Positions 1 through 47,797 of a stretch of 47,797 nucleotides of DNA are shown piece by piece; the stretch's first letter is position 1; each line of letters begins with the position of its first letter. The notes under the pieces were generated by a model that saw only the letters and a list, made by a program, of their open reading frames with translations, had not been told where the DNA came from and ran no database searches. This stretch comes from Malacoraja senta (taxonomy: Eukaryota). A program made the translations under genes and the position numbers. The stretch covers positions 62,001-109,797 of the forward strand of contig JAXLNO010005746.1 of NCBI GenBank assembly GCA_038087875.1. The letters run 5' to 3'.

Positions 1-26
1 ACCTAGGTCTCTGGTGGTGGTTGCAG

Positions 27-132
27 TTCCACCTTCAGCAAACCCAACACCACAAATATCACCCAGAACAAGCCTCTCCATCACCAGTGTAGCAGTGTGA
101 CAACACAATGTGAGCAACTCACAACAAAATAG
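27..132 (+). pseudogene. Orphan stalk-like exon with in-frame TGA (98-100); also 19904-20009 and 32395-32500
   Basis: Paralogue of 6776-6881 with TTA changed to TGA. Confidence 0.4.
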
Positions 133-288
133 GTTGAGAAACAGGAAGACACAAGGAAGTACAGATGCAGTGATATCTGATAGTCCGCTCGAGTAGATTG
201 CAACCCAATGGTGGGAACATTGAATTTTCTAGTGTTAAGTAATTAACCCACAACAATCTTTTCCCCTAATCTCCGTCCCTTTCCACAT

Positions 289-314
289 CTATATATATAT
301 ATATATATATATAT
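289..314. repeat. (TA)n microsatellite, length-variable among paralogues (20168-20184, 32657-32680, short at ~7036)
   Basis: Seen directly in the sequence. Confidence 0.95.
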
Positions 315-329
315 CCTTTCTTCCAGCTT

Positions 330-620
330 CATATTTCATGCCTCTTCTCTCAATATCTCATATCACCATATCTCACAGCCTTTTATCTTCTTTCCATCTC
401 TGGCCTTCGTCCACCCATCAGCCAATAACCCTCTCTCCCTCACCTGTATCCACCTATCACTTGCCAGGCTTCAGCCTTCCCCCACCTCTCTCCCAGCTTT
501 CTCCCCCCTACTACAATCAGCCTGAAGAAGGGTCCCAACCCAAAACCTTACCTATCCATGTTCTCTGGAGATGCTGCCTGGCCCATTGAGTTACTCCAGC
601 ATTATATGTCTGTTTTTGAG
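330..620 (+). mobile_element. Penelope-like element 3' end (also ~7050-7335, 10300-10540, 13560-13735, 20200-20480 and duplicates)
   Basis: Pyrimidine-rich stretch followed by CTGAAGAAGGGTC..GAAACGTCACC-type core and gatgctgcctg..gagttactccagc end. Confidence 0.6.
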
Positions 621-944
621 AAATAGGAAGTTGTGAGGTTGATAAGAAGATTTGAACAACAGTGTAAATATTTTGAAACCAAATCATTGGTTCCACGGGT
701 TAGGGTTGTTATGACAGTATGCAGGGTGGGTTATCAGATCTGTGAGGTGTGGAGAACCATGGTCAAGTCCAAATCCACCCGCATGTCACAGTGCCAGGGT
801 GAAGGGTGAGTGGGGCAGAGCAGGGTGGGACACTGGCACCAGAGTTAAACTCATAGTCATATAGTGCAGAAACAGGCCCTTCTTCCCAACTTGACCATGC
901 TGACCAAACTGCCCACCTACACTTGTAGTAGTGTAGTTACTATA

Positions 945-1225
945 TGTAGTGTACTCCAGCAGTATGAACATTGACTTCTCCAATTTCAGGTGGTCCTTGC
1001 TTTCTCCCTCCTTCCCCTTCCCTTCCCAGCTCTCCCACAGCCTACTGTCACCTTCTCTTCCGTTCTTCTTCCTGCCTCCCGCCCCCACCTCCACATCAGT
1101 CTGAAGAAGGATCTCGACCCGAAACATCACCTATTCCTTCGCTCCATAGATGCTGCCTCACCCGCTGAGTTTCTCCAGCATTTTTTACTACCTTCGTTTT
1201 TTCCAGCATCTGCAGTTCTTTCTTA
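945..1225 (+). mobile_element. Penelope-like element 3' end with GIY-YIG C-terminal remnant (also ~20810-21090 and ~33310-33590)
   Basis: PSGMNIDFSNFR (20822-20857) resembles the P-x-G-(M/L)-N end of Penelope endonuclease ORFs. It is followed by a hammerhead-like core at 1101-1128. Confidence 0.65.
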
Positions 1226-1231
1226 AACCTA

Positions 1232-1457
1232 AACTAGTTTAGTTTAGTTTAGAGATACAGCGTGGAAACTGGCCCTTCGCCTACCGAGTCCGCACCGAAC
1301 AGTGATCCCACGCATTAACATCCTACATGCACTGGGGACTATTTATACTTATACCAAGCCAACTAACCTACTAACCAATACGTTTTTGGAGTGTGGGAGG
1401 AAACTGAAGATCTCGGAGAAAACCCAGGCGGTCACGGGGAGAACGTACAAACTCCCT
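1232..1457 (-). mobile_element. V-SINE, minus strand; related copies at ~4634-5030, 6490-6760, 7640-7935, 11608-11895, 14706-14930, 17965-18195, 19530-19885, 21100-21315 and in the duplicated blocks
   Basis: (tttag)n-agatacagc tail, followed by tgtgggaggaaac..gggagaacgt(a/g)caaactcc, the reverse complement of the V-SINE central domain. Confidence 0.85.
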
Positions 1458-1577
1458 AAACAAGAGTGAGGGTTAACTTCTGGATTCACCCTCAGACACA
1501 GACACATTACCTTGGTTTTACAGTAGAAATCCCTTCAAATGCTTTCATGAAGTTCTTTTCCAAAATAATTGCTATAT

Positions 1578-2100
1578 ACACAGTCATAGTGTGACTCAGT
1601 GTGGAAACAGGCCCTTCTGCCCAACTTGCCGACACCAGCCAACATGTCCCAGGCCAGCTACACTAGTTCCACCTGCTCGCATTTGCCCCATATCCCTCCA
1701 AACCTGTCCTATCCAAGTACCCTATCTAACTGTATCTAAAACGTTAGGATAGTCCCTGCCTCACTACCTCCTCTGGCAGTTTGTTCCATATACCCACCAC
1801 CCTTTCTGTGAAAAAGTTACCCCTCAGATTCCTATTGAATCTTTTCCCCTTCACATTACACCTATGTCCTCTGGTCCCCGATTCACCTGCACTGGGAAAG
1901 TGACACTGTGCATCTACCCAATCTATTCCTCTTGTAATTTTATACATCTCTATAAGATCACCGCTCATCCTCCTGCGCTCCAAGGAATGGAATCCCAGCC
2001 TACTCAACCTCACTATAGCTCAGACCATGTAATCCTGGCAACATCCTCATAAATCTTCTCTGTATCCTTTCCAGCTAGACAACATCTTTCCTATAACACG
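1578..2100 (-). mobile_element. CR1 LINE 3' fragment (also ~21440-21955 and ~33945-34465)
   Basis: Encodes SLERRRMSGDLIEMYK..TRGH..RGNFFTERVVGIWNKLP, followed by the 3' tail. Confidence 0.85.
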
Positions 2101-2440
2101 ATGCTTTTGAAAGACCCATCTGGTTATTATATCAATTGATCACTAATTACTGTTCTCACCTCTAATGACAAGAGCAGCTTAGGTTAACCAATAAAATATG
2201 TTTGTTAATAAACAGCTTTTTAAACAAAACCAGTTCTGCTGTTTGGCATAATTCTTTCCTAAAAGCAAGTGATTATACAATCCTTATACAATACTTGGGG
2301 TGCTGTATCAGGTAATATGGTTAATGTAGCTATTTATTGCAGATAAATTGCAGGGGTGTGGAGGCAAGGTCAATGGATATTTTAAAGTTAGTTTTGATGT
2401 AGGAACAGGCCAGGGTAACATGTAGGCTATGAGAAAGATT

Positions 2441-4629
2441 AGTCTTTAGATTCTGGAGTAGTTCCTGAGGATTGGAGGGTAGCTAATGTAACCCCACTTT
2501 TTAAAAATGGAGGGAGAGAGAAAACGGGGAATTACAGACCAGTTAGTCTAACATCGGTAGTGGGGAAACTGCTAGAGTCAGTTATTAAAGATGGGATAGC
2601 AGCACATTTGGAAAATGGTGAAATCATTGAACAAAGTCAGCATCGATTTATGAAAGGTAAATCATGTCTGACGAATCTTATAGAAGTTTCTAGGATGTAA
2701 CTAGTAGAGTGGATAAGGGAGAACCAGTGGATGTGTTATATCTGGACTTTCAGAAGGCTTTCGACAAGGTCCCACATAAGAGATTAATATACAAACTTAA
2801 AGCACACGGTATTGGGGGTTCAGTATTGATGTGGATAGAGAACTGGCTGGCAGACAGGAAGCAAAGAGTAGGAGTAAACGGGTCCTTTTCAGAATGGCAG
2901 GCAGTGACTAGTGGGGTACCGCAAAGCTCAGTGCTGGGACCCCAGCTATTTTCAATATATATTAATGATCTGGACGAGGGAATTGAATGCAACATCTCCA
3001 AGTTTGTGGATGACACGAAGCTGGCAGGCACTGTTAGCTGTGAGGAGTGTGCTAGGTGGCTGCAAGATGACTTGGATAGGCTGGGTGAGTGGGCAAATGC
3101 ATGGCAGATGCAGTATAATGTGGATAAATGTGAGGTTATCCACTTTGTGGCAAAAACAGGAAAGTAGACTATTACCTGAATGGTGGCCAATTAGGAAAAG
3201 GGGAGATGCAACGAGACGTGGGTGTCATGGTACACCAGTCATTGAAAGTAGGCATGCAGGTGCAGCAGGCAGTGAAGAAAGCGAATGGTATGTTAGCATT
3301 CATAGCAAAAGGACTTGAGTATAGGAGCAGGGAGATTCTACTGCAGTTGTACAGGGTCTTGGTGAGACCACACCTGGAGTATTGCGTACAGTTTTGGTCT
3401 CCTAATCTGAGGAAGGACATTCTTGCCATAGAGGGAGTACAGAGAAGGTTCACCAGACAGATTCCTGGGATGTCAGGACTTTCATATGAAGAAAGACTGG
3501 ATAGACTTGGCTTGTACTCGCTAGAATTTAGAAGATTGAGGGGGAATCTTATAGAAACTTACAAAATTCTTAAGGGGTTGGACAGGCTAGATGCAGGAAG
3601 ATTGTTCCCGATGTTGGGGAAGTCCAGAACAAGGGGTCACCGTTTAAGGATAAAGGGGAAATCTTTTAGGACTGAGATGAGAAAAACATTTTTTTTTTTT
3701 TGAAAATATTTTTTATTGGAGATAAAACACAACATATTATCATCATTACCAGTCTTACATTTTTAAATTGATAATATCATCAATTATTATTACATTGTCT
3801 CCAATACCTTTTGCCTTTTTAAAAAAAAAATTTTAAACTAGATAGAACTAAAAAGATAGATGAAGTAAAGAAAGAAAAAAAAAAAAGAAAACAGAGAAGA
3901 AAAAGATAGTTAAAGAAGAATGGAAACATTTATTAAGATAAAAAACTTCGTTCGAGATATATTCGTACATTTCAGAGTATAACATTTCATCCATTCTTTA
4001 GCCCGAGTGCTAGTCAGGTTCTTGTGCTGAACCATTCTGACCCTTTAAATAATCAATAAAGGGAGACCATGTTCCAACGAATAATTCCTGTTTGTCCAAC
4101 AGGGCAAATCTGATTCTTTTCTTTCCACATTTGATTCTGATTCCACATCTGATTCTTTCCACATTTAAGGTCTCCGTCATTTCTATAATCCACATTTTGA
4201 TTGTGGGGGTTATAGGGCCTTTCCAAATCGCTGCAGGTAAGACCCGATTTTCTCCCGTTTTCAGATTCTTCGGCACGGAGCTAGTTGGCACTGGACTCAA
4301 GCCTCCATAGCGCCACCGGAAGTCAGTAAAAAAAAAAAAAAAGGGGGTAATCCTTTAGGACCGAGATGAGAAAAACATTTTTTACACAGAGAGTGGTGAA
4401 TCTCTGGAATTCTCTGCCACAGAATGTAGTTGAGGCCAGTTCATTGGCTATATTTAAGAGGGAGTTAGATGTGGCCCTTGTGGCTAAAGGGATCAGGGGG
4501 TATGGAGAGGATGCAGGTGCAGGATACTGAGTTGGATGATCAGCCATGATCATATTGAATGGCGGTGCAGGCTCGAAGGGACGAATGGCCTACTCCAGCA
4601 CCTATTTTCTATGTTTTTATGTTTCTATG
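2441..4629 (+). mobile_element. 5'-truncated CR1-clade LINE interrupted by the L1 (also 22295-30248 and 34807-36995)
   Basis: Motifs VPEDWRVANVTPLFK, YLDFQKAFDKVPH, GVPQ.SVLGP, DDTKL, RPHLEYCVQFW. Resumes after the L1 and ends in an 8-nt tail repeat (tttctatg). Confidence 0.92.
3689..4327 (-). mobile_element. Internally deleted L1 (3' end fused to 5' end); also 36055-36693
   Basis: Same poly(A) and 5' end as the full element. Junction CTTTCCAAA/TCGCTGCAGG at ~4227 removes the equivalent of 24040-29846. Confidence 0.93.
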
Positions 4630-5429
4630 CTTGGTTTAGAGATACCGCATGGAAACAGGCCCATTGGCCCACCGAGTCCACGCCGACCATTGATCACCTG
4701 TACACACTATGTTTAAGAAGGAACTGCAGATGCTGGAACATGAAGGTAGACAAAAACGCTGAGTTTCTCCAGCATTTTTGTCTACCTGTACACACTAGTT
4801 CTGTTATCCCACTTTTCTCATCCATTCCCTACACATTTGCGACAATCTTGCAGAGGTATTTAACCTACAAACTCGCATGGATTAGGGATGTGGGAGGAAA
4901 CCAGAGCACCTGGAGGAAACCCACGAGGTCACAGGGAGAACGTTCAAACTCCACACAGACAGCACCCGTAGTCAGGATCAAACCCGGGTCTCTGGCGCTG
5001 TGAGGCAGCAGCTAACCGCTGCACCTCCGTGCTGCACTGAAGAGAGAAAGCAGGCTTGCGAGAGCAGACAGCAGAGCAGCAGGCCAGAGTGACAGCATCT
5101 GGAGTGGGAGTTGAACCCACAACACTCTGACTCCGGGTTTTTTTAAATTTCAAAATATACTTTATTAGAAAAATAAAATATATACAATTCATGATCCTTA
5201 CAAAACTCCATCCGACATTCTCGGAGGCTAGACATACATTCAATACTGTTTACACAAATTACACAAATTTACCCCATACCCTTGCCACTCATGTGGCCCA
5301 CTGGCGTGGGATACCTTCCCTTATTTTGAAGGGCATCTCCACCACACCCTGCCACAAACTGACCTTTTGCTGGATGTCTACGCTGGCCCATGGTGTGGCT
5401 CAAGTAGCCTGGGAAAGTCACCCAAGACA

Positions 5430-5750
5430 CCCTTGAGAGAGAGGGTGATGAATTTGTGCCCTAGCCTCAGAATAAAAGGGCATAGTTTGAGAAAGGAGAT
5501 GAGAACGAATTTCTTTAGTCAGAGGGTGGTGAATCTGTGGAAATCATTGCGACAGAAGGATGTGGAGGCCAAGTCAAAGGACATTTTTAAGGCGGAGATT
5601 GATAGATTCTTGATTAGTACGAGTGTCGGGGGTTATGGGGAGAAGGCAGGAGAATGGGGTCGAGAGGGAAAGATAGATCAGCCATGATTGATTGAATGGC
5701 GGAGTGGATCTGATGGGCCGAATGTCCTAATTCTGCTCTTATAACTTATG
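5430..5750 (+). mobile_element. CR1 3' fragment (also ~31050-31370 and ~37795-38115)
   Basis: Encodes GHSLRKEMRTNFFSQRVVNLW, with tail ttataacttatgaac. Confidence 0.8.
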
Positions 5751-6114
5751 AACATGATCTGGATTGATCTGATCATCTATCTCCACACAGAGGCTCCTTG
5801 ATCGTCAGTGGGGAGGGTGTGCTGCCTGTCCTATACCACTGTAGGACATAGTGGCAGGGTGAGGGGTGACCTCTGGAACTCAGCTCCAAACATTTTATTT
5901 ATCGGAGTCGCTGCCTCAAAAAGGCACCAATGTTTGCAGACACTTCTGTACATCCTGACATTCACCCAAAAGACAGCAGTACGTAGACTAGAACTCAAAG
6001 CTGGCTCTCCAGAATGTGAACTTTTAACTTTATTACCAATAGAATTGCCGTGTAAAATGCTGCACTTTGAATAATGGTTAAAGTAATCCAATGTAAATGA
6101 AGATGGCTGAATTT

Positions 6115-6345
6115 TGTCATAAGTTCTTAGGTGAAAGGAGTAGAATTAGGCCATTCGGCCCATCAAGTCTATTGCGCCATTCAATCATGGCTGATCCATC
6201 TCTCCCTCCTAACCCCATTCTCCTGCCTTCTCCCCATAACCCGTGACACCTGAACTAATTAAGAATCTCTCTATCTCTGCCTTAAAAATATCCACTGACA
6301 GCCTCTGTGGCAAAGAATTCCACAGATTCATCACCCTCTGACTAA
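6115..6345 (-). mobile_element. CR1 3' tail fragment
   Basis: Reverse complement of the CR1 tail (ggccattcggcccatc...gaattccacagattcatcaccctctgact). Confidence 0.75.
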
Positions 6346-6749
6346 AGGTTTATTGAGCAATTCTTTGCAATAATTTCATTTTGCATTGCAACTTGCATTT
6401 CAACAGTGCATTAAAGGTGCTGGAAAAGTCTCGAGGTTCTTCACAGCACCATTGTCAGGTGGAATTTGGCATCGAATCACATGCTGGTTCGAGATACAGC
6501 ATGGAAACAGACCCTTCGGCCCACCGAGTCCACGCTGACCATCGATCACCTGTTCACACTAGTCCCACATTACACCGCTTTTGCATGCACTCCCTACACA
6601 TTGAGTGCAATTCGACAAGAGGGCCAATTAACCTACAGAGCCACACGTTTTGGGGATGTGGGAGGATGCCGGAGCACCCAGAGGAGACCCACGCGGTCAC
6701 AGGGAGAACGTGCAAACTCCACACCGATAGCGCCGGAGGTCAGAATTGA

Positions 6750-7860
6750 ACCTAGGTCTCTGGTGGTGGTTGCAGTTCCACCTTCAGCAACCCCAACCCC
6801 ACAAATATCACCCAGTACAACCCTCTCCATCACCAGTGTAGCAGTGTTACAACACAATGCTAGCAACTCACGTCAAAATAGGTTGAGAAACAGGAAGACA
6901 CAAGGAAGTACAGATGCAGTAATATCTGATAGTCTGCTCGGGTAGATTGCAACCCAATGGTGGGAACATTGAATTTTCTAGTTTTAAGTAATTAACCCAC
7001 AACAATCCTTTCCCCTAACCTCCATCCCTTTCCAACTATATATATCCTTTCTTCCAGCTTCACATTTCATGCCTCTTCTCTCCATATCCCAAAGCTTTTT
7101 ATCTTCTTTCCATCTCTGGCCTTCGTTCACCCATCAGTCAATAACCATCTCTCCCTCACCTGTATCCACCTATCACTTGCCAGTCTTCATCCTTCCCCCA
7201 CCTCTCTCCCAACTTTCTCCCCCCTACTACAATCAGCCTGAAGAAGGGTCCCAACCGAAAACGTTACCTATCCATGTTCTCTGGAGATGCTCCCTGGCCC
7301 ATTGAGTTACTCCAGCATTATATGTTTGTTTTTGAGAAATAGGAAGTTGTGAGGTTGATAAGAAGATTTGAACACCAGTGTAAATATTTTGAAACCAAAT
7401 CATTGGTTCTACGGGTTAGGGTTGTTATGACTATGCAGGGTGGGTTATCAGATCTGTGAGGTGTGGAGAACCATGGTCAAATCCAAATCCACCTACATGT
7501 CACAGTGCCAGCGTGAAGGGTGAGTGGGGCAGAGCAGGGCGGGGCACTGGCACCAGAGTTAAACTCATAGAGTCATATAGCACAGAAACAGGCCCTTCTT
7601 CCCAACTTGACCATGCTGACCAAACTGCTTACCCACAATAGTTTAGTTTAGAGATACAGCGTGGAAACTGACCCTTCGTCCCACCGAGCCCGCACCGAAC
7701 AGCAATCCCCACGCATTAACACTATCCTACACGCACTAGGGACTATTTACAGCTGTTCCAAGCCAACTAACCTACAAACCTATATTTTTGGAGTGTGGGA
7801 GGAAAATGAAGATCTCGAAGAAAACCCAGGCGGTCACAGGGAGAATGTACAAATTCCATA
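6750..7860. repeat. Older, more diverged partial copy of bases 1-~1450 (also 39108-40218)
   Basis: Starts acctaggtctctggtggtgg. Homology is lost inside a V-SINE near 7860. Confidence 0.9.
6776..6881 (+). pseudogene. Orphan stalk-like exon, open version (VPPSATPTPQISPSTTLSITSVAVLQHNASNSRQN-R); also 39134-39239
   Basis: ttgcag| acceptor and AATAG|gttgag donor, phase 1 to 2 like exon 3, S/T/P-rich. The polypyrimidine tract is weak and there is no linked V exon. Confidence 0.4.
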
Positions 7861-8184
7861 CAGACAGCACCCGTAGTCTGTCTAACAGTCGAACCTGTCT
7901 GTAAGCGCTGTAAGGCAGCAGCTCTACCACTGCGCCACCCTAGTCCACTAGTCCCACTTGCCCGCATTTGACCCATCTCCTCATATATTGGTAAATATCC
8001 ATTTTTTACCCTCAGCCCGAAGTAGTGTCTCGGCCGGAATACAAACATGCACTTTTTGCCTCCACAGATGCTGCCTGACCCGTTGAGTTTTTCAGGTGTT
8101 CTGCCTATTGTTCCAGATTCTAGTATATGCAATCTCCTTTGTCTTCTCCCTCACACAACCCTAATCCTACCTCAACAATGTTAT

Positions 8185-8705
8185 CTCACAGAAGCTGATG
8201 GGTATATGGAAGGAACATGTCCAGAGGAGCTAGTGGAGACAGGTACTATTAACAACATTTAAAAGCATTAGGACATGGTACGTGAATAGGAAAGGTTTGT
8301 AGGGACAGGGGTCAAACAAAGGCCTGATTTTTACGGTGGCGCAGCCGTAGAGTTGCTGCCTTACATTGTATAACAGCGCCAGATACCCGGGTTTGATCCT
8401 GGCTACAGGTGCTTGTCTGTACATAGTCTGTACTTTCTCCCAGTGACCTGCATGAGTTTTCTCCGAGAACTTCAGTTTCCTCCCACACTCCAAAGATGAA
8501 CAGCTTTGTAGGTTAATTGGGTTGGTGTAAATGTAAACATTTGTGTTGATGTGCGGGGATCACTGGACGGTGCGGACACGGTGGGCCGGAGGGCCTGTTT
8601 CCGCACTGTATCTCTAAACTAAACTAAACTAAAGAGGGACTAGCGTACATGGGACATCTTGATCGGCATAGGGCAAGTTGTTTCCGTGCTGTATCACTCT
8701 ATGAT
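8185..8705 (+). mobile_element. CR1 3' tail with a nested full V-SINE
   Basis: CR1 tail sequence lies on both sides of 8333-8633. Confidence 0.65.
8333..8633 (+). mobile_element. Full-length V-SINE (HE1-like, tRNA-derived); also 40691-40991
   Basis: tRNA-like head (acggtggcgcag...gggtttgatcc), V-domain (ttctcccagtgacc..tttcctcccacactccaaag), CR1-like tail ending (ctaaa)n. Confidence 0.85.
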
Positions 8706-8819
8706 TTTATGAAGCACATCCTCAAACTAAGCTTTACCCGGTCTCCGATGCTCAAATATGTGAATTGTCCTTCAAGGAGTTTATCTGGTGACGTGAGTTG
8801 ACTTATCTGATCGCGTTTG

Positions 8820-9160
8820 GCAATAGACAATAGACAATATGTGCAGGAGTAGGCCTTTCGGCTCTTCGAGCCAGCATTGCCATTCAATATGATCATGGCT
8901 GATCATCCACAATCAGTACCCCTTTCCTGCCTTCTCCCCATTTCCCTGACTCCGCCATCTTTAAGAGCCCTATCTAGCTCTCTCTTGAAAGTATCCAGAG
9001 AACCTGCCTCCACCGCCCTCTGAGGCAGAGGATTCCACAGACTCACAACTCTCTGTGTGAAAAAGTTCACACATTCCAGGAGTAGAATTTGGCCATTCGG
9101 CCCATCGAGTCTACTCCGCCATTCAAACATGGCTGATCTCTGCCTCCTAACCCCATTCAA
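8820..9160 (-). mobile_element. Two adjacent CR1 3' tail fragments
   Basis: Reverse-complement CR1 tails. ORF 8903-9160 includes FFTQRVVSLWNPLPQRAVEAGSL. Confidence 0.75.
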
Positions 9161-9369
9161 GTTCGGACACAGTGTGCCTGCATTTGGGGGAGGGGGTTGA
9201 GGGGGTGGGCAAGGGAATGTTTGCAGTGGCGGACAGAGCGCCAGTCAAGTGGGCAAATGTCACCAGGATGAAGCAGAGCTTCGAGGAGATGCTCCAATCC
9301 AGGCAACAGGAGAGCGTTGCAGCGCACTCCTGATAGGTGCATTGTCCGTGGTGAGGAGGCTGGGGGAGG

Positions 9370-9517
9370 TGGCAAGTGAGTCACCAAGTTAGTCTCGAAC
9401 CACTGCAAAGTCGTTTCCTGAGTAAACGGAAATTGACTGTTTGACTTCTGTTGTGAATGAGGAAGAGGACAACTCAAACGCAGTGCAGGGACCAAACCGA
9501 TCCAACGTAGCCGAGAC
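9370..9517 (+). promoter_or_regulatory. Putative TATA-less proximal promoter/5'UTR with AP-1 and Ets/PU.1-like motifs
   Basis: TGAGTCA 9377-9383, TTTCCTG 9414-9420, ACGGAAAT 9426-9433 and GAGGAAG 9459-9465 lie upstream of the leader ATG. Identical at 41728-41875. Motif match only. Confidence 0.35.
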
Positions 9518-9614
9518 ATGGCGGTGGGACAGGGAGAATTCACCCACCAGAAACGGCCCAGATCCAGGGGAACAGTCGCTCTGCTGGTTCTTGTCGCTGT
9601 TGGTCTCACACCAG
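9518..9614 (+). CDS. Exon 1, leader/signal peptide MAVGQGEFTHQKRPRSRGTVALLVLVAVGLTP(G)
   Basis: ATG in strong Kozak context (GAGACATGG), basic n-region, hydrophobic VALLVLVAVGL, phase-1 donor CAG|GTAAAT joining in frame to G-SWG of the V exon. Not present in the supplied ORF track. Confidence 0.75.
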
Positions 9615-12600
9615 GTAAATCGTTGTTTTACAAAATGCTCTGTTCTTTAGAATTATTTACCAGCGCCTTGAATTATTTGTAACCGAGGACTTCTCTGTAC
9701 TGTGTGGGGAGCTGATGATCAATTGCTTAACACTCGTTAGTTCCTGTAGAGACTTCCATCAGCGGCTGTTGTCGTGTTGTGTGCAGCCAAATCGCACACA
9801 GCTAGCTCCCTGTGGAGAAGGGAGATAACCATCTAGAGCTTGCCTGGCCTTGTGGACCTCATTGAAACTTACCGAATAATGAAGTTTAATGTTTAATACC
9901 GAATAATGAAGGCCTGGATAGAGTGGATGGGATGAGGATGTTTCCATTAATGGGAGAGTCTAGGACCAGAGGCCGCAGCCTGAGAATTAAAGTCCGCAGC
10001 TGGCCCTGTTGATCTTGGGTGTAGGGGTAACTCTTGGCCCCAGAACAGATAGTTTGCTCCACTATTCTGGTGCAAACTATCTACAGGTGAACTTTCTCAG
10101 TGACTTGAGAGAGCAGACAGCAGATCAGCTAAATGCCTCGGCAAAGTGACATCACCTCCAGCAGTGGTGATTCCCCTCAGTACCGCACTCCCTCTGTCCT
10201 CGAGCTTCGGGAGTGGGAGTTGAACCAACGACTCTCTGACTTTTGGTGTGGTTCAGTTAGCCTGGGACAGAAGTTCTCCTCTTCTACCCGACGAGAATTC
10301 TGCAACACCCTCCCTCGCTGTTCCCCCTCTGTGATTCCTCCTGCTCTCCGGCTCTGCGATCTACATTTCCTTATCACCATCTGCTTTGTTCTGTCGTTTT
10401 CACGCCTTACCTCTTGCATATCTCTTGACTTCCTCCACCCCCCGACACTCGGTCTGAAGAAGGGTCTCGACCCAAAACGTCACCCATTCCTTCTCTCCAT
10501 AGATGCCGCCTGACCCGCTGCGTTACTCCAGCATTTAGTGTCTATCAAAGACACACGGCACTCCCTCCACGCACTGCAATGGGAAATGTTGAACCTAAAC
10601 CTTAGCATATTCAAAGAAAAAACCTGTGAAAGCCAGCCGATGGGAACAGGCGGGCATCTCAAATGAGGAAGCACCAGAGTGACTGTCCAATTTAGCATTT
10701 GGAGAAGTTGTGGTAATCTCTCTGTAAAGACTGTCCAAACACATGGTGTCTTCACTCTAGTTTATTGCATACATTGTATTCGTATACACACATATTGCCC
10801 TAGCTGTTCGTGGTCCGTTACCGGAGCTAGAGAGCGAGCTAGGGGTGGGAAGGTTACATTTATACTGAAGCTAATGGGGAGTGGTTAGTAGAAGTGAGGT
10901 CACCATGTTAAAGGAACATGCACGGCTCTACATCTCCACTCTGAGAAAAGCCAGCTTCCTTACAACAGACTCTGCTGCTCGAGCTGTTCTTCACACCGTG
11001 CTTTCCCCAGCCTCTGAGTTCGGACCTGGACTGATCTGATGATGTGTCTCCACCCCAGCTCCTGAATCTGCAGAGTTTCACATGTGTTAGAGTCATAGTG
11101 ATACAGTGTGGAAACAGGCCCTTCGGCCCAACTTACCCACACCGGCCAACATGTCTCAGTAACACCTGTCCCACCTGTTTACGTTTGGTACATGTCCCTT
11201 CAAACCTGTCCTATCCATGTACCTGTCCAACTGTTTCTTAAATGATGGGATAGTCCTTGCCTCAACTATTTCCTCTGGCAGCTTGATCCATACACCGACC
11301 AGACTTTGTGTGAAAAAGACACCTCATGATTATTCCAGGTGGACGTGGAGTTTGAAACATCAGTGGCAGATCCAGCTTCCACCTCAGGCCGGGAAGTTTA
11401 GTTCAATGGGGCACAAAGTGCTGGCGTAACTCAGTAGGTCAGGCAGTATCTCATGGTCTTGACTTGAAACGTCACCTATCCATGTTCTCCACAGATGCTG
11501 CCTGACCTGCTGAGTCACCACTGGCTATTCAGCTTTAGTAAAACACAAAGTGCTGGAGTAACACTGCAGGTCAAGCTGCATCACTTGGTGACTTTCCTTT
11601 AGTGACTTTAGAGATACAGCACGGAAACAGGCCCTTTGGCCCACAAAGTCCACGCCGACCATCGATCACATGGCACAGTAACACTATCCTACACACGAGG
11701 AACAAATTACAATTTTAACATAAGCCAGTTAACCTACAAACCTGCATGTCTTTGGAGTGTGGGAGGAAACTGGAGAAAGCCCACGCTGTCACGGGGAGAA
11801 CGTACAAACTCCGTACAGACAGCACCCGAGGTTAGGATCAAACACGGGTCTCTGGCGCTGTAAGGCAGCAACTCTACCCCTGTGCCACTGTGCCACCATG
11901 TCTCTACCTGTAACATTACATATCCATGTTCTCCAGCGATGTTGCCTGACCTGCTGAGGCATCACAGGCAGCTGCCTATTCAGCTTTAGTAAAGCACAAA
12001 GTGCTGGAGTTCAAGTTCAAGTCCAAGTGAGTTTATTGTAATGTGTCCCTGATAGGACAATGAAATTCTTGCTTTGCTTCAGCACACAGAACATAGTAGG
12101 CATTTACTACAAAACAAATCAGTGTGTCCATATACCATACCATACCAGTAAGTCAGCAGGTCAGGCAGCATCTCTGGAGAACATGGATAGGTGACGTTTA
12201 CGGTTGAGACCTGAATAAGGGGTAGGCCATTTTGGACTCAAATGAGGAAAAACCTTTTCACCCAGAGAATTCCACTTTCTCCAGAGATAGTTCCTGACCC
12301 GTTGAGTTACTCCAGCACTTTGTGTCCTTTTGAGTATTAACCAGCATCTGCAGTTCCTTGTTTCTACTTGTTCAATGGGGAAGTGGGTTGTAGTGAGATT
12401 GAACACAGGGTGGGTCAGAGTGAGTGACAGGTTTGGCTTCCTGTCACATGACCACCACTCAGGTCAAGCCACGCCCACAGGGAAGGATGATCCGGGCGCC
12501 AGGTAGATTCAGAAGCACTTCTGCTTTCACTGGAACTTGGGGAACAATCCCGGTGAAATGGGAATTAACACCTGCGGGAAAAGCATTAAAGTGCAACAGG

Positions 12601-15600
12601 TTCTATGCAAAAGAAGAGAGACACAAAATGCTGGAGTAACTCAGCGGGACGGGCAGCATCTCTGGAGAGAAGGAATGGGTGAGGGAACATCACCTGTCGG
12701 TTTCTCCAGAGATGCTGGCTGCCCCGCTGAGTTACTCCAGCTCTTTGTGTCTATCTTTGGTGTAAACCAGCACCTGCAGTCCCTTGCTGCACATGATCTA
12801 TGCGAAACCATGAACCTGTCTGAACAGCACAAATGACATGTTTTTTATTGTTAAACCTCAGCTTGTGTTGCTGCAGTGTGAGTGATCTTTCATCATTAAT
12901 GTGCCCACAGGGTCATGGGGAATAACTGGACCCGAGGAGGTGAGGGGAGAGTTGGGGCAGTCGGTCACTGTGGAATGTCCATATGATCAGGAATACAGTG
13001 ACAACAGGAAGCTATGGAGTAAAGGTGATGATTACTGGAAATCATCTACCGTGGTTTCTACTGATCACCCACGACAAGGGGGAACATCGATGACTGATAA
13101 CAAAACAGAACAGATACTTTCAGTAACCATCAACAACCTGGAGAAGAGTGATGAAGGACGCTACTGGTGTGTGATAGGAAATGGAATATTGTCATTCAAT
13201 GAAAAGACCTCCATCTCATTGAAGGTTTCTGAAGGTACGTTGACGATCTCTCCTCACTCCCCCAGATGTGAAAATTCCAGCCTGGGATTTCCCGGCCTCG
13301 GTCCTGACGGTGCCACATCCCCGGGGGTCCGTGGGGGGGGTGGAGTTTGGGGGGAGGTGAGGGGGGGTAGCGGGGACCCGCTGCATGGGGCCACACCAAG
13401 ATCCCACTGTCCCAGGAGCAGTGTGGGGGGTGGGGGGGATCTCATCAATGGGGACCGGCGGTCCTGCTGCTGACGGTTCATTTCCCCAAACACGATCTCT
13501 CCGGGACCAGAACCTCTGGTGCCCCCTCACTGGAGCAGGGGGGGTGGAACCACCCCCTCACCCTCTCCCCCTTCCCGTCAATGTCACACCCACCACACAC
13601 ACAACATCTGAAGAAGGGTCCCAAGCCTATACATCGTCTATTCATTCCATCCACAGATGCTGCCTGACTTGCTGAGTTACTCCAGCACTTTGTGTATTGC
13701 TCAAGATTCCAACACCTGCAATTCCTTGTGTCTCACAAACTATGGTGATTCATGAGCTCAGTTTATTGTTGTCGCCTGTACTGAGGTACAGGGAAAAGCT
13801 TTTACCATGTTTCCAATGAGGGCCAAGTCATTGGGTATTTTAAGTGGAGATTGACATGTTCTTGATTAGTACGCATGTCAAGCGATATGAGGAGAAGGCA
13901 GGAGAATGGGGTTGAGAGGGAGAGATAGATCAGCCATGATTAAATGGCGGAGTAGACTCAATGGACCAAATGGCCTAATTTTGCCCCTATTATTTATGAA
14001 CTTATGAACTAAGAATCCGCATGATGTGAGTGATATAGACTTTACACTGAGCCACACAAACTGTACAAGATGAAATACTCAACGGGTCGGGCAGCATTTA
14101 TGGAGAGAGACGAGACTTAATGTTTCAGGTAGATACCTCCAACCAAATTGCATTATTTTCAATTCAGTCCACGTAATGAAAATAGTCCATGGATCCTCCC
14201 ACTCCCAAGTTCTTCTCCAACGTAGAAGACACTTGCCTAACTCCAGCAGCAGGCAGATAACACAGCCTGTGGGACTCTGAAGGGCATGAAAGAAGTCAAT
14301 GAATGCTTGCGACCATCCGGTGGCATCTTAATGGGTGAGCCTCCTGTCTAGATCAAGAGGCTTGGTCCATCTATGGTGGCCTCAGAAGGATCTTTGCCCA
14401 AATGTGTGGAGTCGGATTTGAACCCAGGAATCTCCCCACACAGAGCAAGAGCGTTCCCAACTGAGGCATCTCCCACACCTCACTAAAGAGGCACAGGACG
14501 TGCTCTCAGACATTGAATGTTCAAAAACTTCATTCACTTTATCTCCACAAGGGTCTCAAACAAGCCGCCCAGATATGATCATCACCACCGAGGCAGCAAG
14601 TTCCACTGAGTCTCTTGGTTCAACACCTCCAAACAGGTTAGTAACTCGAAGAGCCAACTCAGCCTCACCTGAGAACAAATTAGTTAAGTTCAGTTCAGCT
14701 CAGTTAAAAGATACAGCGTGGAAATGGACCCTTTGGCCCACCGAGTCCGCTCTGATCAGCGATCACCCCATACACTAGTTCTGTTCTACATACTAGGGGC
14801 AATTTACTACAAACCGGCATGTCTTTGGAATGTGGGAGGATACTGGAGAACCCAGAGTAAACTCTTGTGATCACAGGGAGAACATACAAACTATGTACTG
14901 ACAGCACCAGTAGTCCGGTAGGATCGTATCCTATTGTTAGTAAAATCATGCCCAGTACTTTGAGAAAGCGTGGCTGATCACATTCCAGTCCATTGATAAA
15001 TAGTCATTGGCCTTGATTAAAGTCCCTCTGTCCTTAGTACACCCAGTGGCCCTACCATTGTGAATGTCTACCCTTATTTGATGCCAAAAACAAATAACTT
15101 CACACTTATCATGGTTCAATACCGGCTGGCATTGCTCTGCCCAACATACCAGTTGCTTCTTATCCCTCTGTGGTCTATGATTATCGTACTATCCAAAATG
15201 CTACAATTTTGGTGTAATCTGTAAACACGTTAATCATACTTCCAACAATAACATCTAAGGCCGGCAGATGGGAATAGTGTCGATAAGGACATCTTGGTCG
15301 GCGTGGGGAAATTAGGTCCAAGGACATGTTTTCATGCTCTATGTCTGACCACCAACATGAACATCTAAGTTGTCAATGTATGTAGTCATGGAACACCTCC
15401 AAGGAATGGGTGCATGTTGCGATATAAACATCTTACCAATGTCTACGCCACAACCTTGGATCACACTGAATGATTCCGTGTGCAATATGATGGAAATAAT
15501 CTCCCAGCGTTGATCTTTGATAACTCTGTGTGGAAGTAATAATATTTCCTTGGATTTCCAGGGACATCGTGTTGAATGTTCGCCGTGTTTGGGGTGTGTC

Positions 15601-18600
15601 ACGCTGGGTACTCTTTGGAGTTCTGCTTCTCTTCCCGGTTTCCATCAGCTGTGTGACAACTTTTAAAAGGTAAAAGTTTGTAATCTCTTCACTCTGGTGA
15701 TGACATTAAATTCAATTGGAAATGATGGGAATTTACTTTAGAATTCTGGAGATAAAGTGTGGACATACAGTGCCCTCCATAATGTTTTGGACAAAGACCC
15801 TTCATTTATTTATTTGCCTCTGTATTCCACAATTTGAGATTTGTAATAGAAAAAAATCACATGTGGTGAAAGTGCACATGGACAGATTTTATTAAAGGGT
15901 ATTTTTATACATTTTGGTTTCACCATGTAGAGATTACAGCTGTGTTTATACACAGTCCCCCCATTTCAGGGCACCATAATGTTTTGGACTCATTGCTTCA
16001 CAGGTGTTTGTAATTGCTCAGGTGTGTTTAATTGCCTCCTCAATGCAGGGATAAGAAAGCTCTCAGCACCTAGTCTTTCCTCCAGTCTTTCCATCACATT
16101 TGGAAACTTTTATTGCTGTTTATCAACATGAGGACCAAAGTTGTGCCAATGAAAGTCAAAGAAGCCATTCTGAGACTGAGAAACAAGAATAAAACTGTTA
16201 GAAACATCAGCCAAACATTAGGCTTACCAAAATCAACTGTTTGGAACATCATTAAGAAGAAAGAGAGCACTGGTGAGCTTACTAATCGCAAAGGGAATGG
16301 CAGGCCAAGGAAAACATCAGGCCAAGATGACAAAAGAATTATCTCTATAAAAAAAAAAACCCCAAACACCTGTCCGACAGATCAGAAACACTCTTCAGGA
16401 GTCAGGCGTGGATTTGTCAATGACCACTGTCTGCAAAAGATTTCATGAACATAAATACGGAGGCTACACTGCAAGATGCAAACCACTGGTTAGCCGCAAA
16501 AGTAGGATGGCCGGCTTACAGTTTGCGAAGAAGTACTTAAAAGAGCAACCACAGTGCTGGAAAAAGGTCTTGTGGACAGATGAGATGTACAGGGTCTTGG
16601 TGAGACCACACCTGGAGTATTGCGTACAGTTTTGGTCTCCAAATCTGAGGAAGGACATTATAGCCATAGAGGGAGTGCAGAGAAGGTTTACCAGACTGAT
16701 TCCTGGGATGTCAGGACTTTCATATGAAGAAAGACTGGATAGACTTGGCTTATACTCGCTAGAATTTAGGAGATTGAGAGGGGATCTTATAGAAACGTAC
16801 AAAATTCTTATGGGGTTGGACAGGCTAGATGCAGGAAGATTGTTCCCGATGTTGGGGAAGTCCAGGACAAGGGGTCACAGCTTAAGGATAAGGGGGAAAT
16901 CCTTTAAGACCGAGATGAGGAAAAACTTTTTCACACAGAGAGTGGTGAATCTCTGGAACTCTCTGCCAAAGAGGGTAGTTGAGGCCAGTTCATTGGCTAT
17001 ATTTAAGAGGGAGTTAGATGTGGCCCTTGTGGCTAAGGGGATCAGGGGGTATGGAGAGAAGGCAGGTAACGGGATACTGAGTTGGATGATCAGCCATGAT
17101 CATATTGAATGGCGGTGCAGGCTCGAAGGGCCAAATGGCCTACTCCTGCACCTATTTTCTATGTATCTATGTACCTATGTAAGATTAACATATCAGAGTA
17201 ATGGCAAGAGCAAAGTATGGAGGAGGGAAGGAACTGCCCAAGATCTAAAGTATACCACCTCATCTGTGAAACACGGTGGTGGCGGTGTTATGTCCTGGGC
17301 ATGTATGGCTGCTGAAGGTACTGACCCATTTATCTTCCTTGGTAATGCAACTGCTGATGGTAGTAGCATAATGAATTCTGACATGTATAGAGACATCCTA
17401 TCTGCTAGAGGTTGACGGTTCATTCTACAGCAAGACAATGATTCCAAACATATTGCAAAAACAACAAAGGAATTTTTCAAAGCTAAAAAATGGTCAATTC
17501 TTGAGTGGCCAAGTCATTCTGAACCCAATTGAGCATGCCTTTTATATGCTGAAGAGAAAACCGAAGGTGACTCGCCCCCAAAACAAGCATAAGCTAAAGA
17601 TGGCTGCAATACAGGCCTGGCAGAGCATCACCAGAGAAGACACCCAGCAACTGGTGATGTCCATGAATCTCAGACTTCAGGCATTCATTCCATGCAAAGG
17701 ATATGCAACAAAATACTAAACATGACTACTTTCATTTACATGACATTGTTGTGTCCCAAACATTATGGTGCCCTGAACTGGACTATGTATAATCACTGCT
17801 GTAATTTCTACCTGGTGAAATCAAAATGTATAAAAATCTGAAAATGTGCACTTTAACATATGTGATTTTTTTTTCTATTACTATTCTCAAATTGTGGAGT
17901 ACAGAGGCAAATAAATAAATGATGGGTCTTTGTCCCAAACATTATGGAGGGCACTGTAGGCCCTACAGCCAACCAAATCCGCGCTGACCAATGATCACCC
18001 CGTACACTCGCACTATCCTACACATGAGGGACAATTTACAATTATACAGAAGCCAATTAACCTACAAAACTACACGTCTTTGGATTGTGGGAGGAAACCG
18101 GAGCACCCGGATAAAACCCACGCTGCCTTACAGCGCCAAACCCGGGTCTCTGGCGCTGTAAGGCAGTAACTCTACCGCTGCGCCACTGTGCCGCCCTGGG
18201 TCATTTCCTCGGGTAAAATTTGATGGTAGAGATTATAAACTGCGTTTTAATTGTTATTCAAGGAAAAAAACAGCCGAGATGTTGGAGATGGGGTCGGCAG
18301 CGGTGGAGGGAGGAGAAGAACAGTGCCGGTGAGCTGGCTGGGAGACGGCGTGGGAGGTGAGGGGAAAAGGGTGCGTTGGTTGGTCGAGGTGTGGGCGGAG
18401 TGCGAGTGGGCTGCTGGAGGCCCTGCAGCAGCCGGTGGATCGGGTGCCGCTGGAGGCCCCACAGAGGTCGGGGACGAGCGTGCGGAGCGGACACGTCCTG
18501 CAGCGGCACGGAGCGGCGGTGGAGGCACCAACAACATCGCCAGGCCAGGCCGACCCCTGCAACTCCCACCCAGTGCAGTCCCCACGACAACGAGACTTTA

Positions 18601-19079
18601 AGCCCAAAATATGACAATACTTTTTTATCAATTTGATGTTTAAGAATATAAGATACTGCCAGAAATGTGGCAACTCTAGTGTACTGTATCATATAATCTG
18701 CTATTAATACAATCTTGTTCTTAGCTTCAGCTGTGCTTATATAAAGTAAGATTTGTACTGAATTCTATGCAAAAGAAATTTCACTGTACCCATGTGCATG
18801 AGACAATCAAGTACCATTGAACCATTGAGCAATGGGGATATAAAAATGGTTACATGATTACAAGTATTGAACTTGGACACGCGTTAGAACAATAAGATAA
18901 AAATTAAGGGTAATCGTTATATCAATATTGTTGTTCTGATGGAATGACGTCCAATAATCATCGTTTAGCTTTTCAGGGCCAAAGAGGGTGTTCACCAGTT
19001 GCAGATGGACAAATCTCATCACCTTGACCCTACAGCATCACCACACCCCACCTATGTCCAATCTAACTTGACCACTTGA
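9518..19079 (+). CDS. Single-IgV immune receptor, CD300/pIgR/MDIR-like, putative activating type; 5-exon model join(9518-9614,12911-13234,14552-14636,15562-15669,18977-19079), 238 aa
   Basis: All introns are GT-AG with compatible phases (1,1,2,2). Exon lengths 97+324+85+108+103=717 nt give an open frame ending in TGA. Domain order is signal peptide, V-set Ig, S/T/P stalk, TM, short tail. Family is assigned from the GPEEV..G.SVTV.C / W.KG / D.G.YWC pattern; exact orthologue not determined. Confidence 0.8.
10125..10290 (-). mobile_element. Degenerate tRNA-derived SINE (possibly Deu/SacSINE-like); related fragment ~5060-5135
   Basis: gagtgggagttgaacc..ctctgact is a reverse B-box context shared by both fragments. 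Confidence 0.4.
11088..11310 (-). mobile_element. CR1 3' tail fragment in intron 1
   Basis: gtcatagtgatacagtgtggaaacaggcccttcggccc... matches the 1578-2100 family. Confidence 0.75.
12911..13234 (+). CDS. Exon 2, V-set immunoglobulin domain (CD300/pIgR-like)
   Basis: Acceptor cccacag|GG, donor GAAG|GTACGT, 324 nt. Encodes GSWGITGPEEVRGELGQSVTVECPY...KLWSKG...DNKT...LEKSDEGRYWC...SLKVSE with B-strand Cys, C-strand Trp and D-x-G-x-Y-x-C. Confidence 0.92.
13810..14010 (+). mobile_element. CR1 3' tail fragment in intron 2
   Basis: gaggccaagtcattgggtatt...gatcagccatgatt...ttatgaacttatgaac. Confidence 0.75.
14330..14474 (-). mobile_element. Degenerate tRNA-derived SINE in intron 2
   Basis: The reverse complement shows an A-box-like TGCCTCAGTTGG and a B-box GGTTCAAATCC. 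Confidence 0.5.
14552..14636 (+). CDS. Exon 3, Ser/Thr/Pro-rich stalk (GSQTSRPDMIITTEAASSTESLGSTPPN-R)
   Basis: Acceptor cactttatctccacaag|, donor AACAG|GTTAGT, phase 1 to 2, open frame. Confidence 0.75.
14940..15530 (-). mobile_element. Old, degenerate CR1 RT fragments in intron 3, interrupted by a plus-strand CR1 tail (~15260-15345)
   Basis: Minus-strand TYIDNLDVHVGG resembles the CR1 RT motif IYINDLD. Confidence 0.45.
15562..15669 (+). CDS. Exon 4, transmembrane (DIVLNVRRVWGVSRWVLFGVLLLFPVSISCVTTFK-R)
   Basis: Acceptor tttccttggatttccag|, donor AAAAG|GTAAAA, phase 2 to 2, hydrophobic segment with N-terminal Arg. Confidence 0.8.
16128..17719 (+). pseudogene. Tc1 transposase, frameshifted and interrupted by CR1
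   Basis: Paired-like HTH, GRPRKT, WTDE, KHGGG, QQDND and NPIEH (DDE triad). Confidence 0.9.
16586..17180 (+). mobile_element. 5'-truncated CR1 inserted directly after the WTDE codons of the Tc1 transposase
   Basis: Encodes YRVLVRPHLEYCVQFW...; tail ctatgtatctatgtacctatgt. Transposase sequence resumes at aagattaac. Confidence 0.92.
18977..19079 (+). CDS. Exon 5, cytoplasmic tail (AKEGVHQLQMDKSHHLDPTASPHPTYVQSNLTT*)
   Basis: Acceptor gtttagcttttcag|G, open in the required phase 2, in non-TE sequence, followed by AATAAA about 400 nt downstream. Confidence 0.55.
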
Positions 19080-19310
19080 GGAGGAATTTCTTTAACCAGA
19101 GGGTGATGAATCTGTTGAAATTCATTGCCACAGATGGCTGTGGAGGCCAAGTCAATGGATATTTTTAAATTGGAGATTGACAGGTTTACTCAGGGTGACA
19201 AAAGTTGTGGGGAGAAGGCAGGAGAATGGGATGGAGGGGGAAAGATAGATCATCCATGATTGAATGGCGGAGTAGACTCGATGGAGAAAATGGCTGAATT
19301 CTGTACCTAT
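19077..19310 (+). mobile_element. CR1 3' fragment abutting or overlapping the receptor stop codon
   Basis: tgaggaggaatttctttaaccagagggtgatgaatctg...tgaatggcggagtagactcg matches the other CR1 tails in the window. Confidence 0.8.
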
Positions 19311-19473
19311 GTTTGCAGACACGTCTGTACATCCTGACATTCACCCAAAAGACAGCAGTACATAGACTAGAACTCAAAGCAGGCTCTCCAGAATGTGAAC
19401 TTTTAACTTTACTACCAATTGAATTGTTGTGTAAAACCCTGCACATTGAATAATGATTAAAATAATCCAATGT

Positions 19474-19479
19474 AATAAA
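19474..19479 (+). terminator. Putative polyadenylation signal AATAAA of the receptor gene
   Basis: First canonical AATAAA I saw after exon 5. The paralogous block at ~6095 reads AATGAA instead. Confidence 0.45.
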
Positions 19480-22400
19480 AGATGCTGAATTTTTGTCATA
19501 AGATCATAAGTGATAAGGGTAGAATTAGTTTGGTTTATAGATACCGCATGGAAACAGGCCCATTGGCCCACCGAGTCCATGCCGACCATTGATCACCTGT
19601 ACACACTATGTTTAAGAAGAAACTGCAGATGCTGGAAAAGCGGTAGACAAAAACGATGAGTTTCTCTGACATTTTTGTCTACATGTACACACTAGTTCTG
19701 TTATCCCACTTTCTCATCCATTCCCTACACATTTGCGACAATCTTGCAGAGGTATTTAACCTACAAACTCGCATGTATTAGGGATGTGGGAGGAAACCGG
19801 AGCACCCAGAGGAGACCCACGCGGTCACAGGGAGAACGTGCAAACTCCACACTGATAGCGCCGGAGGTCAGAATCCAACTGGGGTCTCTGGGGGTGGTTG
19901 CAGTTCCACCTACAGCAAACCCAACCCCACAAATATCACCCAGAACAAGCCTCTCCATCACCAGTGTAGCAGTGTGACAACACAATGTGAGCAACTCACA
20001 ACAAAATAGGTTGAGAAATAGGAAGACACAAGGAAGTACAGATGCAGTGATATCTGATAGTCCGCTCGAGTAGATTGCAACCCAATGGTGGGAACATTGA
20101 ATTTTCTAGTTTTAAGTAATTAACCCACAACAATCTTTTCCACTAATCTCCGTCCCTTTCCACATCTATATATATATATATATATCCTTTCTTCCAGCTT
20201 CACATTTCATGCCTCTTCCATATCTCATATCACCATCTCACAGCCTTTTATCTTCTTTCCATCTCTGGCCTTCGTCCACCCATCAGCCAGTAACCCTCTC
20301 TCCCTCACCTGTATCCACCTATCACTTGCCAGGCTTCATCCTTCCCCCACCTCTCTCCCAGCTTTCTCCCCCCTACTACAATCAGCCTGAAGAAGGGTCC
20401 GAACCCAAAACGTCACCTATCCATGTTCTCTGGAGATGCTGCCTGGCCCATTGAGTTACTCCAGCATTATATGTCTGTTTTTGAGAAATAGGAAGTTGTG
20501 AGGTTGATAAGAAGATTTGAACAACAGTGTAAATATTTTGAAACCAAATCATTGGTTCCACGGGTTAGGGTTGTTATGACAGTATGCAGGGTGGGTTATC
20601 AGATCTGTGAGGTGTGGAGAACCATGGTCAAGTCCAAATCCACCCACATGTCACAGTGCCAGGGTGAAGGGTGAGTGGGGCAGAGCAGGGTGGGACACTG
20701 GCACCAGAGTTAAACTCATAGAGTCATATAGTGCAGAAACAGGCCCTTCTTCCCAACTTGACCATGCTGACCAAACTGCCCACCTACACTAGTAGTAGTG
20801 TAGTTACTATATGTAGTGTACCCCAGTGGTATGAACATTGACTTCTCCAATTTCAGGTGGTCCTTGCTTTCTCCCTCCTTCCCCTCCCCTTCCCAGCTCT
20901 CCCACAGCCTACTGTCACCTTCGCTTCCGTTCTTCTTCCTGCCTCCCGCCCCCACCTCCACATCAGTCTGAAGAAGGATCTCGACCCGAAACATCACCTA
21001 TTCCTTCGCTCCATAGATGCTGCCTCATCCGCTGAGTTTCTCCAGCATTTTTTACTACCTTCGTTTTTTCCAGCATCTGCAGTTCTTTCTTAAACCTAAA
21101 CTAGTTTAGTTTAGTTTAGAGATACAGCGTGGAAACTGGCCCTTCACCTACCGAGTCCGCACCGAACAGTGATCCCACGCATTAACATCCTACATGCACT
21201 GGGGACTATTTATACTTATACCAAGCCAACTAACCAACTAACCGATACGTTTTTGGAGTGTGGGAGGAAACTGAAGATCTCGGAGAAAACCCAGGCGGGG
21301 AGAACGTACAAACTCCCTAAACAAGAGTGAGGGTTAACTTCTGGATTCACCCTCAGACACACACACATTACCTTGGTTTTACAGTAGAAATCCCTTCAAA
21401 TGCTTTCATGAAGTTCTTTTCCAAAATAATTGCTATACACATAGAGTCATAGTGTGACTCAGTGTGGAAACAGGCCCTTCTGCCCAACTTGCCGACACCA
21501 GCCAACATGTCCCAGGCCAGTTCCACCTGCTCGCATTTGCCCCATATCCCTCCAAACCTGTCCTATCCAAGTACCCTATCTAACTGTATCTAAAACATTG
21601 GGATAGTCCCTGCCTCACTACCTCCTCTGGCAGTTTGTTCCATATACCCACCACCCTTTCTGTGAAAAAGTTACCCCTCAGATTCCTATTGAATCTTTTC
21701 CCCTTCACATTACACCTATGTCCTCTGGTCCCCGATTCACCTGCACTGGGAAAGTGACACTGTGCATCTACCCAATCTATTCCTCTTGTAATTTTATACA
21801 TCTCTATAAGATCACCCCTCATCCTCTGCGCTCCAAGGAATAGAATCCCAGCCTACTCAACCTCACTATAGCTCAGACCATGTAATCCTGGCAACATCCT
21901 CGTAAATCTTCTCTGTATCCTTTCCAGCTAGACAACATCTTTCCTATAACACGATGCTTTTGAAAGACCCATCTGGTTATTATATCAATTGATCACTAAT
22001 TACTGTTCTCACCTCTAATGACAAGAGCAGCTTAGGTTAACCAATAAAATATGTTTGTTAATAAACAGCTTTTTAAACAAAACCAGTTCTGCTGTTTGGC
22101 ATAATTCTATCCTAAAAGCAAGTGATTATACAATCCTTATACAATACTTGGGGTGCTGTATCAGGTAATATGGTTAATGTAGCTATTTATTGCAGATAAA
22201 TTGCAGGGGTGTGGAGGCAAGGTCAATGGATATTTTTAAGTTAGTTTTGATGTAGGAACAGGCCAGGGTAACATGTAGGCTATGAGAAAGATTAGTCTTT
22301 AGATTCTGGAGTAGTTCCTGAGGATTGGAGGGTAGCTAATGTAACCCCACTTTTTAAAAATGGAGGGAGAGAGAAAATGGGGAATTACAGTCCAGTTAGT

Positions 22401-23860
22401 CTAACATCGGTAGTGGGGAAACTGCTAGAGTCAGTTATTAAAGATGGGATAGCAGCACATTTGGAAAATGGTGAAATCATTGGACAAAGTCAGCATGGAT
22501 TTATGAAAGGTAAATCATGTCTGACGAATCTTATAGAATTTTTCTAGGATGTAACTAGTAGAGTGGATAAGGGAGAACCAGTGGATGTGTTATATCTGGA
22601 CTTTCAGAAGGCTTTCGACAAGGTCCCACATAAGAGATTAATATACAAACTTAAAGCACACGGTATTGGGGGTTCAGTATTGATGTGGATAGAGAACTGG
22701 CTGGCAGACAGGAAGCAAAGAGTAGGAGTAAACGGGTCCTTTTCAGAAGGGCAGACAGTGACTAGTGGGGTACCGCAAAGCTCAGTGCTGGGACCCCAAC
22801 TATTTACAATATATATTAATTATTTGGACGAGGGAATTGAATGCAACATCTCCAAGTTTGCGGATGACACGAAGCTGGCAGGCAGTATTAGCTGTGAGGA
22901 GTGTGCTAGGAGGCTGCAAGATGACTTGGATAGGCTGGGTGAGTGGGCAAATGCATGGCAGATGCAGTATAATGTGGATAAATGTGAGGTTATCCACTTT
23001 GTGGCAAAAACAGGAAAGTAGACTATTACCTGAATGGTGGCCAATTAGGAAAAGGGGAGATGCAACGAAACCTGGGTGTCATGGTACACCAGTCATTGAA
23101 AGTAGGCATGCAGGTGCAGCAGGCAGTGAAGAAAGCGAATGGTATGTGAGCATTCATAGCAAAAGGACTTGAGTATAGGAGCAGGGAGATTCTACTGCAG
23201 TTGTACAGGGTCTTGGTGAGACCACACCTGGAGTATTGCGTACAGTTTTGGTCTCCTAATCTGAGGAAGGACATTCTTGCCATAGAGGGAGTACAGAGAA
23301 GGTTCACAAGACTGATTCCTGGGATGTCAGGACTTTCATATGAAGAAAGACTGGATAGACTCGGCTTGTACTCGCTAGAATTTAGAAGATTGAGGGGGAA
23401 TCTTATAGAAACTTACAACATTGTTAAGGGGTTGGACAGGCTAGATGCAGGAAGATTGCTCCCGATGTTGGGGAAGTCCAGAACAAGGGGTCACAGTTTA
23501 AGGATAAAGGGGAAATCTTTTAGGACTGAGATGAGAAAAACATTTTTTTTTTTTGAAAATATTTTTTATTGGAGATAAAACACAACATATTATCATCATT
23601 ACCAGTCTTACATTTTTAAATTGATAATATCGTCAATTATTATTACATTGTCTCCAATACCTTTTGCCTTTTTTTTAAAAATTTTTTAAACTAGATAGAA
23701 CTAAAAAGATAGATGAAGTAAAGAAAGAAAAAAAAAAGAAAACAGAGAAGAAAAAGATAGTTAAAGAAGAATGGAAACATTTATTAAGATAAAAAACTTC
23801 GTTCGAGATATATTCGTACATTTCAGAGTATAACATTTCATCCATTCTTTAGCCCGAGTG

Positions 23861-26800
23861 CTAGTCAGGTTCTTGTGCTGAACCATTCTGACCCTTTAAA
23901 TAATCAATAAAGGGAGACCATGTTCCAACGAATAATTCCTGTTTGTCCAACAGGGCAAATCTGATTCTTTCCACATTTAACGTCTCCGTCATTTCTATAA
24001 TCCACATTTTGATTGTGGGGGTTATAGGGCCTTTCCAAAATTTTAGAATTAATTTTTTTCCCGTTATTATACTATAATCAATAAAGTGTCTTTGTGTTGT
24101 TGTAAATGTTTGATTTAATTCTAATGTTCCGAGTATTATTAGTTTTGGATCCGGGTCCAATTGTGTGCTGGTCACTTTAGATATTATACCGAAAATATTT
24201 ACCCAGAATTTTTTTATTTTTATACAGTTTGCAAACATATGAGATAAGTTAGCTTCTAAATGTTGACATTTATCACATATAGGTGAGATATGTTGAAAGA
24301 TTTTATGTAATTTTGTTTTTGAATAATGTAACCTATGTATTACTTTAAATTGTATTAAAGAATATCTGGCATTTAATGAACATTGATGTATGTGTTGTAA
24401 ACTTTCTTCCCAAGTATCTTTCGTTATTATTTGATTTAATTCTTTTTCCCATGTTTGTCTGTGTAAGTCCGTCGATGGAATGTTACTGTCTAATAAAATA
24501 TTATATATATATGATATTAATTTTTCTGTATTAGGATGTTTATTCCAACATTCATCAAGAATTTCTGAATTTCTAATTCGAAAATTTTGAGTATTCGATT
24601 TTACATAATCTCTGAGTTGAAGATATCTGAAAAAATCATTTCCTCGAAATCCATAAGTCTGTTGCAACTCCTGAAATGTAAGAAAAGTGCCTTCCTTGTA
24701 AAGATGTCCCATATTTTTGATTCCATATTTCTTCCATTGTGTAAAACCCCTGTCCAACCATGAGGGTTTAAACAAAGGGTTATTCACAATTGGAAGAATA
24801 AGTGATGTTATCTAATTTTAATGTATTTTTTAATTGTTTCCAAATTCGTATAGCACTAAATATTATAGGGATTTCCATATACATTTTTTTGTTTAATTTA
24901 GACGTAGCAAATAATATCGAGCCGATATCAAAAGGTAAACAATCTTCCTTTTCCATTTTTAACCAATCTGGTTGTTGATCTATTTCTTCCAACCAGAAAT
25001 TCATATTTTTAATATTAACTGCCCAAAAATAAAACAGGAAATTTGGTAGAACCAAGCCTCCATTTATTTTTGATTTACACAAATGTCTTTTGTTTATCCT
25101 ATGATTCTTATAATCCCAGATAAAATCATTAACAATGGAATCCAATTTTAAAAAAAAGTTTTTTGACAAATATATCGGAATTGTCTGAAAAAGGTATAAT
25201 ATTTGTGGTAAAAAAATCATTTTTATGGCATTAATTTTGCCAACCATTGAGATAGGAAGTGTTTTCCAATATTGAATATTCTTATGTAATTTGTTCAGTA
25301 ATGGGGGAAAATTTGCTTTAAATAATGATGTATATATCTTAGTTACGTAAATGCCTAGGTATTTGAATTTTTCATTTACTATTTTAAATGGAAATTGTTG
25401 TATTATCTGTTTGTTGTGTTCCCTTATTGGCATAATTTCACTTTTATTCCAATTTATTCTGTATCCTGAGAGTGAACCAAATTGGGTTATTAGCTTTAAT
25501 AAGTTTGGAATACTAATTTCTGGTTTTGTAATCTAAATTAGTACATCATCTGCGTATAGAGAAATTTTATTCACTGTATCCTTTGTATTATACCCATGTA
25601 TTTCCGGATGACCCCTAACTCTTTCTGCGAGTGGCTCAATAGCAAGCGCAAATAATAATGGAGATAACGGGCATCCTTGTCTACAACCTCTAGATAGGCT
25701 GAATTTAGATGACAACCTTTGGTTTGTTAATATTCTAGCCGTAGGGTTTGTATATAACAGTCTTATCCATGTGCAGAATTTCTCCCCTAGCTGCATATTT
25801 TCCATCACCGAAAATAAATAGGACCATTCAACCTGATCAAAAGCTTTTTCAGCGTCAAGTGAGATTATTGCTAGATCTTCATTAATAATTCTCTTAGAAT
25901 ATATAATATTAAATAATCTTCTTAGATTATAATATGAGTACCGTTTCTGAATAAAGCCTGTTTGGTCAGGGTGTATTAATTTATTCATCACTGTACTTAA
26001 TCTATGCGCTAGTATTTTAGTTAATATTTTCTGATCTGTATTTAAAAGTGCAATTGCTCTATATGATCCCGGATCTTCCGGATCTTTATCAACTTTAGGA
26101 ATAAGTGTTATTATAGATTCATTTAAAGTATCTGGAAGTTTCTGTTGTGTATAGATATGCTCATACAGCCTTTGTAAACGTGGGGAGAGCAAGTCATAAA
26201 TTTTTTTATAGAATTCAGAGCCTAAACCATCTGGTCCTACTGCTTTACCATTTTTTAAAGAGCCAATAGACTCTTCAATATCCTTTATCGTAATCTCCCT
26301 TTCTAATAATTCTCTATCGTTTGAGTCTAAACCTTTTAAATTACATTTTAGTAAAAAATCTGCTATTCCTGGTTGTACTACAGTTTTAGTTGAATAAAGA
26401 TTATGATAGTATTGGAGAAATCTCTCGTTTATATCCTTGGGCATTTTTAATTATTCTCCTGTATCTGTTCTAATTTTATGAATTATTTTTTCCCCCTCCA
26501 TTTTTCATAACTGACGTGCTAATAGTTTTTGTGGTTTGTCTCCAAACTCGAAATGTAATTGTTTGGTTTTTTGATAAAGTTTTATTACTTGTTCTGAATA
26601 CATTTTGTTTAATTTATATTTCAATACAGCAATTTTATTATGTTTTAAAATAGATGGCATTCTCGCATTTTCTATATCTAGTTGCTTGATTTCCCTTTCC
26701 AATGTTTGTTGTTTAATCCTCTTTATTATAAAATACTTGGGCAGAAATTAATGCACCTCGAACAAACGCTTTAAACGTTTCCCACATAAGAGAAGTGGGT

Positions 26801-27662
26801 GTGTCAGGGTTGTCATTTACCTCAAAAAATATTTGAATCTGTTTAATAAGATATTCCTGGCATGAACTTTCGTTCAAAATTTGTGGGTTAAATCTCCAAT
26901 ATGTTTGTTTCTCGGACATTCCATTTAATTTAATCATGAATGTTACAGGTGCGTGATCTGAGATTATAATATTATGGTATTTTGAGTTGTAAGTAAATGG
27001 GATAAACGTGGAGTCAGCTAAAAAATAATCTATTCTTGAGTATGTTTTATGTACTGGTGAGTAAAATGAATATTCCCGTCCAGTTGGATTTTCAATTCTC
27101 CAGACATCCTTAATATTAGTGGTATTAATAAATGAATTTCAAAATACACTTGATTGAGATTTTACTTTTTTTTGCCTTGATGATCTATCTAAGTATGAAT
27201 CTAATGTGCAATTGAAGTCTCCTCCAATTATTAATTTATATTGTGTAAATTCAGGAATTATATTAAATGTTTTATTAAAAAACATAGGATTGTCAAAATT
27301 AGGCCCATATACATTAAGAAGAATCACTTTTTCTCCATTTAACTCTCCAACTAATATAATATATCTACCATCAATATCCGCTATTGTTGATGAATGCGTA
27401 TAAGGTATTCCTTTACGAATTAATATTGTCCTCTGGACTTATGGGAAAAAGAGGAATGATATGATTCAGCGATCCACTTAGCTTTAAGTCTATGTTGAGA
27501 TTCCTTTTTAAGGTGTGTTTCTTGAAGGAATATTATATCTGTTTTGATTGAATTTAGATGTGCCAAAACTTTACCTCTCTTAATTGGTTCATTGATTCCC
27601 TTAACATTCCAACTACAAAATGTTATTCCCTCACCCCCTCTTGTCATATTAACATCTTGCAT
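23861..27662 (-). pseudogene. L1 ORF2 (APE endonuclease and reverse transcriptase), several frameshifts/stops
   Basis: Motifs SWNVKG, LQETH, GGDFN, GPDG, SLDAEKAFD, QGCPLSP, YADD, KYLG, CDKC..HMF..C are spread over at least six ORF pieces. An in-frame TAG follows YADDVLI. Confidence 0.95.
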
Positions 27663-28037
27663 ATTGTTTCTAAGGTGGTCTATAACCGAGCAGAAGGTGC
27701 AACACATAAAACCTGACCCTGCTCCCGAACCTCAAATAGATGAATTTTAAATAATATACATCGCTCTTCCGAACACATCTCCTTGAATTAGTCTTGTTGT
27801 TCCATTCAAACATTGTTATAAAAATATTTAAAGTGAAAAAAGTGATAGAATTGGTTAGTATAGGGTGAAAGAAAAAAAACTACATCTACAATTAGTGTAG
27901 TTAGTGATAGCCACACTAACGTGGCTAGAATTCTAAAGACTTCCGTAGCCTTTGTAAAAAAAAAATCCCAGCTCCGTGCCCGAGAAAAAAAAAAAGAATA
28001 TTTCTGACAATCAATTAACTTCTTTGGGAGTAGCAAA

Positions 28038-28058
28038 CATATATATATACACATACAT

Positions 28059-28113
<55 letters not shown>

Positions 28114-28140
28114 CCCATATGCATACATATATATGCACAT
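28038..28140. repeat. (TA)n/(CATA)n microsatellite in the L1 inter-ORF spacer
   Basis: Seen directly in the sequence. Confidence 0.95.
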
Positions 28141-28723
28141 ATCCCTGCAGAAAAGTCCAAAAACAGCATAAATTCACAACGTTATTATTCTCTACATACC
28201 GTATTAATATCTTCGCTAAATCTATAAATTTAATTTTAAATTGAAAAATAAAGAGAAAAACCGTCAAACCTTATTATGACGTAGGCTGAATTACCTCTTG
28301 CACATATTCCTACAGAATATAAGTATGTAACTCATTTCTACGTTAACCAGAGACTTTTAGTTATTGATCATTGTTATCAATCATACCTAGTATTAAATTT
28401 TTATGAGTAATATAGATGTTAATAATTTTAGTAATAATATAGATATTTAATAAGTATTAGTAGTTACATATATAGTTAGATATGAATATACTAAATAGTA
28501 ATAGTGATTAATAACAATTGGTCGTAACTATGATATTATTGTTCTTAGAGTTGATACTAAAAATAAAAAAAGATTAAAAAATAAAAAACCACGGTTTTCT
28601 CCAATGTCCACCGTCCATTTCAGTTTTCGAATGTCCTTAAAGCTCTTAAAAGAACTTTAAAGGTCCTTTTAAATCTGGCGAAGTCCCATTAATCCTTGAC
28701 TCCTGAGGAGTAATGCAAATTCT

Positions 28724-29578
28724 TCAGTCTGTGGTCACGTTCTCGATTTCTTTGGCAAATTCCAGTGCTTTTTCGTGGTCTGTAAAAAATTGCTCCTTCT
28801 ACTTGTAGGTGACTCTTAGTCTTGCGGGGTAAAGCAAGCCGTATCTCAATGCAGGTACCTTCTTCAGTATTCTTTTTGTCTCAGTGAACAGCGCTCTTTT
28901 CTTGAAGACCTCTGCCGGATAATCTTGGTAAATACTGAACCTCGCACCTTCAAAATAGAGCTGTCCGCTTCGGACAATTTTCTTCATTATCTCGTCAAAT
29001 TCATGATCAAGTTGCACCTTTACTATAATTTGTCTTGGATGGGCATCATCTTGTGTACGACGCCCCTGCGCTCTATGTGCTCGACCGAGTGAAGGTTTCT
29101 GATCCAATTTTAAGGCTTTTTGTAGTAGGTCTGCCACAAAATCCCGAGGGCCCATTTCCCTCTCACTTCCTTCTTTCATCCCTACAATTCTTAAATTCTT
29201 GCGTCTTTGACGCCCCTCCAGATCGGTACACTTATCACTTAATTTGATCACCATACCGGAGAGGCGTTGGTTTTCAATAAGGAGTCGATTTACAGTTTCC
29301 TCACTTGTCGCCGCCCATTTCTCAAGTTCGGTTATCGCTGTTCTATGTTGATCAAGTGCTTGATGAATGGGGATCACCTCCCTATTAATGCTCGATTCCA
29401 CCGAAACGAGCCTGGCTTCCAGCACTTCCATCTGTTCCTTGGCCTCATCGTCCCTCGACCACTTCCAGACTTCCAGTATTTCTTGAACGGTAGAATCCAT
29501 TTCTGCTTTAAAATCTTCCTTGAAAGAGTTAAGTTCCTCTTTAAAATTCAATTTCAAATTTCCTTCGAAGGTTTTCAA
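28724..29578 (-). pseudogene. L1 ORF1 (RNA-binding/chaperone), disrupted
   Basis: Motifs LEGRQRRKNLRIVG, RAHR, IYQDY, YPARLRV. A premature TAG at 28799-28801 is followed in frame by KEQFFTDHEKALEF to TGA at 28724. A probable N-terminal frameshift lies near 29620. Confidence 0.88.
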
Positions 29579-32368
29579 CTGTAGTTGAATCTGTTTAATT
29601 TCAACAGCAAGAAAAGTTTTAGATCTTCAATTTCAGACTTTTTCTGCTTTGATTTCTTCGTTGGGTCTTCCTGGGCCGTCATTGTAACTGAGGCCCAGGC
29701 CTCAGTTAGGCCTACCTCTTCCATCGGTGGTTTCCCTTTAACGGTTTTTTTTGGCCCACGGGGGGGGGGGGGGTATGTTGCATCGACATACCATCAAAGT
29801 CGCGCGCCTGATGACGTCACGCGGCAGGCAGCCGTTCAGATCGCGATCGCTGCAGGTAAGACCCGATTTTCTCCCGTTTTCAGATTCTTCGGCACGGAGC
29901 TAGTTGGCACTGGACTCAAGCCTCCATAGCGCCACCGGAAGTCAGTAAAAAAAAAAAAAAAGGGGGTAATCCTTTAGGACCGAGATGAGAAAAACATTTT
30001 TTACACAGAGAGTGGTGAATCTCTGGAATTCTCTGCCACAGAATGTAGTTGAGGCCAGTTCATTGGCTATATTTAAGAGGGAGTTAGATGTGGCCCTTGT
30101 GGCTAAAGGGATCAGGGGGTATGGAGAGGAAGCAGGTACAGGATACTGAGTTGGATGATCAGCCATGATCATATTGAATGGCGGTGCAGGCTCGAAGGGA
30201 CGAATGGCCTACTCCTGCACCTATTTTCTATGTTTTTATGTTTCTATGCTTGGTTTAGAGATACCGTATGGAAACAGGCCCATTGGCCCACCGAGTCCAC
30301 GCCGACCATTGATCACCTGTACACACAATGTTTAAGAAGGAACTGCAGATGCTGGAACATGAAGGTAGACAAAAACGCTGAGTTTCTCCAGCATTTTTGT
30401 CTACCTGTACACACTAGTTCTGTTATCCCACTTTTCTCATCCATTCCCTACACATTTGCGACAATCTTGCAGAGGTATTTAACCTACAAACTCGCATGGA
30501 TTAGGGATGTGGGAGGAAACCAGAGCACCTGGAGGAAACCCACGAGGTCACAGGGAGAACGTTCAAACTCCACACAGACAGCACCCGTAGTCAGGATCAA
30601 ACCCGGGTCTCTGGCGCTGTGAGGCAGCAGCTAACCGCTGCACCTCCGTGCTGCACTGAAGAGAGAAAGCAGGCTTGCGAGAGCAGACAGCAGAGCAGCA
30701 GGCCAGAGTGACAGCATCTGGAGTGGGAGTTGAACCCACAACACTCTGACTCCGGGTTTTTTTAAATTTCAAAATATACTTTATTAGAAAAATAAAATAT
30801 ATACAATTCATGATCCTTACAAAACTCCATCCGACATTCTCGGAGGCTAGACATACATTCAATACTGTTTACACAAATTACACAAATTTACCCCATACCC
30901 TTGCCACTCATGTGGCCCACTGGCGTGGGATACCTTCCCTTATTTTGAAGGGCATCTCCACCACACCCTGCCACAAACTGACCTTTTGCTGGATGTCTAC
31001 GCTGGCCCATGGTGTGGCTCAAGTAGCCTGGGAAAGTCACCCAAGACACCCTTGAGAGAGAGGGTGATGAATTTGTGCCCTAGCCTCAGAATAAAAGGGC
31101 ATAGTTTGAGAAAGGAGATGAGAACGAATTTCTTTAGTCAGAGGGTGGTGAATCTGTGGAAATCATTGCGACAGAAGGATGTGGAGGCCAAGTCAAAGGA
31201 CATTTTTAAGGCGGAGATTGATAGATTCTTGATTAGTACGAGTGTCGGGGGTTATGGGGAGAAGGCAGGAGAATGGGGTCGAGAGGGAAAGATAGATCAG
31301 CCATGATTGATTGAATGGCGGAGTGGATTTGATGGGCCGAATGTCCTAATTCTGCTCTTATAACTTATGAACATGATCTGGATTGATCTGATCATCTATC
31401 TCCACACAGAGGCTCCTTGATCGTCAGTGGGGAGGGTGTGCTGCCTGTCCTATACCACTGTAGGACATAGTGGCAGGGTGAGGGGTGACCTCTGGAACTC
31501 AGCTCCAAACATTTTATTTATCGGAGTCGCTGCCTCAAAAAGGCACCAATGTTTGCAGACACTTCTGTACATCCTGACATTCACCCAAAAGACAGCAGTA
31601 CGTAGACTAGAACTCAAAGCTGGCTCTCCAGAATGTGAACTTTTAACTTTATTACCAATAGAATTGCCGTGTAAAATGCTGCACTTTGAATAATGGTTAA
31701 AGTAATCCAATGTAAATGAAGATGGCTGAATTTTGTCATAAGTTCTTAGGTGAAAGGAGTAGAATTAGGCCATTCGGCCCATCAAGTCTATTGCGCCATT
31801 CAATCATGGCTGATCCATCTCTCCCTCCTAACCCCATTCTCCTGCCTTCTCCCCATAACCCGTGACACCTGAACTAATTAAGAATCTCTCTATCTCTGCC
31901 TTAAAAATATCCACTGACAGCCTCTGTGGCAAAGAATTCCACAGATTCATCACCCTCTGACTAAAGGTTTATTGAGCAATTCTTTGCAATAATTTCATTT
32001 TGCATTGCAACTTGCATTTCAACAGTGCATTAAAGGTGCTGGAAAAGTCTCGAGGTTCTTCACAGCACCATTGTCAGGTAGAATTTGGCATCGAATCACA
32101 TGCTGGTTCGAGATACAGCATGGAAACAGACCCTTCGGCCCACCGAGTCCACGCTGACCATCGATCACCTGTTCACACTAGTCCCACGTTACACCGCTTT
32201 TGCATGCACTCCCTACACATTGAGTGCAATTCGACAAGAGGGCCAATTAACCTACAGAGCCACACGTTTTGGGGATGTGGGAGGATGCCGGAGCACCCAG
32301 AGGAGACCCACGCGGTCACAGGGAGAACGTGCAAACTCCACACTGATAGCGCCGGAGGTCAGAATTGA

Positions 32369-35300
32369 ACCTAGGTCTCTGGTGGTGGTTGCAGTTCCAC
32401 CTTCAGCAAACCCAACACCACAAATATCACCCAGAACAAGCCTCTCCATCACCAGTGTAGCAGTGTGACAACACAATGTGAGCAACTCACAACAAAATAG
32501 GTTGAGAAACAGGAAGACACAAGGAAGTACAGATGCAGTGATATCTGATAGTCCGCTCGAGTAGATTGCAACCCAATGGTGGGAACATTGAATTTTCTAG
32601 TGTTAAGTAATTAACCCACAACAATCTTTTCCCCTAATCTCCGTCCCTTTCCACATCTATATATATATATATATATATATCCTTTCTTCCAGCTTCATAT
32701 TTCATGCCTCTTCTCTCAATATCTCATATCACCATATCTCACAGCCTTTTATCTTCTTTCCATCTCTGGCCTTCGTCCACCCATCAGCCAATAACCCTCT
32801 CTCCCTCACCTGTATCCACCTATCACTTGCCAGGCTTCAGCCTTCCCCCACCTCTCTCCCAGCTTTCTCCCCCCTACTACAATCAGCCTGAAGAAGGGTC
32901 CCAACCCAAAACCTTACCTATCCATGTTCTCTGGAGATGCTGCCTGGCCCATTGAGTTACTCCAGCATTATATGTCTGTTTTTGAGAAATAGGAAGTTGT
33001 GAGGTTGATAAGAAGATTTGAACAACAGTGTAAATATTTTGAAACCAAATCATTGGTTCCACGGGTTAGGGTTGTTATGACAGTATGCAGGGTGGGTTAT
33101 CAGATCTGTGAGGTGTGGAGAACCATGGTCAAGTCCAAATCCACCCGCATGTCACAGTGCCAGGGTGAAGGGTGAGTGGGGCAGAGCAGGGTGGGACACT
33201 GGCACCAGAGTTAAACTCATAGTCATATAGTGCAGAAACAGGCCCTTCTTCCCAACTTGACCATGCTGACCAAACTGCCCACCTACACTTGTAGTAGTGT
33301 AGTTACTATATGTAGTGTACTCCAGCAGTATGAACATTGACTTCTCCAATTTCAGGTGGTCCTTGCTTTCTCCCTCCTTCCCCTTCCCTTCCCAGCTCTC
33401 CCACAGCCTACTGTCACCTTCTCTTCCGTTCTTCTTCCTGCCTCCCGCCCCCACCTCCACATCAGTCTGAAGAAGGATCTCGACCCGAAACATCACCTAT
33501 TCCTTCGCTCCATAGATGCTGCCTCACCCGCTGAGTTTCTCCAGCATTTTTTACTACCTTCGTTTTTTCCAGCATCTGCAGTTCTTTCTTAAACCTAAAC
33601 TAGTTTAGTTTAGTTTAGAGATACAGCGTGGAAACTGGCCCTTCGCCTACCGAGTCCGCACCGAACAGTGATCCCACGCATTAACATCCTACATGCACTG
33701 GGGACTATTTATACTTATACCAAGCCAACTAACCTACTAACCAATACGTTTTTGGAGTGTGGGAGGAAACTGAAGATCTCGGAGAAAACCCAGGCGGTCA
33801 CGGGGAGAACGTACAAACTCCCTAAACAAGAGTGAGGGTTAACTTCTGGATTCACCCTCAGACACAGACACATTACCTTGGTTTTACAGTAGAAATCCCT
33901 TCAAATGCTTTCATGAAGTTCTTTTCCAAAATAATTGCTATATACACAGTCATAGTGTGACTCAGTGTGGAAACAGGCCCTTCTGCCCAACTTGCCGACA
34001 CCAGCCAACATGTCCCAGGCCAGCTACACTAGTTCCACCTGCTCGCATTTGCCCCATATCCCTCCAAACCTGTCCTATCCAAGTACCCTATCTAACTGTA
34101 TCTAAAACGTTAGGATAGTCCCTGCCTCACTACCTCCTCTGGCAGTTTGTTCCATATACCCACCACCCTTTCTGTGAAAAAGTTACCCCTCAGATTCCTA
34201 TTGAATCTTTTCCCCTTCACATTACACCTATGTCCTCTGGTCCCCGATTCACCTGCACTGGGAAAGTGACACTGTGCATCTACCCAATCTATTCCTCTTG
34301 TAATTTTATACATCTCTATAAGATCACCGCTCATCCTCCTGCGCTCCAAGGAATGGAATCCCAGCCTACTCAACCTCACTATAGCTCAGACCATGTAATC
34401 CTGGCAACATCCTCATAAATCTTCTCTGTATCCTTTCCAGCTAGACAACATCTTTCCTATAACACGATGCTTTTGAAAGACCCATCTGGTTATTATATCA
34501 ATTGATCACTAATTACTGTTCTCACCTCTAATGACAAGAGCAGCTTAGGTTAACCAATAAAATATGTTTGTTAATAAACAGCTTTTTAAACAAAACCAGT
34601 TCTGCTGTTTGGCATAATTCTTTCCTAAAAGCAAGTGATTATACAATCCTTATACAATACTTGGGGTGCTGTATCAGGTAATATGGTTAATGTAGCTATT
34701 TATTGCAGATAAATTGCAGGGGTGTGGAGGCAAGGTCAATGGATATTTTAAAGTTAGTTTTGATGTAGGAACAGGCCAGGGTAACATGTAGGCTATGAGA
34801 AAGATTAGTCTTTAGATTCTGGAGTAGTTCCTGAGGATTGGAGGGTAGCTAATGTAACCCCACTTTTTAAAAATGGAGGGAGAGAGAAAACGGGGAATTA
34901 CAGACCAGTTAGTCTAACATCGGTAGTGGGGAAACTGCTAGAGTCAGTTATTAAAGATGGGATAGCAGCACATTTGGAAAATGGTGAAATCATTGAACAA
35001 AGTCAGCATCGATTTATGAAAGGTAAATCATGTCTGACGAATCTTATAGAAGTTTCTAGGATGTAACTAGTAGAGTGGATAAGGGAGAACCAGTGGATGT
35101 GTTATATCTGGACTTTCAGAAGGCTTTCGACAAGGTCCCACATAAGAGATTAATATACAAACTTAAAGCACACGGTATTGGGGGTTCAGTATTGATGTGG
35201 ATAGAGAACTGGCTGGCAGACAGGAAGCAAAGAGTAGGAGTAAACGGGTCCTTTTCAGAATGGCAGGCAGTGACTAGTGGGGTACCGCAAAGCTCAGTGC

Positions 35301-38300
35301 TGGGACCCCAGCTATTTTCAATATATATTAATGATCTGGACGAGGGAATTGAATGCAACATCTCCAAGTTTGTGGATGACACGAAGCTGGCAGGCACTGT
35401 TAGCTGTGAGGAGTGTGCTAGGTGGCTGCAAGATGACTTGGATAGGCTGGGTGAGTGGGCAAATGCATGGCAGATGCAGTATAATGTGGATAAATGTGAG
35501 GTTATCCACTTTGTGGCAAAAACAGGAAAGTAGACTATTACCTGAATGGTGGCCAATTAGGAAAAGGGGAGATGCAACGAGACGTGGGTGTCATGGTACA
35601 CCAGTCATTGAAAGTAGGCATGCAGGTGCAGCAGGCAGTGAAGAAAGCGAATGGTATGTTAGCATTCATAGCAAAAGGACTTGAGTATAGGAGCAGGGAG
35701 ATTCTACTGCAGTTGTACAGGGTCTTGGTGAGACCACACCTGGAGTATTGCGTACAGTTTTGGTCTCCTAATCTGAGGAAGGACATTCTTGCCATAGAGG
35801 GAGTACAGAGAAGGTTCACCAGACAGATTCCTGGGATGTCAGGACTTTCATATGAAGAAAGACTGGATAGACTTGGCTTGTACTCGCTAGAATTTAGAAG
35901 ATTGAGGGGGAATCTTATAGAAACTTACAAAATTCTTAAGGGGTTGGACAGGCTAGATGCAGGAAGATTGTTCCCGATGTTGGGGAAGTCCAGAACAAGG
36001 GGTCACCGTTTAAGGATAAAGGGGAAATCTTTTAGGACTGAGATGAGAAAAACATTTTTTTTTTTTTGAAAATATTTTTTATTGGAGATAAAACACAACA
36101 TATTATCATCATTACCAGTCTTACATTTTTAAATTGATAATATCGTCAATTATTATTACATTGTCTCCAATACCTTTTGCCTTTTTTAAAAAAAAATTTT
36201 AAACTAGATAGAACTAAAAAGATAGATGAAGTAAAGAAAGAAAAAAAAAAAAGAAAACAGAGAAGAAAAAGATAGTTAAAGAAGAATGGAAACATTTATT
36301 AAGATAAAAAACTTCGTTCGAGATATATTCGTACATTTCAGAGTATAACATTTCATCCATTCTTTAGCCCGAGTGCTAGTCAGGTTCTTGTGCTGAACCA
36401 TTCTGACCCTTTAAATAATCAATAAAGGGAGACCATGTTCCAACGAATAATTCCTGTTTGTCCAACAGGGCAAATCTGATTCTTTTCTTTCCACATTTGA
36501 TTCTGATTCCACATCTGATTCTTTCCACATTTAAGGTCTCCGTCATTTCTATAATCCACATTTTGATTGTGGGGGTTATAGGGCCTTTCCAAATCGCTGC
36601 AGGTAAGACCCGATTTTCTCCCGTTTTCAGATTCTTCGGCACGGAGCTAGTTGGCACTGGACTCAAGCCTCCATAGCGCCACCGGAAGTCAGTAAAAAAA
36701 AAAAAAAAGGGGGTAATCCTTTAGGACCGAGATGAGAAAAACATTTTTTACACAGAGAGTGGTGAATCTCTGGAATTCTCTGCCACAGAATGTAGTTGAG
36801 GCCAGTTCATTGGCTATATTTAAGAGGGAGTTAGATGTGGCCCTTGTGGCTAAAGGGATCAGGGGGTATGGAGAGGATGCAGGTGCAGGATACTGAGTTG
36901 GATGATCAGCCATGATCATATTGAATGGCGGTGCAGGCTCGAAGGGACGAATGGCCTACTCCAGCACCTATTTTCTATGTTTTTATGTTTCTATGCTTGG
37001 TTTAGAGATACCGCATGGAAACAGGCCCATTGGCCCACCGAGTCCACGCCGACCATTGATCACCTGTACACACTATGTTTAAGAAGGAACTGCAGATGCT
37101 GGAACATGAAGGTAGACAAAAACGCTGAGTTTCTCCAGCATTTTTGTCTACCTGTACACACTAGTTCTGTTATCCCACTTTTCTCATCCATTCCCTACAC
37201 ATTTGCGACAATCTTGCAGAGGTATTTAACCTACAAACTCGCATGGATTAGGGATGTGGGAGGAAACCAGAGCACCTGGAGGAAACCCACGAGGTCACAG
37301 GGAGAACGTTCAAACTCCACACAGACAGCACCCGTAGTCAGGATCAAACCCGGGTCTCTGGCGCTGTGAGGCAGCAGCTAACCGCTGCACCTCCGTGCTG
37401 CACTGAAGAGAGAAAGCAGGCTTGCGAGAGCAGACAGCAGAGCAGCAGGCCAGAGTGACAGCATCTGGAGTGGGAGTTGAACCCACAACACTCTGACTCC
37501 GGGTTTTTTTAAATTTCAAAATATACTTTATTAGAAAAATAAAATATATACAATTCATGATCCTTACAAAACTCCATCCGACATTCTCGGAGGCTAGACA
37601 TACATTCAATACTGTTTACACAAATTACACAAATTTACCCCATACCCTTGCCACTCATGTGGCCCACTGGCGTGGGATACCTTCCCTTATTTTGAAGGGC
37701 ATCTCCACCACACCCTGCCACAAACTGACCTTTTGCTGGATGTCTACGCTGGCCCATGGTGTGGCTCAAGTAGCCTGGGAAAGTCACCCAAGACACCCTT
37801 GAGAGAGAGGGTGATGAATTTGTGCCCTAGCCTCAGAATAAAAGGGCATAGTTTGAGAAAGGAGATGAGAACGAATTTCTTTAGTCAGAGGGTGGTGAAT
37901 CTGTGGAAATCATTGCGACAGAAGGATGTGGAGGCCAAGTCAAAGGACATTTTTAAGGCGGAGATTGATAGATTCTTGATTAGTACGAGTGTCGGGGGTT
38001 ATGGGGAGAAGGCAGGAGAATGGGGTCGAGAGGGAAAGATAGATCAGCCATGATTGATTGAATGGCGGAGTGGATCTGATGGGCCGAATGTCCTAATTCT
38101 GCTCTTATAACTTATGAACATGATCTGGATTGATCTGATCATCTATCTCCACACAGAGGCTCCTTGATCGTCAGTGGGGAGGGTGTGCTGCCTGTCCTAT
38201 ACCACTGTAGGACATAGTGGCAGGGTGAGGGGTGACCTCTGGAACTCAGCTCCAAACATTTTATTTATCGGAGTCGCTGCCTCAAAAAGGCACCAATGTT

Positions 38301-41300
38301 TGCAGACACTTCTGTACATCCTGACATTCACCCAAAAGACAGCAGTACGTAGACTAGAACTCAAAGCTGGCTCTCCAGAATGTGAACTTTTAACTTTATT
38401 ACCAATAGAATTGCCGTGTAAAATGCTGCACTTTGAATAATGGTTAAAGTAATCCAATGTAAATGAAGATGGCTGAATTTTGTCATAGGTGAAAGGAGTA
38501 GAATTAGGCCATTCGGCCCATCAAGTCTATTGCGCCATTCAATCATGGCTGATCCATCTCTCCCTCCTAACCCCATTCTCCTGCCTTCTCCCCATAACCC
38601 GTGACACCTGAACTAATTAAGAATCTCTCTATCTCTGCCTTAAAAATATCCACTGACAGCCTCTGTGGCAAAGAATTCCACAGATTCATCACCCTCTGAC
38701 TAAAGGTTTATTGAGCAATTCTTTGCAATAATTTCATTTTGCATTGCAACTTGCATTTCAACAGTGCATTAAAGGTGCTGGAAAAGTCTCGAGGTTCTTC
38801 ACAGCACCATTGTCAGGTGGAATTTGGCATCGAATCACATGCTGGTTCGAGATACAGCATGGAAACAGACCCTTCGGCCCACCGAGTCCACGCTGACCAT
38901 CGATCACCTGTTCACACTAGTCCCACATTACACCGCTTTTGCATGCACTCCCTACACATTGAGTGCAATTCGACAAGAGGGCCAATTAACCTACAGAGCC
39001 ACACGTTTTGGGGATGTGGGAGGATGCCGGAGCACCCAGAGGAGACCCACGCGGTCACAGGGAGAACGTGCAAACTCCACACCGATAGCGCCGGAGGTCA
39101 GAATTGAACCTAGGTCTCTGGTGGTGGTTGCAGTTCCACCTTCAGCAACCCCAACCCCACAAATATCACCCAGTACAACCCTCTCCATCACCAGTGTAGC
39201 AGTGTTACAACACAATGCTAGCAACTCACGTCAAAATAGGTTGAGAAACAGGAAGACACAAGGAAGTACAGATGCAGTAATATCTGATAGTCTGCTCGGG
39301 TAGATTGCAACCCAATGGTGGGAACATTGAATTTTCTAGTTTTAAGTAATTAACCCACAACAATCCTTTCCCCTAACCTCCATCCCTTTCCAACTATATA
39401 TATCCTTTCTTCCAGCTTCACATTTCATGCCTCTTCTCTCCATATCCCAAAGCTTTTTATCTTCTTTCCATCTCTGGCCTTCGTTCACCCATCAGTCAAT
39501 AACCATCTCTCCCTCACCTGTATCCACCTATCACTTGCCAGTCTTCATCCTTCCCCCACCTCTCTCCCAACTTTCTCCCCCCTACTACAATCAGCCTGAA
39601 GAAGGGTCCCAACCGAAAACGTTACCTATCCATGTTCTCTGGAGATGCTCCCTGGCCCATTGAGTTACTCCAGCATTATATGTTTGTTTTTGAGAAATAG
39701 GAAGTTGTGAGGTTGATAAGAAGATTTGAACACCAGTGTAAATATTTTGAAACCAAATCATTGGTTCTACGGGTTAGGGTTGTTATGACTATGCAGGGTG
39801 GGTTATCAGATCTGTGAGGTGTGGAGAACCATGGTCAAATCCAAATCCACCTACATGTCACAGTGCCAGCGTGAAGGGTGAGTGGGGCAGAGCAGGGCGG
39901 GGCACTGGCACCAGAGTTAAACTCATAGAGTCATATAGCACAGAAACAGGCCCTTCTTCCCAACTTGACCATGCTGACCAAACTGCTTACCCACAATAGT
40001 TTAGTTTAGAGATACAGCGTGGAAACTGACCCTTCGTCCCACCGAGCCCGCACCGAACAGCAATCCCCACGCATTAACACTATCCTACACGCACTAGGGA
40101 CTATTTACAGCTGTTCCAAGCCAACTAACCTACAAACCTATATTTTTGGAGTGTGGGAGGAAAATGAAGATCTCGAAGAAAACCCAGGCGGTCACAGGGA
40201 GAATGTACAAATTCCATACAGACAGCACCCGTAGTCTGTCTAACAGTCGAACCTGTCTGTAAGCGCTGTAAGGCAGCAGCTCTACCACTGCGCCACCCTA
40301 GTCCACTAGTCCCACTTGCCCGCATTTGACCCATCTCCTCATATATTGGTAAATATCCATTTTTTACCCTCAGCCCGAAGTAGTGTCTCGGCCGGAATAC
40401 AAACATGCACTTTTTGCCTCCACAGATGCTGCCTGACCCGTTGAGTTTTTCAGGTGTTCTGCCTATTGTTCCAGATTCTAGTATATGCAATCTCCTTTGT
40501 CTTCTCCCTCACACAACCCTAATCCTACCTCAACAATGTTATCTCACAGAAGCTGATGGGTATATGGAAGGAACATGTCCAGAGGAGCTAGTGGAGACAG
40601 GTACTATTAACAACATTTAAAAGCATTAGGACATGGTACGTGAATAGGAAAGGTTTGTAGGGACAGGGGTCAAACAAAGGCCTGATTTTTACGGTGGCGC
40701 AGCCGTAGAGTTGCTGCCTTACATTGTATAACAGCGCCAGATACCCGGGTTTGATCCTGGCTACAGGTGCTTGTCTGTACATAGTCTGTACTTTCTCCCA
40801 GTGACCTGCATGAGTTTTCTCCGAGAACTTCAGTTTCCTCCCACACTCCAAAGATGAACAGCTTTGTAGGTTAATTGGGTTGGTGTAAATGTAAACATTT
40901 GTGTTGATGTGCGGGGATCACTGGACGGTGCGGACACGGTGGGCCGGAGGGCCTGTTTCCGCACTGTATCTCTAAACTAAACTAAACTAAAGAGGGACTA
41001 GCGTACATGGGACATCTTGATCGGCATAGGGCAAGTTGTTTCCGTGCTGTATCACTCTATGATTTTATGAATCACATCCTCAAACTAAGCTTTACCCGGT
41101 CTCCGATGCTCAAATATGTGAATTGTCCTTCAAGGAGTTTATCTGGTGACGTGAGTTGACTTATCTGATCGCGTTTGGCAATAGACAATAGACAATATGT
41201 GCAGGAGTAGGCCTTTCGGCTCTTCGAGCCAGCATTGCCATTCAATATGATCATGGCTGATCATCCACAATCAGTACCCCTTTCCTGCCTTCTCCCCATT

Positions 41301-44300
41301 TCCCTGACTCCGCCATCTTTAAGAGCCCTATCTAGCTCTCTCTTGAAAGTATCCAGAGAACCTGCCTCCACCGCCCTCTGAGGCAGAGGATTCCACAGAC
41401 TCACAACTCTCTGTGTGAAAAAGTTCACACATTCCAGGAGTAGAATTTGGCCATTCGGCCCATCGAGTCTACTCCGCCATTCAAACATGGCTGATCTCTG
41501 CCTCCTAACCCCATTCAAGTTCGGACACAGTGTGCCTGCATTTGGGGGAGGGGGTTGAGGGGGTGGGCAAGGGAATGTTTGCAGTGGCGGACAGAGCGCC
41601 AGTCAAGTGGGCAAATGTCACCAGGATGAAGCAGAGCTTCGAGGAGATGCTCCAATCCAGGCAACAGGAGAGCGTTGCAGCGCACTCCTGATAGGTGCAT
41701 TGTCCGTGGTGAGGAGGCTGGGGGAGGTGGCAAGTGAGTCACCAAGTTAGTCTCGAACCACTGCAAAGTCGTTTCCTGAGTAAACGGAAATTGACTGTTT
41801 GACTTCTGTTGTGAATGAGGAAGAGGACAACTCAAACGCAGTGCAGGGACCAAACCGATCCAACGTAGCCGAGACATGGCGGTGGGACAGGGAGAATTCA
41901 CCCACCAGAAACGGCCCAGATCCAGGGGAACAGTCGCTCTGCTGGTTCTTGTCGCTGTTGGTCTCACACCAGGTAAATCGTTGTTTTACAAAATGCTCTG
42001 TTCTTTAGAATTATTTACCAGCGCCTTGAATTATTTGTAACCGAGGACTTCTCTGTACTGTGTGGGGAGCTGATGATCAATTGCTTAACACTCGTTAGTT
42101 CCTGTAGAGACTTCCATCAGCGGCTGTTGTCGTGTTGTGTGCAGCCAAATCGCACACAGCTAGCTCCCTGTGGAGAAGGGAGATAACCATCTAGAGCTTG
42201 CCTGGCCTTGTGGACCTCATTGAAACTTACCGAATAATGAAGTTTAATGTTTAATACCGAATAATGAAGGCCTGGATAGAGTGGATGGGATGAGGATGTT
42301 TCCATTAATGGGAGAGTCTAGGACCAGAGGCCGCAGCCTGAGAATTAAAGTCCGCAGCTGGCCCTGTTGATCTTGGGTGTAGGGGTAACTCTTGGCCCCA
42401 GAACAGATAGTTTGCTCCACTATTCTGGTGCAAACTATCTACAGGTGAACTTTCTCAGTGACTTGAGAGAGCAGACAGCAGATCAGCTAAATGCCTCGGC
42501 AAAGTGACATCACCTCCAGCAGTGGTGATTCCCCTCAGTACCGCACTCCCTCTGTCCTCGAGCTTCGGGAGTGGGAGTTGAACCAACGACTCTCTGACTT
42601 TTGGTGTGGTTCAGTTAGCCTGGGACAGAAGTTCTCCTCTTCTACCCGACGAGAATTCTGCAACACCCTCCCTCGCTGTTCCCCCTCTGTGATTCCTCCT
42701 GCTCTCCGGCTCTGCGATCTACATTTCCTTATCACCATCTGCTTTGTTCTGTCGTTTTCACGCCTTACCTCTTGCATATCTCTTGACTTCCTCCACCCCC
42801 CGACACTCGGTCTGAAGAAGGGTCTCGACCCAAAACGTCACCCATTCCTTCTCTCCATAGATGCCGCCTGACCCGCTGCGTTACTCCAGCATTTAGTGTC
42901 TATCAAAGACACACGGCACTCCCTCCACGCACTGCAATGGGAAATGTTGAACCTAAACCTTAGCATATTCAAAGAAAAAACCTGTGAAAGCCAGCCGATG
43001 GGAACAGGCGGGCATCTCAAATGAGGAAGCACCAGAGTGACTGTCCAATTTAGCATTTGGAGAAGTTGTGGTAATCTCTCTGTAAAGACTGTCCAAACAC
43101 ATGGTGTCTTCACTCTAGTTTATTGCATACATTGTATTCGTATACACACATATTGCCCTAGCTGTTCGTGGTCCGTTACCGGAGCTAGAGAGCGAGCTAG
43201 GGGTGGGAAGGTTACATTTATACTGAAGCTAATGGGGAGTGGTTAGTAGAAGTGAGGTCACCATGTTAAAGGAACATGCACGGCTCTACATCTCCACTCT
43301 GAGGAAAGCCAGCTTCCTTACAACAGACTCTGCTGCTCGAGCTGTTCTTCACACCGTGCTTTCCCCAGCCTCTGAGTTCGGACCTGGACTGATCTGATGA
43401 TGTGTCTCCACCCCAGCTCCTGAATCTGCAGAGTTTCACATGTGTTAGAGTCATAGTGATACAGTGTGGAAACAGGCCCTTCGGCCCAACTTACCCACAC
43501 CGGCCAACATGTCTCAGTAACACCTGTCCCACCTGTTTACGTTTGGTACATGTCCCTTCAAACCTGTCCTATCCATGTACCTGTCCAACTGTTTCTTAAA
43601 TGATGGGATAGTCCTTGCCTCAACTATTTCCTCTGGCAGCTTGATCCATACACCGACCAGACTTTGTGTGAAAAAGACACCTCATGATTATTCCAGGTGG
43701 ACGTGGAGTTTGAAACATCAGTGGCAGATCCAGCTTCCACCTCAGGCCGGGAAGTTTAGTTCAATGGGGCACAAAGTGCTGGCGTAACTCAGTAGGTCAG
43801 GCAGTATCTCATGGTCTTGACTTGAAACGTCACCTATCCATGTTCTCCACAGATGCTGCCTGACCTGCTGAGTCACCACTGGCTATTCAGCTTTAGTAAA
43901 ATACAAAGTGCTGGAGTAACACTGCAGGTCAAGCTGCATCACTTGGTGACTTTCCATTAGTGACTTTAGAGATACAGCACGGAAACAGGCCCTTTGGCCC
44001 ACAAAGTCCACGCCGACCATCGATCACATGGCACAGTAACACTATCCTACACACGAGGAACAAATTACAATTTTAACATAAGCCAGTTAACCTACAAACC
44101 TGCATGTCTTTGGAGTGTGGGAGGAAACTGGAGAAAGCCCACGCTGTCACGGGGAGAACGTACAAACTCCGTACAGACAGCACCCGAGGTTAGGATCAAA
44201 CACGGGTCTCTGGCGCTGTAAGGCAGCAACTCTACCCCTGTGCCACTGTGCCACCATGTCTCTACCTGTAACATTACATATCCATGTTCTCCAGCGATGT

Positions 44301-47300
44301 TGCCTGACCTGCTGAGGCATCACAGGCAGCTGCCTATTCAGCTTTAGTAAAGCACAAAGTGCTGGAGTTCAAGTTCAAGTCCAAGTGAGTTTATTGTAAT
44401 GTGTCCCTGATAGGACAATGAAATTCTTGCTTTGCTTCAGCACACAGAACATAGTAGGCATTTACTACAAAACAAATCAGTGTGTCCATATACCATACCA
44501 TACCAGTAAGTCAGCAGGTCAGGCAGCATCTCTGGAGAACATGGATAGGTGACGTTTACGGTTGAGACCTGAATAAGGGGTAGGCCATTTTGGACTCAAA
44601 TGAGGAAAAACCTTTTCACCCAGAGAATTCCACTTTCTCCAGAGATAGTTCCTGACCCGTTGAGTTACTCCAGCACTTTGTGTCCTTTTGAGTATTAACC
44701 AGCATCTGCAGTTCCTTGTTTCTACTTGTTCAATGGGGAAGTGGGTTGTAGTGAGATTGAACACAGGGTGGGTCAGAGTGAGTGACAGGTTTGGCTTCCT
44801 GTCACATGACCACCACTCAGGTCAAGCCACGCCCACAGGGAAGGATGATCCGGGCGCCAGGTAGATTCAGAAGCACTTCTGCTTTCACTGGAACTTGGGG
44901 AACAATCCCGGTGAAATGGGAATTAACACCTGCGGGAAAAGCATTAAAGTGCAACAGGTTCTATGCAAAAGAAGAGAGACACAAAATGCTGGAGTAACCT
45001 CAGCGGGACGGGCAGCATCTCTGGAGAGAAGGAATGGGTGAGGGAACATCACCTGTCGGTTTCTCCAGAGATGCTGGCTGCCCCGCTGAGTTACTCCAGC
45101 TCTTTGTGTCTATCTTTGGTGTAAACCAGCACCTGCAGTCCCTTGCTGCACATGATCTATGCGAAACCATGAACCTGTCTGAACAGCACAAATGACATGT
45201 TTTTTATTGTTAAACCTCAGCTTGTGTTGCTGCAGTGTGAGTGATCTTTCATCATTAATGTGCCCACAGGGTCATGGGGAATAACTGGACCCGAGGAGGT
45301 GAGGGGAGAGTTGGGGCAGTCGGTCACTGTGGAATGTCCATATGATCAGGAATACAGTGACAACAGAAGCTATGGAGTAAAGGTGATGATTACTGGAAAT
45401 CATCTACCGTGGTTTCTACTGATCACCCACGACAAGGGGGAACATCGATGACTGATAACAAAACAGAACAGATACTTTCAGTAACCATCGACAAACTGGA
45501 GAAGAGTGATGAAGGACGCTACTGGTGTGTGATAGGAAAGGCAATAGTGTCATTCAATGAAAAGACCTCCATCTCATTGAAGGTTTCTGAAGGTACATTG
45601 ACGATCTCTCCTCACTCTCCCAGATGTGAAAATTCCAGCCTGGGGATTTCCCGGCCTCGGTCATGACGGTGCCACATCCCCGGGGGTCCGTGGGGGGGAG
45701 GAGTTTGGGGGGAGGTGAGGGGGGGTAGGGGGGACCCGCTGCATGGGGCCACACCAAGATCCCACTGTCCCAGGAGCAGTGTGGGGGGTGGGGGGGATCT
45801 CATCAATGGGGACCGGCGGTCCTGCTGCTGACGGTTCATTTCCCCAAACACGATCTCTCCGGGACCAGAACCTCTGGTGCCCCCTCACTGGAGCAGGGGG
45901 GGTGGAACCACCCCCTCACCCTCTCCCCCTTCCCGTCAATGTCACACCCACCACACACACAACATCTGAAGAAGGGTCCCCAAGCCTATACATCGTCTAT
46001 TCATTCCATCCACAGATGCTGCCTGACTTGCTGAGTTACTCCAGCACTTTGTGTATTGCTCAAGATTCCAACACCTGCAATTCCTTGTGTCTCACAAACT
46101 ATGGTGATTCATGAGCTCAGTTTATGTTGTCGCCTGTACTGAGGTACAGGGAAAAGCTTTTACCATGTTTCCAATGAGGGCCAAGTCATTGGGTATTTTA
46201 AGTGGAGATTGACATGTTCTTGATTAGTACGCATGTCAAGCGATATGAGGAGAAGGCAGGAGAATGGGGTTGAGAGGGAGAGATAGATCAGCCATGATTA
46301 AATGGCGGAGTAGACTCAATGGACCAAATGGCCTAATTTTGCCCCTATTATTTATGAACTTATGAACTAAGAATCCGCATGATGTGAGTGATATAGACTT
46401 TACACTGAGCCACACAAACTGTACAAGATGAAATACTCAACGGGTCGGGCAGCATTTATGGAGAGAGACGAGACTTAATGTTTCAGGTAGATACCTCCAA
46501 CCAAATTGCATTATTTTCAATTCAGTCCACGTAATGAAAATAGTCCATGGATCCTCCCACTCCCAAGTTCTTCTCCAACGTAGAAGACACTTGCCTAACT
46601 CCAGCAGCAGGCAGACAACACAGCCTGTGGGACTCTGAAGGGCATGAAAGAAGTCAATGAATGCTTGCGACCATCCGGTGGCATCTTAATGGGTGAGCCT
46701 CCTGTCTAGATCAAGAGGCTTGGTCCATCTATGGTGGCCTCAGAAGGATCTTTGCCCAAATGTGTGGAGTCGGATTTGAACCCAGGAATCTCCCCACACA
46801 GAGCAAGAGCGTTCCCAACTGAGGCATCTCCCACACCTCACTAAAGAGGCACAGGACGTGCTCTCAGACATTTAATGTTCAAAAACTTCATTCACTTTAT
46901 CTCCACAAGGGTCTCAAACAAGCCGCCCAGATATGATCATCACCACCGAGGCAGCAAGTTCCACTGAGTCTCTTGGTTCAACACCTCCAAACAGGTTAGT
47001 AACTCGAAGAGCCAACTCAGCCTCACCTGAGAACAAATTAGTTAAGTTCAGTTCAGCTCAGTTAAAAGATACAGCGTGGAAATGGACCCTTTGGCCCACC
47101 GAGTCCGCTCTGATCAGCGATCACCCCATACACTAGTTCTGTTCTACACACTAGGGGCAATTTACTACAAACCGGCATGTCTTTGGAATGTGGGAGGATA
47201 CTGGAGAACCCAGAGTAAACTCTTGTGATCACAGGGAGAACATACAAACTATGTACTGACAGCACCAGTAGTCCGGTAGGATCGTATCCTATTGTTAGTA

Positions 47301-47797
47301 AAATCATGCCCAGTACTTTGAGAAAGCGTGGCTGATCACATTCCAGTCCATTGATAAATAGTCATTGGCCTTGATTAAAGTCCCTCTGTCCTTAGTACAC
47401 CCAGTGGCCCTACCATTGTGAATGTCTACCCTTATTTGATGCCAAAAACAAATAACTTCACACTTATCATGGTTCAATACCGGCTGGCATTGCTCTGCCC
47501 AACATACCAGTTGCTTCTTATCCCTCTGTGGTCTATGATTATCGTACTATCCAAAATGCTACAATTTTGGTGTAATCTGTAAACACGTTAATCATACTTC
47601 CAACAATAACATCTAAGGCCGGCAGATGGGAATAGTGTCGATAAGGACATCTTGGTCGGCGTGGGGAAATTAGGTCCAAGGACATGTTTTCATGCTCTAT
47701 GTCTGACCACCAACATGAACATCTAAGTTGTCAATGTATGTAGTCATGGAACACCTCCAAGGAATGGGTGCATGTTGCGATATAAACATCTTACCAA
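32369..47797. repeat. Segmental/tandem duplication copy B (truncated by window end)
   Basis: Begins acctaggtctctggtggtgg as at position 1 and ends matching position 15439. Confidence 0.97.
41876..46994 (+). pseudogene. Second copy of the receptor (exons 41876-41972, 45270-45592, 46910-46994; TM exon expected just beyond the window), frameshifted in the V exon
   Basis: Same exons as copy A. AACAGGAAG becomes AACAGAAG at ~45366, giving a premature TGA at 45449-45451. May be a consensus error. Confidence 0.7.

What the first reader, a model, noticed from the sequence alone, without database searches (positions are those of the whole stretch)
9518..19079. Complete five-exon CD300/pIgR/MDIR-like immune receptor within TE-dense sequence
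Seen: leader, IgV, stalk, TM and tail exons join with GT-AG introns in phases 1,1,2,2 into one 238-aa ORF. The ORF track shows only the V and stalk exons, as read-through ORFs. Established: this architecture typifies CD300/pIgR/TREM-type receptors and the skate MDIR family, which form fast-evolving paired-receptor clusters. Inference: this is a lineage-specific, possibly unannotated activating member in a tandem array.
Basis: partly seen in the sequence, partly recalled or inferred. Interest (0 to 1): 0.8.

Follow-up and report, generated by a model that had tools for sequence, protein, structure and literature searches.

The report
Skate CD300-like short-tailed receptor gene

Summary
Five GT-AG exons at the stated coordinates join in phases 1,1,2,2 into a 238-aa ORF.

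Exons 1-4 (leader, IgV, stalk, membrane span) match two annotated Amblyraja radiata proteins exon for exon. Both are named "CMRF35-like molecule 3". The V domain is closest to CD300LF, CD300A and pIgR by sequence and by predicted fold.

The V exon evolves with dN/dS of about 2. The leader (0.28) and the TM exon (0.57) are conserved. This fits a working, fast-evolving receptor family.

The fifth exon is doubtful. It carries a stop in one paralogue, loses its only tyrosine in three copies, and matches no protein among 1.84 billion representatives.

"Activating" is plausible but not shown. The tail is short and has no ITIM. An invariant Arg sits at the outer edge of the TM, and ITIM-tailed relatives exist in rays and sharks.

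The tandem array is real: period 32.4 kb, at least 4 units on this 110-kb contig and 2 on the chromosome scaffold.

No RNA data were reachable. The scan has already described this family on another piece of this genome (s1-140103).

The parts
9518..9614 (+). Exon 1: start codon and signal peptide. It has a charged n-region, a 12-residue hydrophobic core (TVALLVLVAVGL) and ends TPG. The intron phase is 1.
   Evidence: It is 100% identical in protein to the leader of A. radiata P0002. Across paralogues pN/pS is 0.28.
12911..13234 (+). Exon 2: V-set Ig domain of the CD300/pIgR type, phase 1-1. The canonical Cys pair is present. The second (C-C') cysteine pair typical of CD300/pIgR is absent.
   Evidence: Pfam V-set 2.7e-13. 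PDB sequence hits to pIgR and CD300. AlphaFold model with pLDDT 94, best fold match CD300LF at TM 0.9. Alignment A1. Median dN/dS about 2.1.
14552..14636 (+). Exon 3: short Ser/Thr/Pro-rich stalk (28 codons). Phase 1 in, phase 2 out.
   Evidence: The same short stalk exon occurs in two A. radiata genes of locus L043 at 81-85% aa identity. A longer version occurs in P0002.
15562..15669 (+). Exon 4: membrane-proximal segment and transmembrane helix (...RRVWGVSRWVLFGVLLLFPVSISCVTTFK). An invariant Arg sits at the outer edge of the hydrophobic core. Phase 2-2.
   Evidence: It is 94-97% identical to the TM of P0001 and P0002. The genome holds 10 copies, all open. pN/pS is 0.57.
18263..18332 (+). 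Most likely last coding exon. It has an AAG|G acceptor in phase 2, 22 codons (KKTAEMLEMGSAAVEGGEEQCR) and a TGA stop at 18330-18332. It also carries a possible G|GTGAGC donor at 18329.
   Evidence: It is homologous to the C-terminus of annotated A. radiata P0002 and ends at the same stop. The P0002 gene range in L043 ends exactly there. It is kept open in 6 of the 7 homologous copies in paralogues and A. radiata.
18977..19079 (+). It may be 3' UTR, an optional sixth exon or an alternative last exon.
   Evidence: It is in frame after exon 4, or after 18263-18328. It is conserved at 93-97% nt, no better than the flanking non-coding DNA. All 4-7 substitutions against A. radiata are non-synonymous. 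One paralogue has a TAG at codon 3, and the Tyr is lost in three copies. It gave no hit among 1.84 billion protein representatives.
19456..19479 (+). First canonical poly(A) signals after the coding region (ATTAAA at 19456, AATAAA at 19474).
   Evidence: Pattern only, no RNA evidence.
15680..18260 (.). Transposon fill of intron 4: a Tc1/mariner-like transposase fragment interrupted by another repeat. It is absent from the A. radiata intron, which is 573 nt.
   Evidence: HTH_Tnp_Tc3_2 hit. Very high contig depth in the DNA runs. Exon spacing in L043.
41876..46994 (+). Next tandem unit (offset about 32,358). Leader 41876-41972, V exon 45270-45592 with a 1-bp deletion (frameshift) at 45365, stalk 46910-46994. 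The contig ends at 47797, before the TM exon.
   Evidence: contig length 109,797.

Best explanation
The stretch holds an intact gene of a skate. It encodes a small type I membrane receptor: signal peptide, one CD300/pIgR-like V domain, a short O-glycan-type stalk, one membrane span and a short cytoplasmic tail.

It is one unit of a very recent tandem array with a 32.4-kb repeat. Each unit carries one gene plus about 22 kb of transposons. The array belongs to an elasmobranch-wide family of paired receptors.

The coding region most likely ends in the exon at 18263-18332, giving 227 aa, as in the annotated thorny-skate orthologue.

Inferred mechanism: the variable V domain, under diversifying selection, binds a fast-changing ligand. 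The tail has no tyrosine motif. Signalling, if any, would run through the conserved arginine at the outer end of the membrane span, pairing with an Asp-bearing ITAM adaptor of the FcR-gamma/CD3-zeta type. This gene would then be the 'on-switch' partner of the ITIM-tailed relatives.

Shown: the gene structure of exons 1-4, the family, the selection pattern and the array. Inferred: expression, the choice of tail exon and adaptor coupling.
For: - The exons, splice sites and phases check out.
- A. radiata proteins P0001 and P0002 ('CMRF35-like molecule 3') share the leader (100%), V (72-76%), stalk and TM (94-97%).
- The P0002 gene in L043 has the same five-exon layout and ends at the homologue of 18263-18332.
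- The V domain is V-set, with pIgR/CD300 sequence hits and CD300LF as best fold match.
- V exon dN/dS has a median of 2.1, and 98% of 87 pairs exceed 1. Four disjoint pairs give a combined p of 0.0026. Leader pN/pS is 0.28 and TM 0.57.
- ITIM-type relatives with the same leader and V occur in Hemitrygon, Pristis and Pristiophorus. A two-V form with that other TM occurs in A. radiata.
- The TM Arg is invariant in all 10 genomic copies and in A. radiata.
- The genome encodes a TCR_zetazeta-type adaptor TM exon with Asp, at 58 bits.
- Array: V exons lie every 32.37 kb on C5746 (4 units) and on C5 (2 units). The units are 99.8% identical.
Against: - No RNA evidence exists. The only runs that hold the sequence behave as DNA and show no spliced joints.
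- The choice between tail exons rests on one automatic annotation in another species. Both tail candidates evolve neutrally.
- The Arg lies at the edge of the hydrophobic core, not inside it, so it may be an ordinary flanking charge.
- The second disulfide typical of CD300/pIgR V domains is missing.
- The next unit in the window has a frameshifted V exon, so some array members are decaying or mis-assembled.
Confidence: 0.66

Rival explanations
1. Exon 4 splices directly to 18977, giving a 238-aa protein with a 34-residue tail that contains one tyrosine.
For: The CAG|G acceptor is in phase, the frame is open and the stop is present. The acceptor, frame and stop are kept in most paralogues and in A. 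radiata. The region is low-copy and is not a transposon.
Against: - An upstream in-phase acceptor at 18263 opens the exon that the A. radiata annotation uses.
- Conservation equals that of the surrounding introns.
- It has 0 synonymous against 4-7 non-synonymous changes.
- One paralogue with an intact TM exon has a TAG at codon 3. The Tyr is lost in three copies and the stop is lost in one.
- No protein with this peptide exists among 1.84 billion representatives.
- An AG lies 9 nt upstream of the acceptor.
Confidence: 0.13
2. The gene has six exons. The piece 18263-18328 is an internal 66-nt exon (phase 2-2) that uses the G|GTGAGC donor and splices to 18977. This gives 260 aa, with both pieces in the tail.
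For: The join is in frame. The GT donor overlaps the TGA and is conserved in 7 of 8 copies. In one A. radiata copy the stop is lost (TGG) but the GT is kept.
Against: The annotated P0002 stops at the TGA. Paralogue L052 lost the GT, keeps the stop, and has a TAG early in the downstream piece. No protein carries the downstream peptide.
Confidence: 0.17
3. The copy is a silent or decaying duplicate, a young pseudogene in an unstable array, and not a working receptor.
For: No RNA evidence was found. The neighbouring unit carries a frameshift in its V exon. Intron 4 has taken up 2 kb of transposon. The copies are too young (0.1-0.2% apart) for selection to have removed a dead one.
Against: - All exons are open with consensus splice sites in this unit and in four of the five other units.
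- The near-identical copy on C5 (0.1% apart) is also intact.
- Differences between units are concentrated in the V exon and are overwhelmingly non-synonymous.
Confidence: 0.15
4. The protein works without an ITAM adaptor. It would be a non-signalling binding, decoy or adhesion receptor. The Arg is only a stop-transfer/flanking charge, so 'activating' is the wrong label.
For: The Arg sits outside the 20-residue hydrophobic core, next to another RR pair. The complex prediction gave no answer. A 2014 survey found no FcR-gamma in sharks (PMC4016189).
Against: - The Arg and the whole TM are conserved while the V domain and the tail drift.
- Arg two to four residues into the span is the usual position in FcR-gamma-coupled receptors (own knowledge).
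- An Asp-bearing zeta/gamma-type TM exon is present in this genome.
- ITIM-tailed partners exist.
Confidence: 0.3

Closest known systems
Amblyraja radiata 'CMRF35-like molecule 3' (P0002, 246 aa; P0001, 226 aa; automatic NCBI annotation)
   Same: The leader is identical and the V type is the same (72-76% identity). The stalk and the TM exon with its Arg are the same (94-97%). The five-exon layout and intron phases match. The last exon is homologous to 18263-18332.
   Different: It is a different species. Introns are 90-94% identical. The V domain is strongly diverged. The stalk is shorter than in P0002. Genes lie about 10.7 kb apart in A. radiata, against 32.4-kb units here because of transposon fill.
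Mammalian CD300 (CMRF35-like) family, e.g. CD300LF/CLM-1, CD300A/IRp60, and the activating CD300 members
   Same: It has a single V domain of the same fold (TM-score 0.88-0.93, 32-33% identity). The leader/V/stalk/TM/tail exon plan is the same. The family holds ITIM-tailed and short-tailed members.
   Different: It lacks the second C-C' disulfide. The charged residue is an Arg at the TM edge, not a mid-membrane Lys or Glu. Orthology to any one CD300 gene is not shown. The ligand is unknown.
Polymeric immunoglobulin receptor (pIgR)
   Same: The V domain gives the strongest summed sequence match to pIgR domains (1e-31). Ray relatives are even named 'pIgR-like'.
   Different: It has one V domain instead of two to five. 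It has a short tail with no transcytosis signals. It is a multi-copy, fast-evolving gene. It is not a pIgR.
Skate MDIR (modular domain immune-type receptors, clearnose skate; cited in PMC3031540)
   Same: Both are skate multigene families of activating/inhibitory Ig receptors with CD300/TREM/pIgR-like domains. A very large cluster of more distant V exons lies within 1 Mb on the same scaffold.
   Different: No MDIR sequence could be compared here. The MDIRs are described as modular proteins of one to six domains (own recollection). This gene has a single V domain.

Membership tests
CD300/CMRF35-like receptors (pIgR-type V) | One V-set Ig domain with the canonical B-F disulfide | tested here: met
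   Pfam V-set scores 2.7e-13. Cys22 and Cys86 are invariant in alignment A1. The model has pLDDT 94.
CD300/CMRF35-like receptors (pIgR-type V) | V domain closer to CD300/pIgR than to TREM, antibody or TCR V domains | tested here: met
   By sequence: pIgR 1e-31, CD300LF 1e-14, CD300A 2.5e-10, TREM and antibody V about 1e-5. In the Foldseek search, ranks 1-10 are CD300LF, followed by pIgR D1, CD300A and TREM.
CD300/CMRF35-like receptors (pIgR-type V) | Second intradomain disulfide between the C and C' strands | tested here: not met
   Both positions are Ser/Lys here (LWSKG...WKSS). The Cys pair is present in the Mobula and Hemitrygon relatives. Only the first Cys is present in P0002 and P0007. 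This is a secondary loss within the family.
CD300/CMRF35-like receptors (pIgR-type V) | Leader / V (phase 1-1) / stalk / TM / cytoplasmic exon plan | tested here: met
   The same plan is seen in the annotated A. radiata gene.
Activating member of a paired-receptor family | Close relatives with the same ectodomain type but ITIM-bearing tails | tested here: met
   P0005, P0006 and P0007 carry VxYxxV and SxYxxL motifs behind a different TM. None lies in this window.
Activating member of a paired-receptor family | Basic residue within the transmembrane helix | tested here: inconclusive
   The Arg lies directly before the 20-residue hydrophobic core (SRWVLFG...). It is invariant in 10 genomic copies and in A. 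radiata. Its depth in the membrane cannot be decided from sequence.
Activating member of a paired-receptor family | Short cytoplasmic tail without ITIM or ITSM | tested here: met
   No ITIM or ITSM occurs in any of the three tail models. The only Tyr (HPTYVQSN) fits no motif and is not conserved.
Activating member of a paired-receptor family | Physical association with an ITAM adaptor (FcR-gamma, DAP12, CD3-zeta) | not testable with these tools
   An adaptor-type TM exon exists in the genome. The complex prediction gave no verdict.
pIgR proper | Two to five tandem V domains and a long tail with sorting signals | tested here: not met
   There is a single V exon per gene and a tail of 24-57 residues.
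Skate MDIR | Sequence membership in one of the MDIR domain subfamilies | not tested
   No MDIR sequence was returned by the protein searches. The original paper is not in the library.

The most novel reading that the evidence does not exclude
The short-tailed TM/tail module with the boundary arginine may be a skate-lineage invention. Grafted onto an old elasmobranch CD300-like ectodomain, it would have created a new FcR-gamma-coupled activating branch. That branch would now be expanding by unequal crossing-over, with 2 versus at least 4 units between haplotypes and conversion tracts that shuffle the ligand-binding loops. It would be a living example of how activating partners of inhibitory receptors arise in a cartilaginous fish.
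Probability: 0.25. Interest if true: 0.5.

Novelty: new member of a known kind. Interest (0 to 1): 0.3.

Why it matters
The finding adds an apparently unannotated, intact member to the CD300/pIgR-like paired-receptor family of cartilaginous fish. It also documents the family's dynamics in fine detail:

- a 32-kb tandem unit;
- a likely copy-number difference between haplotypes;
- conversion tracts confined to the V exon region;
- dN/dS of about 2 in the V domain, next to a conserved leader and membrane span.

This is useful for annotating skate immune genes and for studies of how paired receptors evolve. It does not change what is known about the family.

Tried and rejected
- RNA evidence: two searches for runs found only three runs of unrecorded kind. 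Laid on 13080-19079, they cover introns and repeats like DNA and show no exon-exon joints.
- Complex prediction of the TM exon with two copies of the FcR-gamma-like TM exon gave a score of 0.02, with no verdict either way. It is not used as evidence.
This is only weak evidence, because only cluster representatives are held.
- Search for the TM/tail module in 5.8 billion proteins found only the two A. radiata proteins.
- Inhibitory-type TM or ITIM exons were sought in the window by tblastn with P0003 and P0005-P0007. None was found.
- dN/dS on the two tail candidates has too few sites to discriminate.
The tail regions were obtained through a DNA search instead.
- MDIR comparison: no sequences and no paper could be obtained.
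Full report
**1. Observation**

Exon 1 (9518-9614) starts at an ATG and ends CAG|GTAAAT. Exon 2 (12911-13234), exon 3 (14552-14636), exon 4 (15562-15669) and exon 5 (18977-19079) each follow an AG. All but the last precede a GT. The lengths (97, 324, 85, 108, 103 nt) give intron phases 1,1,2,2 and a 717-nt reading frame of 238 codons plus TGA.

**2. What the exons encode**

The V exon translation is a V-set Ig domain (Pfam 2.7e-13). Against all solved structures its best sequence matches are:
- pIgR, 1e-31 summed over five domains;
- CD300LF/CLM-1, 1.2e-14;
- CD300A, 2.5e-10;
- TREM and antibody V domains, only about 1e-5.

An AlphaFold model built on an alignment of 19 family V domains is confident (pLDDT 94). 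Its nearest folds are CD300LF (TM-score 0.88-0.93, 32-33% identity), then pIgR D1, CD300A and TREM.

One family hallmark is missing. The second C-C' disulfide of CD300/pIgR domains is replaced by Ser/Lys here. It is still present in manta and stingray relatives.

**3. Support from other species**

The closest proteins in 5.8 billion are two Amblyraja radiata predictions, both named "CMRF35-like molecule 3". They are P0001 (226 aa) and P0002 (246 aa). They share the leader (P0002 is 100% identical), the V domain (72-76%), the stalk and the membrane exon (94-97%).

The P0002 gene in its genomic locus L043 has the same exon layout, and its blocks map one to one onto the window's exons 1-4. Exons 1-4 are thus confirmed by an independent annotation.

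No protein identical to the window's product is in that collection, so the gene is unannotated there. Introns of the window and of A. radiata are 90-94% identical. The window therefore comes from another, fairly close, skate species.

**4. The last exon**

Its C-terminus (...KRTAETLEMGSAVVEEGAEQRR) is homologous to window 18263-18332. That exon has an acceptor AAG|G at 18262/18263 in the same phase 2, 22 codons, and a TGA at the same place. The recorded A. radiata gene range ends exactly at that stop.

The evidence against it as coding sequence is as follows.
- Its conservation (93-97% nt) is no better than that of neighbouring non-coding DNA.
- All 4-7 substitutions against the A. radiata copies are non-synonymous.
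- One paralogue with an intact TM exon has a TAG at its third codon, and another has lost the stop.
- The single tyrosine is lost in three copies.
- Its 33-residue peptide finds nothing among 1.84 billion protein representatives.

The upstream exon is also weakly constrained, with pN about equal to pS. It additionally carries a good donor (G|GTGAGC) overlapping its stop. Three in-frame products are therefore possible:
- 227 aa, like A. radiata;
- 260 aa, with both pieces;

I rate them about 0.5, 0.17 and 0.13. The remaining probability covers other splice forms or no stable transcript at all. The first poly(A) signals lie at 19456-19479. None of the tails has an ITIM or ITSM.

**5. Selection**

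Across 14 V exons (array units, more distant paralogues, A. radiata) the median pairwise dN/dS is 2.1, and 98% of 87 pairs are above 1. Four disjoint pairs give pN/pS of 1.6-2.5, with a combined one-sided p of 0.0026. The changes concentrate in the CDR1-like, C-C' and F-G loop regions. In contrast, the leader has pN/pS 0.28 and the TM exon 0.57. This is the pattern of a functional receptor family under diversifying selection on its binding face.

**6. Paired-receptor context and mechanism**

The same leader and V type occur in Hemitrygon, Mobula, Pristis and Pristiophorus proteins. In Hemitrygon, Pristis and Pristiophorus they are joined to a different membrane span (WQVVL...) and long tails with VxYxxV and SxYxxL motifs, so these are inhibitory-type partners. 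A. radiata P0003 has two V domains on that other span.

The window's TM/tail module was found only in the two A. radiata proteins and in 10 genomic copies in this genome, all within this gene cluster. Its Arg (G-V-S/L-R-W-V-L-F-G) is invariant. It sits at the outer edge of the 20-residue hydrophobic core. From my own knowledge, this resembles the Arg position in FcR-gamma-coupled receptors such as Fc-alpha-RI, NKp46, OSCAR and GPVI.

The genome does encode a TCR_zetazeta-family TM exon with the Asp (58 bits...CYVLDAILFIYG...YCRLK) at C5:19.86 Mb. This weakens the older claim that sharks lack FcR-gamma (PMC4016189). Coupling itself is not shown. A complex prediction returned no verdict. "Activating" is therefore a reasonable inference, at about 0.45-0.5, and not a finding.

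**7. The array**

The window is the last 47.8 kb of a 109,797-bp contig, C5746. V exons lie at 10177, 42542, 74913 (this gene) and 107272 of that contig, a period of 32.37 kb. The 82.9-Mb scaffold C5 has two such units, at 736917 and 704552 on the minus strand.
- Within the window, 1-15439 and 32369-47797 are 99.77% identical.
- This unit differs by 0.10% from the C5 unit at 704 kb. Unit 1 differs by 0.08% from the C5 unit at 737 kb. Units 1 and 3 differ by 1.8%.
- C5746 is therefore probably the other haplotype, or an uncollapsed version, of the C5 array with two extra units.
- Of the 35 differences between the two window copies, 13 fall in 13007-13371. Five are non-synonymous V-exon changes, one is a 1-bp deletion that frameshifts the second copy, and seven lie in the intron just behind.
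- In that tract units 2 and 4 carry the unit-1 variants. This points to a conversion or recombination tract rather than to point selection alone.

Each unit holds one gene. The rest is retroelement sequence (RVT_1 hits, an LTR-like repeat pair, and an AT-rich element at 24-29 kb). Intron 4 has gained about 2 kb of Tc1/mariner-like and other repeats relative to A. radiata.

**8. What could not be done**

No RNA run for this organism was reachable. The three runs that hold the sequence cover introns and repeats and show no splice joints. MDIR sequences and the MDIR paper were not available, so that membership is untested.

An earlier follow-up in this scan (s1-140103) described the same family on another piece of this genome. 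It came to the same reading: ITIM and Arg-TM versions, already annotated in relatives.

**9. Verdict**

This is a real, probably functional, short-tailed CD300/pIgR-like receptor gene in a young tandem array. Exons 1-4 are correct and exon 5 is probably misplaced. The activating role is plausible but unproven. It is a new member of a known kind and of modest interest.

Noticed in passing
window 13007-13371 versus 45365-45729: 13 of the 35 differences between the two 15.4-kb copies lie in this 365-bp tract. They are a 1-bp deletion that frameshifts the second V exon, five non-synonymous V-exon changes and seven intron changes. Units 2 and 4 carry unit-1-type variants here. The tract therefore looks like gene conversion or recombination that extends beyond the exon.
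   Followed up: partly
G000 contig C5746 (109,797 bp) versus C5:698,500-740,900: The small contig has four 32.4-kb units and the chromosome scaffold has two. Matching units differ by only 0.08-0.10%. This is either copy-number variation between haplotypes or a collapsed array on C5.
   Followed up: partly
G000 C5:0.82-1.77 Mb and contigs C1219, C1824, C1977, C4994: More than 100 further V-type exons lie here, with 29-39% identity to this V domain and many in regular repeats. They form a very large receptor cluster next to this gene family. It is probably the modular (V plus C2) receptors noted elsewhere in the scan.
   Followed up: no
G000 C5:19864556-19864642 (L058:1492-1581): This is a TCR_zetazeta-family transmembrane exon with the conserved Asp and a C-terminal YCRLK. 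It looks more like FcR-gamma than CD3-zeta (from memory). It was the only such hit in the genome. A 2014 survey reported no FcR-gamma in sharks.
   Followed up: partly
window 23861-29578, minus strand: This is an AT-rich block (28-31% GC) with five long ORFs on the minus strand, one of them a reverse transcriptase (RVT_1, 5e-31). It is a fairly intact retroelement inserted between two copies of another repeat.
   Followed up: partly
window 1-912 and 6750-7628 (also 19706-20803, 32369-33278, 38933-40009): These are direct repeats of about 0.9 kb at 91-92% identity. They flank about 5.8 kb that contains RT-like ORFs, an LTR-retrotransposon-like arrangement repeated within each 32-kb unit.
   Followed up: no
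window 18350-18830: This G-rich segment lies between the two candidate tail exons. It has long open frames on both strands and matches dispersed copies on many scaffolds at 70-80% identity. It is an old interspersed repeat and not part of the gene.
   Followed up: partly
L043 (A. radiata CM021389.1:34,491,254-34,519,993): Two further genes of the family flank P0002 at about 10.7-kb spacing, but they are not among the called genes of that record. In the upstream one the stop of the terminal exon is changed to TGG.
   Followed up: partly

Follow-up and report, generated by a model that had tools for sequence, protein, structure and literature searches.

Mosaic ancestry of a V exon in a tandem array of CD300/CMRF35-like receptor genes in the skate Malacoraja senta: a probable gene-conversion tract

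The window analyzed here, a stretch of 47,797 nucleotides from the skate Malacoraja senta, is the 3' end of an unplaced contig (JAXLNO010005746.1, 109,797 bp; hereafter C5746) in a genome assembly of 1.94 Gb. Positions given without a prefix are those of the window. C5746 carries a tandem array in which a unit of about 32,368 to 32,369 bp (~32.4 kb) is repeated from C5746:8281 to the contig end; three units (U1, U2, and U3) are complete, and a fourth (U4) is represented by its first 4.4 kb only. Within the window, this arrangement yields two duplicates on the forward strand. Copy A (1..15439), delimited by self-BLAST, MAFFT alignment, and the unit register, consists of the end of U2 and the start of U3. 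Copy B (32369..47797), delimited by self-BLAST and MAFFT, consists of the end of U3 and the start of U4 and is cut off by the end of C5746. The V exon of copy A sits in U3 and that of copy B in U4. Internal sub-repeats of 3 to 4 kb with 97% identity fill much of the unit (e.g., 19681-23970 versus 32167-36485), and a reverse-transcriptase open reading frame (ORF) (RVT_1, E = 5e-31; 23861-26444, reverse strand) lies between the genes.

Using Amblyraja radiata CMRF35-like molecule 3 proteins as guides, we delimited five exons with canonical splice sites in the copy A gene, all on the forward strand. Exon 1 (9518..9614) holds the start codon and signal peptide, matches the Amblyraja protein in tblastn at 100% over 33 amino acids, and ends in a GT donor; its counterpart in copy B is at 41876-41972. 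Exon 2 (12911..13234) encodes an IgV domain (Pfam V-set, E = 2.9e-13), is of phase 1-1 and intact, and is flanked by AG/GT splice sites. In copy B as assembled, the corresponding exon (45270..45592) is thrown out of frame by the deletion of 1 bp at 45365/45366. Exon 3 (14552..14636) encodes a Ser/Thr-rich stalk, exon 4 (15562..15669) a transmembrane helix with an arginine, and exon 5 (18263..18332) a short cytoplasmic tail that ends at the stop codon. Intron 4 contains the remnant of a Tc1/mariner-type transposase (HTH_Tnp_Tc3_2; 16408-17415, forward strand). The resulting ORF of 227 amino acids has a type I membrane layout, in which the signal peptide is followed by a single IgV domain, the stalk, the transmembrane helix with one arginine in it or at its edge, and a 22-amino-acid tail that contains no tyrosine. 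A search for RNA runs containing the receptor gene found none.

Several comparisons place this receptor near the CD300 family. Its nearest named relatives are Amblyraja radiata proteins annotated as CMRF35-like molecule 3 (V-domain identity 76% and 72%), and its sequence matches in the PDB are pIgR domains and CD300f/CLM-1, the latter being the best single-domain match (E = 1e-14). An AlphaFold model of the V domain (pLDDT 93), in which residues 83-89 form the F strand and residues 98-107 the G strand, retrieved mouse CD300lf as its top Foldseek match (TM 0.89 to 0.91, 32% identity). Mouse CD300lf (CLM-1), the murine norovirus receptor (PDB 5ffl, 6e47, and 5or7), is thus the best structural match of the skate domain, which differs from it in missing the second cysteine pair of its relatives. 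The second (C-C') disulfide is absent from the skate domain, where KLWSKG (codons 13014-13022) stands in place of the consensus WCK and the C' cysteine is missing; the consensus of 24 relatives keeps both C-C' cysteines, and one Amblyraja relative still has WCK. Neither cysteine of the second disulfide that is typical of CD300 and pIgR V domains has survived in this skate subfamily. Because the cysteine pair present in most relatives is missing, we call the product CD300/CMRF35-like rather than a proven CD300 orthologue; judged by sequence, it is probably a receptor of the kind described in skates as MDIR. The modular domain immune-type receptors (MDIR) of the clearnose skate are summarized in PMC3031540 as a CD300/TREM/pIgR-like multigene family. 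Like the array genes, they are V-domain receptors of the CD300/pIgR-like kind encoded by a skate multigene family. Amblyraja radiata has three family genes spaced ~11 kb apart, versus the 32-kb spacing in the array.

The array also exists on a chromosome-scale scaffold of the same assembly (hereafter C5), where C5:747410-680178 (reverse strand) is 99.86% identical to C5746:1-67241. The C5 array has two full units (V1 and V2), versus at least 3.1 on C5746, and either the haplotypes differ in copy number or one assembly path has collapsed or over-extended the array. The C5 array is succeeded by another gene (C5:669000-676500, reverse strand). Its leader and first intron match the units at 99% identity up to the equivalent of 12827; past that point, it has two V exons ~1 kb apart with 83% and 90% identity to those of the units. 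Homogenization in this gene ends just 5' of the V exon. Further family members lie on C5 at 670 to 790 kb, and the unplaced contigs C3381 and C2302 partly duplicate neighboring C5 family members with equal scores. C5746 has the appearance of an alternative haplotype of the C5 locus that escaped purging. The unit tails are nonetheless five distinct sequences (U1, V1, U2, V2, and U3), with 11 to 22 private substitutions apiece, so that in a diploid at least three units must lie on one haplotype. A and B presumably share a haplotype. The order and number of the units, and the adjacency of A and B as drawn, rest on the assembly of the unplaced C5746, and the two copies might instead be partly allelic.

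A preliminary description of this DNA had reported near-identical duplicates that differ about once per kilobase, with an excess of differences in the 3' half of the IgV exon and the adjacent intron. Near identity holds: self-BLAST and MAFFT give 99.77%, with 19 substitutions and 8 indel events. The background rate is lower than had been estimated, at ~0.6 differences per kb outside the patch, and the clustering is pronounced, since 10 of the 19 substitutions fall within 240 bp (13132..13371 in copy A, 45490..45729 in copy B, forward strand), accompanied by 2 indels. A cluster of 10 was reached in none of 200,000 random placements, the largest simulated being 6, and the Poisson tail is ~1e-12. 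Five of the substitutions alter the exon, exactly as described: from A to B, they are A>G at 13132 (N>D), C>A at 13137 (N>K), T>G at 13182 (N>K), G>C at 13184 (G>A), and T>G at 13189 (L>V). The other five are in the adjoining intron (13239, 13260, 13304, 13340, and 13371), together with one-base indels at 13283 and 13341. On the AlphaFold model, residues 91, 92, and 94 are predicted to lie between the F and G strands, in the FG (CDR3-like) loop to which they had been assigned, and residues 75 and 76 to lie at the other pole of the domain, just past the E strand.

The origin of these differences becomes apparent when all near-identical V exons of the genome are considered. There are six, with 96 to 100% identity: U1, U2, A (U3), and B (U4) on C5746 and V1 and V2 on C5. 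Two lineages can be recognized among them. In the unit "head," which comprises part of intron 1 and the 5' two-thirds of the V exon (11021..13086, forward strand, from the unit alignment), the first units, which we call C-type, differ from all later units, which we call A-type, by about 4%, and the 83 variable columns that separate them are confined to offsets 9-2066 of the unit (window 11029-13086). The patch occupies offsets 2112-2351. Divergence of the lineage level occurs nowhere else in the 32.4-kb unit outside the head, and the other 30 kb of the unit differ by ~0.1% among units.

Against this background, B changes its relative within the exon. In the triplet of A, B, and C-type, B agrees with A at 76 of 76 informative sites left of 13087 and with the C-type at 11 of 15 sites right of 13131. 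The maximum chi-square is 66 (permutation P < 5e-5), with the left breakpoint between 13086/13087 and 13131/13132; the right end of the tract lies at or past 13371, downstream of which all copies are identical. In the six-way alignment, the alleles of B at 13132, 13137, 13184, 13239, 13260, 13304, 13340/1, and 13371 are common to U2, U1, and V1, and the patch alleles of A are found in V2 only. Positions 13132, 13137, and 13184 are, accordingly, old differences between the A-type and C-type lineages. Two exon positions behave otherwise: the B allele at 13189 (G at 45547) is common to U2 only, and the A allele at 13182 is private to A. Within its tract, B carries C-type alleles except for a CG retained at 45517-45518.

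A genome search for a paralogue with the IDKL/GKAIV patch, which the preliminary description had called for, found the donor type. The first units at C5746:10166 (U1), outside the window, and C5:736751 (V1) carry C-type sequence, and the V exon of U2 (C5746:42534) is a mosaic almost identical to that of B and has the GKAIV loop too. Moreover, U2, but not B, has the private variants of U1 at 13872 and 14442 and a TA at 13159-60, so the tract in U2 spans at least 1.3 kb. The combination of patch alleles in A is absent from 14 other, more distant V exons, and we take the patch of A as native A-type. Outgroup paralogues indicate that the C-type group is derived at 13137, 13184, 13239, 13304, and 13340, that A and V2 are derived at 13132, 13260, and 13371, and that A alone is derived at 13182. 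Positions 13160 and 13189, 29 bp apart, occur in all four allele combinations. A PHI test across the family gave a weak signal (P = 0.03 for the V exon and 0.08 with flanks), and on the six array copies, it was uninformative.

The amount of divergence in the patch matches that of the lineages. It is 4.2% (10/240), versus 3.7% (76/2066) between A-type and C-type heads (P = 0.72), and its density is equal in exon and intron (5/103 versus 5/137, P = 0.75). Background-level divergence that is spread evenly over exon and intron argues for a conversion or crossover tract. We consider it likely that the A/B cluster represents a tract acquired by gene conversion or unequal crossing-over from a third paralogue in the same tandem array, the origin favored by the donor-type alleles in U1 and V1, by the switch of relative, and by the divergence at background level; a tract from a third paralogue was among the origins suggested in the preliminary description.

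The history of the array could then be as follows. A 32.4-kb array of a single-IgV CD300/CMRF35-like gene would have been homogenized almost throughout by unequal crossing-over or gene conversion. The exception would be an island around the V exon, in which two older lineages ~4% apart survived, the C-type in the first unit and the A-type in later units. A would remain A-type through 13371, and B and U2 would be A-type up to a switch point between 13087 and 13131 and C-type from there on. The cluster of differences between A and B would, on this account, be a stretch of different ancestry at least 240 bp long, either a conversion tract or the offset between two crossover junctions, and it would carry already-selected variants from unit to unit. 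The direction of transfer was presumably from the C-type into B.

Short-read runs, available as short contigs, give no copy number, and transposable elements swamp most depth bins. They do hold both variant types. Reference and C-type letters are both present at 13260, 13304, and 13341 in run X1 and at 13132 and 13160 in run X2 (two runs, one organism); the patch, therefore, is not an assembly error. This check, proposed earlier for all variants, fell short at one site: the T of A at 13182 is absent from both runs, in which only G is read. Two of the three variants private to A in the stretch covered by reads (14258 and 14515) are present in the short-read contigs, and k-mers of the exact B haplotype are partially covered, at 0.53 and 0.41, in the best runs. 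A contig of run X1 covering 13248-13391 apparently is A-type at 13260 but C-type at 13304 and 13340/1, a combination that matches no assembled copy and that hints at further recombinants or a different individual.

The end of copy B requires separate comment. Its 1-bp deletion (GG>G), at the A coordinate 13007 inside the V exon, was overlooked in the preliminary description and is reported in none of the short-read runs. Over the final 4.4 kb of the contig, five 1-bp indels are private to B (45365-45366, 44998, 45642, 45978, and 46124), whereas none of the other units has an indel of its own there. The frameshift is probably a consensus error at the contig end rather than the mark of a pseudogene. 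As a practical matter, the contig of this window duplicates a chromosomal locus, and its last few kilobases contain probable consensus errors, the frameshift included; copy-number and pseudogene calls in this skate receptor family need long-read confirmation. Outside the patch, the letters G>C at 15003, A>C at 15006, T>C at 15013, and T>C at 15017 appear in all four runs (three organisms), and every assembled unit has the reference letter at these positions; they may come from a nearby paralogue or reflect a difference between assembly and runs.

All five exon changes are nonsynonymous, a count that had been offered as a sign of diversifying or balancing selection on the ligand-binding loop. 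The count is correct, but for the A/B pair alone, 5 nonsynonymous to 0 synonymous changes have P = 0.29 to 0.32, and no selection can therefore be read from the pair. The family gives a different picture. Across 16 distinct family V exons, parsimony counts, which ignore recombination and involve no likelihood model, amount to 195 nonsynonymous and 28 synonymous changes (dN/dS ~2.0, binomial P = 1.3e-4). Nonsynonymous changes per site number 1.7 in the FG loop, 1.9 in the C'C'' loop, 0.96 in the BC loop, and 0.47 in the framework, compared with 0.39 at synonymous sites and 0.28 to 0.45 in cleanly aligned intron flanks. At the family level, the CDR-like loops overall, with 1.5 nonsynonymous changes per site, thus evolve 3 to 4 times faster than introns or synonymous sites. 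Such counts support diversifying selection on the putative binding loops in the family as a whole, so the idea of selection survives for the family and not for the A/B pair, whose exon and intron are equally affected at background divergence, with both lineages derived.

Two other accounts of the A/B cluster were weighed. After duplication, new point mutations in the ligand-binding FG loop might have gone to fixation in one copy under diversifying or balancing selection, and both the nonsynonymous character of all five exon differences, three of them in the FG loop, and the speed of the family's loops speak for such a process. We judge it highly improbable. The adjoining intron is as strongly affected as the exon, the 5:0 count has a P of ~0.3, the same alleles are present in three other copies and extend into the intron, and the changes are divided between both lineages. 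What is left for recent point changes is 13182, private to A and unsupported by reads, and 13189, found in B and U2. Shared haplotypes, equal density in exon and intron, and derived states in both lineages likewise led us to reject the idea that the cluster arose by local hypermutation or by fresh positive selection. Sequencing error was rejected as the cause of the patch, the letters being common to four assembled copies and short-read contigs.

Alternatively, the assembly may be redundant, with C5746 an unpurged haplotig or an over-extended reassembly of C5; A and B would then be alleles or misjoined units, and the patch would be allelic, though still derived by conversion. The 99.86% identity of C5746:1-67241 to C5, the two full units on C5 against at least 3.1 on C5746, and the equal-scoring duplication of neighboring family members by C3381 and C2302 all fit such redundancy, as do the end of C5746 within the array and the wealth of 1-bp indels at the end of B. 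Yet the five distinct unit tails, each with 11 to 22 private substitutions, put at least three units on one haplotype of a diploid, and the private variants of A at 14258 and 14515, two of the three in the covered stretch, are seen in short-read contigs. We regard redundancy as an improbable source of the A/B differences. A conversion or crossover tract from within the array is the reading that we retain.

Selection on the CDR-like loops may also be what keeps the island from homogenization. Selection would, in the strongest version of this idea, actively maintain the V exon as a diverged island, with homogenization halting at ~12827 and at the G-run ending at 13375 and sub-exon exchange recombining FG-loop variants among units. 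We put this forward tentatively and think it rather unlikely. If it were true, a cartilaginous fish would gain a combinatorial repertoire, encoded in the germline, of an innate receptor of the CD300-like kind, and the driver would perhaps be pathogens that use such receptors, as norovirus does with CD300lf. The paired-receptor setting suggested in the preliminary description found no backing: no ITIM-bearing partner was seen, and the receptor's own 22-amino-acid tail lacks tyrosine.

Mosaic binding-domain exons within homogenized arrays or introns are the rule in several immune receptor families (MHC, KIR, and Ly49-type). As in those families, recombination in the skate array keeps the flanks alike and the binding-site exon diverse and mosaic. 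The skate array differs in that its diverged island also takes in, within the first unit, ~1.9 kb of intron 1, so an edge effect of the array could explain part of the pattern without selection. A closer comparison comes from the same superfamily, in which primate CD300 paralogues are documented to exchange sequence by gene conversion (PMC12447643). Exchange of Ig exons between the tandem paralogues CD300A and CD300C produces mosaic V domains there too, and conversion keeps the ectodomains of that inhibitory/activating pair alike. In the skate array, by contrast, the units are identical elsewhere, there is no sign of an inhibitory partner, and an old variant was moved into part of an exon. Mosaic binding-exon conversion in immune receptor arrays is already known; what is new here is a well-resolved skate case. 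It is a clean, well-bounded example of how a tandem immune receptor array evolves, with long stretches identical, the binding exon mosaic, and the loops fast, and it comes from skates, whose innate Ig-type receptors have received little study.

Three details of the tract merit mention. A G-run (G-quadruplex-like) motif at 13323..13375 (forward strand), found by a regular-expression scan, lies at the right edge of both the tract and the diverged island. It is one of 16 such motifs in the 47.8-kb window; it is possibly a recombination end point and is also a spot prone to indel errors. Lys76 of IDKL (13135-13137) is encoded by AAA in the C-type copies and by AAG in three genes of Amblyraja, and most paralogues have AAC (Asn) at this codon; the lysine may have arisen in parallel in Amblyraja and the C-type copies. 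A trans-species age for the patch is not supported, as the Amblyraja radiata genes that read IDKL use AAG rather than AAA and have few of the C-type intron alleles, so that common descent is not demonstrated. Finally, the G>A change at 13239 (45597 in B) is at +5 of the exon 2 splice donor, which reads GTACGT in A and GTACAT in B, U2, U1, and V1. The base at this position is G in each of the 14 more distant paralogues and in three Amblyraja genes, and the change could weaken splicing of the units that carry the C-type patch.
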